The translations under genes were made by a program, and so were the position numbers. Below, in pieces: positions 1-64,000 of a stretch of 64,000 nt of DNA; the first letter of the stretch is position 1; each line of letters opens with the position of its first letter. This DNA comes from an uncultured Candidatus Saccharibacteria bacterium (GTDB lineage Bacteria > Patescibacteriota > Minisyncoccia > Phycocordibacterales > UBA6065): assembly GCA_964495425.1 (NCBI GenBank), contig CAZBVG010000002.1, forward strand, positions 78,570 to 142,569, written 5' to 3'. The notes under the pieces are model-generated. The model had not been told where the DNA came from. It made no database searches and worked only from the letters and a program-made list of their open reading frames with translations.

Positions 1-1529
1 ATTGCAACTCTTTGACGTTGGCCGCCTGAGAGTTGTAACCCGTTTTCGCCAATCAGGGTATCAAAACCCTTTGGCCTGAGTCGTGAGTAAAACTCATCAA
101 TTCTGGACATGGCAGCAAGACTTTCCAGTTCCTCCTGTGTTACCGTATCACCTTTACCGTTAAGTCCGTAGAGGATATTGTAACGAAGAGTGTTGTCCCA
201 CAGTTTCGGCTCTTGATCCACCAAACCAATCATTTCACGCCACCTATCTAGATCTAAATCACGGAGGTTATGACCATCAATCAGAATTTCTCCTTGATCT
301 GGGTCATAGCCCCGTTGCAATAGGTTGATGAGTGTTGACTTACCCGATCCCGAAGGCCCAACCAATGCAACCGTCTCTCCGCGATAAATCTGTAGGTTTA
401 TATTCTGGAGGGCGGTTTGGGTGTCTTCCTTTTTGTCTGATGACTCGTCTTCCTCGGTATCATCACCATTCAATTTGAATTCAGGATATTTAAATGAAAT
501 ATTTCTAAATTCAATTGAATTTCTGAATGAATCAAGCTTAACTGCCCCTGATTTCACTTTAACTGCTGGAGGTAAATCCAACAAATCAAAATATCTGCCC
601 ATGAGGATGAAGTTTCTTACGAGTCGTCTCTGGGTGTTACCAATACTTCCAAGCGCACTGTAACCTAATGCAACCAGACCCATGATAATAATTAGATCCG
701 ATTTACTCAGATCGTTATTCATTACATGAAGCGCTGCAAGCATGAGTATGAATACATGCCCTAAGGCGATAAACGGTTCACGAGTAAAGGTTAGCCTTGT
801 TACATAACCCGACCATATGTCCTTGTGATCGTCACCGTATTCGTTGTACTGGTCTCTGAATTCAGTAACCGCTCGTCTTTCCTGCGCACTTGAGATGACA
901 AGCCTTATGTGTTTGATCATTTCCCAGTAGGAGGTATTGACCTTATTTTCTTTCTTCTTATTAATCTTGATTCGAGGCAATAATTTATTATTGATTCGAA
1001 TACTAGACCAAACATAGAAGCCAATACTTACAAGTGCACAATACCCAATACTGAAATCAATCAAGAATAATGCAATAAGTGTGATAATTATTCTTGCGAC
1101 GGTTGGAATGAAGTCGAGGAAAAATGTGCCAATAAGCTCTCCTATAGCGGACTCACCTTTTTGTAGTGTTTCCTGTTTATATCCGGAGTTCTGATTGATA
1201 ACCTGCCCAATTGAGAATTTAGAAATTCTCTTGATTGTGAGCTGGGAAATATGACACTCTAGATCCGTGACTATCTTCTCAATGTGAATTTTAATGAGTT
1301 GCCAGTCAAACAGTTTTCCACCAAGTATCGCGAGGAGAAGAGCAAAAAGGCTTTGATAAAGATTTGTTAGATCTCCATCATCAACGCTTTTAACAAATTT
1401 TCCTGTGTAATAGGCAAAAATCACTCCCATTGATTGGGTGATTGTAACGAGGAGCGAAATGACCAGGAATGGCCCAAGGAATGGCCGATATATTTCCTTT
1501 ATCTGAGCCATTCGTTTCGATTTAATCAT
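1..1529 (-). CDS. ABC transporter, fused permease/ATP-binding protein (exporter type); 3' end runs off window
   Basis: My minus-strand translation from ATG at 1529 gives an N-terminal multi-TM domain followed by Walker A GPSGSGKST, LSGGQRQRVA signature. No stop before position 1. Confidence 0.85.
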   Translation of the reverse strand, partial: MIKSKRMAQIKEIYRPFLGPFLVISLLVTITQSMGVIFAYYTGKFVKSVDDGDLTNLYQSLFALLLAILGGKLFDWQLIKIHIEKIVTDLECHISQLTIKRISKFSIGQVINQNSGYKQETLQKGESAIGELIGTFFLDFIPTVARIIITLIALFLIDFSIGYCALVSIGFYVWSSIRINNKLLPRIKINKKKENKVNTSYWEMIKHIRLVISSAQERRAVTEFRDQYNEYGDDHKDIWSGYVTRLTFTREPFIALGHVFILMLAALHVMNNDLSKSDLIIIMGLVALGYSALGSIGNTQRRLVRNFILMGRYFDLLDLPPAVKVKSGAVKLDSFRNSIEFRNISFKYPEFKLNGDDTEEDESSDKKEDTQTALQNINLQIYRGETVALVGPSGSGKSTLINLLQRGYDPDQGEILIDGHNLRDLDLDRWREMIGLVDQEPKLWDNTLRYNILYGLNGKGDTVTQEELESLAAMSRIDEFYSRLRPKGFDTLIGENGLQLSGGQRQRVA

Positions 1530-1589
1530 AACTTTCCTTTGTGTTGAGGTTGAATTGTGAAAGAACTCTAAAAGTTTCCCTTTAGTCAG

Positions 1590-1603
1590 CATTCAGCTGA
1601 ATG
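1590..1603. promoter_or_regulatory. Perfect 14-bp palindrome CATTCAGCTGAATG ~65 bp upstream of the ABC exporter start; candidate operator
   Basis: Read directly from the sequence. No regulator identified. Confidence 0.25.
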
Positions 1604-1606
1604 TAA

Positions 1607-1634
1607 AACATCGTGCTTGTTAGCACGATGTTTT
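1607..1634 (-). terminator. Rho-independent terminator (11-bp perfect stem AACATCGTGCT/AGCACGATGTT, loop TGTT) downstream of dnaJ; bidirectional appearance
   Basis: Hairpin flanked by an A-run on plus (T-run on minus) and a T-run on plus. Confidence 0.5.
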
Positions 1635-1821
1635 AAATACTCGATTGGAGATCAAGTGCTTATGACATCGGGCTAAACGCCGCGTATTTGGTATGCGAAA
1701 AAACACAAAGCGACACATCCGCCCATACAGGTGCGGTTGAGTAGATATTTCGTTTGTTGATATGTGTTTTCATTGCTAAAACACCGTAGCACAAGTATGT
1801 GCGAAGCGCAAGTATAAACAA

Positions 1822-2922
1822 TTAGATACCTTCCTTCTTTAGAATTTCAATAGCCTTTTTCGCTTCTTTTGATAGGCGTCGGGGCATCACCACATTTATT
1901 TTTACGAGAATGTCTCCTCTATGTGATTTTGACGCAGGAACACCCTTCCCTTTGACTCTTAAGATCTCGCCGTGGTTAATTCCTTCAGGTATTTTGAGCA
2001 CTATGTCACCATCAAGGGTTTTAAGTACGGTTTCGGTGCCAATAAGGGCATCTGAAAGCTTTACATCAAGCTCCATGATGAGATTGTCTCCCTCCTTAAC
2101 CCAGATCGGGTGTTCTTTGACATGAATTTTTATGTAGAGGTCACCTGACTGTCCGCCGGAAACAGCTTCACCGGCACCAGAAAGGCGCACCATTTCACCA
2201 TCATTGATTCCAGCAGGAATCTTTACTTTGAGCTCCTGATTTCTGCGATGTATACCTGAGCCCTTACATACAGGGCATTTTTCTTCAGGCTCTTTTCCTG
2301 TGCCGTGACAGGTCTCGCAGGTGCGGGTCGCTTGGAACGAACCAATGATCGATCTTTTAATTTCCGTGACCTTACCTTTTCCATTACAGGTATGGCATGT
2401 TCGAAGTTTCGAACCCTTCTTTGCGCCATTGCCACCACACTCTTCACAGGCAGATGTTTTGTTTATAACAATAAGTTTTTCAACACCGAATACTGATTCT
2501 TCAAACGAAATTTGAAGATCAACAGAAATATCTGATCCACGTTTTGTTCGCTGTCGTCCGCCTCCGCCAAAAATATCGCCAAATATGCTACCGAGATCGA
2601 ACTCTACTCCACCATTACCAAATCCTCCCTGGAATCCAGAAAAATCAAAACCAAAGTCATTTGGATTAAATCCCCCCTGTCCTCCAAAGCCACCCATGTT
2701 TGGTCCTGCAGAGCCAAACTGATCATATTGAGCGCGTTTTTTCTCGTCGCCCAAAACAGAGTAGGCCTCGTTTGCCTCTTTAAACTTTGCATCGTTTCCA
2801 CCCTGCTTATCTGGGTGGTGTTCATGCGCAAGCTTTCGAAACGCCTTTTTTATCTCGTCTTGAGACGCGTTTTTATCGATACCGAGGATTTTGTAATAGT
2901 CTTTTGACATTGTTGATGGCAC
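1822..2922 (-). CDS. dnaJ: Molecular chaperone DnaJ
   Basis: J-domain (KDYYKILGIDKNASQDEIKKAFRKLAHEHHPD), Gly/Phe-rich linker, four CxxCxGxG zinc-finger repeats, C-terminal domain. Confidence 0.95.
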   Translation of the reverse strand: MPSTMSKDYYKILGIDKNASQDEIKKAFRKLAHEHHPDKQGGNDAKFKEANEAYSVLGDEKKRAQYDQFGSAGPNMGGFGGQGGFNPNDFGFDFSGFQGGFGNGGVEFDLGSIFGDIFGGGGRQRTKRGSDISVDLQISFEESVFGVEKLIVINKTSACEECGGNGAKKGSKLRTCHTCNGKGKVTEIKRSIIGSFQATRTCETCHGTGKEPEEKCPVCKGSGIHRRNQELKVKIPAGINDGEMVRLSGAGEAVSGGQSGDLYIKIHVKEHPIWVKEGDNLIMELDVKLSDALIGTETVLKTLDGDIVLKIPEGINHGEILRVKGKGVPASKSHRGDILVKINVVMPRRLSKEAKKAIEILKKEGI

Positions 2923-3000
2923 TAATAGTCATGGTAAGCCTGTCCGCACATTTCAACTTAGTAATGTAAGTTATTCTGACTAACATGTTACTTCTCTCCA

Positions 3001-3055
3001 AGCAGACACCATTCTCCCCACGATTCATAAGATCATGGAGAGTAGGTCGTCTGCT
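3001..3055 (-). promoter_or_regulatory. Inverted repeat AGCAGAC...GTCTGCT in the dnaK-dnaJ intergenic region; possible attenuator or structured element
   Basis: 7-bp arms around a ~35-nt loop with internal partial complementarity. Confidence 0.25.
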
Positions 3056-3115
3056 TTTCTTTATCCCCACTGGGATACGCACATCTTTAAGGTACTAGTC
3101 GGATTCCCGCAACCA

Positions 3116-3129
3116 ACGGCGCGCGCCGT
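3116..3129 (-). promoter_or_regulatory. GC-only perfect palindrome ACGGCGCGCGCCGT 6 nt downstream of the dnaK stop; candidate attenuator/hairpin between dnaK and dnaJ
   Basis: 14-nt perfect palindrome in an AT-rich context. Not a CIRCE element. Confidence 0.3.
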
Positions 3130-3134
3130 ATCCA

Positions 3135-5030
3135 TTATTTCTTTTCAGTGTATTCTGCATCCTTCACATTTCCGTCTGCGCCATCTTTCTTTTCAGTTTG
3201 CGCGCCGCCGGTCTGTCCAGCTTGCTGCTGATTTTTCATCATCGCCTCACCGATCTTCTGCATAGATGCTGAAAGAGCTTCAGTCGCCTTTTTGATTGCT
3301 TCAACATCATTGCCATCCTTCACTTTTTTAAGATCAGCAACTTTTGCTTCAACATCCGATTTAATATCAGAAGTGATCTTATCGCCAGCATCCTTAACTG
3401 ACTTTTCTGCTGTATAAATCATTTGCTCTGCAACATTTTTTGCTTCTGCCTCAGCCTTTTTCTTTTCGTCTTCAGCAGCGTTTACTTCAGCATCTTTTTT
3501 CATGCGCTCAATATCTTCTTTTGAAAGACCTGATGAGCCTTGAATCTTGATTGACTGTTCCTTGCCCGTAGACTTTTCTTTCGCTTTTACGTTGAGGATT
3601 CCGTTTGCATCAATGTCAAAGGTAACTTCAACCTGTGGAACGCCGCGAGGTGCTGGTGGAATACCATCGAGAATAAATCGTCCAAGCGATTTGTTATCTC
3701 GGGCCATTGCTCGATCACCTTGAACCACATGAATTTCTACTGATGTTTGGTTATCTGCTGCAGTTGAGAAAATCTGTGATTTTGACGCAGGAATAGTGGT
3801 GTTCTTTTCAATAAGTTTTGTTGCCACGTTACCCATTGTCTCGATACCGAATGAGAGCGGAATAACATCGAGAAGAAGCACGTCTTTGACATCACCCTTG
3901 AGCACTCCACCCTGGATAGCCGCACCAATAGCAACTACTTCATCAGGATTTACGCCCATGTGAGGCTTCTTCTTAAAGTAGTCCTCTACAGCCTTCTGCA
4001 TTGCAGGCATTCGTGTCTGACCTCCCACGAGAATCACTTCATTGATATCAGCGATCTTGAATGGAGATGCTTCCATTGCTCGTTTGGTGATTTCCATCGC
4101 ACGAGTGATGAATTCAGAGGTAAGTTCTTCGAGCTTTGCTCGTGTCATTTTCTTCACGAGATGGAGTGGACCATCTGATCCGACAGAAATAAATGGAATA
4201 TTGATTTCTGTTTCAACTGCCGTTGAAAGTTCAATTTTTGCTTTTTCTGCTGCATCATCAAGTCGCTGCTTTGCGAGCGCATCCTTACGGAGATCTATGC
4301 CATTTTCCTTCTGGAAATCGTCTGCAAGCCAGTTAATGATTTTCTGATCGATATCCTTACCTCCCAAATGCGCGTCACCATCGGTTGATCGAACTTCAAC
4401 TACACCTTCACCAACTTCAAGCACGGAAATATCGAATGTACCTCCACCGAAGTCAAAGACAACGATCTTTTCATCCTTCTGCTTGTTAAAGCCGTATGCA
4501 AGCGCTGCGGCAGTCGGTTCGTTGATAATTCGCTTTACATCGAGCCCTGCGATCTTACCAGCATCCTTTGTTGCCTGTCTCTGTGAATCGTTAAAGTATG
4601 CGGGTACAGTAATAACCGCTTCGGTAACTGGTTCACCGAGTCGAGCTTCTGCGTCTGCCTTAAGCTTGGCAAGAATCATTGCAGAAATTTCCTCTGGGCG
4701 ATACCACTTATCACCCATTTTTACTTCTACACCTCCGTTATCAGACTTTCGGGTTTTAAACGGAACTGCTTTCGCATCTTTCTGAACAGATGTTTCATCG
4801 AAGTTGTGTCCAATGAATCGCTTGATCTGGAAGATCGTATTTTTTGGATTTGTAACTGACTGACGCTTGGCAATAACGCCAACTACGCGTTCCTTGGTCT
4901 TTGTTTCTGCAACAATAGACGGAGTTGTGCGCATACCCTCAGCGTTTTCGAGGATCTTTGCTTCGCCGACCTCCATGACGGCTACAGCTGAGTTTGTGGT
5001 ACCGAGATCGATACCAATAATTTTAGACAT
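3135..5030 (-). CDS. dnaK: Molecular chaperone DnaK (Hsp70)
   Basis: [22 protein letters not shown], Hsp70 signature motifs across 631 aa. Confidence 0.97.
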
Positions 5031-5068
5031 GTGTAAATAACGTTAAATAAATCGAATAATTAGACGAT

Positions 5069-5371
5069 TTATCGAACGCTTGGAGCGCGAGCTAGTTGAT
5101 TTACAAGGAAATCAAGCGAGAAATAGTGAGAGATTTTCTCGAACGGAGAAACGATAGGAGCACAGGCAATACAGACTTTTCGAGCACCTTCAAGAAGGAG
5201 CGGTTTCGCCTCAGATTCTGCCTGTGGGACTTCGATAGGTTTGGTACCGAGGAAACGGACGTCGAGAACGCCGTTTATGTCCATAACGGCAAAATATGCA
5301 CACACGAGTTCACCAGAAGCCAGGGTGACTTCCTTTGTGACGATATGAACCTGTGGTTTGGTAATTAGCAT
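5069..5371 (-). CDS. Hypothetical protein (100 aa) between grpE and dnaK
   Basis: Operon-oriented ORF. No confident homology (weak SpoVG-like resemblance at best). Confidence 0.35.
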   Translation of the reverse strand: MLITKPQVHIVTKEVTLASGELVCAYFAVMDINGVLDVRFLGTKPIEVPQAESEAKPLLLEGARKVCIACAPIVSPFEKISHYFSLDFLVNQLARAPSVR

Positions 5372-5428
5372 GATCTTGTCGTAATTATATACCTTCGCCT
5401 ACACGGCGAGTCAAGTATAGTACGTCGC

Positions 5429-5962
5429 CTATTGAGCAGTTTGTTCCCCTACGATAACCTTTGCTGGTTTGATAAGTTTGGTGCCGAGTGTATACCCCTT
5501 TTCAATTACCTTTACCACTTTGTTGCCCTTAGTTGGATCCTCAACTTTTTCAAATGAAAGAGCTTCGTGGGTGTTTGGGTCAAAGTCCTTATCGAGAGGA
5601 TTAAGTTCCTTGAGGCCGTTTTGGTCAAGAATTGCTTTAAGTTGGTTATAAATATATTCGATACCCGCTCGCCAGTTTTTGTCTGCTTTCTCCCACGCCT
5701 CCTTGTTCGCAAAGGCCATTTCAAAGCTCTGTAGGACCGGTAAAAGCTCTTCTACGAGGCCTTCTGTGGCCATGGTGCGGTATTCCTTCATAGATTCGTC
5801 CATGCGCTTCTTGGCATTGGCAAAATCAGCCTTAGCACGCTGCCAGCCGGCAAGGTATTCATCGCGCTCAGACGTGAGCTTTTCAACCTCCTTTCGGAGA
5901 TTTTCAACTTCTACGGTGCTTATAGTCTCAGGTGTCTTGTTTTCTTTCTCGTTTTTTTCCAT
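5429..5962 (-). CDS. grpE: Nucleotide exchange factor GrpE
   Basis: Coiled-coil N-terminus, GrpE-like core (DEYLAGWQRAKADFANAKKRMDE...EELLPVLQSFEMA). Confidence 0.9.
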   Translation of the reverse strand: MEKNEKENKTPETISTVEVENLRKEVEKLTSERDEYLAGWQRAKADFANAKKRMDESMKEYRTMATEGLVEELLPVLQSFEMAFANKEAWEKADKNWRAGIEYIYNQLKAILDQNGLKELNPLDKDFDPNTHEALSFEKVEDPTKGNKVVKVIEKGYTLGTKLIKPAKVIVGEQTAQ

Positions 5963-6039
5963 GTTTTTCTATACTAACATTTTTACCAAATTCATGAGGT
6001 TGACGGCAAGTTCTTTGTATTTTAAAGTCTCACAAGATT

Positions 6040-6303
6040 ATGAACTCATCTGACACAACGTTTGAAGCGATCATTCATTACTTTGGACCCAACCTCTCCC
6101 CTGATCTCCTTAAAGAGCGGGTCAAGCTGAGAGCTGGTACCGAAGAAATGGCTGAAAATGAAATCAAGGAGTTGGTACAAGGAAAGCGTCGAGACCTCCG
6201 TCGCAGTGGATTAAACAAGGACATCGATCGTGTGGAGGTAATACGGGTATCCCGCGTTTCAATTTTCAAGCTTCTTCCGAGCGGTTCGCTCCGTCTCGTG
6301 TAG
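6040..6303 (+). CDS. Hypothetical small protein (87 aa)
   Basis: Plus-strand ORF with a TTGACG-17-TAAAGT-like upstream element, followed immediately by a terminator hairpin. Confidence 0.35.
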   Translation: MNSSDTTFEAIIHYFGPNLSPDLLKERVKLRAGTEEMAENEIKELVQGKRRDLRRSGLNKDIDRVEVIRVSRVSIFKLLPSGSLRLV

Positions 6304-6311
6304 AAAGCGAA

Positions 6312-6337
6312 AGCACCCATACTCGGGTGCTTTTTTC
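6312..6337. terminator. Bidirectional rho-independent terminator (AGCACCC-loop-GGGTGCT + T-run) shared by the plus ORF and rpsI
   Basis: Stem-loop with flanking A-run and T-run. Confidence 0.55.
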
Positions 6338-6339
6338 TT

Positions 6340-6750
6340 TTATCGCTTTGACCACTGTGGAGACTTTCGAGCTTTCTTGAGACCGAACTTTCGTCGTTCC
6401 TTTGCTCGTGGATCTCGCTTGAGGAAGCCGAGTTTTTTTAATTTCTTTCGAAGTTCAATATCGTATTCGAGAAGAGATCGTGAGATAGCATGTCGGAGTG
6501 CTTCTGCTTGTGAATGAATACCACCACCAGAGAGCTGAGCGCTCACCTTAAACTTCTGAGCGATCTTTGACTCAGCAAATGCTGCTTCCGCGATCATAAC
6601 AAGCTCAGGAGTTGCAAAATATGCAGTATGCTCCTTATCATTTACGATAATTGATTGCTTTGTTGCAGGAGTAATTCGTGCGCGAGCAACAGCGGTCTTT
6701 CGTCGACCTACTGCCTCAAAATATTTTGTTTTTGTATCTGCTGTTGTCAT
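6340..6750 (-). CDS. rpsI: 30S ribosomal protein S9
   Basis: C-terminal ...RKKLKKLGFLKRDPRAKERRKFGLKKARKSPQWSKR typical of S9. Confidence 0.95.
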   Translation of the reverse strand: MTTADTKTKYFEAVGRRKTAVARARITPATKQSIIVNDKEHTAYFATPELVMIAEAAFAESKIAQKFKVSAQLSGGGIHSQAEALRHAISRSLLEYDIELRKKLKKLGFLKRDPRAKERRKFGLKKARKSPQWSKR

Positions 6751-6755
6751 GTAAA

Positions 6756-7106
6756 TTATTCGGTTACTACCAAGTTCTTGAGCATCTGAGCCTGGAGCTT
6801 GTTCTTTGGGAGCATGCCCTTGATAGCAATTCGGAATGCCTCGCTCACGCCCTTCTTCTCAATCATGCGCTTGAGTGATGTATCAATAAGACCACCTGGG
6901 TAGCCAGTGTATCGTCTGTAGATTTTCTCGTCCTTTTTCTTTTCGGTGATGTCAGCCTTGCCAGCGTTAATGATGCGAACTTCAACATCTGCTACAACGT
7001 TAGGAGCATAAGCAGTTGAGTTCTTGCCCATGAGAATTTTAGCGGCCTCAGTTGAGACTCGTCCGATTTTCTTTGCCTGTGCGTCGATGGTGTGAATCTT
7101 TTTCAT
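6756..7106 (-). CDS. rplM: 50S ribosomal protein L13
   Basis: L13-like sequence directly upstream of rpsI (conserved rplM-rpsI pair). Confidence 0.93.
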   Translation of the reverse strand: MKKIHTIDAQAKKIGRVSTEAAKILMGKNSTAYAPNVVADVEVRIINAGKADITEKKKDEKIYRRYTGYPGGLIDTSLKRMIEKKGVSEAFRIAIKGMLPKNKLQAQMLKNLVVTE

Positions 7107-7110
7107 GGGT

Positions 7111-7464
7111 TTACTTTACAAACTGGATATGTGCCATCTTTGCTCCGTCTGATTTTCGGAGAGGAAGTTTAACAACACGTGTATAACCACCAGTTCGTGT
7201 TTTAAATGTTGGCGCGATGACGTCAACAAGCTTCTTTGCAGCTTTAACATCGCCAATTTCAGAAATAATATTTCGTCGAGCAGCGAGTGTATTGAGGCGA
7301 GCCTTAGTTACCATAGGTTCGATGAACTTTCGGAGTTCTTTTGCCTTAGCTTCAGTTGTAGTGATACCTTCATGGATCACGAGAGAACGCAAAAGTGACT
7401 TAATGAGCGCTTGTCGCTGCCCTTTTTCGCGTCCGAGTACTCTAAATTTTTCGTGATGTCGCAT
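7111..7464 (-). CDS. rplQ: 50S ribosomal protein L17
   Basis: L17 family sequence (…GYTRVVKLPLRKSDGAKMAHIQFV) downstream of rpoA. Confidence 0.93.
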   Translation of the reverse strand: MRHHEKFRVLGREKGQRQALIKSLLRSLVIHEGITTTEAKAKELRKFIEPMVTKARLNTLAARRNIISEIGDVKAAKKLVDVIAPTFKTRTGGYTRVVKLPLRKSDGAKMAHIQFVK

Positions 7465-7519
7465 GGGTGTGTTGGAGACCTAGATTAACCGTTTTGAGTG
7501 ATTTTGTCTAGTTTTAAAC

Positions 7520-8482
7520 TTATTTAAGGGTTATACCGAACTCTGAAAGCGCCTTTCGGATTTCCTGGATACCTTTTGGTCCAAGTCCTTCAACGTTTTC
7601 AATATCAATTTCCTTCTTTCGAACAAGACCGCCCACTGTTCGAATATTTGCATTAGCGAGAGCGTTTGATGTTCGCTGAGAAAGACCAAGAGTCTCGATT
7701 CGAGTCTTGAGGAACTCAGTATCAAGTTCCTTCTTCTCGCCTGCAGGTTCTGTAGCCTTTTCCTCAGATTTTGTAACTACTGGCTCTTCCTCCTTAAAGC
7801 CAACGATAGCCTTAAGCTGGTTGATCATAGTTGCAATAGACTTTTCGAGAGCTTCATGAGGAGTCATGGTGCCATCAGTTTCGATGGTGATCTTCAATCG
7901 GTTGAAATCAGTTCGATCTCCAACTCGCATGTTCTCAACTTCATAATTTACCTTTCGGATAGGTGTGAATGTTGCATCGAGAGCGATCGTACCAATGTCT
8001 ACGCGTTCCTTCTGGAGAACATCCTTTGAGACGTAGCCGAGACCTCGAGCTACAGTCATTTCGATATCAAGCTCCGTGTTCTTATCTGTGATAGATGCAA
8101 TATGGAGATCAGGATTGAGAATTTCAACCTGGCCAGGAACCTTAATATCTGATGCCTGTACATCTTTTACACCCTTGATCTTGAAAGAAAGAGTCTGTGA
8201 CTCTTCAGTAAGCATCTTGATTCGAAGTCGCTTGAGGTTGAGGATAAGAGTAATAACATCTTCCTTAACCCCTGCAATAGTTGAAAATTCGTGGCTTACA
8301 CCAGCGATTTTTACATGGGTAACTGCAGCACCTGGAAGTGATGAGAGGATGATTCGTCGAAGACTGTTTCCAAGTGTGTGTCCGTAACCTGGGTAAAGGC
8401 CGTCGATTTCGTATACGCCCAAGAAATCCTTTTCAAGGACTACTTTTGGCTTTGATGGGAGCACTACGTTTTGGTCTGTCAT
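7520..8482 (-). CDS. rpoA: DNA-directed RNA polymerase subunit alpha
   Basis: N-terminal dimerisation domain and C-terminal domain, in the rpsM-rpsK-rpsD-rpoA-rplQ order. Confidence 0.95.
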   Translation of the reverse strand: MTDQNVVLPSKPKVVLEKDFLGVYEIDGLYPGYGHTLGNSLRRIILSSLPGAAVTHVKIAGVSHEFSTIAGVKEDVITLILNLKRLRIKMLTEESQTLSFKIKGVKDVQASDIKVPGQVEILNPDLHIASITDKNTELDIEMTVARGLGYVSKDVLQKERVDIGTIALDATFTPIRKVNYEVENMRVGDRTDFNRLKITIETDGTMTPHEALEKSIATMINQLKAIVGFKEEEPVVTKSEEKATEPAGEKKELDTEFLKTRIETLGLSQRTSNALANANIRTVGGLVRKKEIDIENVEGLGPKGIQEIRKALSEFGITLK

Positions 8483-8531
8483 ATATTTTTTATTAAACTC
8501 GTTATTATTATCCTCTTAAATACTTCACGAA

Positions 8532-9137
8532 TTATCGGCTGTAGAACTCAATCACCTGGCCAAGATTAAACAAGTGTTCTGATGGTGTGTACTTCGGACT
8601 ACCTTCAACAGTCGCAACTTTCTTATCAGCATCATAGGAGAGCCATGATGGAAACTGAGTTTTCTTGAGTTTTTCATCGAGATCCTTAAAGAGAGTGCTC
8701 TTTTGGCTTGCGATTCGAATAGAAACCTTGTCACCCATCGAAAGATTGTATGAAGGAACGTTGGTTCGCTTTCCGTTTACAAGAATGTGACCATGAGCAG
8801 TCATCTGTCGAGCCGCCTGACGAGTTGAAGCGAGACCGAGTCGATACACAACGTTATCAAGTCGTGTTTCAAGTCGTTCAAAGAGTGCTTGGACCGTATT
8901 TACACCCTTCTTTGCCACTGATTCCTTAACGTACTTCTTGAACTGTCGCTCACCTACTCCGTATGAGAAGCGCACCTTCTGCTTTTCGAGCATAGCGGTA
9001 GCAAAATCACCCTTTGGGCGATATGGTCCCTTGCCGCCCTTTCGCTCCTGGCGAAGTGCGAACTTCTGGGTCTGCGTCTTCTCGAAGATGTTTGCTCCGA
9101 GTCGTCGCGCTATCTTATATTTTGGTCCAATTATCAT
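8532..9137 (-). CDS. rpsD: 30S ribosomal protein S4
   Basis: S4 N-terminus (KYKIARRLG), S4 RNA-binding domain. Confidence 0.95.
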   Translation of the reverse strand: MIIGPKYKIARRLGANIFEKTQTQKFALRQERKGGKGPYRPKGDFATAMLEKQKVRFSYGVGERQFKKYVKESVAKKGVNTVQALFERLETRLDNVVYRLGLASTRQAARQMTAHGHILVNGKRTNVPSYNLSMGDKVSIRIASQKSTLFKDLDEKLKKTQFPSWLSYDADKKVATVEGSPKYTPSEHLFNLGQVIEFYSR

Positions 9138-9154
9138 AAATGATTATTAAAATG

Positions 9155-9586
9155 TTATACTCGTCGCGGCTTTTTTGGGCGAGGTCCATTAAATGGCACC
9201 GGAGTTACATCCTTGATACCAGAGATGCTGATACCCTTTGTAATGAAGCTTCGAACTGCTGATTCTCGGCCTGATCCTACGCCCTTAATAATTGCCTGAA
9301 CCTCCTTTACTCCCATGAGCTTTGCCTTATCAGCAAGAACTTCACCAACTTTTGCTGCTGCGAAGGGAGTACCCTTTTTTGCACCCTTGAAACCAAGTGC
9401 GCCCGCTGAAGATGCTGCGAGAGCATTACCTTTTGCGTCAGTAAGAAGGCACATAGTGTTGTTATATGTAGACTGAACAAAGAGGATGCCTGCATCCACT
9501 TTCTTCTTAGGTGCCTTTGCAACTGGAGCTGTCTCCTTTTTTGCATCAACCTTCTTTTCTTCTGCTTTTACTTTTTTCTCGGCCAT
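9155..9586 (-). CDS. rpsK: 30S ribosomal protein S11
   Basis: S11 core (…GALGFKGAKKGTPFAAAKVGE…IKGVGSGRESAVR…) with N-terminal Lys/Ala-rich extension. Confidence 0.93.
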   Translation of the reverse strand: MAEKKVKAEEKKVDAKKETAPVAKAPKKKVDAGILFVQSTYNNTMCLLTDAKGNALAASSAGALGFKGAKKGTPFAAAKVGEVLADKAKLMGVKEVQAIIKGVGSGRESAVRSFITKGISISGIKDVTPVPFNGPRPKKPRRV

Positions 9587-9615
9587 ATGTATTGTGGTAA
9601 TTGTGTGATTATGGA

Positions 9616-9996
9616 TTACTTCTTCTCAGCTACTTTTCGTCCAGTACCCATAGTCTTTCGAGTGTTACCTCGTCGAGTTCGTGAGTTGGTTTTTGTTCGC
9701 TGTCCGTTTACAGGAAGGCTTCGCTGATGGCGAATTCCTCGGTACGCCTTGATATCCTTGAGGCGCTTAATGTTAGAAGCAACTTCTCGCTTGAGGTCAC
9801 CTTCAAATTTGAAAGTTTCCATTGCTTTCTTGATAGCATTTTCTTCGTCTGCAGTTATTTCTTTTGCCTTCTTATTGAACGCTACTTTAGCTTCAGTAAG
9901 GATAGACTGTGCGCGTGAGCGTCCAACACCATAGAGACTCGTGAGGGCGATCTCAATGTGTTTTTCATCAGGAAGAGTTATACCAAGAATTCGCAT
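9616..9996 (-). CDS. rpsM: 30S ribosomal protein S13
   Basis: MRILGITLPDEKHIEIALTSLYGVGRSRAQ… S13 signature. Confidence 0.95.
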   Translation of the reverse strand: MRILGITLPDEKHIEIALTSLYGVGRSRAQSILTEAKVAFNKKAKEITADEENAIKKAMETFKFEGDLKREVASNIKRLKDIKAYRGIRHQRSLPVNGQRTKTNSRTRRGNTRKTMGTGRKVAEKK

Positions 9997-10060
9997 TGTG
10001 TTAAGTAAGTAAGTGGCTTAAAAAATTGGCTTAAAATTTGGACTAAATCGGTCTGCTCAC

Positions 10061-10089
10061 AAAAAAAGAATCTCTAAAGAGATGGATTC
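10061..10089 (-). terminator. Hairpin GAATCTCT-AA-AGAGATgGATTC followed by T7 on minus; terminator/attenuator between rpmJ and rpsM
   Basis: 11-bp stem with one bulge, A7 on plus immediately upstream. Confidence 0.4.
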
Positions 10090-10146
10090 CTATCCTAGCA
10101 TGGAATAAATCACTTGTAAACAGCTTTCATACGGATGCTCAAAAGT

Positions 10147-10264
10147 ACTATCCCTGTCTCTGCTTATGACGCGGATTTGACTTGCAAACAATAAAAACGT
10201 AGCCCTTTCGTCGAACTACCTTGCAGTTTGCACATTTCTTTTGAACTGATGACTTTACTCGCAT
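10147..10264 (-). CDS. rpmJ: 50S ribosomal protein L36, with an apparent +1 frameshift (one extra nucleotide near 10199-10204)
   Basis: Not in the ORF track (<60 aa). My translation from ATG at 10264 gives [21 protein letters not shown]. The next frame then continues [17 protein letters not shown] (canonical L36 C-terminus with zinc-ribbon Cys/His). The two parts are separated by one extra base. Confidence 0.6.
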
Positions 10265-10304
10265 GGGTTTCTTGGTTTCTTATAATGTTTAGTACCTAAA
10301 TCGA

Positions 10305-10517
10305 CTACATTCTCTGAATGATCCTTCCCTTGCCGCCATACGGTTCAAGTTCAAGGCGCACCTTATCTCCGACAAGGACACGAATGCGGTTCATTCTCAT
10401 TTTACCTGCTAGGTAAGTAAGAATTTCAGTACCGTCTTCGAGCTTTACTCGGAAAAACGTGTTTGGCAGAGCCTCTGTGACTACGCCGTTTACGCTGGTT
10501 TTGTTTTGGTCTGTCAT
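10305..10517 (-). CDS. infA: Translation initiation factor IF-1
   Basis: 70-aa S1-like OB-fold protein (…[42 protein letters not shown]…). Confidence 0.93.
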
Positions 10518-10580
10518 TTAGAACGTGGGTTGCAGTATAAACCGAGATGATTAAAAAGTCAAAGCAGAAATATACCCCTG

Positions 10581-11951
10581 TTATTTCTTATCGATTGTGA
10601 TTCTTTCGAGGGATGTTGGGAACTTGCGTAGCCAGAAAGGACGGATAGAAATATCGGCCTTTTCTATCATCTTGTACTGTGAAAGTATCGTCGGAACATC
10701 TGATCCCGGTTTACCTGCGAGAGCCTGTTTTAGCGCTAGTTCATCATATGTCCATTCAAATGCTGAAGTGCCAGTAAGCGTAAATGAGATGTTGTCTACG
10801 GTTGGTCGGAAGTCGCCTTTTGGTGTGAAGTTTAGTTTATCGAGGTTGGTTATAAGGATAGTTTCACCCTTGTAGTCGCCGATCTGCTGTTTTGCTACGG
10901 CAGCTGAGAGCTTAGCCTTATCAAATATTATTAGTGAGAGTGTGCCCTCTTCTTTTAGAACAACGCTATCACCACTCGCTTCCTCAGGAAGTTGGGCAAA
11001 ATCAATCCGCATAGCCTTATCAAAAAGAATCTGATCATTTGCAACCTGACCTGGAGCCAACTTGGTTAACTCAGCCAATAATTTAGATTCGATAGCTGTC
11101 TTTGCCTTTGCACGATCAGCATCTGCGACAACCTTTTGAATACCTGAAAATCCTCCTGCAAGCGGTGTCTTAGAACGAGCGTAGAATGTTGTGTATCGTG
11201 GATCTCCCTTAAAGCCAGGTATGGTGAAATCCTTTAAGCCGACATTGTACTTTTCTCCCGCTTCATCAGCCGTAACAACAGCTTCAACTGATCCGGGGGT
11301 AGTTCCCTTTTTGCCTGGAACTGTTACAGAATCAGAGATTCGATAAATGAGACCTTCTGGCGTAGAAAAACGAGTGTTTTTAATGAGTCTCTGTGAGGCA
11401 GTGCTGTAGTTATTGTAAATGATGATGGTACCTGTCGCTTTTTTATCAACCTGCTTTTCACCATTTGCTTTAACTGTTTCTGATGCCGTTTGTTTAACAG
11501 TTACCACCTGAAATGGAAGCTCATCACCTGAGGCGTTCTTCTTTGCAACAATCTCAGAGGTTATTGGAAGTGAAAGTGTTCGAGGAAAGACCGTAAGTGT
11601 AGCACCGTGGAAAAGAGTTGAAGTGGCAAAAGCAAGAGCGAGCACAACAAGAATTGCACCAAGCGAATACCAAAGACCAGTTCGTCTCTTACCCGGATTT
11701 CTTGGGGGTTCTTCGTCAGATGTATGTTCTTCAACAAGTGGTTCCGGTTCATGAGGGATAAATTCCTGAACTGGTTCCTTATGAATTTTTACTTTTTGGG
11801 TAAATTCGTCATCTCTATCTAGGGGACGCTCTTTTTTGACAGGTTCTTTGACGACTGGTCGCTCAACAATACGTGGTCGTGACTCAGGGATAGGAATATT
11901 CCTGATTGTTCGACCGTCTTTTGGAACTATGTCTTGCATTTTTCGAGCCAT
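10581..11951 (-). CDS. Hypothetical membrane-anchored protein (charged N-terminus, one TM helix, ~330-aa extracytoplasmic domain)
   Basis: TM segment LWYSLGAILVVLALAFATSTLF. No recognisable catalytic motifs. Immediately downstream of the PilM/FtsA-like gene. Confidence 0.55.
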   Translation of the reverse strand: MARKMQDIVPKDGRTIRNIPIPESRPRIVERPVVKEPVKKERPLDRDDEFTQKVKIHKEPVQEFIPHEPEPLVEEHTSDEEPPRNPGKRRTGLWYSLGAILVVLALAFATSTLFHGATLTVFPRTLSLPITSEIVAKKNASGDELPFQVVTVKQTASETVKANGEKQVDKKATGTIIIYNNYSTASQRLIKNTRFSTPEGLIYRISDSVTVPGKKGTTPGSVEAVVTADEAGEKYNVGLKDFTIPGFKGDPRYTTFYARSKTPLAGGFSGIQKVVADADRAKAKTAIESKLLAELTKLAPGQVANDQILFDKAMRIDFAQLPEEASGDSVVLKEEGTLSLIIFDKAKLSAAVAKQQIGDYKGETILITNLDKLNFTPKGDFRPTVDNISFTLTGTSAFEWTYDELALKQALAGKPGSDVPTILSQYKMIEKADISIRPFWLRKFPTSLERITIDKK

Positions 11952-11968
11952 TTGATTTCAATTATACA

Positions 11969-13177
11969 CTATTTCAATTTTGCTTCGTAGAGTCTGCCGG
12001 CAAATGCTGCCAAAATCGCTACGAAAGGATCCTTGTCTGCATGTTTTCCGAACGTAACGACTGATTTGAGGCTTTCATGATTGATAAGGATCGCGGAAAG
12101 TGAAAAATCGTTTACGCCAAATTCAGAAATTTTTTCATTTCGCAGCACAGTCATAAAGAAATGTACGAAATCGTTGTAGATAATTGCGTACACCGTAGTA
12201 GGAAGAGACATTTTTTCGGAAAGTCTCGTGAGAACATTTCGAAAGCCCTCCATCCATTCTTCCGATGCCTGCGTGATAATCGGTTTGAGTTTTGCCTCCA
12301 CCGCTGGATCGATATGTCCCTCATGATAAAGCTTTACAAGTGACGCTGCTTCCTCTGCTGTTACGCCCATAAGCTTGCCAATACGTCGTACGATGAAATT
12401 TCTGCCTAGAGGAAAGCTTGCGGTTTCCGTGAGAACGCTGTCTTTGACGATAGTAAGATCAGAAACTTCCCCACCGACATCAAGGAGCATGAAATCGCTT
12501 TGATCATGATAGATATCACGAATGATTGAATAGGTTGCCAATGAAAGTGACGAAACGATCGTGTCCTTTGGATGATATGTGGTGATTGAAATATCAAATA
12601 CCTTATCTAAAACAGCCTTTGGGACGATACTTACGAACACAGAGATATCTGCCCGCTTTGCGGTTTTGCCGTATGGTGCAAGAATCTCATATCCATTGAG
12701 CTTTATTTGAACAACTCGCTTTTCTACCGCACGAAGAGCATCTTTTAATTCAGCATCCCCGAGTGTTTCCTGTTCGAATGCCTTTTCTTGGGCATCAATA
12801 ACAGCTGTAACCATATCCTGAGTAAGTGTAAAACCTTCAGGCTTGCTTATGGTAGAGATTTTAGTTTGCGTAACAGCCCAAGGTGATGAAAATACGTAAT
12901 AAACATGCTTTATTTTAAGCTCACCGAATTCTGTAAACTTTAGATGAGTCAGACCTTCCTTTGCGAGGCGTGAATTTACAATTTTGAGTGTGTCGAGCAT
13001 GTCTGAAAAGAATTGCTCGGGATTGAGATTCTCTTGGTAGCGAATAAGCTCTCGCAGCATATAAATAATCTGCGGTAATTCACCTTTATTAAAGCGTACG
13101 AGACCGGCCGCAATAGATGAAGAGCCGATGTGAAGAACAAGACCGAGCTCTGGTTCTGGTCGAAAAAGAGGAGACAT
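11969..13177 (-). CDS. Actin-like ATPase, PilM/FtsA family
   Basis: Phosphate-1-like LVLHIGSSSIAAGLV and phosphate-2-like LLDVGGEVSDLTIV motifs of the actin/Hsp70 fold. Confidence 0.55.
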   Translation of the reverse strand: MSPLFRPEPELGLVLHIGSSSIAAGLVRFNKGELPQIIYMLRELIRYQENLNPEQFFSDMLDTLKIVNSRLAKEGLTHLKFTEFGELKIKHVYYVFSSPWAVTQTKISTISKPEGFTLTQDMVTAVIDAQEKAFEQETLGDAELKDALRAVEKRVVQIKLNGYEILAPYGKTAKRADISVFVSIVPKAVLDKVFDISITTYHPKDTIVSSLSLATYSIIRDIYHDQSDFMLLDVGGEVSDLTIVKDSVLTETASFPLGRNFIVRRIGKLMGVTAEEAASLVKLYHEGHIDPAVEAKLKPIITQASEEWMEGFRNVLTRLSEKMSLPTTVYAIIYNDFVHFFMTVLRNEKISEFGVNDFSLSAILINHESLKSVVTFGKHADKDPFVAILAAFAGRLYEAKLK

Positions 13178-13236
13178 GCCTCTATTATAGCCTGAAATAT
13201 ACCCATCTCAACGTGGATAAGAAAATCTACGTAGAT

Positions 13237-15060
13237 TTAGTTAAGAACCGCTTTGATTCGTCGTACCCCAGCTGACACAGCTTCCTCTTTTTGGATTTTG
13301 AATGTACCGAGAATTCCAATGTTTTCAACGTGAGGACCACCGCAGAACTCTTTTGAGTATGCCGACTGCATCGTATCTCCAATATAGTAGACAGAAACAA
13401 TATCGCCGTATTTATCGCCAAAGAAATGAAGGGCACCTGTCTTTTCTGCCTCATCTTTAGGAAGTTCTACACGATGAACGGCCAATTTTGCCTTAATTTT
13501 TGAATTAACAATATCCTCAACCTTCTTTTTTTCCTCATCAGTCATTTTTGCTGTATGGGTAAAGTCGAAACGAAGTCGTTCTGGGGTGATATTTGACCCC
13601 TTTTGAGATACATGCGTCCCCAACACTTCTCGAAGCGCCTGATGAAGCAGATGGGTCGCGGTATGGTATTTAACTGACATTTCTGAGGTATCTCCGAGTC
13701 CGCCTTTAAATTTCTGCTCTGCACCCGCACGAGAAAGATCCTGATGCTTTTTAAATTCGATATCGAATGCTTTTACATCGACTTCAATCCCCTTTTCCTT
13801 TGCAAGTTCCTTGGTTACATCAATCGGCAATCCGTATGATGAAAATAATACAAATGCATCTGAACCCGAAAGAAGCTTGGTGTTTTTGGTGAATTTTTCA
13901 AACTGTACGGTAGCCTGAGAAAGGGCCTGGGCAAATTTATTGCATTCTTCATTAAGAACATGCTTGATATGATCAATTTTTTCTGAAAGTTCTGGGTACG
14001 CCCCTGCATAAGTTGCCACAATAGTATCTACAAAGACGCCAATGCGGTTTTCATCAAGTTTTTTGTCGGTGGTGTTGATTACTGCACGTCGAATGAGACG
14101 GCGGAGGATATATCCGCGATCGGTATTTGAAGGAATCACACCATCAGCTATGAGGAATGTGCTTGCTCGAAGATGATCAGCGATTATTCGCTTATTTTTA
14201 AGATCATTTTGAGCCTTTGCCATGAGATTCATGACCGGTTTCAAAAGATCGGTGTCATAGATGTTGTCTACTCCTTGCAAAGTCATTGTGAGACGCTCGA
14301 GACCGGCACCAGTATCAACGGATGGCTTTGGGAGCTTGCCTATGATCTTTCCGTTTTTCTTTTCATACTGCATGAACACATCGTTCCAGATTTCAATTAC
14401 ATCTCGAACATCGTCAGCTTCTACATACTCTGCATGGGTCAGTGTCTTGCCTCCAAATTTATTAGAAACATCATAAAACATTTCGGTATCAGGCCCGCAT
14501 GGTCCGTTATCACCTGCTTCCCACCAATTATTTTTTGCAGGTAAATAGAATATTCGCCCTGAAGCACCCTTTGTTGTATCACCGCCAAAATCGATCTTAT
14601 GCTTCGTAAATACATCTTTCCAAATTTGTGCAGCCTCATCATCTCGAGGGGCGTTTGCGTCGCCCTCAAAAACAGTCACGTAGAGTCGTTTAGGATCAAG
14701 ACCCAAACCTTCCTCCTTTGATGTGAGAAATTCATAGCTCCATGTTATTGCCTCCTTTTTGAAATAATCACCAAGTGACCAGTTTCCAAGCATTTCAAAG
14801 AATGTCGCGTGGGTTTTGTCACCAATGTCTTCAAGGTCTACCGTACGCATGCATTTCTGAACATCCACCAGACGAGTACCTTTTGGATGAGGTTTTCCAA
14901 GCAAAAATGGCACAAGCGGCTGCATGCCTGCAGTATTAAAGAGCGTCGCGTTTGTTACCCCTTTTTCATCGGGGGTGACGAGACTTGCCGAAGGGATAAC
15001 TGCATGCTGCCTTTTCTCAAAAAAGGCCAAAAAACGCTTACGGACTTCGCTTGATTTCAT
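13237..15060 (-). CDS. alaS: Alanine--tRNA ligase, short form (catalytic + tRNA-recognition + editing domain, no C-Ala domain)
   Basis: AlaRS N-terminal motifs, editing-domain HxxxH (HTATHLLHQALREVLGTH) and CGGPHV. Only 607 aa. Confidence 0.9.
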   Translation of the reverse strand: MKSSEVRKRFLAFFEKRQHAVIPSASLVTPDEKGVTNATLFNTAGMQPLVPFLLGKPHPKGTRLVDVQKCMRTVDLEDIGDKTHATFFEMLGNWSLGDYFKKEAITWSYEFLTSKEEGLGLDPKRLYVTVFEGDANAPRDDEAAQIWKDVFTKHKIDFGGDTTKGASGRIFYLPAKNNWWEAGDNGPCGPDTEMFYDVSNKFGGKTLTHAEYVEADDVRDVIEIWNDVFMQYEKKNGKIIGKLPKPSVDTGAGLERLTMTLQGVDNIYDTDLLKPVMNLMAKAQNDLKNKRIIADHLRASTFLIADGVIPSNTDRGYILRRLIRRAVINTTDKKLDENRIGVFVDTIVATYAGAYPELSEKIDHIKHVLNEECNKFAQALSQATVQFEKFTKNTKLLSGSDAFVLFSSYGLPIDVTKELAKEKGIEVDVKAFDIEFKKHQDLSRAGAEQKFKGGLGDTSEMSVKYHTATHLLHQALREVLGTHVSQKGSNITPERLRFDFTHTAKMTDEEKKKVEDIVNSKIKAKLAVHRVELPKDEAEKTGALHFFGDKYGDIVSVYYIGDTMQSAYSKEFCGGPHVENIGILGTFKIQKEEAVSAGVRRIKAVLN

Positions 15061-15096
15061 GGGCTACAATGTAGCACAAATTCGTGCTAAGGAAAA

Positions 15097-15519
15097 TTAT
15101 TTGAGGCTAATAAGAAAGATACCTCCGGCAATAAAGAGAGAACCAACCGCGGCCTTCCAACCAAAACTCTCGCCTAGAAAAAGAGCCGCAAAAACCGCTA
15201 CGAATATAATACTTGTTCTATCGATTGCAGAAACTGCTGTTGCGTTGCCATTTTTTAGGGCAAAGAAATAGAAAAGCCATGACAATGCCCCAGCGATACC
15301 CGAGAGCGAAATCATAAGCCACTCTTTTCCGGTGAATGAGGCTAAGCTAAATCCTTGAAACTTCTTGAGAGTTAACGCAACGCAAACCAAGAATGCTGCC
15401 ATTATTATCGAACGGACTGAAGTGGCGAGCGTCGAGTCTAGGTTTTTAAGTCCTATCTTTCCAAAAATCGCTACAAGTGAAGCAAAAAATGCTGACAAGA
15501 ATGCATATACAATCCACAT
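15097..15519 (-). CDS. Small EamA-like/DMT-superfamily membrane protein
   Basis: 140 aa, four predicted TM helices, EamA-like hydrophobic pattern. Confidence 0.55.
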   Translation of the reverse strand: MWIVYAFLSAFFASLVAIFGKIGLKNLDSTLATSVRSIIMAAFLVCVALTLKKFQGFSLASFTGKEWLMISLSGIAGALSWLFYFFALKNGNATAVSAIDRTSIIFVAVFAALFLGESFGWKAAVGSLFIAGGIFLISLK

Positions 15520-15523
15520 GCAC

Positions 15524-17281
15524 CTATTGTATACCAGCGGTCAATTTTTCCAACTGATCAATATCCTTGTCTATCGATGCGAGACCCTTTTCCCAAAAAT
15601 GAGGCTTTGTGACATCTATACCAATAGATTTAAAGATATTTTCTGGCGAGTCACTACCTCCAGCAGATAAGAATTTGTTTATTTTTTCGATATACGTTTT
15701 ATCTTCCTTATACTTTGCATAGAGCGCCTTTGAAATAAGCTGTCCGAAGGCATATGAATATACATAAAAGAATCGACGAATATGGCTCCACGAAACAAAA
15801 TGGTTTCCATCAAGTGGTTGCATTTTCATAATAGGACCTAGATATGAAGCCATGTGCTTGTTTAGCATTTCTCCAATTTCCTCTCGAGTTACTGCGCCCT
15901 TTTTACGAATTGTCGTATGAAGCTCTCTCTCAAAATTAAAACAGGCAATTTGGCGGAAAATAGTTTGAATGTCATCATTAATTTTTTTGTGAAGCGCAAG
16001 AATCTTTTCTTTATGGGAAAGCTTCTCAAAGACCGCATCAAAAACCATTGATTCAAAAAAGGTGCTGGCAACTTCGGCAGTAGAGGTTGTGTAATTTTGA
16101 TATAACGCTGTCTGCGCTTTTGAAAATTCGGTATGAATAGCATGCCCCATCTCATGAGCGAATGTCATTACCTGATCCATGCTGTTTGTGTAATTTAGAA
16201 GTACAAATGTCGGTACATTGGTACCCCCTCCGCAATATGCACCGTCTGTCTTTCCTATTTTTGGAAACACATCTATCTGTCCGTTCTCTAAAAATGTTTC
16301 AAGTATAGACAAATAACGCTTGTCTGCAGAACCAAACACGTCTTTTAAAATACCAGCAGCCTCTTCAAATGTAATTTCTTTTGTATTTTCACCGATACCC
16401 ACTGCGCGATCAGAATATTCTAGATGAGGAAGTTTAAGTAATTTTGCTTTGAGATTATAAAATCTATGGCTGATTGAGTATCGTTTCGTAACAGCGGAAA
16501 CAAGCGCAAGGACACTCTTCGCATCATTTTGGTAGCCTAAAACAGTGGCATCGTAAGGCTCTTTGAATCCTCTTAACTCATCGTTGATCTTTTTATCAGT
16601 AGCAATGGCATTAATTTCGCTTTCTGCGATTTCACTTACGCCCTTGAGAGTATTCATGACTGCTGCGTGGAGTTCACGACGTTCCTTGAGTGGCAATTCA
16701 TGAATTTTACTAGACGCTTCGCCCAAAGGCATTTTTTTACCCTTATATGTGACAACCTGTTTATTCAAAATTTTATCTGTTGCAGTGATCCAGTGCACAT
16801 ACGCTGGAATTGATTTAAGTCCGAGAATTTTTTCCTCTGATTCAGAAAGGTCATGCTTTGCTCGGCGGAAAACTGTATAAAGGTAATACGAGTAATGAGA
16901 AAGTTTCTTACTTTTTAGAAATTTCTTCTGTAGTGTAGCCGGAATTTTTGCTAACGAAAGCTCAAAGAAAACCACTTTGTTCTCATTTAACTGAAGCCGA
17001 GACATGAGCTTGGAAGACATCGCGCGAGATTCAGCATCATTAAAGAGATCCATGTGATAATGGAAGTACATAAGAGGCTTTGAAAGAGGATTTTGTTCAA
17101 AAATTGCCTCAAAATCGCTTAGCGCCTGAAGCAGTTTTGACTCATTTTTAAGATACGCTGATGTGCCCTTATACTTTTTTTCAAATTTAGAGTAGGCAGC
17201 CTCAAATGCCTTAACATCCTTTTCAATGTGAGGGTCAGTATGGCTTTTATAGAGCAAAGCAAGGTTCCAGGTGGTCTGCAT
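15524..17281 (-). CDS. pepF: Oligoendopeptidase F (M3 family zinc metallopeptidase)
   Basis: HEXXH zinc motif HEMGHAIH and M3B-like length and organisation. Confidence 0.85.
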   Translation of the reverse strand: MQTTWNLALLYKSHTDPHIEKDVKAFEAAYSKFEKKYKGTSAYLKNESKLLQALSDFEAIFEQNPLSKPLMYFHYHMDLFNDAESRAMSSKLMSRLQLNENKVVFFELSLAKIPATLQKKFLKSKKLSHYSYYLYTVFRRAKHDLSESEEKILGLKSIPAYVHWITATDKILNKQVVTYKGKKMPLGEASSKIHELPLKERRELHAAVMNTLKGVSEIAESEINAIATDKKINDELRGFKEPYDATVLGYQNDAKSVLALVSAVTKRYSISHRFYNLKAKLLKLPHLEYSDRAVGIGENTKEITFEEAAGILKDVFGSADKRYLSILETFLENGQIDVFPKIGKTDGAYCGGGTNVPTFVLLNYTNSMDQVMTFAHEMGHAIHTEFSKAQTALYQNYTTSTAEVASTFFESMVFDAVFEKLSHKEKILALHKKINDDIQTIFRQIACFNFERELHTTIRKKGAVTREEIGEMLNKHMASYLGPIMKMQPLDGNHFVSWSHIRRFFYVYSYAFGQLISKALYAKYKEDKTYIEKINKFLSAGGSDSPENIFKSIGIDVTKPHFWEKGLASIDKDIDQLEKLTAGIQ

Positions 17282-17282
17282 A

Positions 17283-17876
17283 TTATGTGTATTTCTTTAC
17301 AATTTTAAAATCGTTCAAAAGTTCTGCCCTCATTCCTCCGTTGTATAAGGCTACAGCTGGGTGATATAAAGCTATCACAATGACTTCACCATATAAAGTT
17401 TTTGCTTTGAATTCTTTACCATGAATTTTCGAAATTACGTTTAGGTCTGCTGCGATGCCATAGTTTTCGAAAATATATTTCATGGAATGACGGCCCAAGG
17501 TAACGATTGCTTTTGGTTTTAAAATTTCAATCTGTTGTTTAAGAAATGGGCCATATAAAGCAATTTCTGAGGTACTCGGGTCTCGATTCTCCGGAGGACG
17601 ATCCTTAACAAGATTTGTTATATACACTTTGGATCGATCCATCTGTATGGATGCTAACAGTTCATCTAAAAACTTTCCTGATCTGCCACAGAATGGTCTA
17701 CCTGACTTGGCTTCGTTTTCTCCCGGTGCTTCGCCGACAAACATTATATTAGCCTCACAATTTCCTTCCCCAATCACGGGAATATAATTATGTTCTTTAC
17801 GAAACTGGTACAGAGGAGATTGCGTTAAATGCAGTAGTTCGTTACTGATTTGTGTAAGTCTATCGGCATTAGTCAT
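17283..17876 (-). CDS. Uracil-DNA glycosylase, family 4
   Basis: GEAPGENEAKSGRPFCGRSGKFLD and HPAVALYN motifs typical of family-4 UDG. Start probably the ATG at 17876 rather than the ORF-track start at 17906, because a terminator hairpin lies upstream of it. Confidence 0.8.
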   Translation of the reverse strand: MTNADRLTQISNELLHLTQSPLYQFRKEHNYIPVIGEGNCEANIMFVGEAPGENEAKSGRPFCGRSGKFLDELLASIQMDRSKVYITNLVKDRPPENRDPSTSEIALYGPFLKQQIEILKPKAIVTLGRHSMKYIFENYGIAADLNVISKIHGKEFKAKTLYGEVIVIALYHPAVALYNGGMRAELLNDFKIVKKYT

Positions 17877-17895
17877 GGGCAAAGTATAACAAAAT

Positions 17896-17921
17896 AAAAA
17901 ACTCACCCGGCAATCGGGTGA
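17896..17921 (-). terminator. Hairpin CACCCG-GCAA-CGGGTG + T-run on minus, overlapping the stop codon of the 130-aa ORF
   Basis: Stem-loop followed by TTTTTTATTTT on the minus strand. Confidence 0.4.
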
Positions 17922-18295
17922 GTGAGATGAATTCGTTTTTTGCTCAGTCTATGAAGACGAACAAAATACTTCATGACTCTCTCAGCGGTCGGAAATTGTT
18001 CAGCGAACGCTTCCGGACCTCCGTTTTCCGTCCAATGCTTAACAACTTCCTCTCGTGTTACAGGCCGATTGTATGAAAGACCGGCCAAATACACGCTGTT
18101 AGGATCTTGACTGAAGTACTCCTGTGCAACGGAACGAATAAACGAGCCGCGACAGTTTGATTCTTGCTGAAGTCTGGTTACCTCAGCTTTCAATTGGGCA
18201 ATTTCGTTTTCAAGTTGAATAATTCGAGACTTATCGTTGAAATGGAGCACTTGCCCCACGTCGATACTGACAGGGTCATTGGTCTGCGGAATCAT
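17903..18295 (-). CDS. Hypothetical protein (130 aa)
   Basis: ORF in operon orientation between ogt and UDG. Coiled-coil-like N-terminal segment. No motif recognised. Confidence 0.45.
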   Translation of the reverse strand: MIPQTNDPVSIDVGQVLHFNDKSRIIQLENEIAQLKAEVTRLQQESNCRGSFIRSVAQEYFSQDPNSVYLAGLSYNRPVTREEVVKHWTENGGPEAFAEQFPTAERVMKYFVRLHRLSKKRIHLTHPIAG

Positions 18296-18366
18296 ATCAA
18301 GTAAGGGGTTTACAATCTACCCATATAGTGAACCTCAGAGCCCGAAAAAGCTAGTAAGTTATTCAC

Positions 18367-18666
18367 CTATGGCATACTTACACCTTCAGATTGCAGAAGC
18401 GCAACCTTTGCTTTGCTTCCCTTTGTACCACCCCGAATACCGTTGTAGCCTCCTACATGGCCATCTGAACGAATAACTCGGTGGCAAGGTATGGATAGAT
18501 CAGTATTGCGTGACATGATCATGCCGACCGCCCGAGCACCATGAGGACTTCCCGCACGCAAAGCAACATCACGATACGTTAGTGTTGCGCCAGATGGTAT
18601 GTTGCGAACGATATGTTCTACTTTCTCTTTAAAGGAGACTTGCTGTTTTGTTGCTTGATTCGTCAT
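18367..18666 (-). CDS. ogt: Methylated-DNA--protein-cysteine methyltransferase, minimal single-domain form (~99 aa)
   Basis: MGMT active-site motif PCHRVI plus HTH region (TYRDVALRAG…). I placed the start at the internal ATG (18666) preceded by an AAGAAAAAAG stretch. It overlaps the upstream gene by 38 nt. Confidence 0.7.
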   Translation of the reverse strand: MTNQATKQQVSFKEKVEHIVRNIPSGATLTYRDVALRAGSPHGARAVGMIMSRNTDLSIPCHRVIRSDGHVGGYNGIRGGTKGSKAKVALLQSEGVSMP

Positions 18667-19477
18667 CTTTTTTCTTGGTAGTTTTCTTTTCGCTCTTATC
18701 TTCAGACTTCTTGGCTGGTTTCGCAAATTTTGCCTGGACTTCCATAGCCAATTTTCGATAGTTGCAATACTCACATAATGTTCCTGGTTGAGGAAGTTCT
18801 TCTTTATCAAGACAGTCCTTGGCGTTGAGGATGGTCTTTTCAACCCAATCGTCTGAACCCGTATACGGAATGAGTGTGACTTCGAATTCTAACTTTCCAT
18901 CGAATGCTTTCTTATCACGTAGACCATTTGCATACACAAAATAACCAGTATCTGAGACCTTAAATCCCTTTCGACGCAATAACCATTGATACACCTCCAT
19001 TTGTCGCTTATATCCATCCTGCCACTCCGCATCGAGATTTACTTTTTCATCCTTAGACGTTGACTTGTAGTCAACTACAATAAGCTCTCCTTTTGGATTA
19101 ACCCACACGTCGTCAACGGCACCGCTAATAAGAAGTCCGGATTTGTCATGTCTGTATTGAATACCTTCAAAATTTTCACGCCACGTATTCATATCAGCGT
19201 GGGCAAACGGTATTGCATCAACACCGTATTCTGTCATAAGCGGATGCGAGGTTTTTGCAATACGATGCGCATCGAATTCCTTTTTTAAAAGATGATCAAC
19301 GGCAGAGTTAAGATTAAACGGAAAACCCTTTGGTCGAGAGACGCCAAGTTTATTATCAACATAAAAACATCTTGGGCACTCAACAAAAAGATCGATTTTT
19401 GATCGAGATAGTTTCCATTTTGAGCCGCCGTAATTCCAATCGGCGCTTCGCTTGCCTTTTAAAGGAAATGCTCCCAT
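18629..19477 (-). CDS. PD-(D/E)xK nuclease, Cas4/RecB-like, with 2+2 cysteines (putative Fe-S)
   Basis: N-terminal CPRCFY (Cas4-like CPRxFY), motif II GAVDDVW, motif III IVVDYKS, QxxxY (RQMEVYQW), C-terminal CEYC. Lys-rich acidic tail. Confidence 0.6.
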   Translation of the reverse strand: MGAFPLKGKRSADWNYGGSKWKLSRSKIDLFVECPRCFYVDNKLGVSRPKGFPFNLNSAVDHLLKKEFDAHRIAKTSHPLMTEYGVDAIPFAHADMNTWRENFEGIQYRHDKSGLLISGAVDDVWVNPKGELIVVDYKSTSKDEKVNLDAEWQDGYKRQMEVYQWLLRRKGFKVSDTGYFVYANGLRDKKAFDGKLEFEVTLIPYTGSDDWVEKTILNAKDCLDKEELPQPGTLCEYCNYRKLAMEVQAKFAKPAKKSEDKSEKKTTKKKDDESSNKTASLL

Positions 19478-19478
19478 G

Positions 19479-20312
19479 TTATTTGCACACGTTTATTACT
19501 TCCTCGATTACGGTATCTATTTTTCCTTTTTCAATACCGTAATCCGCCAGCTTATCTTTATGCTCAAGAAGATGCTTGCAAAGAATCATGCCCGCATCCA
19601 ATAACGACTTCTTTTCAGTTTGGGTTAATGTCAAAAGAGATGTAAGTGGATGAAGTTTTGCTTCATTGATTAAATCCTCAAGGTTTCCCTCTGCTGGATA
19701 ATTCCATCCAACCAATGATAGACCCTGACACTCGGCATACCTAATAGCATGATCTGTGAATTTTGTATTTGTAAAAAGTTGAAAAGAAGTCACTTTGCGT
19801 TTTTTGCCACCATATTCATGAACACTATTTTTCAAATCATCAAAACGTGCCCGTATGTAAAGTGCCACCTTAAGATCAGATTTAAGCCCAGGTTCATTGT
19901 GGAATTTGGCCTCAATAATGGAAAGTTTATCTCCCTTCCATGCAACAACATCTACCTCATGCTCTACGCAATTACCTTCAATAATTTGACCTGTAACTGC
20001 TTCATAACCTTTTGCTTTAAAAATTTCAGCAATAAGCTTTTCAAAAGGAAAGCCGCTTGGACCAAGATCCGCAATAGCTCTCTTCATTGAATAGCGCGCC
20101 GCAACGGGCTTTGCATCCTGTCTCAGAATCTCAAAAGCATGTTTATATATCTCAGAAGTTGGTATGCCATTTACAAGCTCTTTTTGAATATGGTCTGCAA
20201 TCCGATTAGCTTCTGAATCACTTGCTCCTGCCTTCCGCAAAGAAAGAATGAGTTTTGCAGGCACGAATACCTCCTGCTCACCAGTAGATTTAAGTACAAG
20301 AATATGTGTCAT
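19479..20312 (-). CDS. ATP-cone domain fused to Mrr-like (PD-(D/E)xK) restriction endonuclease domain
   Basis: N-terminal ~85 aa matches the ATP-cone pattern (VLKSTGEQEVFVPAKLILSLRKAG…). This is followed by an Mrr_cat-like core (FEKLIAEIFKAKGYEAV…VDVVAW…SIIEAKF). Confidence 0.6.
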   Translation of the reverse strand: MTHILVLKSTGEQEVFVPAKLILSLRKAGASDSEANRIADHIQKELVNGIPTSEIYKHAFEILRQDAKPVAARYSMKRAIADLGPSGFPFEKLIAEIFKAKGYEAVTGQIIEGNCVEHEVDVVAWKGDKLSIIEAKFHNEPGLKSDLKVALYIRARFDDLKNSVHEYGGKKRKVTSFQLFTNTKFTDHAIRYAECQGLSLVGWNYPAEGNLEDLINEAKLHPLTSLLTLTQTEKKSLLDAGMILCKHLLEHKDKLADYGIEKGKIDTVIEEVINVCK

Positions 20313-20334
20313 GCACCGATTATATCGCGGCTTT

Positions 20335-21381
20335 TTATTTCACGATACCTCCTCCAAGACACACATCACCTTCATATACTACGACCGACTGACCAGGTGC
20401 AATTACAAGCGACTCATTAAAAATGATGTGAGAGCCCTCAATAGCGCAGGGTAAAAGCGCTCCAAGGTGACGAATTCGTGCTTTATAGCTTGATCCCGGT
20501 GTTGGTTTTGTTGATATCCAATTTATAGAATCAAGCTGGAATTTCTTTTTTTCAATTGAAAGTTCACCATGTGATGATTTGTGAGAAACAGTAAGAGTGT
20601 TCTTTTCAAGATCTCGAGAAACAATATAATACGGCAAATCCTCAGGTGACTTAGTAGTGATAGTAAAACCGTGTCGCTCACCAAGTGTATGGAATACTGC
20701 CCCGTCATGCTCGCCTATGATTGCGCCCTTTTCATCAAGCACATTTCCCTTTTTTGCCTCGACGTAATGAGATAAGAATTCCTTCATACTTACCTTACCA
20801 ATAAAACAAAGTCCCTGGCTATCCTTTTTTTGAGCAACAGGAAGACCGTATTGTGCGGCAAGCTTTCTGGTATCAATTTTCTCCATGTCACCGACTGGGA
20901 AAAGTGTTTTTAAAAGATGCTCTGAGGTAAGAGTCCACAAAAAATACGTTTGATCCTTTCCATGATCTACGCCGGAAAGCAATTTCCCATGTTTTGATTG
21001 AGCATAATGACCTGTTGCTACATAGTCAGCGCCATTTTCCATTGCCCACTTATAAAATCCACCAAATTTCACATACTTGTTGCACATAACATCTGGATTT
21101 GGAGTTCGGCCAGCCTTATATTCAGAAATCATGTAATCAACAACCTCCTTTTTATATTCCTTTTCTAAATCAAGCGTAATAAACGGAATTCCGAGATGAA
21201 CACACACACGCATAGCATCAAGCCGATCTTCCTTCCAGGTACACTCATACCATTCAGGCTGCCAAACCTTTATAAATACACCAGTTACGTCAAAACCCTG
21301 CTTTTTAAGCAGTGCAGCAGAAACAGAGGAATCAACCCCTCCAGACATACCTACATATACTTTTTTGGAACCAGCGTTCAT
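20335..21381 (-). CDS. mnmA: tRNA-specific 2-thiouridylase MnmA
   Basis: PP-loop SGGVDSS, MnmA-like catalytic cysteines and length. Confidence 0.9.
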   Translation of the reverse strand: MNAGSKKVYVGMSGGVDSSVSAALLKKQGFDVTGVFIKVWQPEWYECTWKEDRLDAMRVCVHLGIPFITLDLEKEYKKEVVDYMISEYKAGRTPNPDVMCNKYVKFGGFYKWAMENGADYVATGHYAQSKHGKLLSGVDHGKDQTYFLWTLTSEHLLKTLFPVGDMEKIDTRKLAAQYGLPVAQKKDSQGLCFIGKVSMKEFLSHYVEAKKGNVLDEKGAIIGEHDGAVFHTLGERHGFTITTKSPEDLPYYIVSRDLEKNTLTVSHKSSHGELSIEKKKFQLDSINWISTKPTPGSSYKARIRHLGALLPCAIEGSHIIFNESLVIAPGQSVVVYEGDVCLGGGIVK

Positions 21382-21409
21382 TAATCCTGATACTATAGGT
21401 AAAAGTTAC

Positions 21410-22471
21410 CTATTTCAAATATTTCTCTTTGTTCACTAAATGCTGCTCATATGTCACAGCTGGATGAAATCCTCCCTGTGGGTCAGTAAGATAAAAATAA
21501 TATTTCGTTTTTGTTGGGTGAATTGCTGCACGAATTGCTTCTAATCCCGGGTTAGAAATTGGGGTTGGTGGAAAGCCAAGGTTGAGATAGGTGTTGTACG
21601 GGGATTTCATTTGAAAATCTTCTGAACTCAAATGATTACCATCTGGCTTGCCAGTCGCGTACACCACTGAGGCATCAACTTGTAGCGGCATCTTTTCATC
21701 AAGACGCTTCCACAAAATATCTGCAATTACTTGTCGTGTCTCGTATACTCTGCCTTCTTCTTCGAGTATAGAAGCCATGTTAATAAGCTGCTCAATAGGT
21801 CGGCTCGATGATGCGATATCTTGCGAAATTGTTTCAATTTTTTGCTTATGAGTATCAAGCATCACTTTAACAACTTCCTCAGCTGTTATATTCGGCAAGA
21901 AAAGATATGTCTCAGGAAATAAGTATCCTTCGTATGGTGATGCGACTTTAATAAACTGGGCTTTGCTGAATCGCGAGAATTTTTGCTCCTTCGCAAAAAT
22001 ATCTGCAATTTGCTTGACAGTAAGTCCTTCTGGAATAGTGATTCGGACATTTTTCAGATCAAACCCGGCATGTGTAAGTCTCCATGCAAGTTTGAGCGAA
22101 CTCTGCGGTTTCTCTAGGTAATATTCACCAGCAAGTAGCCCTTTGGTACCACCAAACAATGTCATAAAGACTTTAAAGGCGAATTCCGACCTTATTACCC
22201 GCAACGTGCGCAATTCCTGTGCCCCACCAGAAAGTGTTTGCCCACTTTTGATAACTACAACTGTGTCCTTTGGAAATTCTGTTGGTGGAGCAACCAATAA
22301 TTTATATAGAAGTACAAATACGGTGAATATAATGAATCCCGCACAATACCAAAATCTCCACTTAAAGATGTGTGATTGAAAAGGAGGCACTGATGATTGT
22401 GTCTCCTGGGGTAAAGGATTTTGTGTGGGAAAAGTAGGTTCCATATTAGACAGGAAGATTTGATGGAGCAT
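21410..22471 (-). CDS. mltG: Endolytic murein transglycosylase MltG (YceG-like)
   Basis: N-terminal TM anchor plus YceG-like domain. Confidence 0.8.
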   Translation of the reverse strand: MLHQIFLSNMEPTFPTQNPLPQETQSSVPPFQSHIFKWRFWYCAGFIIFTVFVLLYKLLVAPPTEFPKDTVVVIKSGQTLSGGAQELRTLRVIRSEFAFKVFMTLFGGTKGLLAGEYYLEKPQSSLKLAWRLTHAGFDLKNVRITIPEGLTVKQIADIFAKEQKFSRFSKAQFIKVASPYEGYLFPETYLFLPNITAEEVVKVMLDTHKQKIETISQDIASSSRPIEQLINMASILEEEGRVYETRQVIADILWKRLDEKMPLQVDASVVYATGKPDGNHLSSEDFQMKSPYNTYLNLGFPPTPISNPGLEAIRAAIHPTKTKYYFYLTDPQGGFHPAVTYEQHLVNKEKYLK

Positions 22472-23690
22472 CTGCTCGCTTCGATGGGATTCGTTTGAGT
22501 GTTGGTGTTGTTACCGCGCTTCCTGGGAAGTGATAAATTGTTGCCAACTCCTCGGTGTTGAGAACCGTTGCTTTTTTCTTGTATGGATAATGGAAATATC
22601 CGCGATCTCGGTATGCTTTAAAATGACCAACTTTCTGCTCAGCGAGCTTCTTACCCTTCCAATCCTGCCATTTGTAGTCAAAACCCATTCCAGCTGGTTT
22701 AAAACCATTAAGATGAGGTGCGTTAAATTGTTTAAATGAGCCCATTAATCCTCCTCCAATGCCTTTATCAAATATGTCCTTTGGAGCGATATACAGCACT
22801 CGAATTCCGGCATCGAATGCGAACTTCGAAATACTACGTTCAATAGCTGAAATACGTTCTTTTTGACCTTCTGTAAGCTTTACGGAATTAGGAGTTTTGC
22901 TTCCTTCATCATCCTCAACAGCAGATTCCTCAATAATAGCCTTGATAAGTTCCTTTGCTTCATCCTTCCACTTATCCGGATACTTTTCGTTCAAAGGAGT
23001 TTTTTCCTGAGTGTGAGCACGAACAATAATTTGTATCCACGCCTGATGCCCCTTTTTAAGTGAGCCTAAAAACTCAACAAGCGGTGCAAGTGGATCGATC
23101 TTGTATTCTTCCTTTGGATCCTTATCCAAACCATAATCGACGTATGTCTTTATCGGTAATGGATCAGGCCCAGTTGCCTCGAACCGACATCCTGCTATGT
23201 CATGCTTGCTCGCATCGTATGGCATTTTATGCACATAATCATCGACTTGGTGGATTTCAACACCCGGATATTGAGCATAAATATTAGTTTCAATAATATT
23301 TCTCTGACTCTTAAATGTCCAAATATAGAAATGAATTTCACCGTCAATTGAAACTAACTCAAGTGAAAAGTAAGGGCGTACTTTACCTTCCCAATATCGA
23401 TCAATTGGTGTACCTTCACCACCTGTTTGGTACAAAGCCAATAACACAAGCTCCATTGCTAGCGGAGATTTAATCGTCTCCTGTGGCAACTTTATTTCAA
23501 GCAATACCTTTTCTTGTTTTCGAATCCAATCGTATCTTTTGTATCGTGTCCAAAAAACCCAGGTAAATTCAAAGAGAAGCGCTGGCACCCAAATGACCGC
23601 AAGAAACACAAGCCACCTGAGAGTCTCAGGAAATAGAATATGAAGCACGAAATACGGAAGATCTGTTGCAATGAGTGAGAAGATATTCAC
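22446..23690 (-). CDS. Hypothetical membrane protein (414 aa)
   Basis: Two or three N-terminal TM helices then a large soluble domain. No known motif. Overlaps mltG start by 26 nt. Confidence 0.5.
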   Translation of the reverse strand: MNIFSLIATDLPYFVLHILFPETLRWLVFLAVIWVPALLFEFTWVFWTRYKRYDWIRKQEKVLLEIKLPQETIKSPLAMELVLLALYQTGGEGTPIDRYWEGKVRPYFSLELVSIDGEIHFYIWTFKSQRNIIETNIYAQYPGVEIHQVDDYVHKMPYDASKHDIAGCRFEATGPDPLPIKTYVDYGLDKDPKEEYKIDPLAPLVEFLGSLKKGHQAWIQIIVRAHTQEKTPLNEKYPDKWKDEAKELIKAIIEESAVEDDEGSKTPNSVKLTEGQKERISAIERSISKFAFDAGIRVLYIAPKDIFDKGIGGGLMGSFKQFNAPHLNGFKPAGMGFDYKWQDWKGKKLAEQKVGHFKAYRDRGYFHYPYKKKATVLNTEELATIYHFPGSAVTTPTLKRIPSKRADAPSNLPV

Positions 23691-23720
23691 GGTCTAATTT
23701 TACTAAACTAGCGCCATATT

Positions 23721-23752
23721 GCAAAGCAAAACCACCTGTTTGCAGGTGGTTT
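23721..23752 (-). terminator. Rho-independent terminator (AAACCACCTG-TTTG-CAGGTGGTTT) after the sigma-r4 gene
   Basis: 9-10 bp stem followed by a T-rich run on minus. Confidence 0.5.
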
Positions 23753-23756
23753 GTGC

Positions 23757-24785
23757 TTATACAATCGAGTAGCGACCCTCTTTGTCTTTCTTGAAGTACT
23801 TTGGGTTCTGAAGATTAACGAGGATAGTGTTTTCCTTAACATATCGCTCCTTCATAACTTTATCGATAACTTCCTTTTTGGTGAGTGGTCCGTTCTTTTC
23901 AATTACTTTCTTGATAACGTCCTTAACTACACCTGACATGTAACCCCATTCTGAGAGTGCGTAGAGTCCTCGGCCAACAAGAACGAATCGAGGATCCTTA
24001 ATAAGCTCGTTGTGGGTTGTTGCAACATGAGCCTTCTTGTTAAACATTTTTTCAATCTGCTTCGCTACTTCTCGGAAGTGGATTGGAGAACCGTGCTTTC
24101 GGATAACGAGGAACGCGTAGTCTCGCATACCTTTTGCCTTGATGTTTGGAGACTGAGATACACCCCATTCGCCGAGTGGATTCTTGCCCACCTTCTTTGA
24201 TAGAGAGAGCCATCGCTTGAGAATCTCATCATTTCGATATGTGTCATTGAGGCCTTCGATATGATTTAGGAACGTATCAATCATTTCTGATTCAGGAATG
24301 ATGTCATCATCCTTGAGGTTTTTATAAAGCTTTTTAAGTGCCTCTTCAACCTTTTTTGAGGTTGCCTCATCTACATGCCATCGGTGCTTGAAATGATCAT
24401 CTTCCTTCTGCCACTTGAACGCTCGGCCAAGTACGAGGAGGAAATAAATGTGATTTTGGATTGATGGATCCTTTGAAACACTGTCCAAGAGATCTTCTTC
24501 TGCCATAACGCCACCCATCTCAGTCATCATTGCTTCGAGCTCTTTAAACGCCACATTCTGAGCCTCATATTCCTTTGATTTCTGGATGTTTGAGATAGCG
24601 TAGTTTTCAATCTGTCGAACGCGCTCTCGAGTGATGCCATAGGTCTTTCCGATAGCCTCAAGAGTCATTTTTGAAGGCTCTTTCCCAAGGCCATATCGCT
24701 TAATGATAACCTCCTGAGCACGATCAGGAAGACTCTTTAGAAGAGCCTTTACTACCTGCTTAGGTTTGAGCGTGAGCGTAGTCAT
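23757..24785 (-). CDS. Sigma-70 region-4-like HTH protein with ~250-aa C-terminal domain of unknown function
   Basis: Residues ~15-70 match sigma-70 region 4 (…QEVIIKRYGLGKEPSKMTLEAIGKTYGITRERVRQIENYAISNI…). No regions 1-3. Confidence 0.6.
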   Translation of the reverse strand: MTTLTLKPKQVVKALLKSLPDRAQEVIIKRYGLGKEPSKMTLEAIGKTYGITRERVRQIENYAISNIQKSKEYEAQNVAFKELEAMMTEMGGVMAEEDLLDSVSKDPSIQNHIYFLLVLGRAFKWQKEDDHFKHRWHVDEATSKKVEEALKKLYKNLKDDDIIPESEMIDTFLNHIEGLNDTYRNDEILKRWLSLSKKVGKNPLGEWGVSQSPNIKAKGMRDYAFLVIRKHGSPIHFREVAKQIEKMFNKKAHVATTHNELIKDPRFVLVGRGLYALSEWGYMSGVVKDVIKKVIEKNGPLTKKEVIDKVMKERYVKENTILVNLQNPKYFKKDKEGRYSIV

Positions 24786-24814
24786 AATGATGCCGCGTTC
24801 GTTTAAAATCTTGT

Positions 24815-24829
24815 AAATTCAGTGAATTT
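24815..24829. promoter_or_regulatory. 15-nt perfect palindrome AAATTCAGTGAATTT 30 nt upstream of the sigma-r4 gene; candidate operator
   Basis: Read from the sequence. Confidence 0.25.
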
Positions 24830-24898
24830 AAATTATCACTGGTTTGTTAGTAAGTCAAGCTTATGTGATATCACCACACCTGTCAAGAGGGCGCCAGG

Positions 24899-27862
24899 CT
24901 ACCGTACTACGATTGAAACAAGTTTGCCTGGTACCACGATAATTTTCTCTGGCTGTTTCCCTTCTAACCATTTTTTAACATCTGGAAGCGCCAAGGCCTT
25001 TTGCTCAATTTCACTTTTTCCTGCTGTTTTTGCTGCTTCAAAGGTACCTCTTACTTTTCCATTTACCTGGACAACAATCGTAACTGACTCACTCACAAGC
25101 TTTGACTCATCTACCATTGGCCACTCTGACGTGTGGATTGATTTCTTGTTTCCAAGCATACTCCACAACTCCTCAGTTACATGAGGAGCAAGGGGTGCTA
25201 AAAGTTTAAGAAATGCCTCATAGAAATTCTTTGAAAGCGCTCCAGCCTTCTCCATTTCGTTCGAGAGGATCATTAGCGAGCTTACAGCCGTATTGTGTCG
25301 AAGGGTAGCAATATCATCAGTGACTTTTTTGATTGTTTTGTGGAGCAAGACATCGAGTTCATTACTCATCTGCGCATCCTTAGAGACTTTTTCAGATAAT
25401 TTCCAAACACGTTCTAAGAATCTGCGTGAACCGAGAATACCTGAGGTTGACCATGCAATTGCCTGATCGAAAGGACCCATGAACATCTCGTACACACGGA
25501 GAGTGTCCGCACCATATGTTTCAACAATGGTGTCAGGATTAACAACATTTCCAAAACGCTTCGACATTTTTCGGCCATCCTCACCCATAATAAGACCTAC
25601 CGACTGAAGTTTCTTGAAAGGCTCAGTCGTTGAGACTGCACCGATATCATATAGAAACTTGTGCCAGAATCGCGCATAAATCAAATGACGCGTTGCATGC
25701 TCTGCACCACCAACATAGAAATCAACTTGGTTCCAATATTTTTCTTTTTTCGTATCAACAAGTGATTTGGTATTTGCAGGATCCATATAACGAAGGTAAT
25801 ACCACGAAGAACCTGCCCATTGAGGCATAGTATTTGTTTCCCGTTTAAGAATCCTTGAATTCTTTCCTTTTCCAACTCTCACATATACCCATTTATCGAT
25901 TGCGGCTAAAGGAGATTCGCCGGTGCCAGTCGGTTCGTATGATTTAACCTTAGGTAGTGTAACCGGAAGATCCTTTTCACTTACCGAGACAATTTCGTGC
26001 GGCATGATGGATTCCAACTTTGCCCATAACGCATGAGCCTCCTTCCCGTTTTTTGAATTGAAATGACCAAAGCCATCCCACTCTTCAATCTTCCACGTTG
26101 AAGGAAGCTCACCGTGAGTTTCAGCCTGAACATACGGATCATCCTTTGAACGAATGAGCGTTATATTTGGTGTATACGTTGTTATCTGTTTGTAATCCAA
26201 AGGTTCCTGCCAAAACTTTTTAAGTGCAGGAATATCTGATTTTTGATCCTCTTTTTGCATTGATTCCCAATGCTTTTCGCTTCGTACGCGTCCTACCGCG
26301 CTAGCTACAAGGAAAAGGTGCCCGATATTACGTTTTGTTGTAGAAACTAAACGCAAGGCAGCATTTGATCCAAGGCTGTGCCCTACAATCAGGTCATCTG
26401 GACCGAAATTTTTTACCAGCGGTTCTAGTTCATTCATCCACGATTCAACCGTTGGGTGTTTCGATGTAGAAATAGTTGGATTAAATACCTCAACTCCCCG
26501 CTCTTCAAGAATCTGTTTAAGTTTTTTAAACCAGTGGTTAGTGCCATTACCCTCAAATCCATGAATAAGAAGAGCTTTTTTGGCTTTAAGTCCTTGTAGA
26601 AGAGGAAAAGGTTCGCCCCAGTAACGCTGTCGTGAGAACACCCAATCCTTAAGCTTGTACTTAACTACCCACTTACCACCAACTGATTCTGTGATCTTTT
26701 TTCGCGCATCTGTTGATTTCATGCCAGTAAAAGCACCCGAATCAATGAGTGTGTCCTGTTCATCAATAACCACCTTACTCATAAGGCTAAATTTTTGAGC
26801 AAACTGTTCATCTCTTTCATCGTGAGCAGGAACAGCCATCACTGCACCCGTTCCGTATTCAGCAAGTACATAATCTGCTACAAATACAGGTACTTCCTCA
26901 TTATTAGCTGGATTGATCGCGAAAACACCCTCAAGCTTTATACCTGTTTTATCTTTCTTAGCATCAGTTCTTTCAATCTCAGTCATTACGCGAGCCGAGG
27001 CAACATACTTAATGACTTCCGCATGATTCTTTATATTTTCCTTATGCTTAAGTATCTCAGTTACAAACGTGTGCTCAGGAGCAACAACTACATACGTAAC
27101 ACCGAAAAGTGTATCTGGCCGTGTAGTAAATACTTTAAGTTTTTCACCTCTACCTTTAATAGCAAAATCAATTTCAGCTCCCTCTGAACGACCGATCCAA
27201 TTTCGCTGTGATTCCTTTATTGATTCCGGCCAATCGAGCCCATCAATATCTTTCAAAAGTCGATCAGCATACTCAGTGATTTTAAGAACCCACTGTCGCA
27301 TCGGCTTCTTTTCAACTGGAGTACCGCAGCGTTCGCACTTTCCATCCTCCACATCCTCATTAGCTAAGCCTGTTTTACATGAAGGACACCAATTAATTGG
27401 TTCATATGACTCATACGCTAGTCCTTTTTCTAATAGCTTAAGGAAAATCCACTGTGTCCATTTGTAAAATTTTGGATCTGTCGTATTAACCTCTCGCGCC
27501 CAGTCGTAATCAAAACCAATAATTTCAAGCTGCTTTTTATATCGAGCGACGTTCTTGGCAACCGAATCCATGGGATTAGTTTTTGTTTTGATGGCATAGT
27601 TTTCAGCCGGCAAGCCAAAAGCATCAAATCCCATTGGATGAAGTACATTAAAGCCAGCCATCCTTTTCTGACGAGCTACAATATCAGTGGCGATGTAGCC
27701 TTTTGGATGACCAACATGGAGCCCTTCACCTGAAGGGTATGGAAACATATCAAGAATATAAAACTTCGGTTTTTTAAATGAATCCTCTGTCTTATAAACT
27801 TTTGTCTTCTCCCACTCCTTCTGCCACTTCTTTTCTATTTTTCTGTGATCGTATTGAGTCAT
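24899..27862 (-). CDS. leuS: Leucine--tRNA ligase carrying an inserted serine-hydrolase (alpha/beta hydrolase, RBBP9/YdeN-like) domain
   Basis: HIGH (HVGHP), CP1 editing region (TTRPDT…AHDERD), DWVFSRQRYWGEPFP, KMSKR, conserved C-terminus (VQVNGKVRG…VVPGKLVSIVV). About 200 extra aa between RYWGEPFP and the SSWYY motif contain GHSLG plus Asp/His. Confidence 0.9.
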   Translation of the reverse strand: MTQYDHRKIEKKWQKEWEKTKVYKTEDSFKKPKFYILDMFPYPSGEGLHVGHPKGYIATDIVARQKRMAGFNVLHPMGFDAFGLPAENYAIKTKTNPMDSVAKNVARYKKQLEIIGFDYDWAREVNTTDPKFYKWTQWIFLKLLEKGLAYESYEPINWCPSCKTGLANEDVEDGKCERCGTPVEKKPMRQWVLKITEYADRLLKDIDGLDWPESIKESQRNWIGRSEGAEIDFAIKGRGEKLKVFTTRPDTLFGVTYVVVAPEHTFVTEILKHKENIKNHAEVIKYVASARVMTEIERTDAKKDKTGIKLEGVFAINPANNEEVPVFVADYVLAEYGTGAVMAVPAHDERDEQFAQKFSLMSKVVIDEQDTLIDSGAFTGMKSTDARKKITESVGGKWVVKYKLKDWVFSRQRYWGEPFPLLQGLKAKKALLIHGFEGNGTNHWFKKLKQILEERGVEVFNPTISTSKHPTVESWMNELEPLVKNFGPDDLIVGHSLGSNAALRLVSTTKRNIGHLFLVASAVGRVRSEKHWESMQKEDQKSDIPALKKFWQEPLDYKQITTYTPNITLIRSKDDPYVQAETHGELPSTWKIEEWDGFGHFNSKNGKEAHALWAKLESIMPHEIVSVSEKDLPVTLPKVKSYEPTGTGESPLAAIDKWVYVRVGKGKNSRILKRETNTMPQWAGSSWYYLRYMDPANTKSLVDTKKEKYWNQVDFYVGGAEHATRHLIYARFWHKFLYDIGAVSTTEPFKKLQSVGLIMGEDGRKMSKRFGNVVNPDTIVETYGADTLRVYEMFMGPFDQAIAWSTSGILGSRRFLERVWKLSEKVSKDAQMSNELDVLLHKTIKKVTDDIATLRHNTAVSSLMILSNEMEKAGALSKNFYEAFLKLLAPLAPHVTEELWSMLGNKKSIHTSEWPMVDESKLVSESVTIVVQVNGKVRGTFEAAKTAGKSEIEQKALALPDVKKWLEGKQPEKIIVVPGKLVSIVVR
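26003..26596 (-). other. In-frame serine-hydrolase-like domain insertion within leuS (residues ~423-620)
   Basis: LLIHGFEGNGTNHWF…DLIVGHSLGSNAALRL…RSKDDPYV…WDGFGHFN resembles the YdeN/RBBP9 Ser_hydrolase family with a Ser-Asp-His triad. Confidence 0.6.
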
Positions 27863-27865
27863 TGA

Positions 27866-28840
27866 TTAGAGATTCTGTATAACTGGTGTTCCGACATTTG
27901 CTTTGTTGTACACAGGATATAGCTGTGGATCTATTGTTCGGTCAAAACAGACATTACCAGCGCTGTGCTTCCATGTGTCATTAGCAGCCGGCATCGTTCC
28001 ATAAGCGCGATACGGCATTGAGTTTGTGTCTGCAGTATTGCTTTCCAGATTAAAGGTTGCACATAGCTTAAACGACATTTGACCTGTTTTTGTATATGAA
28101 TACTCACGTCCTTCGGGATCACGTGGGACCATGTAACCTGAAATTGAATCCTGTATGTCTGTTATCTGATTTGGAAGAGTACCCTTTTGCTGCCAGTAAT
28201 TAATAATTTGCCACTGTATATTGCTTAGATCACTAATTCGAGTTTCATCAAATCTCACTTTTCGCGCGGTCATCGGAGAACCTACGTAAATAAGACCGCC
28301 AATGAGAGTTCCGAATACAAAGAGACATGCAAGTGAAACTATGAGCTTTGCTCGATTTGGCATCTCAGGAGTGAAATCCTTTTTAAGGTCGTAGAGATAA
28401 TACGCAAACACAGCACCTGAAACGACAAGTACAGAAACTACCTTAAGAACAAATCTACTCGTAATTTCTCCACCAAGGAATGTATTAACGAGAAAAATGA
28501 GGTCAGTTACGACTGCTACTCCAGTAACAAACAAGGTGAGGTATGTAAGCCACTTTCGCACGCTTAGTTCCTTTTTCTCAGGATGTGCTCTGAGATATCG
28601 ATTCAAGTATGAAGCGACTATTAGATACAGCGGAAATACAATGACAAGACAGGCAATTGCCGCTCGCATACCGGCAGAGTAGAAATCTCCCCCGTAGTAG
28701 TAATAGCTAGAAAGATTATCCGGAAACGCCTTATTAATAATGTTAAATAGAAGTGTAATAAGAGAAATCGAGCTTACGTAGAGGGTAACGAAGCTAGAAA
28801 GATAGACAAAGAAGTCCTTAGCTGTAGTTTTAGGTTGCAT
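27866..28840 (-). CDS. Hypothetical polytopic membrane protein with C-terminal extracellular domain
   Basis: Five or six TM helices in the first ~200 aa. Soluble Tyr/Asn-rich C-terminus. Confidence 0.5.
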   Translation of the reverse strand: MQPKTTAKDFFVYLSSFVTLYVSSISLITLLFNIINKAFPDNLSSYYYYGGDFYSAGMRAAIACLVIVFPLYLIVASYLNRYLRAHPEKKELSVRKWLTYLTLFVTGVAVVTDLIFLVNTFLGGEITSRFVLKVVSVLVVSGAVFAYYLYDLKKDFTPEMPNRAKLIVSLACLFVFGTLIGGLIYVGSPMTARKVRFDETRISDLSNIQWQIINYWQQKGTLPNQITDIQDSISGYMVPRDPEGREYSYTKTGQMSFKLCATFNLESNTADTNSMPYRAYGTMPAANDTWKHSAGNVCFDRTIDPQLYPVYNKANVGTPVIQNL

Positions 28841-28950
28841 GGCTCATATATTAGGCTAATAAGCCCTTTAATAGTACCAAACCACACCTTTTTTACAAAC
28901 AAAAGCCCCGTTCAGACTGTTACCGAACGGAGCTCTTGATCTGGCTCAAT

Positions 28951-29181
28951 TTACATTGATGCCTGCATACCGCCCTTTGAATCGCATGCCTTGCAGTCCT
29001 TCTTGTGAGTAAACACAAGATAGAGGCCTGAAAGACCTACGATCACATAGACAATTTTTGAGAGCATTGAACCTGCGCCCAAAAGCATATCTACAAGATT
29101 CCATCCACCAGCGCCGACGAGGCCCCAATTGAGAGCTCCGACAACTACGAGGATGAATGCAATTGCGTGAAGTGCCTTCAT
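28951..29181 (-). CDS. DUF378-like small membrane protein
   Basis: 76 aa, two TM helices, GALNWGLVG motif characteristic of the DUF378 family. Confidence 0.55.
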   Translation of the reverse strand: MKALHAIAFILVVVGALNWGLVGAGGWNLVDMLLGAGSMLSKIVYVIVGLSGLYLVFTHKKDCKACDSKGGMQASM

Positions 29182-29199
29182 ATCATTAAAAATTAAATT

Positions 29200-29549
29200 G
29201 TAATGCCGACATTACCCATTAATTATATCAATTCCGCAATAGTTTTGTGAAAAGTTATCCACTGCTGGCTTATCTAAACCTTAAACTCTATCGCACCACC
29301 ATCTTTTCAAACCCTTTAGTCTGTGCTAATTTCCTGTTGAATCTATTGCATGTCGTGCCACAGCTGCAGGAGACTTCGAAGGTTTGGTCGCTCTCACCTG
29401 AGTCGGGTAGTTGAAACTACTCGGGATAACATCTCAATGTCCACTGATCTTGTGTGATTTCAGAATACTGGTCACACGAGTCGGATTAACTGCGATGCAG
29501 TAGGTTCACTTCTTAACGCCGATCTTCCAAGATCAGGCGTTTTCTTTTT
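29200..29549 (+). ncRNA. Candidate plus-strand non-coding RNA ending in a terminator (identity unknown)
   Basis: 370-nt ORF-free gap between two minus-strand genes. Possible TTGTAA-17-AATTAT promoter near 29207. Several stable hairpins (CGGGTAG…CTACTCG; CTTGTGTGA…TCACACGAG; CTGC-GAT-GCAG). A plus-strand terminator lies at the 3' end. Confidence 0.2.
29515..29549 (+). terminator. Rho-independent terminator AACGCCGATC-TTCCAA-GATCAGGCGTT + TTTCTTTTT (plus strand only)
   Basis: Hairpin followed by a T-run on plus. No A-run upstream, so not usable by the flanking minus-strand genes. Confidence 0.5.
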
Positions 29550-29551
29550 GT

Positions 29552-30646
29552 CTAAACTTTAAACTCAATCACATCCCCGTCTTTGACGATATATTCCTTT
29601 CCTTCTGTTCTCACCCAACCTTTTTCTCGTGCGGCACCGTATGAACCAGCTTCTAACAGCTTGTTCCACTCAATAACTTCTGCCCGAACAAATTTGTCTT
29701 TAAAGTCGGTATGAATTGCAGTACCTGCAAGTGGCGCGGTCCAGCCCTTTTGAATAGTCCATCCTCGGGTTTCGTCTTCACCGGTAGTGAAATAGGTTAT
29801 CAGCCCCAAGAGTTCGTAGCTTTTTTTAATAAGAGCATCAATTCCATTGTCAGCTCCAAGCCCTGTGCGCATTTCTGTCTTTTCAGTATCAGTCATATCT
29901 TTGAGGTCGTGCTCAATACCGGCATCAACAATTACATACCCTGCACCATTTTCTTGAATGAACTTCATGAGCTTGGTAAAACGCTCGTCCTTCATTTCAT
30001 CAAGATTTCGTCCGCCTGATTTTTTATTAAGTACGTAAAGGATCTTTTTTGAGGTTAACAAGTGGAGTTGTCGATAGAATGGCGCCTCAAATTCGTCTGG
30101 TTGTACCGATGATGCAAGTTTGCCTGCTTCAAGTGCAGGTCGAACACGTTCAAGAAGTTTCATTTCTAACACCGCTTCTTTCCTGCCTCCCTTTACATCC
30201 TTACCGAGATTCACCATTCGCTTTTTTACGGTATCAAGGTCTGCAGCAATAAGCTCCATGTTTATGATCTCGATATCAAAAAGCGGATCAACTTTGTTTG
30301 CAACGTGAATAATGTCATCGTCCTCAAAAATACGAACCACTTCAGCGATCGCGTCGGTCTCACGTATATTTGAGAGGAATTTATTGCCCAATCCTTCACC
30401 CAAAGCAGCACCCTTTACAAGTCCTGCAATATCCACGAATTCTACCGCCGCAGGTACCGTTTTCTTTGATTTAGAAAATTCAGATAGCTTCCAGAGTCTT
30501 TCATCAGGAACAGCTACAACTCCCACTGATGGATCGATTGTTGCAAACGGATAGTTAGCCACAAGAACACTCTTTTTTGTAAGAGCATTAAAAAGTGTTG
30601 ATTTACCGACGTTTGGCAGACCAACAATGCCGATGGAAAGTGACAT
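29552..30646 (-). CDS. ychF: Ribosome-binding ATPase YchF (Obg-family GTPase)
   Basis: G1 GLPNVGKST, YchF-like G-domain, TGS C-terminal domain. Confidence 0.93.
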   Translation of the reverse strand: MSLSIGIVGLPNVGKSTLFNALTKKSVLVANYPFATIDPSVGVVAVPDERLWKLSEFSKSKKTVPAAVEFVDIAGLVKGAALGEGLGNKFLSNIRETDAIAEVVRIFEDDDIIHVANKVDPLFDIEIINMELIAADLDTVKKRMVNLGKDVKGGRKEAVLEMKLLERVRPALEAGKLASSVQPDEFEAPFYRQLHLLTSKKILYVLNKKSGGRNLDEMKDERFTKLMKFIQENGAGYVIVDAGIEHDLKDMTDTEKTEMRTGLGADNGIDALIKKSYELLGLITYFTTGEDETRGWTIQKGWTAPLAGTAIHTDFKDKFVRAEVIEWNKLLEAGSYGAAREKGWVRTEGKEYIVKDGDVIEFKV

Positions 30647-30663
30647 AGATGGCTAGACTATCA

Positions 30664-31251
30664 CTACTTAGCCTTCCTTCCAAGTCTGTATACCTTGTCC
30701 AACAATTTCTGACGATATTCAGGTGTAGACTGTCTCATACCTGAAAACCATGTCTTGCGAACTGGTGCAAAACCGGAAAATCGAAGCACTCCTCGAACCC
30801 AGCTGTTAATATTGCCTCCGAAAAGAACCCATAGTAGCAAAGGGTGCGAATCTGAGGTTGCAATAATGCGAGCGCTGCGCCCTTTTAATCTACGATACCA
30901 TCCAGGAATTTTTCCCTTTCTAAAGTTATATGCAAAACCAGGCATCCAGACTCGATCAACAAGCCCCTTCATAAGCGCAGGAATATCTGACCACCAAATT
31001 GGAAAAACTGACACAAAATGGTTAGACCATTTCACATTCTCCTGGAATGTAACGAGGTCTGGCTCGTATGGCTGAATAACCGAATAGCCTTTATGGAGAA
31101 TTGGATCGAATTTCATGTCTGCAAGGTGGGTTATTCGAACTTCATGACCTGATTCTCGGGCACCCTTTGCATAACTTTCAGCCAGTGCAGATGAAAACGA
31201 CTCATTATTTGGATGACCAACAAGAATGAAAATTTTTTTGGGCTGAGTCAT
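30664..31251 (-). CDS. Flavodoxin-like NAD(P)H dehydrogenase (quinone) family protein
   Basis: KIFILVGHPNNESFSSALAESYAKGARESGHEV… typical of KefF/MdaB-like flavodoxin-fold reductases. Confidence 0.65.
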   Translation of the reverse strand: MTQPKKIFILVGHPNNESFSSALAESYAKGARESGHEVRITHLADMKFDPILHKGYSVIQPYEPDLVTFQENVKWSNHFVSVFPIWWSDIPALMKGLVDRVWMPGFAYNFRKGKIPGWYRRLKGRSARIIATSDSHPLLLWVLFGGNINSWVRGVLRFSGFAPVRKTWFSGMRQSTPEYRQKLLDKVYRLGRKAK

Positions 31252-31478
31252 TACTTTTTCATTATGTTTTGAAGCTCATCCTTGTGCTTGTTCATAAGCT
31301 CCATCATGACTGTCTGCTGATCCTTGCCTGACTTCATTCCTTCCTGCAACTCTTTTGCAAGGTTTTCAAAAAAATCAGGATTTCGTTCAACCAAATCCAA
31401 AAGCATATCCTGTTCTGCCTGCGGAACACCTTTAAGTTGCGACTTCATCGCCTGTTTCATCAAAAATCGTTTAAGCAT
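31251..31478 (-). CDS. Hypothetical small protein (75 aa), translationally coupled (TAATG overlap) to the downstream reductase
   Basis: ORF in operon orientation. Helical, charged composition. Confidence 0.4.
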   Translation of the reverse strand: MLKRFLMKQAMKSQLKGVPQAEQDMLLDLVERNPDFFENLAKELQEGMKSGKDQQTVMMELMNKHKDELQNIMKK

Positions 31479-31484
31479 AGGTAT

Positions 31485-32768
31485 TTATTTTATCAAAAAG
31501 GACCGTTTATCGCCATATATTTCAAGCGGGGCCTTGTCCCAACACGCAACAACATGATCCGCATATCTCCACAACGCCTCAATTTCATCTCTTCCGACAA
31601 ATTCTCGTGTTGAGCCAGTTAGGGCTGCATAAATTATATTTGCATACGCATCTCGATGTTTAGGTATCACAAACGTATCTGTGGTTCCATCCCTATTTTC
31701 AATCACAATTTCCTGCTCTGGTTGAATAGAAAAACGCATTGATTTTGGAAGACCAGAAATTTCCTTAAAGTCTACACGTATAAATGCCTCGGAAACGTGC
31801 ATTTTCTTTCCAGACTCTAGAAAAAGCGGCGTGCCAATCAATTTACCTGATGAAAGATGGGTTTCAACCTCAAATGCCGTTTCTGTTGCCGAGCGAGGAG
31901 TTACACCGTGCTCCTGGTGATACCCTTCGTATTGCCCACGGCGTGATAAATCACATGTTTTAAGTGGGGGTGCCAAATGCATGAATACTTCAGCACGCGC
32001 TTTTTGCCAAGCCTGATGCTTGTGCGCAGAATCAGGAAGTCGTGCGCATACAACCGCCAGCATCTCAAGCATATGGTTTTGGCCCACATCACGAAATGCT
32101 CCCACGCGATCGTATGATGCGCCTCGACCTTCAATTCCCTTAGTTTCGAAATGACGTATATGTATCGAAGAAACACTTTCTGCAGCAATCAGATTGTCGA
32201 AATCAAAGGTACTTTCGTGCAGATTCATCACTGCGAGCATAGTATCTTTACCTAAATAATGATCGACACGACAAATCTGTTCTTCGTTGAGGTATGAAAG
32301 GAGTTTATCCAGTGATTTTGCAGTTTTCTCGTCTGTACCAAATGGTTTTTCGATAAGAATACGAGTTTTTCCTTTAGTGAGAATGCGTGAGTCTTTGAGA
32401 GACTGTATTGCCAGTGGATGATTCTGTGGAGCAAGTGACAGATAAATAAACACACGGGTCAAACCATATTTTTTCTTTAATTCTGTAATGGTTTTCTTTA
32501 ATTTCTCATAGCCATGACCGCCTTCAATATCTATTTTTGAATACAAAACGCTTTTGAGAAATTCAGAAGAAACTGCAGTCTTCTTTTCAATAAGAAAGTT
32601 ATGAAAATCAGCGTGTTTCCAATCCCTACGAGATATGGCAAGTATTTTGGATCCTGGACCATAGGCACCCTCATCCATAAGCGAGCTGAGCGCAGGAAAA
32701 ATCTTTTTAACCGCTAGATCGCCGGTAGCACCGAAAAGTATAAAAAGAGTATTATTCGTGTAGGTCAT
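31485..32768 (-). CDS. zwf: Glucose-6-phosphate 1-dehydrogenase (short form)
   Basis: NADP-binding GATGDLA and active-site RVDHYLGKD motifs. Confidence 0.85.
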   Translation of the reverse strand: MTYTNNTLFILFGATGDLAVKKIFPALSSLMDEGAYGPGSKILAISRRDWKHADFHNFLIEKKTAVSSEFLKSVLYSKIDIEGGHGYEKLKKTITELKKKYGLTRVFIYLSLAPQNHPLAIQSLKDSRILTKGKTRILIEKPFGTDEKTAKSLDKLLSYLNEEQICRVDHYLGKDTMLAVMNLHESTFDFDNLIAAESVSSIHIRHFETKGIEGRGASYDRVGAFRDVGQNHMLEMLAVVCARLPDSAHKHQAWQKARAEVFMHLAPPLKTCDLSRRGQYEGYHQEHGVTPRSATETAFEVETHLSSGKLIGTPLFLESGKKMHVSEAFIRVDFKEISGLPKSMRFSIQPEQEIVIENRDGTTDTFVIPKHRDAYANIIYAALTGSTREFVGRDEIEALWRYADHVVACWDKAPLEIYGDKRSFLIK

Positions 32769-32788
32769 GCCTGTATATCAAAGCATAT

Positions 32789-32814
32789 AAAAAGGCCCGC
32801 GCGAAGCGCGGGCC
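32789..32814 (-). terminator. Rho-independent terminator (GGCCCGCGC-GAA-GCGCGGGCC) after the secreted-protein gene
   Basis: 9-bp GC stem, A5 upstream on plus (T-run on minus). Confidence 0.6.
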
Positions 32815-32826
32815 AGTAATCCAACT

Positions 32827-33363
32827 CTACTTTATAGCGAGGCCAAAAAGTGTGCGTACCGGATACTCGAGAAAATAGTTAAATTTCTCCACCGGTCTAC
32901 GAACGACCTGTTGAAACAAGTCGTGCTCATTTCTGTACGAGTACTTCCACGTCGTTCGCTTACCAACGGTCAAAGTAACGTACTTATTATTACTCGGATG
33001 CCATGCCAGACCCGATTTGAGGTAGAAATCCATTCCACCAAGCTCGAATCCTCCTCTCAGAGCCTTCAGTTCCTTGCCACGGAGACCGAAATCAAAGAAA
33101 CCAATCGGAGAATCCTCCATCGTGTGACGAAGTGTTGTCCTTTCACTTTCATCAATCGGGACGGGATCAGACATTTTCGGTGTCGTATTAAACATCCGAT
33201 CCAAATCGTACAAAATGCTTTCATACGTTTTGGAATACTGCTTGGTCGTCACGCTAACCGTCGACATAACGACCACGTCATCTTTCGGCCTTTGAGCCGA
33301 GACGTTCGGTACAAGTACACACAGACTGACAATCGCAGACAAGAGGTACACTGCAATTTTCAT
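32827..33363 (-). CDS. Hypothetical secreted protein (signal peptide MKIAVYLLSAIVSLCVLVPNVSA)
   Basis: ORF-track start is TTG. I prefer the ATG six codons downstream, which begins a classical signal peptide. Confidence 0.55.
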   Translation of the reverse strand: MKIAVYLLSAIVSLCVLVPNVSAQRPKDDVVVMSTVSVTTKQYSKTYESILYDLDRMFNTTPKMSDPVPIDESERTTLRHTMEDSPIGFFDFGLRGKELKALRGGFELGGMDFYLKSGLAWHPSNNKYVTLTVGKRTTWKYSYRNEHDLFQQVVRRPVEKFNYFLEYPVRTLFGLAIK

Positions 33364-33404
33364 AGGGTAAAAGAGCTGCAAATTCCTGTTAGCTGACCGA
33401 TGTA

Positions 33405-33432
33405 AGTATAGTCAGATGCGATATTTTGGCAA
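33405..33432 (-). promoter_or_regulatory. Sigma-70-like promoter TTGCCA-16-TATACT for the secreted-protein gene
   Basis: Near-consensus -35/-10 with 16-nt spacing immediately downstream (minus) of a terminator hairpin at 33439-33463. Confidence 0.35.
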
Positions 33433-33774
33433 ATAAAAAGACCCACACTTGGGCGGGTCTTTGCAATCGTGCGGATATTTAAAGAGGAACCGGGCCTCCG
33501 TACCAGGTCCCATAAAAGGACTTGGCAACCACACATTTCCGGTTTTGAGGTAATCCGAGGCACCGGCATCAATAAACTGGCCAAGAGACAGAAGCCTGTC
33601 AGTTGTGGCCGTAATGAGCGGTACCGCGGGAAATTCGATGACCTTTGTATTGGCCTGACGAAAACTAGATTGTTGAGAGGGTGAAAGAACGAACGCCGCT
33701 GCCGAGAGGATTGCTACCGTTAGCAATCCCTGTAAACGAAACCCGCAGGGGTTGGGGTGGTATCGAAAGGGCAT
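33412..33774 (-). CDS. Hypothetical small secreted/membrane-anchored protein in a GC-rich (~50%) island
   Basis: Signal-anchor GLLTVAILSAAAFVL. The composition is clearly more GC-rich than flanks. A terminator-like hairpin and the next promoter lie inside its last ~25 codons, so the coding status is uncertain. Confidence 0.35.
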   Translation of the reverse strand: MPFRYHPNPCGFRLQGLLTVAILSAAAFVLSPSQQSSFRQANTKVIEFPAVPLITATTDRLLSLGQFIDAGASDYLKTGNVWLPSPFMGPGTEARFLFKYPHDCKDPPKCGSFYLPKYRI

Positions 33775-33822
33775 TTGAGACTAAGAAGGAGTGTAGTACG
33801 AATGGCTATTTTTGTAAAGCTC

Positions 33823-35085
33823 TTATATTACCTCACCTAAATACGGCACGGAGAGATTTTTATAAAACCCTTTTGCCATAAACCGCGGCTCTCTTTCCCC
33901 TTTTTCCTCATCAACAATAGCCCGATGACTTGATGCGACATGTACTACACTTCTGCCGTACTTTTTATTAACTAAATCTATAGAATCAAATAACTGACGT
34001 CTTGTATCTTCCTTTTCTACTCCACCAAATAAATCTTCCTGACGGGCCACTGTGGGCATAAGTCCGTACAGTGTCACTCCGGTCGCTCGATACAAACAAT
34101 CTGAAACAAATATGTTATTAAATAAGCCCTTTACTTGTTCAAGAATATCGAATGTGTTTTCTAAGGGTATAAGCAGGCGAACCGAATCCCCTTTATATGT
34201 AAAAGTTTGTGTTTTAAGGTAAATAGAAATTTCTCGTACACACATCCTCATCTCTCGAAGTTTCTTTGCTGCATTTTCTACATTTTTTGATAACTGAGAA
34301 AACACATACTCTCTGTTATTTGAAGCCGGTACAAAGGTCCTCGTCTTCATAATTGATTTTTGAGGATCGTATTGTGACTCAACCTCGTACACTGATATGC
34401 AATTAAGTTCATACCACATCTCCTGCAGAGGTTTTGAAAAGTGTTCTTTAACCCATTCAAATGGTTTTGATGCCAAATTGAGCGCTGTACTAATACCCTT
34501 TTTGCTTAATTCATGTGTAGTCGCAGACCCAATACCCCACACACTGCCGATCGGTGTCTTGGCCAGAAGCTCTGGAACATCTTCTGGATTAAATATAGTT
34601 AATCCGTTTGGTTTGTTTCTTTTTGAAGCAGTCTTGGCAATCACCTTTGTTGGTCCAAGCCCTAGTGATACAGAGATGCCAAGTTCTTTGTGAATATCTG
34701 ATTTTATACGCTCAAGTACCGGTCGAGGATTTTCAGTAAATGATTTTATGTGGGTAAAGTCAGCAAAACATTCATCGATTGAATACTCGTGCACCTTGTC
34801 TGTATACCTTTTTACGATATCCATCATGCGACGAGAAAAAACGGCGTAAGCTTCATAATCTGAATTAACCACGATCACGTGAGGATGGAGTTTCCTGATC
34901 TGAAATACAGGCATGGCACGTGTAATACCTAACTTTTTAGCTTCATATGACATCGCAGAAGCAATTCCGCGCTCATATCCCGTAACAACAGCTTTGTTAC
35001 GTAGGGCGGGGTTTTTAGAGGCTTCCACTGCCACAAAGAACGAGTCCCCATCAAGATGCATGATGTATTTACGTTCTTTACTCAT
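33823..35085 (-). CDS. dinB: Y-family DNA polymerase (DinB/UmuC-like translesion polymerase)
   Basis: LDGDSFFVAVE N-terminal catalytic motif, SIDECFAD, Y-family palm/fingers/little-finger organisation. Confidence 0.85.
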   Translation of the reverse strand: MSKERKYIMHLDGDSFFVAVEASKNPALRNKAVVTGYERGIASAMSYEAKKLGITRAMPVFQIRKLHPHVIVVNSDYEAYAVFSRRMMDIVKRYTDKVHEYSIDECFADFTHIKSFTENPRPVLERIKSDIHKELGISVSLGLGPTKVIAKTASKRNKPNGLTIFNPEDVPELLAKTPIGSVWGIGSATTHELSKKGISTALNLASKPFEWVKEHFSKPLQEMWYELNCISVYEVESQYDPQKSIMKTRTFVPASNNREYVFSQLSKNVENAAKKLREMRMCVREISIYLKTQTFTYKGDSVRLLIPLENTFDILEQVKGLFNNIFVSDCLYRATGVTLYGLMPTVARQEDLFGGVEKEDTRRQLFDSIDLVNKKYGRSVVHVASSHRAIVDEEKGEREPRFMAKGFYKNLSVPYLGEVI

Positions 35086-35375
35086 GCGTATTTGCGTACT
35101 ACGCCGACAACAACAGCTTCGACCTTTGCCTCTGTATGAAAAGAATCTCTATAACCAATTTTGAATACACCATCAAGAACCACAATGACAATATCGTGTG
35201 ATATTGGTTCTTTGGAACGATCGATCAACACAAGATCTCCACGAAGTATTCCAGCTTCACTCATAGAATCAGAATTGACCCGCAACATAAAAGTCGCCTC
35301 TTTGTTTTCTATGAGGTAGTCATCGATCGACATTGTGTCTAATGCACCTTCTTCTTCCTGTGTTCGAAAAGCCAT
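35082..35375 (-). CDS. UmuD-like S24 peptidase domain protein (short, lacks the N-terminal cleavage arm), coupled to dinB by an ATGA overlap
   Basis: NSDSMSEAGILRGDLVLIDRS…HDIVIVVLDGVFKIGYR matches the UmuD/LexA C-terminal Ser-Lys dyad region. Confidence 0.7.
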   Translation of the reverse strand: MAFRTQEEEGALDTMSIDDYLIENKEATFMLRVNSDSMSEAGILRGDLVLIDRSKEPISHDIVIVVLDGVFKIGYRDSFHTEAKVEAVVVGVVRKYA

Positions 35376-35388
35376 TCCTCTATTATAA

Positions 35389-35404
35389 GTGAACGAGAGT
35401 TCAC
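35389..35404 (-). promoter_or_regulatory. SOS/LexA-box-like palindrome GTGAAC-GAGA-GTTCAC (GAAC-N4-GTTC, Cheo-box pattern) next to a TATAAT -10 element, ~15-30 nt upstream of the umuD-like start
   Basis: Minus strand reads GTGAACTCTCGTTCACTTATAATAGAGGAATGGCATG. Confidence 0.4.
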
Positions 35405-36043
35405 CTACAACTGCGCTGGTTTTTCCCCGAGTGTTTTCTCTTTCTTGAAAAGTTGTGCGGCTAGCTCATAAATACCGTAGGTAATGAAATATGCAGCAAA
35501 AACATCGATTGAATAATGGAGATGACCCATAAGCGACACTGTTCCCAAAATTACTGACAAAATAATAAACGAAATTCGTAGACGCTTGTGTTCCCAGAAA
35601 ATGAGAGCAATCAGAAATGGCAAACCAGTGTGCCCCGAGAAAAAGAGATCAGCGCCGAATATAAAATTACTTGTCCAACTAAAAGGATCGAGTGGAATTT
35701 GGCTTGGAAATGGCGCTATGTGTGTAAGAGAAATAAAGATCGAGCGAACGACCACAAAAAGGCTGATGGTTTTGAGTGTAAACGGAATTCTGTGTGGATT
35801 TGATAATCCCACAAGAAAAATACATGCCACAAATACTATTGCACCCCACACAAACACCCCATCAACATCAAAAACAGGTATGTTGTCTAAAATAATATCG
35901 GTTACCGGATTACTCGCCACCGCTGTTGCATAGGTACCCGCATAGAAATTGATTACGAGGCTGGCAAAAAGGAAAATCCATGCCGAAACAAGCGAACCCA
36001 CGTACACTTTATCGCGCAGATGATGTTTATAGTGTTTAAGCAT
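35405..36043 (-). CDS. PAP2-superfamily-like integral membrane protein (PAP2_C/sphingomyelin-synthase-like motifs)
   Basis: Six TM helices, FFSGHT and HYSIDV motifs. Confidence 0.45.
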   Translation of the reverse strand: MLKHYKHHLRDKVYVGSLVSAWIFLFASLVINFYAGTYATAVASNPVTDIILDNIPVFDVDGVFVWGAIVFVACIFLVGLSNPHRIPFTLKTISLFVVVRSIFISLTHIAPFPSQIPLDPFSWTSNFIFGADLFFSGHTGLPFLIALIFWEHKRLRISFIILSVILGTVSLMGHLHYSIDVFAAYFITYGIYELAAQLFKKEKTLGEKPAQL

Positions 36044-36047
36044 GTGA

Positions 36048-37133
36048 TCAGAGTAATTTTGATAGTACGTTATGTATTGTAATCAAGGAATCCTTTGTTT
36101 TCCAGAGAGGTTTATATAAAAAATTACTCTGTGCAGTCAACAACCGAGAAAAATTAACCGCCTTTGAGGACGTCAAAAAGTATTGTTTGCTCCCAAGATA
36201 CACTGCAAGATACTCCTGCTCTGTCTGTCCTGGTGTTGGTATAAGGTACGCAGGTGTTTCAAGCTCTACAAGATCCATAATAGTTGTATAACCACTACGG
36301 GATATCACATATTTCGCGCGATTGAATAAATCCGCCCTTTGTTCACCTGAAACAGAAGGAATAATTTCAATAGAATGCTGAGGGATGGTTGTTACCTCCC
36401 TACCCTGTGGCTCACCCAGGACAAATACTTTCTTACCTGCTAATTGTTTGGCTCCCTCAATGAGAATTTTAATAAATTCCTCTTTGTGCTCCTCAAGATA
36501 GCCGCTGAGTACGAACAAGTAATCAATATCTTTAATAGTATTTTTCTTCTGAATCGACGAAAGAATACCGACAAAGGTATGCGGCAGCTTCTCGAGCATT
36601 GAATTATGAGATAACGTTCCCGCTAGTGCTGCCGCATCGTCCTTATAATCAGGAATAAAAACGTGATCAAATTTTTTAAATGTCTTGTAGTTAAAATAAT
36701 CTGCTATTTTTTGAAAAAAACCAAAGCCTTTTGGCATCACAAAGCTAATTTGATGGGAAATAATACATGATGGAATACCCTTTACATAAGCGCCATATCT
36801 ACCGTCGGAAATAATGAATTGCGGCTTAAGTTCCCCACACAGTTTTTCAACAAATCTATGTTCCTGCCTTATGATCCTGGTTGTAGCAAGAGAATCGGTA
36901 ATAAGGTACCAATAAAAAGCTATGTTCTTGCCCCGTTCGAGAGGTGGATAATCTGGAATATCATAGAAAGTTACCTCCTTACCATCTAAAGCAGTTTTGA
37001 GGTATACGAGCGCTTTCCCTGTACAGAGAATGTGTATCGAATGTGTATCGATGTATGAGTTTACAAGAGCAAGTGTACGAGTTGCGTGTCCAAGTCCTAA
37101 TGAACTTATACAAAATAATGCAGTTGGTTTCAT
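36048..37133 (-). CDS. GT-B fold glycosyltransferase (MurG/GT28/GT1-like)
   Basis: N-terminal SSLGLGHATRTLAL glycine-rich loop typical of the GT28/GT1 family. ~360 aa. Confidence 0.65.
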   Translation of the reverse strand: MKPTALFCISSLGLGHATRTLALVNSYIDTHSIHILCTGKALVYLKTALDGKEVTFYDIPDYPPLERGKNIAFYWYLITDSLATTRIIRQEHRFVEKLCGELKPQFIISDGRYGAYVKGIPSCIISHQISFVMPKGFGFFQKIADYFNYKTFKKFDHVFIPDYKDDAAALAGTLSHNSMLEKLPHTFVGILSSIQKKNTIKDIDYLFVLSGYLEEHKEEFIKILIEGAKQLAGKKVFVLGEPQGREVTTIPQHSIEIIPSVSGEQRADLFNRAKYVISRSGYTTIMDLVELETPAYLIPTPGQTEQEYLAVYLGSKQYFLTSSKAVNFSRLLTAQSNFLYKPLWKTKDSLITIHNVLSKLL

Positions 37134-37810
37134 TTCACTCGTAATTTTCGCAAACGAATTATTTGAAATGCCGGTTCGTAAAAAGAGAATGTGGTAAAAA
37201 TATCTTTCATCATACCTATATCGCCTTTAATTCCTTTCCAAACTCCGTATTTTGCATGCTTAAATGGACTCGATACGTCAGGCCACAACACAATACGTAC
37301 GCGCGCTTTAGATTTAATAATGAGACTATTTAGAAATACCTCGAGACCAAATTTAGGAAGCGTAAGTATTTGATCAAGATGTTGTTCGATTAGACTTTTT
37401 CGAAATACACGCTCTCCTGAAATATAATCAAAACCAACAATTTTCCATAAACGTGGACTATTTCCTCGGTAGCTAATTGAAACATCAGCATTTCCTGAAA
37501 GTACTGGACCTACGAGATCAGTTACGCTCTTTTCCGTCAAGCCAACAAGATCTGCATCAAGAAAAAATAAAAATTCTCCTAAAGCAGCTCTGCAGCCATC
37601 ATAGATTGCACGACTTTTACCTTGATTTATCGTATGAACAATCAATTTTACGTTTTTATAAGACGCAACAATTTCCTTCGTCTTATCCTTCGATCCATCA
37701 TCAACGACAATTACTTCATCAATGAGCGGATGCATCGAAATAACTGAAAGCACGTTTTTAATACGAGATTCTTCGTTATATGTGGGTATAATGCAGGAAA
37801 TTTTAGCCAT
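37130..37810 (-). CDS. GT2 family glycosyltransferase (polyprenyl-phosphate sugar transferase-like)
   Basis: IIPTYNEE…VVDDGSKD…DAD motifs of GT-A fold GT2 enzymes. Confidence 0.8.
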   Translation of the reverse strand: MAKISCIIPTYNEESRIKNVLSVISMHPLIDEVIVVDDGSKDKTKEIVASYKNVKLIVHTINQGKSRAIYDGCRAALGEFLFFLDADLVGLTEKSVTDLVGPVLSGNADVSISYRGNSPRLWKIVGFDYISGERVFRKSLIEQHLDQILTLPKFGLEVFLNSLIIKSKARVRIVLWPDVSSPFKHAKYGVWKGIKGDIGMMKDIFTTFSFYEPAFQIIRLRKLRVK

Positions 37811-38390
37811 GCTTCTTTTTTCGATAATTTCTATAGCCGTAACCTAGGATAAAGGCAACGATCACAATTCCAATGATGGTAATTCTACCATTCCATGTAT
37901 CGATTTCATCATACAATCCACCAAACGTATAACCGACATAGAGTAATGCACCAGTCCATACAAATTGACCTAGCATGTTAAATGCTAAATACCGCAGAAA
38001 AGGGATCCGGACAATTCCTGCGGTGAGCAATGTTACGACCGATAAACCAAATCCATTGGTAATTTTAGATATAAAAAGAACAGGGTCTTTATATCTATGA
38101 AAAAGTACTGAGGCTTTTTCCACACGCTTCTCTGTTATGCCAAGATATTTACCAAATTTACCTATCGCTCTATAACCATACTTATACCCCAAATAATACA
38201 AAACAGTGTCTCCAATAAGATCCCCAATCATGAGCACAGTGTAAACAGGTATTAGGCTGAAATATCCCTGGTGAAGCAATACACCGAGCAGTATTGAAAG
38301 CATGGGTCCAACAGGACACGCGAAAAAGGCAATTAATACATATACAACAAGTGGGTACTGAGTTGCCAAAACTATGAGCAATTCTTGCAT
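37803..38390 (-). CDS. DedA/SNARE-associated family membrane protein
   Basis: DedA motif region (…MIGDLIGDTVLYYLGYKYG…). The probable start is an internal ATG (MQELLIV…) near 38389/38390. The ORF-track start at 38498 adds an implausible N-terminus. Confidence 0.65.
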   Translation of the reverse strand: MQELLIVLATQYPLVVYVLIAFFACPVGPMLSILLGVLLHQGYFSLIPVYTVLMIGDLIGDTVLYYLGYKYGYRAIGKFGKYLGITEKRVEKASVLFHRYKDPVLFISKITNGFGLSVVTLLTAGIVRIPFLRYLAFNMLGQFVWTGALLYVGYTFGGLYDEIDTWNGRITIIGIVIVAFILGYGYRNYRKKKHG

Positions 38391-38482
38391 ACAAAAAGTA
38401 TACCACTTACATGTATTTAATTTGATTTTATTTGTCCAAATTAGTGAATACGGTTTAATACACCTAAAAGCAACAATCCTAC

Positions 38483-38510
38483 AAAAAACCAGCTTCATTA
38501 GAAGCTGGTT
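38483..38510 (-). terminator. Rho-independent terminator (AACCAGCTTC-ATTA-GAAGCTGGTT + T-run on minus) downstream of tRNA-Ala
   Basis: 10-bp perfect stem, A6 on plus upstream. Confidence 0.55.
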
Positions 38511-38520
38511 TTGCTAATTG

Positions 38521-38593
38521 TGGACCCTACAGGACTCGAACCTGCCACCCCCTCATTGCAAATGAGGTGCTCTACCAGATGAGCTAAGGGCCC
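38521..38593 (-). tRNA. tRNA-Ala (anticodon UGC), no encoded CCA
   Basis: My reverse complement gives GGGCCCTTAGCTCATCTGGTAGAGCACCTCATTTGCAATGAGGGGGTGGCAGGTTCGAGTCCTGTAGGGTCCA. It has a cloverleaf with a G3:U70 wobble (the Ala identity element), an anticodon loop TTTGCAA and a T-loop GGTTCGAGTCC. Confidence 0.9.
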
Positions 38594-38650
38594 GTATTAA
38601 GGACGGGAAATACTATAGCCTAAATCAAGCTAAATTTCAACAACTTCCCT

Positions 38651-39652
38651 TTACCGAGGCTCTCTCGCAAGGGTAATTACGTGATCCAAAAACTCTGGCA
38701 ATGAAGATCCTACCGCATGAAGCGATTTTGGCAAAAGTGACTCAGATGTAAGCCCTGGCAACGTATTTGTCTCCAAGAAAAAGACACCTCGCCGTGGGTG
38801 AATCATAAAATCAGATCGTGAGTAATGTCTAAGTCCAAGTTCGCTATGTATTGCTTGAGCGGCTTCCTGAATGATGCGTTTTGTTTCTGCATCAAAATTC
38901 CCCGGGCAGATTTCCTGACTTTGTCCACCATACTTTGCTTTGTAATCAAAGAATGGAGACTCTTTGTGAGGAATAATTTCAACTGGCATAAGAGCATAGT
39001 GTCGTTCGCCTCTAAAATGATCCAAAACGCCACACGTTGCCTCCCTTCCTTGTATAAATTCCTCAATCATCACTGAATCTGAATGCTCAAATGCATACGT
39101 AAGCGCACTTTCGAGATCATCAAATTTGTGGACCACGGTAACACCAACAGAAGATCCGGCTGTAAGCGGCTTTACGATAGATGGGTGAGGAATTTCACGA
39201 AATATTTGGTGCATTCCCTTCTCTTGAACCTCTTCTCGTGTGAATATTTTATGAAAAGCAAACTTTATTTTATCTTTCAGTCGAGCAAGCGCGTTTTTAG
39301 TCAAATGCTTGTTCATTGCCACAGCCGAAGGAAATGATGCTGAGCCAGTGTATGGGATGCCGATATGTTCGAGAATGCGTTGAATCTTACCGTCCTCACC
39401 ATAGTGTCCATGAAGTGCCACAAACGCCACGTCAACGTGCTTTAAAGCATCAGCAGGTTTACGAGGTATTCCATGAAGGTGCCATGTGCCGTCCCGAGAA
39501 ATAAAGATATCCACACCCTCGTACTTTGAAGGTAGGTGTTTGAGAACACTTTCGCCGGTCTTGAGAGACACATCATACTCCGACGAAGGTCCACCACGAA
39601 GAACTGCCACTTTGATCTTGTGAGTGAATGCCATACGAATAGTATAACCCAT
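38651..39652 (-). CDS. ddl: D-alanine--D-alanine ligase
   Basis: KIKVAVLRGGPSSEYDVSL N-terminus and ATP-grasp core. The start may be the ATG at 39634 (MAFTHKIKVAV…). Confidence 0.88.
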   Translation of the reverse strand: MGYTIRMAFTHKIKVAVLRGGPSSEYDVSLKTGESVLKHLPSKYEGVDIFISRDGTWHLHGIPRKPADALKHVDVAFVALHGHYGEDGKIQRILEHIGIPYTGSASFPSAVAMNKHLTKNALARLKDKIKFAFHKIFTREEVQEKGMHQIFREIPHPSIVKPLTAGSSVGVTVVHKFDDLESALTYAFEHSDSVMIEEFIQGREATCGVLDHFRGERHYALMPVEIIPHKESPFFDYKAKYGGQSQEICPGNFDAETKRIIQEAAQAIHSELGLRHYSRSDFMIHPRRGVFFLETNTLPGLTSESLLPKSLHAVGSSLPEFLDHVITLAREPR

Positions 39653-39686
39653 AATCTGGTGAAAAAGTTTCTGTTATACTGGATAT

Positions 39687-39884
39687 ATGAAACTAAAGGC
39701 AGAGCATTTTGATCTTTTAGGGATTATTTCATTCCCTTTTATTCTTGTGTATGCATTGAGCGCGCTAAGCACCGGACAAATACCTGCGGAATGGATGACT
39801 CAGACCTTGATTGTTATAGGTATTGGCGGAATTATTATTGACGGTACTCTGGTGTACCGCTTTTTCTTTAAAAGAAGACGCTAG
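39687..39884 (+). CDS. Hypothetical small membrane protein (65 aa, two TM helices)
   Basis: Plus-strand ORF with TATACT just upstream, convergent with and overlapping the uvrC stop by 4 nt. No SD. Confidence 0.3.
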   Translation: MKLKAEHFDLLGIISFPFILVYALSALSTGQIPAEWMTQTLIVIGIGGIIIDGTLVYRFFFKRRR

Positions 39885-41140
39885 AGTTTTCGATTTCTCT
39901 TGGTAATAAGCGTATTCATGCGTCGCAGTTTGCGGTGGTAATTGATTGCAAATCGATGTGCCTCGCTATTGGCAAGTAAAATTGCTTTCGAGTGTTTCTC
40001 TACTAGATTAGCAGCGCCCAAAAGACCTTTTGGCTTGTGGCGTTCGTCTTTCACAACAGAGACAAGTGCAATATCTTCATTACGATCAGTAAGTACCTTC
40101 TGAGCAGCATTTCTTTGTGCTTCGCCACCATCAATAACCATAATATCCGGATACTTCCATTCTGGATGATTAAGTCTTCGTTCGAGTATTTCCCTCAAAT
40201 TTGCCACATCGTTATTTCCGGTTTCAGGATTAAGCTTAAATTTACGATATTCACTTTTAGCGAGTTCGCCGTCACAAACCACAGTCATAACACCCACTGT
40301 CTCTTTTCCTGACATATGAGCGACGTCGTACGCCTCAATACGAAAAGCTGTATCAGGGACAATTTCAGCGTCAGAAATTGCCTCCACATCTTCCTTTATA
40401 AGCGCGATGTCCTGAATATGATCTAGGGCAAATAAGCGTCGTTTAGTTTCCTCTGCTTTTTCAAATTTTTTCTCAGCCGCATATGCATTCATTTCTTTTT
40501 CAAGAACGCTTATGAGTTTTTGCTTTTTTCCCTCAAAAAAAAGAATTATATGCTCAATATTTTTTTGATACTCGATGCGTGCTTCTTCTGATGCAGTATC
40601 AGGTGAAAGTCCAAGCTGTCGATAAAATGTTGAGGTGTATTTCGTTGAAGAGTGCTTATCAATGTACGGAAACATCTTTCGTATTATTTTGAGGGCCTCA
40701 CGAAGCGCGGATCCATTCGTGAAAGGGCCGAATATTTTACGAACTTTGAGTTCCTTCTTTTGCTTTTCAACCTCAAGAGTACGACCTCGAATTACAAGTA
40801 TTCGAGGAAATGATTCCCGAGTAATAACAACATAATTGAAACTTCTATCATCTTTTTCCTTAACATTGTAATCAGGCCAATGTTTTTTAATAAGATTCGC
40901 TTCAGCAATCATTGCTTCCAAAACAGAGTCTGTTTCTTTCCATTCAATAGAATCGGCCTTATACACCATATCAACCATGCGCGATCCACGAGTATGTATA
41001 AGATCAATAGAAAAGTAGCTTCGAACACGATCGCGAAGTGAAGTTGCCTTGCCGATATAAAGGATTTTTCCTGCTTGTTTCCAGAAATATACCCCGGGCG
41101 TATCAGGCAATTTGAGTTGTTCAAAAGCTTCAATAGTCAC
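39881..41140 (-). CDS. uvrC: Excinuclease ABC subunit C (short form without C-terminal HhH domain)
   Basis: N-terminal GIY-YIG (PGVYFWKQAGKILYIGKATSLRDRVRSY), UvrBC-interaction helix, RNase-H-like endonuclease region (IEAYDVAHMSGKETVGVMTV). 419 aa. Confidence 0.85.
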   Translation of the reverse strand: MTIEAFEQLKLPDTPGVYFWKQAGKILYIGKATSLRDRVRSYFSIDLIHTRGSRMVDMVYKADSIEWKETDSVLEAMIAEANLIKKHWPDYNVKEKDDRSFNYVVITRESFPRILVIRGRTLEVEKQKKELKVRKIFGPFTNGSALREALKIIRKMFPYIDKHSSTKYTSTFYRQLGLSPDTASEEARIEYQKNIEHIILFFEGKKQKLISVLEKEMNAYAAEKKFEKAEETKRRLFALDHIQDIALIKEDVEAISDAEIVPDTAFRIEAYDVAHMSGKETVGVMTVVCDGELAKSEYRKFKLNPETGNNDVANLREILERRLNHPEWKYPDIMVIDGGEAQRNAAQKVLTDRNEDIALVSVVKDERHKPKGLLGAANLVEKHSKAILLANSEAHRFAINYHRKLRRMNTLITKRNRKL

Positions 41141-41191
41141 AGCCGCTATATTGACGTTTTTTATGGTGGATGTAAAGTAAAAACGTAACCC

Positions 41192-41207
41192 CGAACAATA
41201 CTGTTCG
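41192..41207 (-). promoter_or_regulatory. Palindrome CGAAC-AATACT-GTTCG ~52 nt upstream of the uvrC start; LexA/SOS-box-like arms with 6-nt spacer
   Basis: Perfect 5-nt arms CGAAC/GTTCG read from the sequence. Confidence 0.3.
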
Positions 41208-41229
41208 TTTCAAACAACCCATATCAACA

Positions 41230-41556
41230 ATGAACCAACCAGGTTATGTAGTGCTTGAAGATGGCACGCGTCGTGAGTTCACTGCTCGTAGCCACAAGAC
41301 GGCCCTCAAGGCGGTCATGCGGCTCCTCGAAATTCGGACACTCACTCGCCAGGCTCTGCGCAAAGTGCGAGCTGTCGCCATCTACTTCGGTCGGAAGGCA
41401 TGCCAGATCTTTCCTTTCCGACAGCACCGGTCGAAGGATTTCCACGCTGACCATATGGCCAATCGTGATCGCTTGCGCATTACGCGCAAAGAAGGACTCG
41501 ACATTGGCCGTCGGCGACACTACGTCGCCTGGCAACCCGCTTATTGCGGCATTTGA
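41230..41556 (+). CDS. Uncertain ORF (108 aa, Arg-rich) filling a GC-rich ~360-bp island; alternatively a structured RNA
   Basis: ATG at the left edge of the GC-rich segment, stop just before a plus-strand terminator. Three overlapping ORFs on both strands and no SD, so the coding status is not established. Confidence 0.25.
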   Translation: MNQPGYVVLEDGTRREFTARSHKTALKAVMRLLEIRTLTRQALRKVRAVAIYFGRKACQIFPFRQHRSKDFHADHMANRDRLRITRKEGLDIGRRRHYVAWQPAYCGI

Positions 41557-41566
41557 TTCATTACAA

Positions 41567-41591
41567 AGAGGCGCACGGGCGCCTCTTTTTA
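41567..41591. terminator. Rho-independent terminator (AGAGGCGC-ACGG-GCGCCTCT + T5), plus-oriented, also adjacent to the uvrA stop
   Basis: 8-bp GC-rich stem followed by TTTTT. Confidence 0.55.
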
Positions 41592-44195
41592 TTACTTCTT
41601 TAACAGTTTTTTGAGGTATTTACCCGTGTGGCTCTTTGCATTCATAGCTACATCTTCAGGAGTGCCTTTTGCAATAATTTGTCCACCTCCTTCACCACCC
41701 TCGGGGCCCATATCAATAATGTAATCAGCACATTTAATAAGGTCGAGATTGTGTTCAATCACAATAACCGTATTTCCGTGATCGACGAGCTTTTGAATGA
41801 TTTCAACAAGCTTTCGCACATCTTCATAATGAAGACCCACTGTCGGTTCATCCAATAGATACACTGTTCTGTGCGTATCTGGTCGGTAAAGTTCAGATGA
41901 TATCTTTACACGCTGCGCTTCACCTCCTGAAAGCGTCGTTGCAGACTGACCGAGCTCAAGATATCCAAGCCCCACATCAGAAAGGGTTCTTAGGCGATCA
42001 TAAATAGCGGGAATATCTTCAAAGAATTTAAGGCCCTCCTCAACAGTCATTTGAAGCACTTCATAGACATTCTTGCCCTTGTATTCGACCTCGAGTGTTT
42101 CCTTTTGGAATCGCTTACCCTGACAAACCTCACACGGTACATAGACTGTTGGCAAGAAATGCATTTCGACAGCAATTTCTCCATTACCCTGACACGCCTC
42201 ACAGCGACCACCTTTTACGTTGAATGAAAAACGATTCGATTTCCAGCCACGAGCACGCGCCTCAGCAGTTTCCGCAAATAAATCTCGCACAAATGACCAC
42301 GCACCCGTGTATGTCATTGGGTTAGATCGTGGGGTTCGTCCAATTGGAGACTGATCAATCAAAATAGTTCGCGAAATGTATTCGGTACCAGTAAATGAAG
42401 AAGCATTGTGTGTATCGTTAGATCGGTGCTTCTTTTCAAGCCGAGCCTGCAGGTTTTTATAAAGAATTTCATACAAGAATGATGATTTTCCAGATCCAGA
42501 AACACCGGTAATTGCAACAAGCTTCCCAAGCGGAATATCTGCATTAAGATTTTTAATATTGAAAATATTACCTCCCTTAATTGAAAGCTTGCCCTTATCT
42601 TGGTTTCGTCGAACATCCGGTACTTCGATTTTGGTTTCTCCACGTAGATATGAAAGCGTAAGCGACCCTGAATCATTTTTCTTTGCCGTAAGAAGCGGCT
42701 CAAGATAATCAGCAACCACAACATTACCTCCATGCACACCTGCACCAGGTCCAATATCAACAATAAAGTCTGACGCAAAAATTGTATCCTCGTCGTGTTC
42801 AACTACAAGAATGGTATTACCCAAATCCCTCAAATTAAGAAGCGTTTTGATCAAGCGATCATTATCTCGCTGATGAAGGCCAATTGTTGGCTCATCAAGC
42901 ACATATAAAGCACCCACAAGGCCCGAACCGAGCTGCGAGGCTAGTCGTATTCGCTGGGCTTCGCCGCCCGATAGTGTGTGCGCACGTCGATCAAGCGTAA
43001 GGTATTCAATACCTACATCGAGCATGAATTTAATTCGTGACTCAATTTCACGTAGCACCGCCTTGGCAATGCTTTTTTCCTTTTCTGAAAGTTTGGTATC
43101 AGCAAAATAATCAAAAGCCTGTGCAATAGACATTCGAGTCACATCCACAATCGATTTTCCGCCGATGAGCACATGCAACGCCTCTTCGCGGAGTCGCGCC
43201 CCCTTACAGGTCTCACACGGTTCATCTCCAAAAATATACTTTGTACCCAAACCATTACACGCAGGACAAGCGCCATACGGTGAATTGAATGAGAAAAGTC
43301 GTGGCTCAACTTCAGGATAGGCATATCCATCGTATGGACACATGAATTTAACTGACATAAGCTTCTCCTCCTTTGGATTTTCAATCTTCAAGAGTCCACC
43401 AGATTCATGAATAGCACGTTCAACAGCCTCTGATAGTCGCTCTCGAACACCCTTTGGATCATTTTTAAATTCGCTGATGAAAAATTCGTCGACAAGAATA
43501 TCAATGTCGTGCTTTTTATTCTTCTCAAGATCAACCCGTTCACGGAGTTTCTTCATCTGACCATCAATTTTTGCATTCTCATAACCCTTACCGAGATAAT
43601 CGTAAAGCATTTGATAGTACTCACCCTTTCTACCAACCACTACAGGTGCAAAAATTTTAATTTTTGCCTTATCAACCGGTACACCCATAATCTTGGTGCC
43701 ATGATCCTCAGTTTTTATTTGATTCACACCGTGAATGATCGTCTCTAGAATTTCTTCGTTCGAAAGGCGCTTAATTTCCCTGTTACAGATCAAGCAATGA
43801 GGATGGCCGACTCGAGCGAAGAGCACGCGGAGGTAATCATAAATCTCAGTAATAGTTGCGACAGTTGAACGAGGATTGTTTGAACGAGATTTTTGATCGA
43901 TAGAAATTGCAGGTGAAAGACCGGCTATTTCATCCACATCTGGCTTCTGCATCTGGCGCAAAAATTGTCGCGCATATGATGAAAGTGATTCAACATAGCG
44001 TCTCTGCCCTTCGGCAAAAATAGTATCGAACGCCAAAGATGACTTTCCTGATCCAGAAAGCCCGGTAAATACCACCATTTTATTCCGGGGCATTTCTACC
44101 GTAATGTTCTTGAGATTGTGGGTTCTGGCACCTTTAACAACCAGGGACTCCGCCCCAGGATTAAAGTCGGCTTTTGAGGTATGTTTCTTGGTCAT
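41592..44195 (-). CDS. uvrA: Excinuclease ABC subunit A
   Basis: Two ABC ATPase modules (Walker [15 protein letters not shown] and [14 protein letters not shown] signatures), zinc-finger cysteines. Confidence 0.95.
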
Positions 44196-44197
44196 GG

Positions 44198-44213
44198 CCT
44201 TTATATATAAAGG
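44198..44213. promoter_or_regulatory. 16-nt perfect palindrome CCTTTATATATAAAGG overlapping the uvrA ribosome-binding site (3 nt upstream of the start codon)
   Basis: Read from the sequence. The AAAGG on the minus strand doubles as the SD. Confidence 0.25.
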
Positions 44214-44267
44214 GTTACGCCCCCAGGTTGCTCCTAGGGGTTAGTACCAAAACACTCTAGCACAAAA

Positions 44268-44666
44268 CTACTGCTGTGCCGAGCGTGCCATGTTTTCGAT
44301 CTCAGGAATGATTCCATCAAGACCGATAGTGGCTTTTACAACGAATTTCGTTGCACCGAGATCATGCGCCTTTTCTATCTCCTCTTTTTGGCCTAGATTC
44401 GAGAGCACGAGCACAGGAATTTTGTTTGTCTGAGCATCCGCCTTAATTTTTCTCAGAATTTCAAAACCATCTACATTAGGCATAAGAAGGTCTAACACAA
44501 TCACATTAGGCTTAACCTCTTTGACCTTGTCATAAGCAAGTGCTCCATCAGTAACCTGAATAAGCTGAGCGCTTGTTCCCTCCATCCGCTTCTGAATAAG
44601 TGATACAAGGAACTTATCATCTTCTACCCAGACAATCTTGATACCGTTTAATGTGTTTTGATCCAT
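44268..44666 (-). CDS. Stand-alone response-regulator receiver domain protein (CheY-like)
   Basis: Receiver motifs: DD pair (VEDDKFL), phospho-acceptor D (VIVLDLLMPNVDG), conserved T/K positions. 132 aa, no output domain. Confidence 0.8.
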   Translation of the reverse strand: MDQNTLNGIKIVWVEDDKFLVSLIQKRMEGTSAQLIQVTDGALAYDKVKEVKPNVIVLDLLMPNVDGFEILRKIKADAQTNKIPVLVLSNLGQKEEIEKAHDLGATKFVVKATIGLDGIIPEIENMARSAQQ

Positions 44667-44684
44667 ATAGCGATATTATACCAG

Positions 44685-46748
44685 TTATTTTTTTGACTTT
44701 CTTCCTGCTTTCGGCTTTTTTTCCACAGGCTCAATCCCCTCCAATTTGTCATAAAGGGCTTGAATTTCATCACGAAGAATTGCAGCAGTCTCAAAATCAA
44801 GTACCTTTACCGCCTCATTCATTTCCGATTCTTTCTTTTTAATGACAGCCTTTGGATTCTTTGCAAACTCAGTTTCATCAATCTTTAACTGCTCTGCCAC
44901 AGCCTTCTTATGCTCAGTTTGAAGCTGATCGGTAATGTCCTTGATCGCCTTAATGATAGTTTTGGGAGTAATGCCGTGCTTCTTATTAAATGCCTCCTGC
45001 AAAGCTCTACGACGCTGTGTTTCCTTTACCGCCCGATCAATTGAACCAGTCACAGTATCGGCATAAATAATCACTCTTCCTTCTACATTACGCGCTGCGC
45101 GACCAATAATTTGAATAAGTGAGGTCTCAGAACGCAAGAATCCTTCTTTATCTGCATCAAGAATGGCAATGAGAGCCACCTCAGGCAGATCAAGTCCTTC
45201 TCGCAAGAGATTTACACCTACAAGCACATCGAATTCTCCACGTCGAAACTTAGTCAAAATCTCGATTCGTTCAATCGTTTTAATATCACTATGCAGGTAT
45301 TCTGATTTGATGTTTTTTTCCTTGAGATAATCAACCAGATCCTCAGCCATTTTTTTAGTAAGGGTTGTGAGAATAACACGGAAGCCCTGCTTGATGGTCT
45401 TTTCTGCCTCAAGAATAGAATCAGCAATCTGACCCTTAAATTCTCCCTTCTCTACAACTGGTTTAATTTCAATAACCGGATCCAAAAGGCCCGTAGGGCG
45501 AATTACCTGCTCTACAACCTGAGAACTATGCTCTTTTTCGAATGCTCCAGGAGTTGCTGAAGTAAACACTGCCTGACCAATACGCTCTTTAAACTCATCA
45601 AATTGAAGAGGTCTATTGTCGCACGCAGACAGTAGACGAAAACCGTGCTCAACAAGTGTTTTCTTGCGAGATTGGTCGCCTGCAAACATACCTCCTAGTT
45701 GAGGAATGGTGACGTGAGACTCATCGATGATAGTCAGAAAATCTGGTTTGCCATCCTTGGTATGGGGAAAATATGAAAGTAATGAATCTGGCGGCTCACC
45801 TGGCAATTTTCCTGAGAAGTGCCGCGAGTAGTTTTCAATACCATTGCAATACCCAATCTCACGAATCATCGCGAGGTCATAGTTTGTTCGCCGCTTTAGA
45901 CGCTCTGCTTCAAGATTTTTACCCTCTTTTGCTAACTCTTGTAATCGTGATTCGAGTTCGGCCTTAATAGACTTGAATGCACGCTCAACCTGATCTTTAT
46001 CGGTAATAAAGTGCTTTGCAGGAAAAAGATAAAATACATCAAGTGACTTTTGTAGTGCTCGTGTTACCGGATCAATCTGGTCAATGTGATTTACTACGTC
46101 ATTTTCAAAGCTAATACGATAAATCACCTTTTCATTTACCGGCATAACTTCAATCATGTTACCAATTGCTCGAAAAAGTCCCGGTTCAAGGTCAGCATTG
46201 GTTCGTTCGAAATGAATACCGATCATTCGCCTGATCATTTCAGCGCGATCCGCCTTCATTCCTTTCGCCACTTTCATATTCACCTTTTCATAATTCTCAG
46301 GAGAACCGAGACCATAGATACAGGAAACCGAAGCAACGATAATGACATCATCTCGTGTTAGCAATGCCTGAGTTGATGCGTGACGAAGTCGTTCGATCTC
46401 TTCATTGATCATCGACTCTTTTTCAATATAGGTATCCGTGACAGGCATATACGCCTCGGGCTGATAATAATCGTAGTATGAAACAAAGTAATGGACCGCA
46501 TTATGAGGAAAAAATTCTCTGTATTCCTGAGCAAGTTGTGCTGCGAGTGTCTTGTTATGAGCAATCACAAGCGTTGGTTTGCCAATTTGAGCAATTACAT
46601 TTGCGGCGGTAAATGTTTTTCCCGAACCTGTCACACCCAAAAGCGTCTGGTATTTATTTTCAGCTTTAATTCCCTTCACTAGACCTTCTATCGCCTTTGG
46701 TTGGTCTCCTGCGGGCGCGTATTTGGTTTCTATCTTAAATTTACCCAT
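44685..46748 (-). CDS. uvrB: Excinuclease ABC subunit B
   Basis: Helicase motif I GVTGSGKTFT, DESH box, C-terminal UvrB/UvrC-interaction coiled coil. Confidence 0.95.
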   Translation of the reverse strand: MGKFKIETKYAPAGDQPKAIEGLVKGIKAENKYQTLLGVTGSGKTFTAANVIAQIGKPTLVIAHNKTLAAQLAQEYREFFPHNAVHYFVSYYDYYQPEAYMPVTDTYIEKESMINEEIERLRHASTQALLTRDDVIIVASVSCIYGLGSPENYEKVNMKVAKGMKADRAEMIRRMIGIHFERTNADLEPGLFRAIGNMIEVMPVNEKVIYRISFENDVVNHIDQIDPVTRALQKSLDVFYLFPAKHFITDKDQVERAFKSIKAELESRLQELAKEGKNLEAERLKRRTNYDLAMIREIGYCNGIENYSRHFSGKLPGEPPDSLLSYFPHTKDGKPDFLTIIDESHVTIPQLGGMFAGDQSRKKTLVEHGFRLLSACDNRPLQFDEFKERIGQAVFTSATPGAFEKEHSSQVVEQVIRPTGLLDPVIEIKPVVEKGEFKGQIADSILEAEKTIKQGFRVILTTLTKKMAEDLVDYLKEKNIKSEYLHSDIKTIERIEILTKFRRGEFDVLVGVNLLREGLDLPEVALIAILDADKEGFLRSETSLIQIIGRAARNVEGRVIIYADTVTGSIDRAVKETQRRRALQEAFNKKHGITPKTIIKAIKDITDQLQTEHKKAVAEQLKIDETEFAKNPKAVIKKKESEMNEAVKVLDFETAAILRDEIQALYDKLEGIEPVEKKPKAGRKSKK

Positions 46749-46792
46749 ACTTTATTAGACAATTGCTTCACTATATCGCGAGAGAGAGAAAT

Positions 46793-46818
46793 TAAAAAGC
46801 CCCGCGTTAATGCGGGGC
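46793..46818 (-). terminator. Rho-independent terminator (GCCCCGCG-TTAA-TGCGGGGC) after the hypothetical gene 46825..47145
   Basis: 8-bp GC stem flanked by A-runs on plus (T-runs on minus). Confidence 0.6.
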
Positions 46819-46824
46819 AAAAAA

Positions 46825-47145
46825 TTACGGACCAACCCAACCCAAAGTGAGTGGGGGTAAACTTCCTTCTTCCTGCAAACGCTTTTTTCTAGCCAGTTTT
46901 CCAAACGGAGTAAGGCTATGTTTTTGACGGTTCAGGCGAGCGCGAATCTCACGATTCGCGTCGAATACCTCCTTGGTAACAAATTCCTTCTGATACGTAT
47001 CCCAGTAATATATGACAGGCGCCGCGGCCCCAGATCGCAGCCACAGATTGCGACCGTGCGTGAACATTGACGAATCAATAGTATTCGTATCAATGACTTG
47101 CTCAGGGCGACCTTGCCGCATGACTTTACGAGTATAGAGCAACAT
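46825..47145 (-). CDS. Hypothetical protein (~106 aa), relatively GC-rich
   Basis: I chose the ATG at 47145 (AAGGA SD 5 nt upstream) over the TTG ORF-track start at 47205. A terminator immediately follows. Confidence 0.45.
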   Translation of the reverse strand: MLLYTRKVMRQGRPEQVIDTNTIDSSMFTHGRNLWLRSGAAAPVIYYWDTYQKEFVTKEVFDANREIRARLNRQKHSLTPFGKLARKKRLQEEGSLPPLTLGWVGP

Positions 47146-47212
47146 AACAATCCTTATCAGTATTTTGTTTGAGGTTGAACTAACGTTGATCCTAACAAAG
47201 AACAAAACAAAA

Positions 47213-47245
47213 CGAGCCCGAACTTTCGTTCAAGGGCTCGTTTTT
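47213..47245. terminator. Hairpin CGAGCCC-(14 nt)-GGGCTCG with a T-run downstream and an A-run upstream; bidirectional terminator-like element
   Basis: Read from the sequence. It sits between the hypothetical gene start and the long intergenic region. Confidence 0.4.
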
Positions 47246-47385
47246 GATTTCGTGATGAGAATTAATATCGCACAAAAACACAAACGGGACCTCGAACAGT
47301 GTTCCAAAGGACTCGCTTAATTAGGTAAGTAATGTGTGCGCACATAGTATTCATTGCTTCATAAATATATCAAAAGGAGTATGAA

Positions 47386-47526
47386 ATGCAAAAGAAAGAC
47401 CCGTGGAGCTATGCTTCCTACGGGTCGGATTATCTGAAGTTGAAACCGGGAGGTCTGCTGGGCATCTGTATGAAAACAGATGCCTATGCTACAGAAACAC
47501 TTGTCGAGTCTACGCTGTATCGCTAA
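47386..47526 (+). CDS. Candidate small protein (46 aa: MQKKDPWSYASYGSDYLKLKPGGLLGICMKTDAYATETLVESTLYR) with a strong Shine-Dalgarno
   Basis: Not in the ORF track (<60 aa). AAAAGGAG sits 6 nt upstream of the ATG. It lies within a 700-nt otherwise ORF-free region. Confidence 0.35.
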   Translation: MQKKDPWSYASYGSDYLKLKPGGLLGICMKTDAYATETLVESTLYR

Positions 47527-47800
47527 ATACAACGTGATAGATCGTGTGGGCGTGACATAAGTCCGTAGCCTAGTTAACGATTTCCTATCAAAAAACTCAT
47601 AAGTATTGCAGCTTACTCGTTCGCCTTAGCAGGGCGGACGTGGACCACGAATCGATTGATTGTGGCTCATGGCTACTTCTCCTCAGTTTAATTGAAGCGG
47701 TGGATTTCCCGCCTCGAATGTTCGAAGGAACATCTAAAAAAAGATTACCATTTTTCTTGCATCTAGGCAACAAATTTAGTGATGCGCTTTAGTGGAAAAC

Positions 47801-47832
47801 GTGGTGATAAGATGTGGATGAAAGTGGATAAC
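47801..47832 (+). promoter_or_regulatory. Cluster of DnaA-box-like motifs (GTGGTGATAAG, TGTGGATGA, AGTGGATAA) in the same orientation just downstream of tgt
   Basis: Two motifs are 8/9 matches to TGTGGATAA (complement of TTATCCACA). No strand switch of genes around it, so probably not oriC. Confidence 0.2.
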
Positions 47833-47850
47833 TTCCTTAGCTATACCACC

Positions 47851-49056
<1,206 letters not shown>

Positions 49057-49091
49057 CTACACAGACTACCATCAAAAGTACGACATTAATC

Positions 49092-49120
49092 TTGACAACT
49101 GTAAATATTAATGCAATATA
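49092..49120 (+). promoter_or_regulatory. Candidate sigma-70 promoter TTGACA-17-AATATA upstream of the plus-strand membrane-protein gene
   Basis: Consensus -35 hexamer. The -10 is weak. Confidence 0.3.
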
Positions 49121-49145
49121 GCATTATAACTGGTCCTTTCCCACA

Positions 49146-49553
49146 TTGAATTACATTCAAATACGCCTTTATAGGGCTCTAACCATAGCTGAAATCGTCC
49201 TCGTGGCGATTAGCTATTTCTCCAAAGACTGGAGATGTGTATCGCTCCTTTGCTTACTTACGTCATTTACGATATGCACCTGCATCGTGAATTTCAGCGG
49301 TAACGCAAAGACTGCTCCTGGATACCTGGAGGCTCTTGATGGAAGCCTTTGTGTTCAGTTTCTGGTTGCAGCATGTGGCGGATTCGGCATTGAATCCTTC
49401 ACTTTCTTTGCAGTCACAACGATGCTTGTACTTTTTGAATGGTACCTCATCGTTCAAATAAAGAACTTCATCATCGACAATAAAAAGCAGATCGCTCCTG
49501 TCGAAATCCCCGTGGCACTACCCCAGGTCGAGCCGACACAACAGGCCGCCTGA
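49146..49553 (+). CDS. Hypothetical membrane protein (135 aa; TTG start in ORF track)
   Basis: Three or four TM helices. Plus-strand terminator immediately downstream. Confidence 0.45.
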   Translation: MNYIQIRLYRALTIAEIVLVAISYFSKDWRCVSLLCLLTSFTICTCIVNFSGNAKTAPGYLEALDGSLCVQFLVAACGGFGIESFTFFAVTTMLVLFEWYLIVQIKNFIIDNKKQIAPVEIPVALPQVEPTQQAA

Positions 49554-49563
49554 GCGCACAACA

Positions 49564-49592
49564 ATCCCCGCACATTATGCGGGGATTTTTTA
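49564..49592 (+). terminator. Rho-independent terminator (ATCCCCGC-ACATTAT-GCGGGGAT + T-run)
   Basis: 8-bp stem followed by TTTTTTATT. Confidence 0.6.
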
Positions 49593-50306
49593 TTCGTTCC
49601 GTAGTTTTGACTTTCTAATAATTTCAATTATTTCATCATCATTGTCCGTGACATGAAAAATTTTTTCATCCTCAGGAGAAATAACTTTGAGCTCGTTTTT
49701 TAAATAGTGTGAAAGGCCGAGAATGTGATCCCAAAATTCTTTACCCACACAGATAACTGGTACCTTTGGAATTTTATTAGTTTGAATAAGAGTGATGATT
49801 TCAAAAAATTCATCCATTGTGCCAAAGCCACCCGGAAAAAAGATATACACTTCAGCAGAGAATGAAAGGGCTACCTTACGAATAAAGAAATAGTAGAAAC
49901 GTACATGACCAGTAAGGTACTGATTCATTTTTTGCTCGTGAGGCAAAATAATATTCATACCAATTGACGTGCCACCCGCTTCATACGCTCCCCTATTTGC
50001 AGCCTCCATGATTCCCCCACCTCCACCAGACACAACAGCGTAACCTGTTTCTCGTACAATTTTACCTGCCAAATTCCGCGCACGGATATAATACGGATGA
50101 TCTTCCGTGAATCGAGCTGAACCAAAAAATGTTACAGAGTGCGGATAACTTCGAAGGAACTTAAACGTGTGCCTAAATTCATTATTTATTGTTGACAGTC
50201 GCTTTCTGGCGCCGCTTCGAAGCGCTTTATAATCAACTTCATGTCGAGTAAGTCGCGGCTCCTTCTCCTCCTCCTTAACGTATTTTTTCCAGAGTTTTCC
50301 TAGCAT
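49590..50306 (-). CDS. LOG family protein (cytokinin riboside 5'-monophosphate phosphoribohydrolase-like / YvdD-type Rossmann protein)
   Basis: GGGGGIMEAANRGA and PGGFGTMDEFFE motifs diagnostic of the LOG/TIGR00730 family. Confidence 0.85.
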   Translation of the reverse strand: MLGKLWKKYVKEEEKEPRLTRHEVDYKALRSGARKRLSTINNEFRHTFKFLRSYPHSVTFFGSARFTEDHPYYIRARNLAGKIVRETGYAVVSGGGGGIMEAANRGAYEAGGTSIGMNIILPHEQKMNQYLTGHVRFYYFFIRKVALSFSAEVYIFFPGGFGTMDEFFEIITLIQTNKIPKVPVICVGKEFWDHILGLSHYLKNELKVISPEDEKIFHVTDNDDEIIEIIRKSKLRNE

Positions 50307-50391
50307 CCGAGTTGTGATCGTTGTTAATAGGTCGTTGCAAGACTTGTATATAAGTATAGTACAATATACGAGTATTAGCTAAAGACACATC

Positions 50392-50910
50392 ATGAATACA
50401 TCTCGTAGAAATCAGTGGATCGCAGTATCTGTAGGTATTATAGTTGTCGCTATTCTCTTTTTTGGAGACAATATATGGGATCTAATTACCGGGAGCAACG
50501 CTTCAGCCGGTATGCAGTCGCAGGAAGTAACTTTGGGTGCACAAAATCCAATAGAAGTAACCGAAAAGGCAGCAAATATCTCTGAGGTTTCAGGTATCGA
50601 GATCTACGATCTTAAAATCGGTACTGGTGCAGAGGCTGCTCCGGGTACAACTGTAAAGGCTCATTACATTGGCACTCTCGCTGATGGCTCACAATTTGAC
50701 TCATCTCTCGAAAGAGGTGAACCGTATGAATTCAAACTCGGTAATGGATCTGTGATTAAGGGTCTTGATTTAGGTGTAGTTGGCATGAAGGTTGGTGGCA
50801 TACGTCAGCTTGTCATATCACCAGAGCTCGGCTTTGGTCCCCAGGCAATTGGATCTATTCCAGCCAATGCAACCCTCACATTTCAGGTTGAGCTCCTTGA
50901 GGTTAAATAG
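50392..50910 (+). CDS. FKBP-type peptidyl-prolyl cis-trans isomerase, membrane-anchored
   Basis: N-terminal TM anchor. FKBP domain (…VKAHYIGTLADGSQFDSS…GEPYEFKLGNGSVIKGLDLGVVGMKVGGIRQLVISPELGFG…). Confidence 0.85.
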   Translation: MNTSRRNQWIAVSVGIIVVAILFFGDNIWDLITGSNASAGMQSQEVTLGAQNPIEVTEKAANISEVSGIEIYDLKIGTGAEAAPGTTVKAHYIGTLADGSQFDSSLERGEPYEFKLGNGSVIKGLDLGVVGMKVGGIRQLVISPELGFGPQAIGSIPANATLTFQVELLEVK

Positions 50911-50973
50911 CCTTTGCAAAAATTCCAAATATAGGTAACGTTAGAGCTAGGAAACCCCTAGCTCTACCTCTAT

Positions 50974-51381
50974 ATGAATGCATGGTCTTGGCTTGATGTG
51001 TTCGGTTGCTTTGCAACTGTTGTAGTGATCCTCGGCTTTTCAGCCGCTAAGTGGGAAGGTAACGATAGTCTACTTGACGCACTCGCAATAGCGCTGTCTG
51101 TGATAGCCATTTTCGTTACCGGCATCCCACACACGTTTGCCTGGATTGCTTGTTTGTTGCTGTTATCAACAAACTTCATTCCCAGTCAGTTTACTCAACA
51201 GGTACAGAATGATTACGTACGTGTAACTCAGAGTATCGGGATACTGATTACCGCAGTGTCTGGAGCCGTGTTCATTTTCAACAGAAATAACGTCACCAGC
51301 ATTATATTCTGTCTTAGTATTGTGACGGCATTCTGCTATATACTTTACGGATTGGACTCATCAAAAAACCGCGCTCTCTGA
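50974..51381 (+). CDS. Hypothetical membrane protein (135 aa, four TM helices)
   Basis: Plus-strand ORF followed by a bidirectional terminator. Confidence 0.45.
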   Translation: MNAWSWLDVFGCFATVVVILGFSAAKWEGNDSLLDALAIALSVIAIFVTGIPHTFAWIACLLLLSTNFIPSQFTQQVQNDYVRVTQSIGILITAVSGAVFIFNRNNVTSIIFCLSIVTAFCYILYGLDSSKNRAL

Positions 51382-51395
51382 GCACGGTTTTTTTC
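51363..51395. terminator. Bidirectional rho-independent terminator (AACCGCGCTC-TCT-GAGCaCGGTT) between the plus membrane-protein gene and rpoD
   Basis: Stem-loop with A6 upstream and T7 downstream. Confidence 0.5.
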
Positions 51396-51396
51396 T

Positions 51397-52596
51397 TTAG
51401 TAATTTTTCAATTGATTGATTCTTTCGTGTTGGCGAATCTTTTCGTGAGCTTTTGCCTCAATCTGTCGAATACGCTCTCGAGTGACACCGAACTCCTTAC
51501 CCACCTCCTCAAGAGTGTGAGTAATACCGTCGTTGAGACCATGCCGCATTTCCAAAATCTTGCGCTCCTTTGGAGAAAGATCCCCGAGAATATTCCGGAC
51601 CTGATCCGCAAGAATACGTCGAGATGACTCCTGATCCGGAGAAAGAATCTTGTCATCAGATAGAAAATCTCCGAGAGTTGATTTATCTTCACCTTCATCT
51701 CCGACCGGACTCTCGAGCGAAACTGTGTCCTGATCAATTTTTTCAATCTGATACACCTTCTCCACTTCAAGTCCCATTTCTGTCGCAATCTCATCAGGTA
51801 GTGGATCACGTCCAAGATCCTGAGAGAGTCGGCGAACTACCTGCTTGTACTTAGCAATAGTTTCAACCATGTGAACCGGTACTCGAATGGTTCTCGACTG
51901 GTCAGCAAGAGCACGGGTGATCGCCTGACGAATCCACCAGGTAGCATATGTAGAAAACTTATAACCCTTGGTCCAGTCAAACTTATCGACTGCCTTAAAG
52001 AGACCCAAGTTTCCTTCCTGAATAAGATCAAGAAGAGTAAGATCCGCTGATCGACCCACGTATTTCTTTGCAATCGAAACAACAAGTCGCAGGTTTGCTT
52101 TTGCAAGAAGACCTTTTGCCTCTTCATCGCCTGCCTCAATTCGCTTCGCGAGTTCCTTTTCCATCGCTGCAGAAACAAGTGGATACTGACCTATTTCCTT
52201 CAAATACATTTGGATTGAATCGTATGAAGATTCACTTGATGCACGTCCAAAACTATACTTTTTACCACTTTCTTTTACCGGAGGTTCAAGATCAAGCATT
52301 CCACCTGACTCAAGCACATCTACGCCCGCTCCAGAGAGCTTTGCATAGAGTTCATCGAGAAACATAATATCGTCCTCAACATTCGGAAACTCTTTCAAAA
52401 TTTCATCATAGGTAACGAAACCACGTTCCTTGCCCTTTGAAACAAGCTTGTCCGCCTTTTTATTCGCTTCACGCGCTTTTTCCTTTGCTTTACCTGATAT
52501 AGGTTTAGCTTTTGCCTTTACAGGCTTTTTTGAAGGCTTAAGAGCCTTTTTCTTTGCTACTTTCGTTTTTGATTTTTTCTGCTGCTTTTTGGCCAT
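51397..52596 (-). CDS. rpoD: RNA polymerase sigma factor (primary sigma-70 family)
   Basis: Region 2 (…[13 protein letters not shown]…), region 3 and region 4 (…[23 protein letters not shown]…). Lys-rich N-terminus. Confidence 0.95.
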
Positions 52597-52644
52597 GTCT
52601 TTTTGATTATAGCAATATTTTACTTTCCTCGCGATTGATACTAA

Positions 52645-54366
52645 TTAGGTGGTTGTAAGCCGTTTAATTTCCTGAATTCTCTTCGAAATTACATCTATCC
52701 TTCTCATTAATTCGTCAGTTGCATGTGATGCCTTTTCTGCTCGATGAAGTTCGGCTAGTGCGTGCTCAAGCCTCTTTTTTGCATACTCTTCCTCAAGATG
52801 GAGCATAAGGATTTTAAATTCTTTTTCAATCTTCTCATCTCCGTATGTAATCTCTGCTTCGAGGGTGAGCTCTGCTAGGTCATCCTTTGATAAGGATGCG
52901 AAGGCTTTTGCCTTTTCCTCTCCACTAATCTTTTCCAGTTCTTTAATGTACTTTTCGTCTCCGCTAAAATACTTCTTTGAATGAATAATTCCGATTATTT
53001 TACGTTCAATTGATTCTAGCCTTTCTATCTTTCTATGCCCGGGTGAGCCTGAGATCGTCTTCGATTCTGTCCCGGAAGGATGTGCTTTTACGTATGCCTG
53101 CAAATCCTTCCACAACGCGTCTTCACTAATTGATAATCGTTCTGCGATGCGTTTGATTGCATGGAATCGGGGTGTATCAAGTGGTATTGCTCTCACATAC
53201 GGAAATATTTCATCTTTTACTTGTTTTGCAATAACGGCTGGTGTCGCTTTAGAGTCTACAAGCGTTGTAGCAAGGTAATCGATGAAATCTTTTTTCGTCT
53301 CGAGAGCTTTAGCCCAATCCTTTTCGTTAGCTTTAATGATATCCGCAGGATCCTTTCCACCTTTAATATCAATGATTTTGACATTCATACCGAGTGAAAT
53401 TGCCGGCACGATTCGCTTCACGGCTTTTTGACCTGCTGAATCTGAGTCAAATGCCACAACAATGTTGTCAGAAAGTCTTGTGAGCAGACCAAATGCTGAA
53501 TCAATACCATCATCATCCGTAAATGCTGTACCTGACGCCGCTACGGTGTTTGTAAAACCAGCTTGATGCGACATAACAAGATCCATCTGTCCTTCTACGA
53601 GAATTGAGTAGTCCCGCTTACGAACATCTGTCTTGGCTTTATCGAGACCATACAGAATTTTTGATTTGGTATAGAGTACTGTTTCTGGACTATTTAGATA
53701 TTTTGGAGACTTACCATCATCGATGATAATTCGTCCAGAAAAGGCTACAACGCGCCCAGATGAGTCAGAGATAGGAAACATGATTCTACCCCTGAACACA
53801 TCATAATACGGGTCTCCGCCGGGCTTTTCTGTCTTTTTAATGAGCCCAACAGCTTCTACATCCGCATCTTTATACCCTTTCCCCTTTAAATACGCTCGAA
53901 GTGTCCGCCATTCATTCAATGCATATCCAATGCGAAATGAGTCTATGGTTTTTTGGGTAAGACCTCTCCCTAGAATATATGCATGAGCAGACTTGTCCTT
54001 TTTGAGATTTTCTTCAAAAAAGTCTGTTGCATCTTCAAGAATTTTATAGAGAAGTTCCTTACGATTGTCTTTTGGATCACTCAGAGTATCGAGTCGAACA
54101 CCCGCCCGATCTGCCAGTACCTTAAGTGCACCCATGAAATCTATGCCCTCAAATTTCTCAACGAACGTAAAGATATCACCCTTGGCACTGCAACCAAAAC
54201 AATAGAACGATCCGCGCTCTGGAGAAACATAAAACGACGGCGTCTTTTCATTGTGAAATGGACATCGTGCTTTATAGTTTGTGCCCGACTTATCGAGCTT
54301 TATGTAAGAACCCACAACATCTACGATGCCGAGGCGTTCCTTTATATCTTGGACGTGCGTACTCAT
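52645..54366 (-). CDS. dnaG: DNA primase
   Basis: Zinc-binding domain CPFHNEKTPSFYVSPERGSFYCFGC, TOPRIM domain (EGQMD…DSD). Confidence 0.92.
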   Translation of the reverse strand: MSTHVQDIKERLGIVDVVGSYIKLDKSGTNYKARCPFHNEKTPSFYVSPERGSFYCFGCSAKGDIFTFVEKFEGIDFMGALKVLADRAGVRLDTLSDPKDNRKELLYKILEDATDFFEENLKKDKSAHAYILGRGLTQKTIDSFRIGYALNEWRTLRAYLKGKGYKDADVEAVGLIKKTEKPGGDPYYDVFRGRIMFPISDSSGRVVAFSGRIIIDDGKSPKYLNSPETVLYTKSKILYGLDKAKTDVRKRDYSILVEGQMDLVMSHQAGFTNTVAASGTAFTDDDGIDSAFGLLTRLSDNIVVAFDSDSAGQKAVKRIVPAISLGMNVKIIDIKGGKDPADIIKANEKDWAKALETKKDFIDYLATTLVDSKATPAVIAKQVKDEIFPYVRAIPLDTPRFHAIKRIAERLSISEDALWKDLQAYVKAHPSGTESKTISGSPGHRKIERLESIERKIIGIIHSKKYFSGDEKYIKELEKISGEEKAKAFASLSKDDLAELTLEAEITYGDEKIEKEFKILMLHLEEEYAKKRLEHALAELHRAEKASHATDELMRRIDVISKRIQEIKRLTTT

Positions 54367-54406
54367 GGTTACGATACCTAACCAACACAGACCTTCCCGC
54401 CCGCAA

Positions 54407-57400
54407 TTATTCTTCTATATTTTCTACCTGCTTTGGTGCTATCTTCTCAATCATCTCATGTTTTGGACTACCTTTGTAACCAGTACCCGCTGGAATGAGA
54501 CGACCAATAATAACGTTTTCCTTGAGACCCTGGAGTCTATCTTCTGTACCTCGAATAGCTGCTGAGATGAAGATTCGTGTAGTGTGCTGGAACGATGCTG
54601 CTGAAAGGAATGACTGTCGAGAAAGTGATACCTCAGTAATACCCATCACAACAGATTCTGTTGTTGCTGAATCCTTACCTAGTGCCTTCTGCTTGTCGTT
54701 CTCTTCAGTAATATCGAATGCGTCCGCAACATCATCAATTGAGAATCGAGAATCTCCTGAGCCTGTAACACGTCGTCGTGAGAACATCTGCTTCACGATG
54801 ATTTCGATGTGCTTTCGAGACACAGTTTCACCCTGAAGTTCGTAAATCTTACCGATTTCACGAATGATGTACTCCATTGCCTTCTCCTTGCCTGCGTACT
54901 CGAAAATTTCATCGATATCAGCAGAACCATCAGTGAGAAGCTGACCCTTAGTTACCTTGTCGCCCATCTTAACGAGCGCCATTCGTTTGTAATTGAATAC
55001 ATATTCAACCTCACCAGATTTCTTACCCTTACCCTTATCTTCAAGATCAGGAATAACAGTAATCGTCTTTTCCTTACCGCCATCCTTAACAGATGAAACA
55101 GTACCGCTCACCGTAGCAACAACAGCAGGATTCTTTGGTCGGCGCTTTTCGAACACTTCTTCAACTCGAGGAAGACCCTGTGTGATGTCTCCACCAACAG
55201 ACGCAGTACCTCCGGCGTGGAATGTACGCATCGTAAGCTGAGTACCAGGTTCACCGATCGCTTGTGCAGCGACAGTTCCTACCGCCTCACCTATATCAAT
55301 GAGATGATTTTTACCAAGATCAATACCGTAACACTGCTGACATACACCATGAAGTGTCTTACATGAAAGTGGTGATCGAACCTTAATTTCAGTTGCTCCT
55401 GCATTTTCGATTGCTGCTGCATCCTGTTTAGAAAGAAGTGTTCCTTTCTTAAAGAGTGTAGTGCCCTTTGCATCCTTCACATCTTCAGCAAGTACTCGGC
55501 CTCGAATGTTTTTAGCAATTGAGACTTCAATACCTGAAGCACTTTCCTTCTTGATAACAATTGAATCCTTGGTACCACAATCAGCTTCGGTAACCATAAC
55601 ATCCTGTGCTACATCGAAGAGTCGTCGAGTAAGATAACCTGCTCGAGCGGTGTTAAGCGCGGTGTCTGTAAGACCCTTTCGTGCACCGTGAGTTGTAATG
55701 AAGTATTCAATCGGTGTGAGACCTTCCTTCATACCTGAGATAATTGGGAATTCGATAGTTTCACCCGCAGTATTTGTGATGAGACCCTTCATACCCACCA
55801 TCTGTGTAATGTTACCAATAGAACCTCGAGCACCTGATCGCACCATATCGGTTACTGGACCCTGTGGCTCAAGAGAATCCGGGATGAGCTTTTCAATATC
55901 TGACTTAGCTTTGTGCCAAATCTCAACATTCTTTCGAATTCGTTCATCGTCAGAAAGAAGACCATCATTGAACTGATCATTCACAGTTTCTGACTCAACC
56001 TTAGCCTTCGCCACAACTCCATCCTTACCTGCTGGAGTTTTTACGTCATCAATACCCCATGTAATACCTGAGTATGTAGTGTAGTTGAAGCCGAATTTCT
56101 TAATGTCGTTGAGAATAACCGGCACCTTATCAATTGAGTATCGAATGATGAGATCATCCATGATACCTGCCATAGTCTTTCGTTCAATTTCCTTATTGAT
56201 GAAAGGATAATCAACCGGAAGAATATTGTTAAAGAGAATTCGACCGACTGTTGTGTCGAATACTTTGCCCTTGAATTCGCCGAATTTAGCCGTATCTGGA
56301 GCAAGAACCTTTACCGATGCTCGGTATGATACTTCGCCGAAATCAGATGCGAGAACTGCTGCTTCTGGTGATTCAAAAATCTTACCCTCACCCTTTTCAC
56401 CCTTAACTGACTTGGTCATCCAATACACACCCAAGATAATGTCGAGCATTTTGTTGGTGAGTGTAAGATCACCTGAACCTGGCTTCAAGATGTTTTTATC
56501 TGATGCCATGATTTCCTTTGCCTCCTTCTGTGCTTCTGGAGAAAGTGGAACGTGAACGGCCATCTGGTCTCCGTCGAAGTCCGCGTTGAACGCTGAACAT
56601 ACGAGTGGGTGAACCTGAATAGCGTTACCTTCAATGAGTTTTGGTCGGAATGCCTGAATACCGAGTCGGTGGAGCGTAGGTGCTCGGTTCAAAAGCACGT
56701 ACTTGCCTTCAATCACATCTTCAAGAATCGCCCATACTTCTGGAATGCCATCTTCGATAAGTCGTGATGCGCCTCGGATGTTGTATGCGAGTTCTCGCTT
56801 CAAGAGTTCAGAAATAACGAACGGCTTGAAAAGTTCGAGTGCCATGTGCTTTGGAAGACCGCACTGGTCGAGTGCCAAATCTGGACCCACGACGATAACT
56901 GATCGTCCTGAGTAGTCCACTCGCTTACCGAGAAGGTTACCTCGGAGAAGTCCTCGCTTACCCTTAAGGTTGTCAGCAAGAGACTTGAGTGCTCGCTTTG
57001 ATGCAAGTGATCCAGCGGCAGTTGTCGAGTTACCGTGTCGGATTGAGTTGTCGATAAGCGCATCAACAGCTTCCTGCAAGATTCGCTTTTCGTTTCTCAA
57101 GATTACATCAGGAGCCATGATTTCCTTAAGCTTCTGAAGTCGGTTATTTCGGTTAATAACACGTCGATAAAGATCGTTTACATCTGAAGTTGCGTAGCGA
57201 CCACCATCAAGAGGAACCATCGGTCGAAGTGCTGGTGGAATAACTGGGATTCGAGAAAGGAACATCCACTCTGGGCGAATGTTTGACTTGATCATTGCTC
57301 GAATAACAGAGAGTCGGCGATTCATCTTATCTTTCTCAAGGCTGTTTGCTTTTTCGAGAGCAGTTACCACATGTGCTTCAAGCTTCTTGAGATCAAGAGC

Positions 57401-58087
57401 CTTGCAGATGTTATAAATTGCTTCCGCACCAATACCAGCGTCAAAGAGAGTTGCGTATTTCATCGCATACTTTCCGTACTCAACCTCGTCGAGAACTACG
57501 CTGGTCTGGATTGCATCAATTTCCTTCTTTGCGCCTGAGTACATTGTCTTGAGCGCCTCCTTTGTTTTCTCGTCCTGAGCTGTCTTTATTTTTGACTTAA
57601 ATTCTGACTCAAGATCCTTCATGATCTCTGCTCGCGCATTCTCATGAACCGCTGTAACAATGTAGCCTGCAAAGTAAATAACCTTCTCAAGATCTGCTGT
57701 GGTCATTCCCAAGATAAGACCAAGTCGTGAAGGCATTGATCGAAGGAACCAAATATGTGAGACCGGGGTCGCGAGTTCAATGTGACCCATTCGCTCTCGT
57801 CGTACGATTGATCGTGTGATTTCTACCCCACATTTTTCGCAGACAATTCCCTTATATCGAATACCTCGATATTTACCGCAGTAACATTCGTAATCCTTGT
57901 CTGGACCGAAAATCTTCTCGTCGAAAAGACCGTTCTTTTCTGAACGCTGTGTTCGGTAGTTAATTGTTTCCGGTTTTGTTACTTCACCGAAAGACCATTC
58001 CTTGATTCGATCAGGAGATGCAAGGCGAAGCGCCACTACATCGAAGTCTGTGAATTCTGGAGTCTTATTTTTTTGTGTATATGCCAT
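54407..58087 (-). CDS. rpoC: DNA-directed RNA polymerase subunit beta'
   Basis: NADFDGDQMAVHVP catalytic motif, zinc-binding cysteines near the N-terminus. 1226 aa. Confidence 0.97.
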   Translation of the reverse strand: MAYTQKNKTPEFTDFDVVALRLASPDRIKEWSFGEVTKPETINYRTQRSEKNGLFDEKIFGPDKDYECYCGKYRGIRYKGIVCEKCGVEITRSIVRRERMGHIELATPVSHIWFLRSMPSRLGLILGMTTADLEKVIYFAGYIVTAVHENARAEIMKDLESEFKSKIKTAQDEKTKEALKTMYSGAKKEIDAIQTSVVLDEVEYGKYAMKYATLFDAGIGAEAIYNICKALDLKKLEAHVVTALEKANSLEKDKMNRRLSVIRAMIKSNIRPEWMFLSRIPVIPPALRPMVPLDGGRYATSDVNDLYRRVINRNNRLQKLKEIMAPDVILRNEKRILQEAVDALIDNSIRHGNSTTAAGSLASKRALKSLADNLKGKRGLLRGNLLGKRVDYSGRSVIVVGPDLALDQCGLPKHMALELFKPFVISELLKRELAYNIRGASRLIEDGIPEVWAILEDVIEGKYVLLNRAPTLHRLGIQAFRPKLIEGNAIQVHPLVCSAFNADFDGDQMAVHVPLSPEAQKEAKEIMASDKNILKPGSGDLTLTNKMLDIILGVYWMTKSVKGEKGEGKIFESPEAAVLASDFGEVSYRASVKVLAPDTAKFGEFKGKVFDTTVGRILFNNILPVDYPFINKEIERKTMAGIMDDLIIRYSIDKVPVILNDIKKFGFNYTTYSGITWGIDDVKTPAGKDGVVAKAKVESETVNDQFNDGLLSDDERIRKNVEIWHKAKSDIEKLIPDSLEPQGPVTDMVRSGARGSIGNITQMVGMKGLITNTAGETIEFPIISGMKEGLTPIEYFITTHGARKGLTDTALNTARAGYLTRRLFDVAQDVMVTEADCGTKDSIVIKKESASGIEVSIAKNIRGRVLAEDVKDAKGTTLFKKGTLLSKQDAAAIENAGATEIKVRSPLSCKTLHGVCQQCYGIDLGKNHLIDIGEAVGTVAAQAIGEPGTQLTMRTFHAGGTASVGGDITQGLPRVEEVFEKRRPKNPAVVATVSGTVSSVKDGGKEKTITVIPDLEDKGKGKKSGEVEYVFNYKRMALVKMGDKVTKGQLLTDGSADIDEIFEYAGKEKAMEYIIREIGKIYELQGETVSRKHIEIIVKQMFSRRRVTGSGDSRFSIDDVADAFDITEENDKQKALGKDSATTESVVMGITEVSLSRQSFLSAASFQHTTRIFISAAIRGTEDRLQGLKENVIIGRLIPAGTGYKGSPKHEMIEKIAPKQVENIEE

Positions 58088-58116
58088 ATAGATGTGAATT
58101 AGAACTTAGATATAGC

Positions 58117-61100
58117 TTATTTCTTCTTACTAATATCCTTGCCGTCCTTTCTTAGTTCGACGTCGAGTGCAAGACCCCTAAGAGAGTTGAGTAATACATG
58201 AAATGAAGCCGGAATGTTTGGCTGCTGAAGCTGCTCCCCCTTAACAATTGAGTCAAACGCAGCTGATCGTCCCTGAATATCGTCTGATTTGATTGTAAGG
58301 ATTTCTCGAAGCGTATGAGCCACACCGTGACCGAGGAGTGCCCAGACTTCCATTTCTCCAAATCGCTGACCTCCACCCTGCGCTTTACCGCCAAGAGGCT
58401 GCTGAGTAATAAGCGAGTATGGACCAATAGATCGCATATGGATCTTGTCTTCCACCATGTGGTGAAGCTTCAAGATGTACATGTAACCAACTGAAATATC
58501 CTGCTGGAATTTTTCACCAGTTCGGCCGTCGTAGAGTGGAATCTTTCCATTTTCAGGAAGACCTGCCTTTTTAAGCTCCTGCTTAATTTCAACATCAGTA
58601 GCACCAGCAAACGGAGGAACAATCGCCTGATATCCAAGCGTATTCGCCGCAAGACCAAGATGGAGCTCAAGAATCTGACCAAGGTTCATACGTGATGGCA
58701 CACCGAGTGGTGTAAGAATCACATCAATTGGAGTTCCGTCTGCGCTGTATGGCATATCCTCTTCAGGAAGAATCTTTGAGATAACACCTTTGTTTCCGTG
58801 TCGACCTGCAAGTTTGTCTCCTACAGACACCGTTCGAAGCTGCGCTACTTCAACATGAATTCGCTTAATAATACCTGATTCAAGTTTGTCACCCTTTTCT
58901 CGTGAAAATACCTTTACAGAGATAACGCGACCTCGCTTACCTCCTTCCATTCGCTTAGAAGTATCTTTCACATCTCGAGCCTTTTCACCGAAGATAGATC
59001 GAAGAAGTCGCTCTTCTGGAGTAAGCTGCGTCTCACCCTTTGGAGTAATTTTACCGACAAGAATGTCTCCTGATCGTACTTCAGCACCGATTCGAATAAC
59101 ACCGTCTTCGTCGAGATTTCGAAGTTTTTGTTCACCAACGTTTGGAATATCGTGAGTAGTAACCTCAGGACCGAGCTTTGTATCTCGAACGTTTACGATA
59201 AATTCCTCAATGTTTATAGAGGTAAACTTTGAGTTCTTAACAACTCGTTCAGAAATAATGATTGCGTCTTCGTAGTTAGCACCTGACCATGACATGAACG
59301 CTACGAGCATGTTCTGGCCGAGCGCAATCTGACCACCATCAGATGATGATGCGTCTACAAGTACCTGTCCCTTCTTTACCTTTTCATTAAGAGATACAAC
59401 TGGTCGCTGATGATATGCGGTGAAACCGTTTGTTCGCTGGAATGAAACAAGTTTATAGGTTGTTTCCTTTCCCTTTGCGTTTTTGAAGGTAACTTTGTTT
59501 GCATCTACTGCAGAAATAACACCGTCCTCTGGTGCAAGGACAATTCGTCCTGTATATTCCGCCGCTTTTGCTTCAACACCTGTCGCAACGAGAGGAGCTT
59601 CAGGGATGATACATGGGGTTGCCTGCTTCTGCATGTTCGAACCCATGAGCGCTCGGTTTGCGTCGTCGTGGTTAAGGAACGGAATCATATTTGTCGCAAT
59701 CGAGAATGCCTGATTCGTTGACACATCAATGAAATCAACCTCTTCTCGCTTGGCGATTGTAGGACCACCGTTTTGTCGCACCTCTACAACTTCCTCAAGA
59801 ATCTTGCCGTCCTTGTCATACGGAGTTGCCGCATGAGCAATTCGGTAGCTTTCTTCTTCAAGTGCATTTAGATACACAATTTCCTTGGTAACCTTACCTC
59901 CCTTTACCTTTGCATAAGGAGTTTCAATCATTCCAAAGTCATTGAGTCGAGCGTATGTAGAAAGGCGCAAGATAAGACCGATGTTTGGACCTTCTGGAGT
60001 ATGGATCGGACAAAGTCGACCATAGTGAGATGGGTGCACGTCTCGCACTTCGAAACCCGCTCGTTCTCGTGTAAGACCACCAGGACCGAGCGCTGAAAGC
60101 GTTCGGAGGTGTTCAAGCTCAGTAAGAATGTTTTCCTGCTGCATGAACTGTGAAAGCTGGTTGGTTGTAAAGAATTCCTTAAGTCGTGCCTGGAGAGGTC
60201 GTGGAGAAACAAATGTAAGAGGCTGTGTTGTATCTGGCTCGATAGTAGACATTCGATCCTGAATATTTCGCTTCATCTGTGAGAGACCAACACGAAGCTT
60301 CTGCTGCATAAGTTCACCAACATAACGAACACGTCGTGAACCAAGATGATCAATATCATCTTCCATTGCATCGAGCTTGCCGTTAAGGTGCACAATGTGA
60401 CCAATAATAGTTGCAAGATCATCAGCGGTAATAGTCTTCTGCTCGAGATCTTTTTCTTCCATAGACTTGCCGAATCGCTTGTTAAAGCGGAAACGTCCTA
60501 CGTTTGAAAGATCATATCGATCCTTATGGAATAGCGACATGATAAATTCCTTTGCGTTGTCAGCAGTTGCAAGATCTCCATCTCGAAGTCGCTTATGGAT
60601 CTCGATATATGCATCATTTACTGTCTTTGCAGTATCCTTTGCGAGTGATGCTGCAACCACCTTTTGTGCAGCCTCGTCACCCTTGAAGTATGCGAGGATT
60701 TTCTCATCCGTATCTGCCCCGAGAGCTCGGAGTAATGCGGTAACCATGAACTTTCGCTTACGATCGATACGAGCATAGATTGTGCCATCATTATCAGTTT
60801 CGATTTCAAGCCATACGCCTCGTGCTGGGATCACTTTAGCGCCGAATACTGTCTTGCCCTTTACCTCATCTGAAGTAAAGAAAACACCGAATGATCGTGC
60901 AAGCTGGGGTACGATTACACGTTCAATACCGTTGATGATGAATGTTCCGTGAGATGTCATCAATGGAAAATCAGCGAGGAAGATTTCCTGCTCTTTTTCA
61001 GAGTTAAACATCTTATTCTTAAGCTTTATGCGAACCTTAAGGGGTGCTTCGTATGAAAGCTTATTGTCTTTTGCATAATGCTCGTCATATTTTGCTTCTG

Positions 61101-61296
61101 CGAGCTCGAAACCTGTGAAAGACAACTCAAATTTCTTGTCTGAATAGTCCTTGATTGGCGAGAATTCCTGAAAAAGATCTGAAAGACCTTTTTCGATAAG
61201 CCACTTGAACGACTCCGTCTGTGCCTCTACGAGATTTGGAATGTCCGCGAGAGGTTCCTTGAATCGTCCGAAATACTTCTGTTCTTTCTTTAGCAT
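58117..61296 (-). CDS. rpoB: DNA-directed RNA polymerase subunit beta
   Basis: Conserved beta-subunit regions across 1059 aa (…GLILRLSTYARLNDFGMIETPY…). Confidence 0.97.
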   Translation of the reverse strand: MLKKEQKYFGRFKEPLADIPNLVEAQTESFKWLIEKGLSDLFQEFSPIKDYSDKKFELSFTGFELAEAKYDEHYAKDNKLSYEAPLKVRIKLKNKMFNSEKEQEIFLADFPLMTSHGTFIINGIERVIVPQLARSFGVFFTSDEVKGKTVFGAKVIPARGVWLEIETDNDGTIYARIDRKRKFMVTALLRALGADTDEKILAYFKGDEAAQKVVAASLAKDTAKTVNDAYIEIHKRLRDGDLATADNAKEFIMSLFHKDRYDLSNVGRFRFNKRFGKSMEEKDLEQKTITADDLATIIGHIVHLNGKLDAMEDDIDHLGSRRVRYVGELMQQKLRVGLSQMKRNIQDRMSTIEPDTTQPLTFVSPRPLQARLKEFFTTNQLSQFMQQENILTELEHLRTLSALGPGGLTRERAGFEVRDVHPSHYGRLCPIHTPEGPNIGLILRLSTYARLNDFGMIETPYAKVKGGKVTKEIVYLNALEEESYRIAHAATPYDKDGKILEEVVEVRQNGGPTIAKREEVDFIDVSTNQAFSIATNMIPFLNHDDANRALMGSNMQKQATPCIIPEAPLVATGVEAKAAEYTGRIVLAPEDGVISAVDANKVTFKNAKGKETTYKLVSFQRTNGFTAYHQRPVVSLNEKVKKGQVLVDASSSDGGQIALGQNMLVAFMSWSGANYEDAIIISERVVKNSKFTSINIEEFIVNVRDTKLGPEVTTHDIPNVGEQKLRNLDEDGVIRIGAEVRSGDILVGKITPKGETQLTPEERLLRSIFGEKARDVKDTSKRMEGGKRGRVISVKVFSREKGDKLESGIIKRIHVEVAQLRTVSVGDKLAGRHGNKGVISKILPEEDMPYSADGTPIDVILTPLGVPSRMNLGQILELHLGLAANTLGYQAIVPPFAGATDVEIKQELKKAGLPENGKIPLYDGRTGEKFQQDISVGYMYILKLHHMVEDKIHMRSIGPYSLITQQPLGGKAQGGGQRFGEMEVWALLGHGVAHTLREILTIKSDDIQGRSAAFDSIVKGEQLQQPNIPASFHVLLNSLRGLALDVELRKDGKDISKKK

Positions 61297-61506
61297 AGTC
61301 AGTATAAAACCTTATAAAAATCGTTTTCAAAAACTACAGAACACAGAGAACGAGTAAAGAACGCAAAATGACCTCCTTGAAAGAGGTTTCCGTTCGTTTA
61401 AGTCGATCTTATGAAAGTGTAGGCAAGAAAAGGATAAAAAACCCTTATAAATACTTCGTGTTTCCCCAGTAACACAATCTTGCTCGAAGTGGTGTAGATA
61501 GTATAT

Positions 61507-61532
61507 GAAAACCCCGCTCAGGTCAAGCGGGG
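61507..61532 (-). terminator. Rho-independent terminator (CCCCGCT-CAGGTCA-AGCGGGG) after the Thr/Pro-rich surface-protein gene
   Basis: 7-bp GC stem with A-run on plus upstream (T-run on minus). Confidence 0.5.
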
Positions 61533-61538
61533 TTTGTG

Positions 61539-62351
61539 TTAGTTACTTGAAATACTAAAATCTGGCCCTGTAAGAGGCGTACCGCCCAGTGCATATTCGA
61601 CAGAGGCATTTGTAGAGGTATGCCCTCGTATACCTTCAACCACAATACGAACTTGGCCCTTACGTGGAGTTTGGCCATTTATAACGAAAGAAATCGGACT
61701 TGAGACTACATGACTTGAGAGCTTTGTTACGTGAGTTTCATTGATAACTGATGAATCTCCGTAGTTTTTTTGTCCAGATAGTACAGAAATCGTGAGATCT
61801 CCCGATCGGTATGAATCTGAAACCACTTTCCACGTAATTGAATCAACGTACCATGTGCCAATCGCCTGCACCTTACCGGATTGCGCCTCAATTGTAAGAA
61901 GAGTTGTACCATTTCTTACATCTCGTGGAGAAACAAACCCAGCTGGAGTAAAACCGTCATTTAATACAAACGTCGGTATTTCAACTTGCACTGCGGTTGT
62001 GCTACTTCCATTAACCTCAGACTTTGTTGATGTGGCCTTTGTAGTGGTTGAAGTGGGTTTTGTTGAAGTTGCCTTCGGTGGATTCGAAACTGGCTTTGTT
62101 GAAGTAGGTTTTCCTACTGGCACGCCAACAGGTGGAAGCGGATTGCTCTTTACTGGTGTCGTTGTTGGTGTCACAACAACAGGTGTAGGTTTATTGGTAG
62201 TCGTAGATGTTGGCGGGACAACAACTGCTGGAACCGCCTTATCTTTTTTAAACCAAGAAAACGGATTCCACCACGAAGCTTCAACGCTGTGAGGTGAAAC
62301 AAGAACCAGTACGACAGCCGCCAACACAAGTCCTTTTAATATATTTTTCAT
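61539..62351 (-). CDS. Secreted surface protein with Thr/Pro-rich low-complexity linker and beta-rich C-terminal domain
   Basis: Signal peptide MKNILKGLVLAAVVLVLVSPHSVEA. (TSTKP/TTTP)n repeats at residues ~35-115. Confidence 0.55.
   Translation of the reverse strand: MKNILKGLVLAAVVLVLVSPHSVEASWWNPFSWFKKDKAVPAVVVPPTSTTTNKPTPVVVTPTTTPVKSNPLPPVGVPVGKPTSTKPVSNPPKATSTKPTSTTTKATSTKSEVNGSSTTAVQVEIPTFVLNDGFTPAGFVSPRDVRNGTTLLTIEAQSGKVQAIGTWYVDSITWKVVSDSYRSGDLTISVLSGQKNYGDSSVINETHVTKLSSHVVSSPISFVINGQTPRKGQVRIVVEGIRGHTSTNASVEYALGGTPLTGPDFSISSN
62006..62246 (-). repeat. Low-complexity Thr/Pro/Lys-rich coding repeats inside the surface-protein gene
   Basis: Approximate tandem nucleotide repeats (GTTGAAGT/GTAGGTTT variants) encoding KPTSTKP-like units. 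Confidence 0.4.
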
Positions 62352-62386
62352 ACGTTTGATCTTTATTATTAGTAAGTATACTCCCC

Positions 62387-63520
62387 TTATTCATTTTCAA
62401 CATCCTTCTCTACCTTGCGTATTTCTTTAACAATCATCTTCTCAGCTTCCGTAAGACTTTCCTTAATATCACTAACAATTTTTGGACCCGCTACACCTTG
62501 AAGGTCTTTATCAACCTCAGATCGGGGATTTTTAAGAATCGTGTCCACCGCGTCCTCCACTTTTTCAAGGTCACCTTTAACCTTCTTTTTAAAATGCATA
62601 ATTTTTCTCCTATCCCACACAATGAGAGAAATGAGAAGGACAAAGAGAATGCCCGCGAGTATCGCCATCGATTTTGCAAATGAGAGTGTGGTTTTTTCCT
62701 TTACGATAAATGTTTTTTGTTCGGATTTTTCACTCTTTAACCCTGCTGAGTTCTTTGCATAAGCAGATATTGAGTAGGTACCGAGTGGCAAACTGCTTTC
62801 GTAGCGCGCCACAAATTGACCACTATCATTTGAAACTGCGGTAAATTCAATATCAGCAGAAGAAGCCGAGGTAATAACTACAACAACATCGACATTTGGT
62901 GATGTTTTACCCTTTACAGTGAATGTACCATCTGGAAGCACCTCCTTATCGTATGACGTGATCTCAGGTGCAAGTGGCTTTTCAGGTACCTGTGGAGTTA
63001 CGGGCTTAGGCTTGACCGGTTCTTCTGACTTTACAGGTGCAGGTTCTACAGTATAGGTAGCACCCTGCAAATTTTTCATGATATTTGTACCATTTCCATC
63101 ATTTGCAAGTATCGCTCCCGCTGAAATCTTTACCTGTGCGGTACCTATTTTTACTGGACGGAAATTAATTGTCAGCAAATTCCCACGTGAGCCAGTATAT
63201 CCGGGATTTGGAAGTACTCCTTCGAATTTAATAATACCTGTTTGATTAGAAAAGCTTGGTTCTTCAACCCACAGAGCAACAATTGATCCAGATTTAGAGA
63301 TAGAATCTACCTGTAGTTCGCTTGTGGAGAATTGTACTGTCGTAGAAAAGGCATTGACCGCCTGAGTAGGAGTAGATACGTTCACAGTGACCGGAATTAT
63401 TCTTCCGACTGAATACGTGCCATTTGCTGGTGAAAGAAACAGAGTATCTGCAAATGCTAAAAATGGCAGACCTAGGAGGACCGTCGTGATAATCGCCGAA
63501 CGAAATATAATAACGCGCAT
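62387..63520 (-). CDS. Cell-surface protein with signal peptide, Ig/cohesin-like beta domains, Pro/Lys linker, C-terminal TM anchor and cytoplasmic tail
   Basis: Signal peptide MRVIIFRSAIITTVLLGLPFLAFA. TM segment MAILAGILFVLLISLIVW followed by a charged tail. Confidence 0.55.
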   Translation of the reverse strand: MRVIIFRSAIITTVLLGLPFLAFADTLFLSPANGTYSVGRIIPVTVNVSTPTQAVNAFSTTVQFSTSELQVDSISKSGSIVALWVEEPSFSNQTGIIKFEGVLPNPGYTGSRGNLLTINFRPVKIGTAQVKISAGAILANDGNGTNIMKNLQGATYTVEPAPVKSEEPVKPKPVTPQVPEKPLAPEITSYDKEVLPDGTFTVKGKTSPNVDVVVVITSASSADIEFTAVSNDSGQFVARYESSLPLGTYSISAYAKNSAGLKSEKSEQKTFIVKEKTTLSFAKSMAILAGILFVLLISLIVWDRRKIMHFKKKVKGDLEKVEDAVDTILKNPRSEVDKDLQGVAGPKIVSDIKESLTEAEKMIVKEIRKVEKDVENE

Positions 63521-64000
63521 AGTGCTGTTACACTAAGTATAACTTCTAAAAGAGTGACTGCATAGCGGTATGGACCCCCTACTTTTTCCACACGCATATT
63601 GCCTACATTATCAGTGGCTCTAATATACAAAACCTTAAACAAGTCACTGCCGGTTAGCGCTACCGGACTTGTAACAGATTTCCATGAACCATTCGACGGA
63701 GTACCGAACCACGTGACCGCTGATTCATAACCCTTTACCCCGGTACCTTTGTCTTGAGTTGCAAACGAAGCAAAATAGTTACCATCAAGAAATTCTTTGT
63801 CCTTGTCTATAGTTATAATAAAGTTTTCAGGCGCTGTAACATCATCAAATTCAGTAGGCATAGCTCCCGTTCCTGTGCGCATAGAGAAATAAGTCTTGAG
63901 TGAAGTATGACCAACAAGAGTTGCATCGAGGTCATTACGACGCACCTCACCGTCTGTTACTTCAAGGGTGACTTGTTTTGCGGAGCTAGATTTAAGTGTG
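63472..64000 (-). CDS. Surface/membrane-anchored protein, 5'-partial (reading frame open to the window edge), C-terminal TM anchor
   Basis: My translation stays open upstream of the GTG-called start through position 64000. C-terminal TM LLEVILSVTALCALLYFV + RRLSRRSS. Overlaps the next gene start by 49 nt. Confidence 0.5.
   Translation of the reverse strand, partial: TLKSSSAKQVTLEVTDGEVRRNDLDATLVGHTSLKTYFSMRTGTGAMPTEFDDVTAPENFIITIDKDKEFLDGNYFASFATQDKGTGVKGYESAVTWFGTPSNGSWKSVTSPVALTGSDLFKVLYIRATDNVGNMRVEKVGGPYRYAVTLLEVILSVTALCALLYFVRRLSRRSS

Follow-up and report, generated by a model that had tools for sequence, protein, structure and literature searches.

Two highly conserved nucleases in a probable DNA-maintenance gene cluster of the Paceibacteria core chromosome

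Introduction

Does a compact block of genes encoding two nucleases and two base-repair enzymes amount to a repair operon, a stress-induced nuclease module or an uncharacterised defence island? This question is raised by five consecutive genes lying between pepF and mnmA in a 64-kb stretch of DNA, hereafter called the window. [quoted passage not shown] Here we establish the domain identities and intact catalytic residues of these proteins, the conserved order of their genes and the core-like conservation of both nucleases, and we argue that the five genes probably form a vertically inherited DNA-maintenance cluster within a long co-directional core array of Paceibacteria rather than a mobile or defence island.

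Results

Genomic setting

All five minus-strand ORFs were present as predicted (Table 1). The window comes from a Paceibacteria (Patescibacteria/CPR) bacterium, lies in its core chromosome and carries rpoBC, dnaG, uvrA, uvrB, dnaK, leuS, alaS and ychF, these core genes being almost all on one strand. The GC content of the block (0.38-0.46) is like that of its flanks, and its base composition bears no island signature. No mobility genes accompany the block, and the predicted lack of a nearby CRISPR array extends to the whole 64 kb. Successive spacings from mnmA to pepF are 22 nt (mnmA to the ATP-cone nuclease gene), 1 nt (ATP-cone nuclease to Cas4-like gene), a 38-nt overlap, 71 nt, 26 nt and 1 nt. 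The overlap joins the 3' end of the Cas4-like gene to the start of the MGMT gene and falls within the part coding for the Cas4-like C-terminal tail.

Table 1. Features of the five-gene block and its flanks, counted from the first nucleotide of the window.
Feature	Position	Strand	Remarks
mnmA (tRNA 2-thiouridylase), upstream synteny anchor	20335..21381	minus	precomputed Pfam
ATP-cone + AF1548/Mrr-type PD-(D/E)xK nuclease	19479..20312	minus	277 aa
ATP-cone of this nuclease	20073-20300		aa 5-80
Nuclease core of this nuclease	19710-20054		aa 87-201
AF1548-like C-terminal helical domain of this nuclease	19488-19610		aa 235-275
Cas4-like nuclease	18629..19477	minus	282 aa; PF12705 PDDEXK_1
Lysine-rich C-terminal tail of Cas4-like protein	18632..18709	minus	aa 257-282; disordered
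MGMT	18367..18666	minus	99 aa; PF01035 and TIGR00589
Acceptor Cys61 of MGMT	18484-18486		
Hyp130	17903..18295	minus	130 aa; matches no family
Terminator-like hairpin and downstream TTTTTATTTT	17891..17923	minus	folding energy, shuffles
UDG ORF	17283-17906	minus	197 aa as 17283..17876 from ATG 17876; ORF reaches GTG 17906
pepF (M3 oligoendopeptidase), downstream neighbour	15524..17281	minus	1 nt past UDG
EamA gene, next after pepF	15097-15519		
alaS, downstream synteny anchor, after EamA gene	13237-15060		

The ATP-cone nuclease

Profile searches upheld the domain calls for the UDG, MGMT, Cas4-like and ATP-cone/Mrr proteins. In the last of these, both halves of the predicted fusion exceed their cutoffs (PF03477, 28.4 against 25.8; Mrr_cat, 26.3 bits against 21), while the AF1548-like_C family (PF22357) scores 21.5, just below its cutoff of 23.9, and reaches 25.1 in a Pontibacter homologue. 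Residues D121, E134 and K136 are invariant in our alignment (A1), and K8, K20, T52, Y56 and H58 of the ATP-cone are conserved. PDB entry 1y88 is matched over aa 92-272 (E 2e-29, 34% identity) and is also found by Foldseek with the AF2 model (pLDDT 83.6; TM 0.76); the ATP-cone superposes on that of E. coli NrdR with an rmsd of about 2.0 Å over 74-79 residues. Relatives occur in 508 species-level genomes.

The protein of entry 1Y88 is AF1548 of Archaeoglobus fulgidus (Mrr_cat plus AF1548-like_C), for which we know of no function. It shares with the window protein the PD-(D/E)xK core and the C-terminal helical domain, whereas the N-terminal ATP-cone is absent from the solved AF1548 chain. The predicted catalytic D, E and K of AF1548 (PMC1821046) align with those of the window protein, assuming a 13-residue numbering offset that is itself inferred. 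The Mrr_cat catalytic domain is shared with Mrr-type (type IV) restriction endonucleases, but here the N-terminus is an ATP-cone, not a winged-helix Mrr_N, and the locus occupies a fixed, core-like position in 76 of 80 species rather than a patchy or mobile one. The ATP-cone fold is common to NrdR and ribonucleotide reductase, yet the cone is joined here to a nuclease in place of a zinc-ribbon repressor or reductase. Among the CARF-nuclease effectors Can2, Card1 and Cdn1, which offer a functional analogy, Can2 and Card1 likewise place a small-nucleotide sensor before a PD-(D/E)xK nuclease; the window protein differs in that its sensor is an ATP-cone, not CARF, and is unconnected with CRISPR or cyclic-oligoadenylate signalling.

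The Cas4-like nuclease and its tail

The predicted PD-(D/E)xK nuclease is borne out by PF12705 (PDDEXK_1, 55.8 bits, cutoff 22) and by invariant RecB-type catalytic motifs (D122/D123, D136-Y-K138, Q159...Y163; alignment A2), but its Cas4 likeness stops short of the Cas4 cutoffs (TIGR00372, 36.8 against 65; PF01930, 22.1 against 22.7). Cysteines C34, C37, C235 and C238 are also invariant in A2, and C222 is conserved at 90%; judged from the alignment, they plausibly form a metal site, although the pattern CxxC...CxxC departs from the C...CxxCx5C of Cas4. The best Foldseek PDB matches of the AF2 model (pLDDT 79.9) are Cas4, MGME1, AdnAB nuclease domains, EXO5 and SSO0001. Fold and motifs (D, DxK, QxxxY) are common to Cas4, EXO5, MGME1 and AddB-AdnAB, and cysteines at both termini would staple the fold.

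Unlike its Cas4/RecB relatives, the window protein is extended by a lysine-rich, disordered tail (pLDDT about 33) ending in SLL. In 88 of 120 homologues the extreme C-terminus retains an xL[FL] tip, reading (S/T/Q)L(F/L) after the disordered linker, though the linker is hypervariable; SLGL variants also occur. The conserved (S/T)LF tip is a candidate beta-clamp-binding short linear motif, although the leading Q-L of the clamp motif QL[SD]LF is not conserved in these tails. The xL[FL] tip is present in 25 of 30 copies from housekeeping contexts against none of 8 from defence contexts (Fisher p 2.6e-5). Members of the family occur across CPR and are highly conserved. In all CPR loci examined, the annotated genes around it have repair or housekeeping functions. 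To our knowledge, nobody has characterised either this family or that of the ATP-cone nuclease, both very conserved.

UDG, MGMT and Hyp130

Assignment of the UDG to family 4 holds by profile (TIGR00758, 192.7 bits, cutoff 125.3; PF03167, E 1e-32) and by the motifs GEAPG (in GEAPGENE) and HPA (in YHPAVAL), shared with T. thermophilus UDGA and S. tokodaii UDG (PDB 4zbx, E 2.5e-49); its score against the archaeal equivalog NF040953 (209.6) is under the cutoff of 250. What it lacks are the Fe-S ligands of the family: the columns aligned to the four [4Fe-4S] cysteines of 4ZBX hold L, S, D and Y, and the same four substitutions are found in 41/41 syntenic homologues. The start also had to be moved. 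It is most likely ATG 17876, in agreement with independent gene callers, rather than GTG 17906, which falls within a hairpin at the hyp130 stop codon.

The 99-aa MGMT is, as predicted, a single-domain alkyltransferase with an intact PCHR (PF01035, 87.9 bits; TIGR00589, 70.3 bits, cutoff 46.4). Its active site reads IPCHRVI, with Cys61 as acceptor, and PCHR is retained in 22 of 24 syntenic homologues. It matches the C-terminal domains of Ada, Ogt and AGT in the PDB (E 1e-10), with which it shares the DNA-binding/active-site domain, but the N-terminal domain of canonical Ogt/AGT is absent and the match covers only residues about 70-165 of the solved Ogt/AGT chains. Alkyltransferase-like (ATL) proteins such as Atl1 and YbaZ are similar in size, and Atl1 (3gva) is matched less well (E 4e-6). 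In ATLs, however, the acceptor cysteine is replaced (PWHR or PAHR); the window protein keeps it and is therefore not an ATL.

Hyp130 remained an orphan, with only coiled-coil noise in profile searches. A coiled coil covers aa 17-47, and the C-terminal region is conserved. Only 2 clusters among 5.8 billion proteins and 8 representatives among 1.84 billion contain it, and divergent homologues lie between MGMT and UDG in five related loci (L007, L010, L018, L021 and L089); it is a lineage-restricted small protein. Its stop codon is spanned by a hairpin (17901-17923) with a 9-bp stem including 6 GC pairs, followed by TTTTTATTTT. The predicted folding energy is -15.9 kcal/mol (z -4.9), and none of 200 shuffles folded equally well. 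The same hairpin ends the 61%-identical homologue in L089. It resembles a strong intrinsic terminator, and the five genes therefore probably make up at least two transcription units, split after hyp130.

Gene order in relatives

Linkage of the five genes is conserved in related genomes, where the original prediction had allowed that they might be individually scattered. In 80 species-level relatives a shared one-strand backbone runs leuS, sigma-like gene, DUF8128, mltG, mnmA, ATP-cone nuclease, variable slot and alaS, an order that extends over more than 15 kb. The gene mnmA lies upstream of the ATP-cone nuclease gene on the same strand in 76/80 loci; alaS is found downstream in 64/80 and pepF in 32/80. 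Besides the Cas4-like gene, the slot holds MGMT, UDG4, assorted peptidases (M3, M29, M13, M16, S9) and an EamA transporter, as well as further repair or nucleotide-sanitation genes (ExoIII-family, NUDIX and HD/YfbR-like). A succession of ATP-cone nuclease, Cas4-like, MGMT, UDG4, peptidase and alaS genes is seen repeatedly in Paceibacteria, even in lineages where identity of the ATP-cone nuclease falls to 43-47%.

Co-inheritance of the two nucleases is tight in one respect and leaky in another: wherever present at this position, the Cas4-like gene directly follows the ATP-cone nuclease gene, but the pair occurs in only 27 of the 70 loci with enough flank. The Cas4-like gene is missing from the other 43/70 and MGMT from 48/70. 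Cas4-like and MGMT genes tend to be present together (odds ratio 9, p 1e-4, without phylogenetic correction), and their overlap is found again in relatives; MGMT and UDG4 show no significant association (p 0.18), and in one genome (L015) they are fused as a single ORF. The ATP-cone nuclease averages 57% identity and the Cas4-like protein 69%; the corresponding means are 59% in mnmA and 60% in alaS. Both nucleases are as conserved as these two housekeeping genes.

Discussion

As a defence or stress-nuclease island, the block would counter phage or foreign DNA with a solo Cas4 and a nucleotide-sensing Mrr-type nuclease. The Mrr_cat domain and a sensor-plus-nuclease logic like that of CARF effectors fit this proposal, as do two kinds of PADLOC-DB 2.0 match: the Cas4-like protein is hit by Cas4 models, and the ATP-cone nuclease weakly by ZorD-Mrr (E 1e-4) and CARF-PDDEXK models. 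A weak PDC-S02 hit to the ATP-cone nuclease was seen as well. The Cas4-like gene matched eight viral-classified contigs. Tail-less relatives of 61-66% identity have Ppl-like (PHP-)ATPases and a type IIG R-M gene as neighbours on contigs of IMG/VR; the family can therefore serve defence, which counts against the repair-cluster reading. However, PADLOC matched single proteins only, with no multi-gene system and no partner genes. The ATP-cone nuclease matched no phage and nothing in IMG/VR, and its only two plasmid copies both lie inside a metabolic operon. The conservation of the nucleases, equal to or above that of mnmA and alaS, together with the missing multi-gene system, the missing CRISPR array in the window and the missing phage match of the ATP-cone nuclease, leaves the suggested defence island without support; core synteny, a position fixed in more than 70 species and the lack of mobility genes and GC anomaly also speak against it, and we regard it as very improbable.

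The remaining accounts differ in what holds the genes together. They may be independent housekeeping genes, neighbours merely through the conserved order of a streamlined co-directional CPR chromosome. The slot also harbours peptidases and a transporter, and the synteny reaches tRNA synthetases, so a frozen arrangement in a streamlined genome, and not function, may explain the order. The length of the conserved order, the independent gene losses that make each repair gene individually dispensable at this position, the strong terminator within the block and the unassociated presence of MGMT and UDG4 all weigh the same way; the losses and the terminator also count against a repair cluster. Yet such an account sits uneasily with the MGMT-UDG4 fusion, the conserved Cas4-like/MGMT overlap, the 1-nt gap between the nuclease genes and the repeated recruitment of ExoIII-family, NUDIX and HD genes to the slot, and we find it rather unlikely. 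CPR bacteria generally lack de novo nucleotide synthesis, and the two nucleases could instead serve salvage, an ATP/dATP-gated nuclease and a Cas4-like exonuclease degrading imported or damaged nucleic acid to mononucleotides beside a UDG and an MGMT that are mere neighbours. Outside CPR, full-length ATP-cone nuclease homologues (39-60% identity) lie directly upstream of a beta-CASP/RMMBL ribonuclease-type MBL gene in about half of 80 loci, and archaeal-type AMP/thymidine phosphorylase and Prs genes then follow in 8-10 of 41 of those loci. This operon, tied to RNA and nucleotide catabolism and not to repair, suggests a candidate nucleotide-gated salvage nuclease and is a point against the repair-cluster reading. 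Salvage would also suit the structural likeness of the ATP-cone nuclease to ligand-gated Can2, Card1 and Cdn1, the HD/YfbR-like 5'-deoxynucleotidase and NUDIX genes of the CPR slot, and a Nomurabacteria contig on which the Cas4-like gene is flanked by genes for an RNase-H-fold exonuclease and a pyrimidine 5'-nucleotidase. But no beta-CASP, phosphorylase or Prs gene is found in the window or in the 80 CPR loci, the conserved CPR partners are repair genes, and the candidate clamp-binding tail favours replication or repair over bulk degradation; we consider salvage unlikely.

Among the options first offered, the evidence favours a repair operon, through the conserved linkage and the MGMT-UDG4 fusion. 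For the DNA-maintenance cluster, we propose an ancestral clade order of mnmA, ATP-cone nuclease, Cas4-family nuclease, MGMT, UDG4, peptidase and alaS, from which single genes would later have been lost and into which small genes would have been inserted, hyp130 and its terminator among them; expression here would probably be as two units divided by that terminator. The UDG would remove uracil without an Fe-S cluster, and the MGMT would repair O6-alkylguanine, its Cys61 accepting the alkyl group in a suicide reaction. For the Cas4-family enzyme we predict a metal-cluster-stapled exonuclease that processes 5' ends. Its flexible lysine-rich tail and (S/T)LF tip may bring it to a hub such as the replication clamp, where it would process flaps, gaps or ends once a base has been excised. 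The ATP-cone nuclease would be an allosterically gated PD-(D/E)xK enzyme whose activity or oligomeric state is set by ATP or dATP at the cone, as in NrdR and ribonucleotide reductase. Cleavage of nucleic acid would then depend on the state of the nucleotide pool.

Organization of the gene block

Five consecutive open reading frames, all on the minus strand, occupy positions 17283-20312 between pepF and mnmA, as a six-frame ORF listing shows. This is the arrangement put forward in the original prediction, and profile searches confirmed each of its domain calls. Independent gene callers place the start of the uracil-DNA glycosylase (UDG) gene at ATG 17876, yielding a 197-aa protein, rather than at GTG 17906, which is located inside a strong terminator-like hairpin. 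This hairpin spans the stop codon of the gene coding for the 130-aa hypothetical protein (hyp130) and is followed by TTTTTATTTT; it folds at a dG of -15.9 kcal/mol (z -4.9), and 0 of 200 shuffles fold as well. Consequently, the block probably consists of two transcription units in this genome. The hairpin covers the final codons of hyp130 (HP[IV]AG-stop) and also ends a hyp130 homologue of 61% protein identity in comparison locus L089. Since it is retained in that homologue, RNA structure and coding constraint coincide at the end of hyp130.

Coordinates of the block and of associated features (L numbers denote comparison loci)
Feature	Location	Strand	Length	Remarks
UDG (gene 1)	ORF 17283-17906; called gene 17283-17876	minus		TIGR00758, 4ZBX match
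Terminator hairpin	17891-17923 (hairpin 17901-17923)	minus		folding and shuffles; counterpart L089:6369-6403
hyp130 (gene 2)	17903-18295	minus	130 aa	no family assigned
MGMT (gene 3)	18367-18666	minus	99 aa	single DNA_binding_1 domain
Cas4-like nuclease (gene 4)	18629-19477	minus	282 aa	PF12705 PDDEXK_1
ATP-cone nuclease (gene 5)	19479-20312	minus	277 aa	ATP-cone, Mrr_cat, AF1548-like_C
ORFs directly downstream of alaS	10581-11951; 11969-13177	minus	456 aa; 402 aa	adjacent
Sigma70_r4/HARE-HTH protein	23757-24785	minus	342 aa
LeuRS	24899-27862	minus	987 aa	PF06821 insert, aa 431-608
LeuRS insertions in relatives	L092:1-221; L081:10941-12807			Ser_hydrolase and/or NUDIX
ORF between genes 5 and 4 in some lineages	L085:5165-5884; L093:5228-5944		~239 aa	no Pfam family
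MGMT-UDG fusion	L015:10773-11702		309 aa	PF01035, aa 35-118; PF03167, aa 148-296
Ppl-linked Cas4-like loci	L097:2089-5693; L102:2144-5690			IMG/VR contigs
Non-CPR operon	L094:1972-6597; L095:5995-10602; ~40 of L104-L183			ATP-cone/AF1548-type nuclease, beta-CASP RMMBL nuclease, phosphorylase, Prs homologue

Conserved gene order

Its named homologues assign the window to Patescibacteria/Paceibacteria, within the CPR. The 64-kb window is core chromosome, carrying rpoB, rpoC, dnaG, uvrA, uvrB, dnaK, leuS, alaS and ychF with nearly all genes on one strand, and the GC content of the block (0.38-0.46) does not depart from that of its flanks. Scanning one genome per GTDB species revealed 508 genomes encoding a relative of the ATP-cone nuclease, and 80 of these CPR loci were compared with 10-kb flanks by tblastn using 13 window proteins. 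They share a backbone of constant strand and order: leuS, a sigma70_r4/HARE-HTH protein, DUF8128, mltG, mnmA, the ATP-cone nuclease, a variable slot and alaS. Upstream mnmA is found in 76 of the 80 loci and downstream alaS in 64. Where at least 1.5 kb of sequence is available downstream (70 loci), the slot contains UDG4 in 45, MGMT in 22 and the Cas4-like gene in 27, each time (27/27) directly after the ATP-cone nuclease gene. For more distant Cas4-like homologues, five of the six lineages inspected keep this order, with the ATP-cone nuclease (43-47% identity) followed by 0-2 inserted genes, the Cas4-like gene and then MGMT. A Nomurabacteria contig departs from it: its Cas4-like gene is flanked by an RNase-H-fold exonuclease gene and a pyrimidine 5'-nucleotidase gene. 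Gene-neighbourhood conservation, raised as a check in the original prediction, is found both across the 80 loci and in most of the distant lineages.

Several neighbouring genes were recorded along the way. The Sigma70_r4/HARE-HTH protein is the most conserved of the neighbourhood (62-97% identity, 61 loci). LeuRS bears a Ser_hydrolase insert (69 bits) past its editing domain, and the enzymes of relatives carry Ser_hydrolase and/or NUDIX insertions. The two ORFs that follow alaS match no Pfam family at E 1e-5, and their syntenic position in L089 yields a weak FtsA match. In some lineages an ORF separates the ATP-cone nuclease and Cas4-like genes.

The ATP-cone nuclease

The predicted fusion of an ATP-cone to an Mrr-like domain was upheld by profile scores (ATP-cone, 28.4 against a cutoff of 25.8; Mrr_cat, 26.3 against 21; AF1548-like_C, 21.5). 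Residues 92-272 match the Archaeoglobus fulgidus nuclease AF1548 (PDB 1Y88) at E 2e-29. D121, E134 and K136 are invariant and, assuming a numbering offset, would align with the catalytic triad predicted in 2007 for AF1548 as a restriction-type nuclease (PMC1821046). The AF2 model (pLDDT 83.6) retrieves 1Y88 at TM 0.76 and then the ligand-gated nucleases Can2, Card1 and Cdn1, to which it is structurally close, while its N-terminal domain superposes on the ATP-cones of NrdR and RNR at ~2.0 Å.

Full-length homologues outside the CPR exhibit 39-60% identity. The gene sits immediately upstream of one coding for a beta-CASP/RMMBL MBL nuclease (aCPSF1/Cas14-like) on plasmids of Pontibacter and Criblamydia and in roughly half of 80 metagenomic loci. 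In 8-10 of the 41 loci with enough flank, genes for an archaeal-type thymidine/AMP phosphorylase and a Prs homologue come next. None of these non-CPR loci contains Cas4-like, MGMT, UDG, mnmA or alaS genes, and no beta-CASP, phosphorylase or Prs genes were found near the CPR locus. Bradyrhizobium induces its MBL, Prs and phosphorylase genes under microoxia (PMC6515984). Together with the ATP-cone, this operon context suggests that the activity of the nuclease may be set by the adenine-nucleotide pool. In the CPR it may act in either repair or salvage.

The Cas4-like nuclease

The gene 4 product passed PF12705 PDDEXK_1 at 55.8 bits but fell below the Cas4 cutoffs (TIGR00372, 36.8 against 65; PF01930, 22.1 against 22.7). 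More than 8000 homologues occur across CPR lineages at 63-89% identity; D122/D123, D136-Y-K138, Q159...Y163, C34xxC37 and C235xxC238 are invariant and C222 is conserved in 90%. The top PDB matches of its AF2 model (pLDDT 79.9) are Cas4, MGME1, the AdnAB nuclease domains, EXO5 and SSO0001. Sequence and model predict the protein to be a RecB/Cas4-family end-processing nuclease. The family and motifs implied by the label Cas4-like were borne out; an identity as CRISPR Cas4 was not, as the protein differs in score, in context and apparently in cysteine pattern.

Residues 257-282 form a disordered, lysine-rich tail of hypervariable sequence and length. Its extreme C-terminus nevertheless reads xL[FL] in 88 of 120 homologues (SLF, TLF, GLF, SLL or QLF), while some others end in SLGL. 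Copies free of any overlap with MGMT retain this terminus, so it is a protein-level signal that does not stem from the overlap. It was seen in 25 of 30 copies from the housekeeping context versus 0 of 8 from loci matching the PADLOC defence model Ppl (p 2.6e-5). Known bacterial clamp-binding motifs are of the types QL[SD]LF and QLxLxL, and resemblance to these makes the tip a candidate clamp- or hub-docking motif.

UDG, MGMT and hyp130

The assignment of gene 1 to family-4 UDGs is supported by TIGR00758 (192.7 bits; cutoff, 125.3) and by the Sulfolobus tokodaii enzyme 4ZBX (E 2.5e-49), yet the protein has L, S, D and Y in place of all four [4Fe-4S] ligand cysteines of that family. The same replacements occur in 41 of 41 syntenic clade homologues from the 80 loci, and no description of such a clade was found in the searched literature. 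As mutagenesis showed family-4 activity to be only partly reduced by cluster loss (PMC5295032), the protein is probably active. A family-4 clade that dispensed with its Fe-S cluster bears on the purpose of that cluster.

MGMT is, as predicted, a single-domain protein (DNA_binding_1, 87.9 bits) with an intact PCHR, contained in IPCHRVI with Cys61. PCHR is retained in 22 of 24 homologues, and an assignment as an ATL was rejected on this ground. Also as predicted, hyp130 could not be assigned to a family with Pfam, NCBIfam or PADLOC, which gave coiled-coil noise only. An HMM search of 1.84 billion proteins recovered 8 representatives of a tiny, lineage-restricted family lacking annotation, and a 5.8-billion-protein search reached no annotated family beyond this group. 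Confined to this slot and carrying its own terminator, hyp130 looks like a lineage-specific insertion.

Defence island, repair operon or core synteny

The original prediction also envisaged an uncharacterised defence island. PADLOC, run on the five proteins, returned single-protein matches only (Cas4 models for gene 4; weak ZorD-Mrr, CARF-PDDEXK and PDC-S02 matches for gene 5). Neither partner genes nor a multi-gene system emerged, and the defence reading was rejected accordingly. A link to CRISPR was likewise discarded: the array that had been noted as absent was not found in the 64-kb window by TRF or by a direct-repeat search. A mobile origin fared no better, since gene 5 had no match in 50,697 phage records (tblastn) or in IMG/VR and its two plasmid matches both lie in metabolic operons. 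With mean identities across loci of 57% (ATP-cone nuclease) and 69% (Cas4-like), both nucleases reach the conservation level of the adjacent essential genes mnmA (59%) and alaS (60%). A defence island shows the reverse of the fixed position, core-like conservation and lack of mobile copies seen here, and a housekeeping reading of the block is favoured. Eight IMG/VR contigs do match the Cas4-like gene, as tail-less relatives at 61-66% identity; these contigs carry mltG or R-M/Ppl-like genes and look like pieces of cellular or defence loci rather than phage replication modules, and a viral origin was rejected. In the two contigs examined, L097 and L102, the gene is immediately behind one encoding a ~930-aa PHP and ABC/SMC-type ATPase protein (98-129 bits against Ppl), and L097 also carries a type IIG R-M gene upstream. 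The Cas4-like family is therefore used in defence-like loci too, and the Ppl-like ATPase with a tail-less Cas4-like protein may be a two-gene defence variant.

Within the housekeeping reading, the proposed repair operon stood in part. Linkage is conserved, and relatives repeat both the spacing of 1 nt from the ATP-cone nuclease gene to the Cas4-like gene and the 30-50 nt overlap of the latter with MGMT. One locus holds a natural fusion of MGMT and family-4 UDG. Presence of the Cas4-like gene is associated with that of MGMT (odds ratio 9, p 1e-4, a statistic that ignores phylogeny), and elsewhere the slot takes up genes for an ExoIII-family protein, a NUDIX protein or an HD/YfbR-like 5'-deoxynucleotidase. 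Such signs point to real coupling. However, the slot also houses M3, M29, M13, M16 and S9 peptidases and an EamA transporter, and each repair gene is often absent from it, which argues against a purely functional cluster; in this genome the terminator also splits the block. Known repair families are arranged here in a manner typical of the lineage, inside frozen core synteny, and the individual genes are new members or variants of known families.

Implications

A mistaken defence-island lead is thereby disposed of: at this Patescibacteria locus, genes annotated as an orphan "cas4" or "restriction endonuclease" are conserved housekeeping genes. Literature searches on ATP-cone nucleases, AF1548, Patescibacteria Cas4, clamp-binding Cas4 and CPR UDGs returned no characterisation, the 2007 AF1548 prediction being the sole relevant item. 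The analysis draws attention to two strongly conserved nucleases lacking characterisation, in a phylum whose repair is minimal and which has no nucleotide biosynthesis: an AF1548-type enzyme with a putative ATP-cone gate, and a Cas4-family enzyme with a candidate clamp-binding tail. Each comes with a testable hypothesis, and both are worth experimental follow-up.

CPR bacteria depend on scavenged nucleotides. An unlikely reading is that a nucleotide-pool-gated, Paceibacteria-core ATP-cone/AF1548-type nuclease joins a Cas4-family exonuclease, tethered to the clamp or a hub, in a system for nucleic-acid processing that had gone unrecognised. If true, DNA or RNA breakdown would be linked to ATP/dATP levels in nucleotide-scavenging organisms, the system would be a housekeeping counterpart of the ligand-activated CARF nucleases, and its non-CPR relatives would be connected to a pathway made up of a beta-CASP RNase, AMP phosphorylase and Prs.

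Follow-up and report, generated by a model that had tools for sequence, protein, structure and literature searches.

The window, i.e., the whole 64-kb stretch of DNA analyzed here, encodes on its minus strand a 277-aa protein in which an ATP-cone sensor is fused to a PD-(D/E)XK nuclease core and to a putative AF1548-like, (HhH)2-like tail; sensor and core were recovered with both profiles and a structural model. The sensor-plus-nuclease fusion at this open reading frame is real, well beyond what chance would produce, and the gene is under purifying selection (dN/dS of 0.04 relative to its nearest relative). It does not represent a new architecture: the window gene is an ordinary member of a large family, found in an ordinary housekeeping location. 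As a whole, the three modules would be best explained, albeit tentatively, by a stand-alone nuclease under adenine-nucleotide control that serves nucleic-acid turnover, salvage, or repair.

Domain architecture of the ATP-cone nuclease

The gene and its domains were delineated as follows:

19479..20312, minus strand: ATP-cone nuclease open reading frame, 277 aa plus stop, with the stop codon inside the coordinates
20073..20300, minus strand: ATP-cone domain, aa 5-80 (Pfam PF03477)
20055..20072, minus strand: linker ADLGPS, aa 81-86, between sensor and nuclease, containing a near-invariant G84-P85 motif
19710..20054, minus strand: PD-(D/E)XK nuclease core (Mrr_cat/AF1548-like), aa 87-201 (Pfam PF04471, 1Y88)
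20040-20042, 19950-19952, 19911-19913, and 19905-19907, minus strand: predicted catalytic codons E91, D121, E134, and K136, respectively
19482..19700, minus strand: C-terminal AF1548-like domain, aa 205-277, a putative duplex-binding (HhH)2-like/Rad51-N-terminal-like module

An earlier note on this DNA had placed the open reading frame at exactly these coordinates, leaving the strand unstated, and the peptides it quoted (VLKSTGEQEVFVPAKLILSLRKAG, FEKLIAEIFKAKGYEAV, VDVVAW, and IIEAKF) are all found in the minus-strand translation. A plus-strand reading of 19479-20312 was rejected, as it contains stop codons throughout. Besides the ATP-cone, Mrr_cat, and AF1548-like_C domains, a Pfam search of the protein returned a sub-threshold Hjc match and nothing else, and no family-level model was matched in NCBIfam, where YraN and 2-PGK appeared at noise level only. 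Two of the checks that the earlier note had proposed, Pfam profiles and structure prediction, bore out its two domains: PF03477 and PF04471 scored above their curated cut-offs, and the AlphaFold model (pLDDT 85.9, pTM 0.80) superposes on the NrdR cone and on 1Y88. The third domain (AF1548-like_C) was absent from its description.

The N-terminal ~85 residues, previously proposed to form an ATP-cone, match PF03477 at 28.4 bits (curated cut-off: 25.8) across aa 5-80 (profile positions 2-85 of 88), and the modeled domain was superposed by Foldseek on the E. coli NrdR cones (9fvr and 9fxk) with an rmsd of 1.8-2.0 Å over 81-83 residues. In the model, strands 5-7 and 13-15 are followed by helices 18-27, 32-45, 52-66, and 68-81, a predicted beta-hairpin lid over a four-helix cone that corresponds to the ATP-cone fold. 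When the first 86 aa were used as a single phmmer query of the PDB, designed helical repeats were the only matches. Since this single-sequence comparison was insufficient, the NrdD and NrdR cones were reached with the N-terminal family profile (E=7.7e-4 and E=8e-3, respectively, against the PDB), and residues were mapped by hhalign of the cone to E. coli NrdR (probability 92.9%, E=3.8e-7).

The inner-site nucleotide contacts of NrdR and the tyrosine acting as its ATP/dATP gate have been published (bioRxiv 10.1101/2025.03.28.645925), and hhalign pairs V6, K8, S9, E14, F16, K20, L21, T52, I55, and Y74 of the window protein with NrdR V51, K53, S54, E59, F61, K65, L66, S105, I108, and Y131, respectively. 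The first nine of these are predicted nucleotide contacts, with Y74 as the predicted gate tyrosine, and these positions are largely retained among 252 members from bacteria and archaea (K8 97%, E14 81%, F16 93%, K20 96%, T52 92%, and Y74 98%). One feature argues against ATP-cone gating, namely a Lys-Ser pair in place of the canonical Lys-Arg of many ATP-cones, with Arg found in ~24% of the 252 members; the E. coli NrdR cone likewise carries Lys-Ser. Based on the conserved NrdR-type contacts and gate tyrosine, a gating of the nuclease by (d)ATP is plausible.

The Mrr-like character attributed to the remainder of the protein was also upheld, with PF04471 matched at 26.3 bits (cut-off: 21) over aa 87-201 and a model matching the fold of 1Y88 (AF1548). 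The modeled core elements (helix 87-100, strands 104-112, 117-126, and 129-136, and helix 143-160) are consistent with an alpha-beta-beta-beta-alpha-beta core, with a TM of 0.78 to 1Y88. The "catalytic-looking" D...E-A-K of the earlier note corresponds to D121, E134, A135, and K136, of which D121, E134, and K136 align with D38, E51, and K53 of 1Y88, previously predicted as catalytic (PMC1821046, PMC1874628). A helix-1 Glu (E91) followed by D121 and then by E134-x-K136 on consecutive strands makes up the catalytic signature of PD-(D/E)XK enzymes. No substitution of E91, D121, E134, or K136 was seen among 39 close relatives, 150 representatives, or 252 mixed members; E119 (100% in the 252 members), R156, and D159 are likewise invariant. 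Separately, Cys115 and Cys195 form a conserved pair in the ATP-cone nuclease.

The C-terminal domain contains an invariant LHP-x-T motif. Its match to AF1548-like_C (PF22357; aa 235-275) reaches 21.5 bits for the full-length protein and 23.6 bits for the isolated domain, for a cut-off of 23.9. Across the family, PF22357 matches 29 of 33 members at E<=1 (best: 1.8e-22), and the family profile matches 1Y88 residues 125-196 (E=3.6e-22). HHH_5 matches were obtained for 8 of the 33 members, and the Rad51 N-terminal domain (1b22) was matched at E=0.037.

Comparison with known sensors and nucleases

AF1548 from Archaeoglobus fulgidus (PDB 1Y88) belongs to the same family as the window protein, with a sequence match at E=2e-29 over aa 92-272, a Foldseek match at E=9e-14 (TM 0.78, 34% identity), the catalytic D/E/K common to the two, and a putative C-terminal domain of the PF22357 type in the window protein as well. 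At full length (265 aa), AF1548 shows the three domains in this arrangement, ATP-cone included, whereas the 1Y88 construct covers residues 90-265 only, without the cone and the conserved helix-1 Glu. The two proteins originate from different domains of life, are ~34% identical, and differ in their cone motif (the canonical K-R-D-G in AF1548, K-S-T-G in the window protein). 1Y88, a structural genomics entry, is the sole solved relative.

With NrdR, the window protein shares the sensor fold, the inner-site contacts, the gate Tyr, and the Lys-Ser pair. By analogy, the two likely also have in common the principle by which adenine nucleotides reset the oligomeric state and hence the action on DNA. 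The output modules differ, however: an N-terminal zinc ribbon in NrdR, and a C-terminal PD-(D/E)XK nuclease with an HhH2-like tail here. The protein falls outside the NrdR family, and no nrd genes were linked to it in any context examined.

A similar design, i.e., an N-terminal sensor of an adenine-nucleotide-derived ligand fused to a PD-(D/E)XK nuclease, is found in Can2, Card1, and Cdn1, and the working examples of Can2 and Cdn1 argue in favor of a gated nuclease. Their whole-chain Foldseek matches to the window protein (E ~2e-4 to 1e-3) are loose superpositions (TM ~0.3, rmsd 11-19 Å), and the likeness is one of working principle, not of family membership. Unlike these enzymes, which use a CARF sensor, the window protein has no CARF domain and is instead equipped with an ATP-cone according to both profile and structure, and its gene is not in a CRISPR or CBASS context. 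Its ligand would presumably be a primary metabolite (ATP/dATP) rather than a second messenger.

Family size and distribution

Database searches identified 5033 relatives of the ATP-cone nuclease, most with a precomputed PF03477 annotation, and the family comprises ~1170 clusters at 50% identity and >7500 at 90%. Length and architecture are uniform over the ~1170 50%-identity clusters, with representatives aligning across aa 2-277, and full-length archaeal members (261-268 aa) display the identical three Pfam domains. Thousands of proteins from Patescibacteria, Bacteroidota, Chlamydiota, Archaeoglobi, and DPANN carry the fusion, and members are named "ATP cone domain-containing protein" or "restriction endonuclease" at NCBI. 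The novelty that the earlier note implied for this fusion was thus overstated, since the fusion is common and already labeled in public databases.

The ATP-cone itself is said to have been first described by Aravind, Wolf and Koonin in 2000. Within the literature accessible without subscription, we found no paper on ATP-cone/nuclease fusions, on AF1548 function beyond the prediction of its catalytic residues, or on the four-gene cassette described below, and no biochemical study of the binding or activity of any family member.

Genomic context

The genes immediately surrounding the ATP-cone nuclease in the window are:

20335..21381, minus strand: mnmA (tRNA 2-thiouridylase), the immediate upstream neighbor, separated by 22 nt
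18629..19477, minus strand: Cas4/RecB-like PD-(D/E)XK nuclease, 282 aa (PDDEXK_1 at 8e-15)
18367..18843, minus strand: O6-methylguanine-DNA methyltransferase (MGMT)-type protein with a PCHR active-site motif (DNA_binding_1 at 1.3e-24)
17283..17906, minus strand: uracil-DNA glycosylase (UDG) superfamily protein (UDG at 1e-32)
17901..17923, minus strand: terminator-like hairpin, 9-bp stem and T-run, the first one downstream (consensus match only)

Across 80 related Paceibacteria loci, mnmA is found upstream in 77 (median gap ~37 nt), and the Cas4/RecB-like, MGMT-type, and UDG genes are found downstream in 31, 21, and 48, respectively. The ATP-cone nuclease and the Cas4/RecB-like nuclease are probably co-translated, since the ATG of the latter lies 1 nt past the stop of the former. 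The MGMT open reading frame as listed overlaps the Cas4/RecB-like gene, and its real start is probably internal. The hairpin at 17901..17923 possibly marks the end of a transcription unit extending from mnmA to a 130-aa open reading frame. On a broader scale, the entire block from leuS to alaS is syntenic in this clade, including the unrelated genes mltG (another neighbor in the window), mnmA, and pepF; sequence identity of the nuclease co-varies with that of 8 of 9 neighbors (rho 0.34-0.87), and the 64-kb window as a whole is core chromosome with rpoBC, rpoA, rpoD, dnaG, dnaK, and uvrABC. The ATP-cone nuclease is vertically inherited inside this housekeeping synteny block.

A distinct context was observed in other lineages. 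Two plasmids, one from Pontibacter and one from Criblamydia, carry the same four-gene cassette, in which the ATP-cone nuclease gene comes first and is followed by a beta-CASP MBL nuclease, an AMP-phosphorylase-like TP-family protein, and a PRPP-synthetase-like protein. Of 80 metagenome loci from the Bacteroidota-type branch, 33 contain the beta-CASP gene, which directly follows the nuclease gene in 28 of 69; the TP-family gene occurs at 14 loci and the Prs-like gene at 11. In this one large branch, the nuclease has an operon link to nucleotide-catabolic genes. The beta-CASP partner includes an RMMBL "RNA specificity" domain and is closest to archaeal aCPSF1. In the same branch, the surrounding island has a starvation/fermentation flavor, with universal stress proteins, PFK, a GAPDH-like protein, a 2-hydroxyacid dehydrogenase, phosphoketolase, and acetate kinase, and another family member has ribulose-phosphate epimerase, transketolase, and transaldolase downstream.

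The beta-CASP/TP-family/Prs cassette was not found within 6 kb in any of the 80 Paceibacteria loci, and none of its genes were found in the whole 64-kb window or at the archaeal loci compared. Because of this absence from Paceibacteria loci and from the window, the cassette represents evidence at the level of the family, and not about the window locus. Archaeal neighborhoods had no recurrent partner, and included CorA, MscS, a permease-Usp fusion, and Prim-Pol, among others.

Potential function and alternative explanations

In the mechanism we favor, the N-terminal ATP-cone would bind adenine nucleotides in an NrdR-like pocket, the C-terminal (HhH)2-like domain would hold duplex nucleic acid through its backbone and independently of sequence, and a Mg2+-dependent PD-(D/E)XK endonuclease core carrying E91, D121, and E134-x-K136 would cut it. 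The nucleotide bound by the cone (ATP vs. dATP, or mere occupancy) would shift the oligomeric state and thereby toggle the nuclease, an oligomeric switch being the most likely mode of control given the precedent of NrdR and ribonucleotide reductases. As to the direction of regulation, our best guess is that cutting would be permitted when the adenine-nucleotide/dATP signal reports a low pool. For the host organism, we infer that the most likely role is a controlled breakdown of nucleic acids that would serve the nucleotide economy by turnover or salvage, possibly when energy is short, as opposed to the restriction of foreign DNA.

This turnover and salvage role is supported by the cassette of the Bacteroidota-type branch, which ties the gene to nucleotide metabolism. 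Conversely, the clade of the window lacks this cassette and has genes of DNA-repair types downstream (Cas4-like nuclease, MGMT, and UDG), and the archaeal contexts are heterogeneous. A salvage rationale tied to symbionts with small genomes also fails for the family as a whole, because Archaeoglobus is free-living. In a more specific form of the salvage reading, which we consider possible but less probable than the general one, the protein would be the salvage-side counterpart of ribonucleotide reductase: an ATP/dATP-discriminating cone would license cutting only at a low (deoxy)adenylate pool and so start a breakdown route leading from the endonuclease to the beta-CASP exonuclease, the nucleoside-monophosphate phosphorylase, and the PRPP-synthetase-like enzyme, with nucleotides or pentose carbon as products.

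The alternative that fares best, although we would not expect it to prevail, is a structure-specific endonuclease of DNA repair or recombination, which would have junctions, flaps, forks, or damaged duplexes as substrates in the manner of Hjc or XPF/Mus81, with the cone coupling cutting to the supply of dNTPs or ATP that repair synthesis requires. A repair role, which the earlier note had suggested, is possible, and is consistent with the series of Cas4/RecB-like, MGMT-type, and UDG genes starting 1 nt past the stop codon, with the resemblance of the C-terminal domain to the Rad51 N-terminal/HHH_5 DNA-binding module, and with a Hadesarchaeal member located near LigD Prim-Pol and endonuclease V. 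Adjacency to repair genes carries little weight, however, because the whole leuS-to-alaS block is syntenic, unrelated genes included. In addition, these repair neighbors are missing from Bacteroidota, Chlamydiota, and most archaeal contexts, and neither recA, ruv, nor any other recombination gene is linked to the nuclease. The similarity to Hjc (PF01870) is weak and restricted to aa 90-140 (E=0.039), and its score is below the Pfam cut-off (14.3 vs. 21.1 bits), even if PF01870 is precomputed for some relatives and some are labeled "Holliday junction resolvase" by JGI. In XPF and Mus81, a nuclease core with the restriction-endonuclease fold precedes a C-terminal (HhH)2 module, an order also predicted for the window protein. 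Yet none of XPF, Mus81, Hef, and Hjc were among the top 50 Foldseek matches, the ERCC4 signature was not found, and none of these enzymes have an ATP-cone.

If the substrate were RNA instead, the protein would act as an endoribonuclease that works with its beta-CASP partner to break down rRNA or further RNA species as ATP falls and passes nucleoside monophosphates to the phosphorylase. We regard this as improbable, although the RMMBL domain of the recurrent, aCPSF1-like beta-CASP partner does hint at an RNA substrate and to that extent argues against a turnover of DNA. The starvation/fermentation-type island around the cassette branch and the conserved upstream position of mnmA, a tRNA enzyme, in Paceibacteria point in the same direction, and some PD-(D/E)XK enzymes are known to cleave RNA, e.g., Can2 and the tRNA-splicing endonuclease. 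However, an Mrr_cat/AF1548/Hjc-like core followed by an (HhH)2-like tail is typical of duplex-DNA enzymes, DNA nucleases, e.g., SNM1 and Artemis, also belong to the beta-CASP group, and the beta-CASP partner is missing from the clade of the window.

It is very unlikely that the protein is a modification-dependent (Type IV) restriction enzyme or some other Mrr-like nuclease of anti-phage defense, with a cone that senses an infection-induced change in the nucleotide pool. Pfam assigns the core to Mrr_cat, many members are named "restriction endonuclease" at NCBI, and the (E)...D...ExK motif is common to the window protein, E. coli Mrr, and Type IV enzymes; a survey of PD-(D/E)XK proteins also groups 1Y88 with Mrr_cat (PMC3424549). 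Unlike Mrr, however, the window protein has no N-terminal reader of modified DNA: neither an Mrr_N winged helix nor any other such domain was detected by Pfam, and an ATP-cone and HhH2-like tail are found instead. Manipulation of nucleotide pools is a recognized theme in defense, and the earlier note had proposed a defense role for this protein, which is contradicted by its genomic context. While Mrr-type enzymes occur sporadically and in defense-like settings, the window gene has strong synteny, has diverged along with its housekeeping neighbors, and evolves at the low dN/dS given above. No methyltransferase or other defense gene is located nearby in the window and no partner methyltransferase was found in ~175 loci, the sole adjacent one (archaeal locus L171) being paired with its own MjaI-type endonuclease. 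No significant defense model was obtained from PADLOC-DB 2.0, where the best match, to the Mrr-like nuclease tail of ZorD, is weak and partial (E=1e-4, 18 bits) and CARF_PDDEXK models match the nuclease part at 2.5e-3 or worse. Similarly, no relatives were found in IMG/VR viral contigs or GenBank phages, and a search of 72,556 plasmids yielded only two matches, plasmid carriage of these two members counting in favor of the restriction reading. Finally, the uniform length and architecture across ~1170 clusters differ from what is seen in fast-shuffling defense genes.

A catalytically dead NrdR-like transcription regulator, in which the nuclease fold and HhH tail would bind DNA and the cone would set repressor oligomerization, is hardly credible: NrdR does combine an ATP-cone with a DNA-binding module as a nucleotide-sensing repressor and one member is labeled "transcriptional regulator NrdR family protein" by JGI, but the complete conservation of E91, D121, E134, and K136 would be unexpected for a dead enzyme, and no conserved target operon adjoins the gene.

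Possible implications for nucleotide economy

For the window itself, the result is modest, and the gene is not a defense system. The interest lies at the level of the family, which is large, strongly conserved, and present in lineages with a poorly understood nucleotide economy such as Patescibacteria and DPANN, and whose sole structure lacks the sensor domain. As a soluble 277-aa protein for which clear mutants can be designed, the window protein represents a cheap and well-defined biochemical target. ATP-cones are understood almost solely as regulators of deoxynucleotide synthesis, in ribonucleotide reductases and NrdR. If the preferred reading of a nucleotide-gated turnover nuclease is correct, i.e., if the enzyme is active and responds to ATP/dATP as a switch, an ATP-cone would for the first time be seen to control the destruction of nucleic acids, and nucleotide salvage would gain a regulated entry. 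Such a role could account both for the placement of these genes in stress/fermentation islands of Bacteroidota and for their retention in small-genome Patescibacteria and DPANN archaea living on scavenged nucleotides.

Domain architecture and family

A single 277-aa ORF fills positions 19479-20312 on the minus strand, running from an ATG at 20312 to a TAA at 19481-19479. The coordinates and all the peptides quoted in the earlier note are found in this ORF, to which we add the strand; a plus-strand reading of 19479-20312, with many stop codons in frame, was discarded. Pfam divides the protein as follows:

aa 5-80: ATP-cone (PF03477), 28.4 bits, gathering cut-off 25.8
aa 87-201: Mrr_cat (PF04471), 26.3 bits, cut-off 21
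aa 235-275: AF1548-like_C (PF22357), 21.5 bits, cut-off 23.9

Both halves of the ATP-cone/Mrr-like fusion proposed in the earlier note stood, each scoring above its cut-off, and the C-terminal domain had gone unmentioned. An NCBIfam search gave no model for the protein. By sequence search, PDB 1Y88 (Archaeoglobus fulgidus AF1548) matches aa 92-272 (E=2e-29), and a confident AlphaFold2 model built from 39 homologues (pLDDT 85.9, pTM 0.80) resembles 1Y88 over its C-terminal two-thirds (Foldseek, E=9e-14, TM 0.78), while its N-terminal domain superposes on the ATP-cones of E. coli NrdR at 1.8-2.0 Å rmsd over 81-83 residues (Foldseek). The three-domain architecture is nearly certain, and the protein belongs to the AF1548-like branch of Mrr_cat nucleases and carries a bona fide ATP-cone.

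In a 90%-clustered database, 5033 proteins match at E<=1e-3, the closest being 277-aa proteins of Patescibacteria/Paceibacterota that NCBI names 'ATP cone domain-containing protein' or 'restriction endonuclease'. The 1172 matching 50%-identity clusters (456 at E<=1e-30) are nearly all 270-290 aa long and align end to end, and at least 591 GTDB species genomes hold a relative. Searching from the AF1548 fragment recovered the same three-domain protein in Archaeoglobus, Geoglobus, Ferroglobus, Hadesarchaea, Aenigmarchaeota, and Nanoarchaeota, one archaeal relative being already named 'Restriction endonuclease/ATP cone domain' in its source. With a Pontibacter member as query, at least 7522 more proteins were added, many of which come from Bacteroidota such as Pontibacter, Adhaeribacter, Sporocytophaga, Flavobacterium, Cyclobacterium, and Saprospiraceae. 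Given these matches across bacteria and archaea, with names already in place, the fusion is catalogued, widespread, and old, and the architecture is not new.

The crystallised 'AF1548' (PDB 1Y88; family protein P0271, L083-L084 6001-6798) is a truncated, mis-started ORF: chain residues 22-197 correspond to positions 90-265 of the 265-aa gene product, which starts with a canonical ATP-cone of 80-odd residues (MLRVRKRDGRLEEF...). Owing to this truncation, neither the sensor nor the conserved helix-1 Glu is present in the one family structure solved so far. Literature searches, with many subscription papers outside their coverage, turned up no experimental study of the fusion, of what AF1548 does, or of the four-gene cassette described below. 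The gene product is a further member of a known, uncharacterised family, and an ordinary finding for this locus.

Conservation of the sensor, active site, and tail

A profile of 48 N-terminal family domains reached the Prevotella NrdD cone (E=7.7e-4) and the NrdR cone (E=8e-3) in the PDB, designed helical repeats among the matches being set aside. Comparison with E. coli NrdR by hhalign gave 92.9% probability (E=3.8e-7), the numbering of the NrdR sequence used fitting every residue named in the preprint cited next. V6, K8, S9, E14, F16, K20, L21, T52, and I55 align to NrdR V51, K53, S54, E59, F61, K65, L66, S105, and I108, which are inner-site contacts, and Y74 aligns to Tyr131, the gate residue associated with distinguishing ATP from dATP (bioRxiv 10.1101/2025.03.28.645925). 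Across 252 members, K8 (97%), E14 (81%), F16 (93%), K20 (96%), and Y74 (98%) are conserved, and position 52 is Thr in 92% and Ser in 7%. The Arg of the frequent cone K-R pair is replaced by Ser (family: Ala 46%, Arg 24%, Ser 12%), as it is in E. coli NrdR. Since the NrdR contact residues are kept and this Ser is shared, the cone likely holds a functional nucleotide pocket.

In the nuclease domain, E91, E119, D121, E134, K136, R156, and D159 are 100% conserved in all three alignments used (39 close relatives, 150 representatives of 50%-identity clusters, and 252 full-length bacterial and archaeal members). The catalytic D/E/K that the earlier note had proposed checking is thus present as D121/E134/K136, corresponding to D38/E51/K53 of 1Y88, which are predicted to be catalytic (PMC1821046; PMC1874628). 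Four further residues are conserved from bacteria to archaea (codons within 19710-20054), C115 and C195 at 96% each and H118 and H138 at 90% and 94%; these may form a disulphide or a metal site, or act as a redox switch. Alignment to the query breaks in two near residue 162 in four family proteins of 311-403 aa (P0167, P0184, P0196, and P0214), which indicates a putative insertion in a variable loop of this domain.

Profile searches matched AF1548-like_C in 29 of 33 family members, HHH_5 in 8 (best E=7e-4), and RAD51D_N in 2, and the C-terminal family profile weakly matched the Rad51 N-terminal DNA-binding domain 1b22 (E=0.037). These matches indicate that the tail is probably an (HhH)2-like module binding duplex nucleic acid without sequence specificity.

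A conserved chromosomal locus

The window comes from the core chromosome of a genome of Paceibacteria type, with genes nearly all on the minus strand (dnaJ, dnaK, rpoA, alaS, pepF, leuS, ychF, G6PD, dinB, ddl, uvrC, uvrA, uvrB, tgt, rpoD, dnaG, rpoC, and rpoB among them). The local order is mltG, mnmA, the gene, a Cas4/RecB-like nuclease, MGMT, a 130-aa ORF, UDG, and pepF; mnmA lies 22 nt from the gene, and the first terminator-like hairpin stands past the 130-aa ORF. Features of the locus and window are:

10581-11951, minus: 456-aa ORF, no Pfam match
11969-13177, minus: 402-aa ORF, no Pfam match
18367-18843, minus: MGMT ORF as listed, TTG start
18629-19477, minus: Cas4/RecB-like PD-(D/E)XK nuclease, ATG 1 nt beyond the gene's stop
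22446-23690, minus: 414-aa ORF, no Pfam match, between the sigma-like gene and mltG
23757-24785, minus: 342-aa Sigma70 region 4 and HARE-HTH protein
24899-27862, minus: 987-aa leucyl-tRNA synthetase

The listed MGMT ORF overlaps the Cas4/RecB-like gene by ~215 nt, so its real start is probably internal. N- and C-terminal CxxC cysteines in the Cas4/RecB-like protein make an Fe-S cluster possible. The leucyl-tRNA synthetase carries a serine-hydrolase domain (PF06821, aa 431-608, 69 bits) after its editing domain, an insertion unusual for this enzyme.

Across 80 related Paceibacteria loci the block leuS, sigma-like gene, 414-aa ORF, mltG, mnmA, the gene, and, further on, alaS is conserved, with mnmA upstream in 77; the 414-aa ORF is kept in 68, and the sigma-like protein is the best-conserved neighbour (62-97% identity in 63). 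Identity of the gene product (median 53%; neighbours 42-68%) co-varies with that of 8 of 9 neighbours tested (rho 0.34-0.87; the exception is alaS, -0.24), dN/dS is 0.04 against the closest relative (dS saturated), and GC is unremarkable (38.8% vs 42.4%). On the strength of this synteny, co-variation, constraint, and composition, the gene behaves as a vertically inherited housekeeping gene.

Downstream lie UDG (48/80), the Cas4-like gene (31/80), and MGMT (21/80), neighbours that, together with the Rad51-N-like tail, would suit a nuclease of DNA repair or recombination. Synteny extends over the entire block, however, and such neighbours are confined to the clade, which weakens a repair role and leaves it unlikely.

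A recurrent cassette and the case against defence

Among 72,556 plasmids there were two matches, in Pontibacter actiniarum (Bacteroidota) and Criblamydia sequanensis (Chlamydiota), and in both the gene comes first in the same four-gene operon (L089 1972-6597; L090 6995-11602): ATP-cone nuclease, 'MBL fold metallo-hydrolase', 'thymidine phosphorylase family protein', and 'ribose-phosphate pyrophosphokinase'. Counterparts in the two phyla share 49-60% identity. The MBL protein belongs to the beta-CASP nucleases, carries an RMMBL domain, and is closest to aCPSF1. The phosphorylase is of the 500-aa archaeal type (TIGR02645, 601.6 bits, cut-off 434.6), scoring slightly under the cut-off for the AMP phosphorylase equivalog (TIGR03327, 506.5 vs 535), and the kinase passed PRK07199. 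Around the Criblamydia operon lie genes for phosphoketolase, glycogen phosphorylase, acetate kinase, and glucoamylase; another family member has ribulose-phosphate epimerase, transketolase, and transaldolase downstream.

In 80 metagenome loci of the Bacteroidota-type branch (L091-L170), a beta-CASP gene occurs in 33 (immediately downstream in 28 of 69 scorable), the phosphorylase-family gene in 14, and the Prs-like gene in 11. The cassette often sits within an island of P-type ATPase (27/80), tandem universal stress protein (24/80), PFK (10/80), GAPDH-like (10/80), 2-hydroxyacid dehydrogenase (9/80), and MgtC (8/80) genes. That the gene recurs beside a second nuclease and enzymes acting on nucleotides and pentose phosphates is the strongest functional clue available, and suggests that nucleic acid is broken down under regulation to supply nucleotide or pentose metabolism. 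An important caveat is that cassette genes are absent from the surroundings of the gene in all 80 Paceibacteria loci and the archaeal loci searched, and from the whole window. An RNA-directed nuclease partnered with the beta-CASP enzyme would also suit this pairing, and we rate it as improbable.

Archaeal contexts are heterogeneous. In Archaeoglobales the gene follows one for an ion channel (CorA in Ferroglobus, MscS in A. fulgidus), with its start overlapping the channel gene's stop, and MscS is also nearby in another archaeal contig (L081 4958-6786; L083 5193-6798; L171 3274-4101). Around Bacteroidota members, genes for MgtC and P-type ATPases are met repeatedly. The gene may be tied to Mg2+/ion homeostasis, or this may be coincidence.

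The defence role suggested in the earlier note drew no support from PADLOC, viral, plasmid, or neighbourhood searches. PADLOC gave only weak, partial matches to nuclease tails, IMG/VR and GenBank phages held no relatives, Pfam found no modified-DNA reader domain, and no surveyed context included a partner methyltransferase, the sole adjacent one (archaeal locus L171) being part of a complete MjaI-type pair. The protein thus differs from Mrr-type restriction enzymes in lacking a reader domain and defence-like behaviour, and from R-M systems in lacking a methyltransferase, making a Type IV restriction or defence nuclease very unlikely. Its Hjc profile score falls below the cut-off. CARF nucleases use a different sensor, although the protein may work analogously, with ligand sensing coupled to a PD-(D/E)XK nuclease. 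A regulator with a dead nuclease is contradicted by the invariant catalytic residues and is extremely unlikely.

A proposed nucleotide-gated nuclease

We consider it rather probable that the protein is an active nuclease regulated by adenine nucleotides. It would act on its own, as an Mg2+-dependent endonuclease whose (HhH)2-like tail grips duplex nucleic acid for cleavage by the PD-(D/E)XK core. Sensing of ATP/dATP by the ATP-cone would change the oligomeric state, as in NrdR and ribonucleotide reductases, and so permit or block cutting; our guess is that a full nucleotide pool switches the nuclease off. Its role would be in nucleic-acid turnover or salvage. This mechanism as a whole, from stand-alone endonuclease through cone control to turnover or salvage, is put forward tentatively. 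For the family at large, it offers a hypothesis that can be tested and is of moderate interest.

Follow-up and report, generated by a model that had tools for sequence, protein, structure and literature searches.

A predicted YdeN/RBBP9-family serine hydrolase nested in the Zn2 hairpin of a bacterial leucyl-tRNA synthetase

Current understanding attributes the fidelity of aminoacyl-tRNA synthetases (aaRSs) to a limited number of familiar editing folds. The CP1 domain (PF13603) of leucyl-tRNA synthetase (LeuRS) and the INS/YbaK-type domains associated with ProRS clear wrong aminoacyl products, and a 2026 survey scored PF13603 as an insertion-only family (PMC13114784). Serine hydrolases of the YdeN/RBBP9 family are known as stand-alone proteins, including Bacillus subtilis YdeN (1UXO; PF06821, COG3545) and human RBBP9 (2QS9, 7OEX, 9FCR), which carries an LxCxE Rb-binding motif. 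RBBP9 is an aminopeptidase that needs a free alpha-amine, forms an acyl-enzyme with the amino acid and prefers hydrophobic or aromatic N-terminal residues (PMC8866121). The only biochemically characterised bacterial member that we found is ML-005, a metagenomic short-chain esterase with an AHSLG elbow and a triad validated by mutagenesis; the preferred substrates of this enzyme are short, soluble esters (e.g., pNP-butyrate; PMC6119806). The characterised members of this poorly understood family thus cleave aminoacyl-type bonds or short esters.

We report here on a leuS gene from an uncultured Candidatus Saccharibacteria bacterium (Patescibacteria, CPR), located in a 64-kb stretch of DNA (the window), whose product carries a domain of this family within its reading frame.

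The host synthetase and its nested domain

The initial annotation had described the 987-aa leuS product as colinear with bacterial LeuRS, and profile comparisons bear this out. The whole protein scores 976.6 bits against TIGR00396 leuS_bact (equivalog cut-off 548.4), with the match falling into two stretches that flank the insert, and Thermus thermophilus LeuRS (1H3N) aligns at E=1.2e-197 over its residues 1-437, 444-579 and 638-877; according to this alignment, the leucine-specific domain is absent from the window LeuRS. Residues 1-420 comprise the first Rossmann half, the ZN1/CP1 hairpin, the editing domain and the return strand to RYWGEPFP (413-420), and residues 627-987 comprise the remainder of the Zn2 module, the second Rossmann half, KMSKR, the anticodon-binding domain and the C-terminal domain (Table 1). 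All motifs quoted in the initial annotation occur at their positions in the translated ORF. C159, C176 and C179 of ZN1 are invariant in a comparison with 44 homologs, and both CP1 motifs, the T-rich TTRPDT (246-251) and AHDERD (346-351), are intact, with T246, T247, R248, D250, T251, H347, D348, R350 and D351 invariant in insert-bearing and insert-less homologs alike. Judged by its sequence, the leuS product is a LeuRS of the bacterial type in which every synthetic and editing motif is intact. No second leuS was seen among the ORFs examined within the 64-kb window, part of whose ORFs were annotated.

Between RYWGEPFP and SSWYY (685-689), this protein has 264 aa, compared to 60-77 aa in relatives without an insert at that site; the extra length is ~196 aa, in line with the ~200 extra in-frame residues noted at the outset, and the interval then given (26003-26596) corresponds to residues 423-620. 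In the Zn2 hairpin, the insert takes the place of six residues that form the tip of the first knuckle. The 1H3N alignment breaks at query residue 422 and restarts at query residue 624 (1H3N residue 444), with the insertion point corresponding to T. thermophilus LeuRS residues 438-443. In the full-length AF2 model, the termini of the inserted domain are predicted to meet between the two hairpin strands, a classic nested-domain geometry, and the junction linkers are less confident (pLDDT 69-74). The Zn2 Cys ligands are lost in the window LeuRS, and its second knuckle reads VRVGKGKNSRIL, with no Cys. The initial annotation had proposed a hydrolase fused into the catalytic core of an aaRS; the fusion stands but the position does not, as the alignment puts the insert outside the Rossmann core, in the Zn2 hairpin, a peripheral appendage to the aminoacylation domain.

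Table 1. Features of leuS and its product, with positions counted from the first nucleotide of the window
Feature	Residues	Position	Strand	Basis or remark
leuS ORF	987 aa + stop codon	24899..27862	minus	ORF list; single uninterrupted frame
N-terminal LeuRS portion	1-420	26603..27862	minus	Pfam tRNA-synt_1, tRNA-synt_1g; 1H3N 1-437
HIGH signature HVGH	49-52	27707..27718	minus	invariant, 44 homologs
ZN1/CP1-hairpin zinc knuckles CPSC...CERC	159-179	27326..27388	minus	translation
CP1 editing domain	220-393	26684..27205	minus	PF13603, E=5.5e-57
Zn2 hairpin first strand, LLQGL	421-425	26588..26602	minus	strand in full-length AF2 model; leads into insert
Nested YdeN/RBBP9-type serine hydrolase (predicted)	426-620	26003..26587	minus	PF06821, PDB profile search, AF2, Foldseek
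Oxyanion-hole HG motif	H434-G435	26558..26563	minus	after strand beta-1
Nucleophile elbow G-H-S-L-G	494-498	26369..26383	minus	Ser496 codon 26375-26377
Lid extension, near-invariant Trp532	529-541	26240..26278	minus	followed by conserved S542-D543, F550-W551
Catalytic acid (predicted), motif S572-x-D-D575	Asp575	26138..26140	minus	alignment of site-4 inserts
Catalytic His (predicted), GFGHF	His600	26063..26065	minus	H in 42/42 site-4 and 17/17 site-2/3 inserts
Zn2 hairpin second strand, HEIVS	622-626	25985..25999	minus	AF2 strand; back to LeuRS
C-terminal LeuRS portion	627-987	24902..25984	minus	PF08264, E=1.2e-20; 1H3N 444-579 + 638-877
KMSKR	765-769	25556-25570	minus	invariant or near-invariant, 44 homologs

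With regard to the insert itself, its proposed assignment as a YdeN/RBBP9-type serine hydrolase was recovered by each method used. PF06821 (Ser_hydrolase) matches residues 431-608 over model positions 2-161 of 172, at a level far above chance (E=6.1e-19, 69 bits, gathering cut-off 22), and a PDB profile search returned YdeN (1UXO) at E=2.8e-28 and RBBP9 at E=2e-16. AF2 predicts an independent alpha/beta fold (pLDDT 93.2, pTM 0.90), for which the best Foldseek match is 1uxo (TMt 0.85, rmsd 2.5 Å), followed by 2qs9, 7oex and 9fcr; the seven best matches are all 1UXO or RBBP9 entries (TMt 0.77-0.85). In Pfam, NCBIfam and the PDB, the insert matches alpha/beta-hydrolase families only, and no homology was found to known editing, trans-editing or deacylase families (CP1, YbaK/INS, AlaX, DTD, Pth). 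Profile matches and the model together indicate that the insert is a complete, independently folding alpha/beta serine hydrolase of ~195 aa, and we regard hydrolase identity and nested architecture as near-certain.

The predicted Ser-Asp-His order and the residues picked for it in the initial annotation (S496, D575, H600, the latter two in RSKDDPYV at 571-578 and GFGHFN at 597-602) coincide with those conserved among 42 inserts at the same LeuRS site, here termed site 4. S496 is kept in 42/42 site-4 domains, in all 17 domains at LeuRS sites 2 and 3 and in 118/119 free-standing relatives. The Asp575 column holds 39 D and 3 E among the 42 site-4 inserts, with D in 100% of the main site-4 clade and 97% of free-standing relatives. 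In the HG motif, part of LLIHGFEG (431-438), the H is kept by 41/42 and the G by 42/42 site-4 inserts, and 115/119 free-standing relatives have the H as well. The lid region, modelled as helices 529-538 and 544-552, includes an extension of ~13 residues that is missing from most free relatives: its columns are gaps in 44-98% of them (56-98% over residues 529-539), and conservation of W532 within the site-4 clade is 97%.

Inheritance, selection and recurrent capture of hydrolase modules

Seven contigs, which come from at least 3 assemblies, encode an identical 987-aa protein, and three of these contigs, read back from different assemblies (ERZ27309396, SRR6747781 and SRR6747782), share the same gene neighbours. 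The search of related genomes that had been suggested recovered orthologs that share this architecture and are 56-77% identical overall, and a Ser_hydrolase domain occupies the same hairpin in 30 of the 120 closest LeuRS clusters as well as in 5 GTDB species genomes. GC content is flat over the insert (0.40-0.45 throughout), no meaningful repeats were found to flank it, and no intein or endonuclease family was matched in the leuS product (Pfam); an intein or mobile element was rejected on the lack of such a family, of flanking repeats and of a compositional break.

Identity of the insert follows that of the LeuRS core, with 68% in the insert and 86/74% in the core for the ortholog P0002, and 59-64% and 79/68-70%, respectively, for P0003-5. 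Values of dN are 0.24 for the insert and 0.10 and 0.20 for the core, with dS at least 1.4. The insert appears to evolve slowly, at about the pace of the C-terminal half of its host LeuRS, and these values, which with saturated dS allow a rough statement at most, suggest purifying selection on the nested hydrolase. Because the triad, the HG motif and the lid are conserved and the insert evolves slowly, we infer that the nested hydrolase is a selected module that is predicted to be catalytically competent.

The presence of the insert varies among close relatives. Syntenic relatives whose LeuRS cores are 72-89% identical do not carry it, and the insert-less LeuRSs of the Zn-less clade have a 9-residue hairpin instead, while the same insert is also found in LeuRSs whose four Zn2 cysteines are all retained ('HCENC-KTKKALLIHG...'). 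Across Zn-bearing and Zn-less clades, no host-core residue co-varies consistently with the insert (best score 0.87, maximum 2), and hence nothing points to a co-adapted interface. The median pI of embedded domains is 6.5 versus 5.6 for free ones, so that their acidity is only a little lower, and no clear RNA-binding charge signature was detected in them when charge and pI were used as a proxy for RNA contact.

The window insert is part of a wider pattern. In Paceibacteria, LeuRSs bear hydrolase modules at no fewer than five loops in or adjoining the editing domain. Three sites hold Ser_hydrolase modules and two hold NUDIX modules, and a HAD module takes up one (a fifth loop); modules occur singly or combined, and their distribution is patchy. 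The CP1 domain of relatives itself hosts nested NUDIX and Ser_hydrolase modules, which contrasts with the insertion-only scoring of PF13603 (PMC13114784). The best solved relative of the NUDIX module is the Ap4A hydrolase 3I7U, a weak match (E=3.5e-4). The site-4 insert of P0020 (130 aa) is of unmatched module type; its assignment as an ASCH domain was unsupported in Pfam and the PDB. In the domain tree, site-2, site-3 and main site-4 domains fall in separate parts, each beside free-standing proteins. Together with the five insertion sites mapped, these sequence comparisons suggest that LeuRS captured hydrolase modules recurrently, with gain and loss parsimony counts from quick NJ trees to be read as upper-bound-like values and not as rigorous estimates.

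An exhaustive homology search with the insert returned 1089 relatives; a word-indexed search with the insert alone gave zero matches although the full protein was in the database, reflecting a sensitivity limit and not uniqueness. Of the best 150 representatives, 26 proteins exceed 300 aa in length, and 22 of these are LeuRSs or LeuRS fragments; on sequence matches, this branch of the YdeN/RBBP9 family thus has LeuRS as its predominant multidomain host. The initial annotation knew of no such fusion. In the literature searched we found no paper on a LeuRS-nested serine hydrolase architecture and no report of an alpha/beta-hydrolase, NUDIX or HAD domain added to an aaRS; however, the architecture is common in Paceibacteria/Parcubacteria LeuRS rather than unique to the window, and JGI auto-annotation labels some members 'leucyl-tRNA synthetase/predicted alpha/beta hydrolase family esterase'. 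Multi-loop hydrolase recruitment across Paceibacteria LeuRS is apparently new, at least to us.

Possible roles of the nested hydrolase

The repeated insertion of such modules into LeuRS is a hint that the charging of leucine is coupled to a further activity that has yet to be described. Because of the chemistry of the family and its repeated capture by LeuRS specifically, we consider the likeliest role, by analogy and tentatively, to be that of an auxiliary LeuRS-coupled hydrolase of a soluble acyl or aminoacyl ester, amide or anhydride; this tentative grading applies to functional coupling alone, and not to identity or architecture. The substrate would be made or held by LeuRS, with (mis)acylated tRNA-Leu 3' ends and released non-cognate aminoacyl-adenylates as candidates. 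Since the CP1 editing site is intact, the nested hydrolase would supplement CP1 editing and not replace it, and the NUDIX partner found in relatives may clear dinucleotide by-products. Several observations weigh against such coupling. The Ser_hydrolase family occurs at three different LeuRS loops, so that precise geometry is seemingly not required and a loosely tethered autonomous enzyme fits as well; neither core residues that consistently track the insert nor a clear RNA-binding charge signature were found; close syntenic relatives do without the insert, which is therefore dispensable; and the CP1 site is fully conserved, leaving no obvious need for extra editing.

A broader version of the coupled role, which we consider rather unlikely, is that Paceibacteria LeuRS serves as a scaffold that recruits small hydrolases for an additional, so far unrecognised clean-up or proofreading layer in physical coupling with leucylation. 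The window domain would then be the first enzyme with an alpha/beta-hydrolase fold to cleave, in cis with a synthetase, either the ester bond of an aminoacyl-tRNA or an aminoacyl-adenylate that has been released, the NUDIX partner would remove ApnA-type by-products, and the recruited modules would cluster around the editing-domain hinge.

It is also possible, if somewhat doubtful, that the insert is an autonomous housekeeping esterase or aminopeptidase lodged in a permissive loop, active on a substrate unrelated to leucylation; fusion to an essential, constitutively expressed gene would secure its expression and retention in a tiny genome. This would fit the spread of three unrelated hydrolase superfamilies and one module of unmatched type over five or more variable surface loops, their patchy presence even among syntenic genomes, the lack of co-varying core residues and of an RNA-binding charge signature, and the low-confidence junction linkers, which are consistent with a loose tether. 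An autonomous enzyme is harder to reconcile with LeuRS being overwhelmingly the host, with the arrival of one family at three LeuRS sites from different free-standing lineages, with the identified modules all being hydrolases and not a random sample of domains, and with the conserved lid extension that the site-4 clade acquired for itself once captured.

Amino-acid auxotrophy is general among CPR bacteria, and an M3 oligopeptidase encoded in the window (15524-17281) is consistent with peptide scavenging; both count for a substrate-supply aminopeptidase, which in an auxotrophic symbiont would remove N-terminal hydrophobic residues (e.g., Leu) from scavenged peptides in the manner of RBBP9 and thereby provide leucine to the synthetase. 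The substrate preference and free alpha-amine requirement of RBBP9 (PMC8866121) point in the same direction. We nevertheless judge this role improbable, as the insert resembles bacterial YdeN (E=3e-28) more closely than it does RBBP9 (E=2e-16), and the only characterised bacterial member found, ML-005, is an esterase (PMC6119806). Moreover, the RBBP9 alpha-amine anchors Ser76, Tyr99 and Glu108 are not obviously conserved in the insert, where Leu stands at position 497 and the lid extension takes up the Glu108-equivalent region. Without a channel, free leucine would diffuse off, so that tethering would be of little advantage, and the co-inserted NUDIX and HAD modules would be left unexplained.

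That the domain is a catalytically dead structural or regulatory spacer, its fold kept as a scaffold, for example in place of the lost zinc knuckle, is very improbable: loss of the Zn2 cysteine ligands in the window LeuRS clade would fit, but Ser496, His600 and the HG motif are (near-)invariant and Asp575 is replaced by nothing other than Glu among the 42 inserts, the insert also occurs in LeuRSs with all four Zn2 cysteines, and Zn-less insert-less relatives get by with their short hairpin. Finally, an artefact (an assembly chimera, or leuS fragments and a separate hydrolase gene joined in gene calling), for which the initial annotation had allowed, is already refuted, as the ORF is continuous with zero stops, LeuRS sequence is in register on both sides of the insert, GC is even with no junction repeats, the same hairpin is occupied in many related LeuRSs, and the identical protein on 7 contigs, with shared neighbours in three assemblies, excludes a one-off chimeric join.

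If the insert acts on aminoacyl products, it would represent a new fold and a new layer in translational quality control, and if it deacylates tRNA, a new fold for that task. Should the two activities prove uncoupled, these LeuRSs would still offer a striking natural example of how nested domains are captured again and again by one essential enzyme, in which the same two or three hydrolase families appear in five loops, with the editing domain itself among the hosts, and modules are gained and lost among near-identical syntenic genomes. It may thus be useful for studies of domain-insertion tolerance, aaRS protein engineering and the packing of functions in genome-reduced CPR symbionts, and it gives the YdeN/RBBP9 family a concrete, testable physiological context.

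Comparison with known systems

B. subtilis YdeN, the best match by sequence and by fold, shares with the insert a minimal alpha/beta fold (~185 aa), the HG motif, the xHSLG elbow and the Ser-Asp-His order. Unlike the insert, which is nested in LeuRS, YdeN is free-standing, and neither YdeN nor most free relatives have the ~13-residue lid extension with its conserved Trp. Human RBBP9 is of the same family and fold (E~2e-16, Foldseek probability 1.0), and its acyl-enzyme holds an amino acid with a free alpha-amine, a chemistry directly analogous to aminoacyl-ester cleavage (PMC8866121); by contrast, it is a stand-alone eukaryotic protein of ~20% identity to the insert, with alpha-amine anchors that are not evidently shared. 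ML-005, likened to the insert by its published description, differs in being secreted and free-standing.

Among aaRS domains, CP1 and the INS/YbaK-type editing domains of ProRS resemble the insert in that they are hydrolytic and nested in or appended to the aaRS body; their fold and catalytic mechanism are, however, unrelated to those of the insert, and CP1 has no Ser-His-Asp triad. A precedent for a class Ia synthetase with an extra catalytic domain is provided by NCBIfam NF040702 ('isoleucine--tRNA ligase, N-acetyltransferase domain-containing'), in which, unlike in the window LeuRS, the added domain belongs to the GNAT family.

The leucyl-tRNA synthetase host and its hydrolase insert

The window's leuS is one unbroken ORF, and the sequence motifs that the initial annotation had quoted from it were all found in its translation where that annotation had placed them (see table). 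About 200 extra in-frame residues, described there as a small Ser-Asp-His alpha/beta hydrolase, are indeed present: RYWGEPFP and SSWYY delimit 264 aa, as compared with 60-77 aa in relatives without an insert at this place, and the extra length of the window LeuRS is about 196 residues. GC content is flat across the insert region, and no meaningful repeats flanking the insert were found. The observation is thus confirmed as real, and the structural interpretation is supported by the profile, fold and conservation data described here.

Features of the window leuS region and of its LeuRS relatives (insertion sites are numbered on the insert-less relative P0006; counts refer to the 120 best LeuRS relatives)
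Feature	Window position (strand)	Residues	Description	Relatives with insertion
leuS	24899..27862 (-)	987 aa	LeuRS ORF
Insert, initial annotation	26003-26596	423-620
HVGH		49-52	LeuRS motif
TTRPDT		246-251	LeuRS motif
AHDERD		346-351	LeuRS motif
RYWGEPFP		413-420	LeuRS motif
GHSLG		494-498	insert motif
RSKDDPYV		571-578	insert motif
GFGHFN		597-602	insert motif
SSWYY		685-689	LeuRS motif
KMSKR		765-769	LeuRS motif
Zn2 region	25850-25990	~625-672
GEDGR	25556-25590		all that lies between last Rossmann strand and KMSKR (window positions are those of the stretch around KMSKR)
leuS neighbours	22446-24785, 27866-28840 (-)
AlaRS	13237-15060 (-)	607 aa
Site 1		P0006 ~208	immediately ahead of editing domain	20/120
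Site 2		P0006 ~241	within editing domain, few residues ahead of TTRPDT	10/120
Site 3		P0006 ~368-378	within editing domain, past AHDERD	69/120
Site 4		P0006 ~435-441	Zn2 hairpin, window's site	31/120
Site 5		P0006 ~478-488	farther along Zn2 region	1/120

Judged by its profile matches, the window protein is a bona fide bacterial LeuRS: it scores 976.6 bits against TIGR00396 (NCBIfam leuS_bact, an equivalog; cut-off 548.4), and Pfam identifies tRNA-synt_1, the CP1 editing domain (PF13603, aa 220-393, E=5.5e-57) and an anticodon-binding domain. HIGH, KMSKS and the ZN1 cysteines are invariant in 44 homologs with and without inserts, as are editing residues T246, T247, R248, D250, T251, H347, D348, R350 and D351, so the insert does not stand in for a degenerate editing site. 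The leucine-specific domain, which precedes KMSKS in Thermus thermophilus and Escherichia coli LeuRS, is missing (query 760-766 against 579-638 of T. thermophilus LeuRS 1H3N, the best solved relative, E=1.2e-197). The 1H3N alignment also breaks at query 422 (1H3N 437) and restarts at query 624 (1H3N 444), so that the insert replaces the six-residue tip of one hairpin knuckle, the first (T. thermophilus C439/C442) in the module that recent LeuRS structures call "Zn2" (PMC9424281). All four cysteine ligands of Zn2 are gone in the window clade, which has 'LHDGDK...' and 'VKVGKGKNAK' where others have 'HCxxCG' and 'CPKC'; a sister clade retains the cysteines, and the hydrolase insert is present in both.

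The insert itself is a YdeN/RBBP9-type serine hydrolase. Ser_hydrolase (PF06821) matches aa 431-608 (E=6.1e-19; score 69 bits, gathering threshold 22), and a profile of 22 orthologous inserts matches Bacillus subtilis YdeN (1UXO) with E=2.8e-28 and human RBBP9 with about 2e-16. An AlphaFold2 model of aa 421-625 (mean pLDDT 93.2, pTM 0.90) has the strand/helix order of a minimal alpha/beta hydrolase, and its seven top PDB matches in Foldseek are 1UXO (TMt 0.85, rmsd 2.5 Å) and RBBP9 entries 2QS9, 7OEX and 9FCR. In the full-length model (pLDDT 84.9, pTM 0.76; junction blocks less confident, 69-74) the insert lies between strands 421-425 and 622-626, such that the domain ends meet at the hairpin in classic nested-domain geometry.

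Seven contigs carry the identical 987-aa protein; three of these, from different assemblies (ENA ERZ27309396, Logan SRR6747781 and Logan SRR6747782), were read back and have the same neighbours (YchF, DUF378, DUF5671, leuS, a sigma-70-like protein, DUF8128 and YceG), and orthologs of the same architecture exist at 56-77% overall identity. A chimeric assembly joining two genes, raised as a possibility in the initial annotation, is contradicted by the recurrence of the protein in different assemblies and by these orthologs, and is very improbable.

Related loci come from MAGs labelled Paceibacterota, Parcubacteria, Minisyncoccia, Nomurabacteria, Taylorbacteria, Kaiserbacteria, Yonathbacteria and similar, all Patescibacteria/CPR. 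The leuS neighbours are kept in relatives whatever their insert status; a DUF5671 membrane protein lies directly upstream with a 3-nt gap, and a sigma-70 region-4/HARE-HTH protein and a DUF8128 protein are also conserved. The window further contains rpoB, rpoC, dnaK, uvrA, uvrB, dnaG, G6PD and a short AlaRS that has catalytic and editing-associated SAD domains but apparently not the usual extension at its C-terminus. Of the 44 ORFs that reach 150 aa (window 1-64000), 41 lie on the minus strand and three on the plus strand, at least two of the latter overlapping longer ORFs of the opposite strand. Cumulative GC skew drops almost monotonically over 22-31 kb; extreme gene-strand bias of this kind has been reported for some CPR genomes.

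With regard to catalytic residues, we aligned 184 domains: 42 from site 4, 17 from the remaining LeuRS sites, 119 that are free-standing and 6 from unclassified or further multidomain proteins. The first three groups have Ser496 in 42/42, 17/17 and 118/119 members, respectively; His600 is found in 42/42 and 17/17 of the LeuRS-borne domains; at site 4 (n=42), the Asp575 column holds 39 D and 3 E, and the oxyanion motif has H434 in 41 and G435 in all 42. Compared with L007, the closest insert-bearing ortholog gene, the insert has a dN of 0.24 and the LeuRS halves on either side of it have 0.10 and 0.20, with dS saturated (1.4-2.5); purifying selection on the insert is, by this estimate, of the same order as on the host. 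These comparisons show an apparently intact, selected serine hydrolase tethered to an apparently functional LeuRS with CP1 editing intact, and that the insert is a dead scaffold is hardly credible. The main site 4 clade also has an extension of ~13 residues (aa 529-541; Trp532 97% conserved), followed by conserved S542-D543 and F550-W551, that is a gap in most free-standing relatives, suggesting that the substrate pocket may have been specialised after capture.

Nested hydrolases across LeuRS relatives

The 120 best LeuRS relatives carry large insertions, which fall at five positions. Ser_hydrolase accounts for 30 of the 31 site 4 inserts; the ~130-aa site 4 insert of P0020 (1078 aa) had no match in Pfam or PDB. 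Pfam scans of examples identified NUDIX at site 1 (P0021) and site 3 (P0008), Ser_hydrolase at site 2 (P0072), and combinations thereof: P0004 carries site 3 NUDIX and site 4 Ser_hydrolase, P0095 has NUDIX at sites 1 and 3 with Ser_hydrolase at site 2, P0110 has three NUDIX stretches, and P0100 (1519 aa) has a HAD_2 phosphatase-type domain at site 5 (aa 996-1151) plus NUDIX and Ser_hydrolase. Every site 3 example checked among the 120 relatives was NUDIX; an exhaustive search with the insert identified site 3 Ser_hydrolase in further LeuRSs (P0135, P0148, P0151, P0157 and P0169) and a tandem Ser_hydrolase pair at site 2 of P0133. Among the best 150 representatives from that search, 26 exceed 300 aa, and 22 of these are LeuRSs or LeuRS fragments, making LeuRS overwhelmingly the multidomain host of this Ser_hydrolase branch. 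Nesting in LeuRS is far commoner for the NUDIX module (~120-170 aa) than for the serine hydrolase (69 of the 120 relatives have a site 3 insert; 24 versus 6 LeuRSs in 78 usable loci of GTDB species genomes), and NUDIX occupies two different loops, before and within the editing domain. When the query was only the 209-aa insert, a word-indexed protein search gave no match even though the full-length protein represents a cluster in the same database; negatives of such searches for short divergent queries thus do not indicate absence.

Insert presence is very patchy on an NJ tree of LeuRS cores, with minimum state changes of 15, 7, 26 and 12 for sites 1 to 4, respectively, numbers that are inflated by tree error. 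Insert-less leuS occurs in syntenic loci of relatives with LeuRS cores 72-89% identical, as in P0006 (89% identity to the window LeuRS in the N-terminal and 75% in the C-terminal half) and P0015 (84% and 72%). In a quick NJ domain tree, the main site 4 clade is monophyletic beside free-standing P0131, P0132, P0136 and P0228, the site 2 clade lies elsewhere beside other free-standing proteins and site 3 examples are scattered, which suggests that LeuRS may have captured Ser_hydrolase several times independently. The site 4 insert is found both in LeuRSs with all four Zn2 cysteines ("HCENC-KTKKALLIHG...SDG-VVPVPE") and in the Zn-less clade of the window LeuRS ("LLQGLKAKKALLIHG...HEIVSVSEK"). Since the insert-less hairpin of the Zn-less clade, "LHDGDKIVPVSEK", is well conserved, the inserts of Zn-less P0001/2, P0003/4 and P0005 appear to have been gained separately or to have spread by recombination, and P0006 ("PLLFDNGKPIPV") may have lost its insert secondarily. 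The NUDIX modules of P0008 (site 3) and P0021 (site 1) are clearly one module by sequence despite occupying different loops of closely related LeuRSs, suggesting either relocation inside the gene or repeated capture.

The initial annotation knew of no hydrolase domain fused into the catalytic core of an aaRS. A full-text literature search (LeuRS or aaRS with hydrolase, Nudix, Patescibacteria, YdeN/PF06821/COG3545) found no paper on a hydrolase nested in LeuRS; by contrast, the architecture is already visible in public databases, machine-annotated by JGI, and is thus a hitherto undescribed arrangement of familiar parts, not a new kind of system. In a survey of domain insertions published in 2026, PF13603, the editing domain of LeuRS, was scored as a family that is only ever inserted and never acts as host (PMC13114784), which is contradicted by the site 2 and site 3 architectures, where the editing domain hosts nested domains at profile positions ~20 and ~142-146 (P0072, P0095, P0008, P0135 and P0148). 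This wider pattern, with hydrolase modules nested time and again in the LeuRS of Paceibacteria, is of more interest than the single insert.

Possible roles of the nested domain

Repeated capture by one particular host speaks for a functional link with the substrates or products of LeuRS, and our tentative reading, at less than even probability, is a clean-up hydrolase coupled to LeuRS. Chemically, its most natural targets would be aminoacyl esters (at the 3' end of charged or mischarged tRNA-Leu) or aminoacyl-adenylates after their release; the closest solved relative of the NUDIX module is the Ap4A hydrolase 3I7U, a weak match (E=3.5e-4). Tight coupling is opposed by several observations: members of one family sit in three different loops, the insert is missing from close relatives, and neither core residues tracking the insert nor an RNA-binding charge signature were found. 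An autonomous hydrolase that hitch-hikes in LeuRS is accordingly only a little less probable, and against it stands the host specificity of the captures. That the domain is an aminopeptidase supplying leucine is considerably less probable than either.

Family precedent for the chemistry of the window domain comes from two enzymes. Among bacterial YdeN-family enzymes one has been characterised, ML-005, an esterase for short-chain substrates with a triad validated by mutagenesis; from the absence of a lid, the same study concluded that YdeN itself probably acts on soluble esters or thioesters (PMC6119806). The other, RBBP9, is an aminopeptidase that needs a free alpha-amine, and its acyl-enzyme carries an amino acid (PMC8866121).
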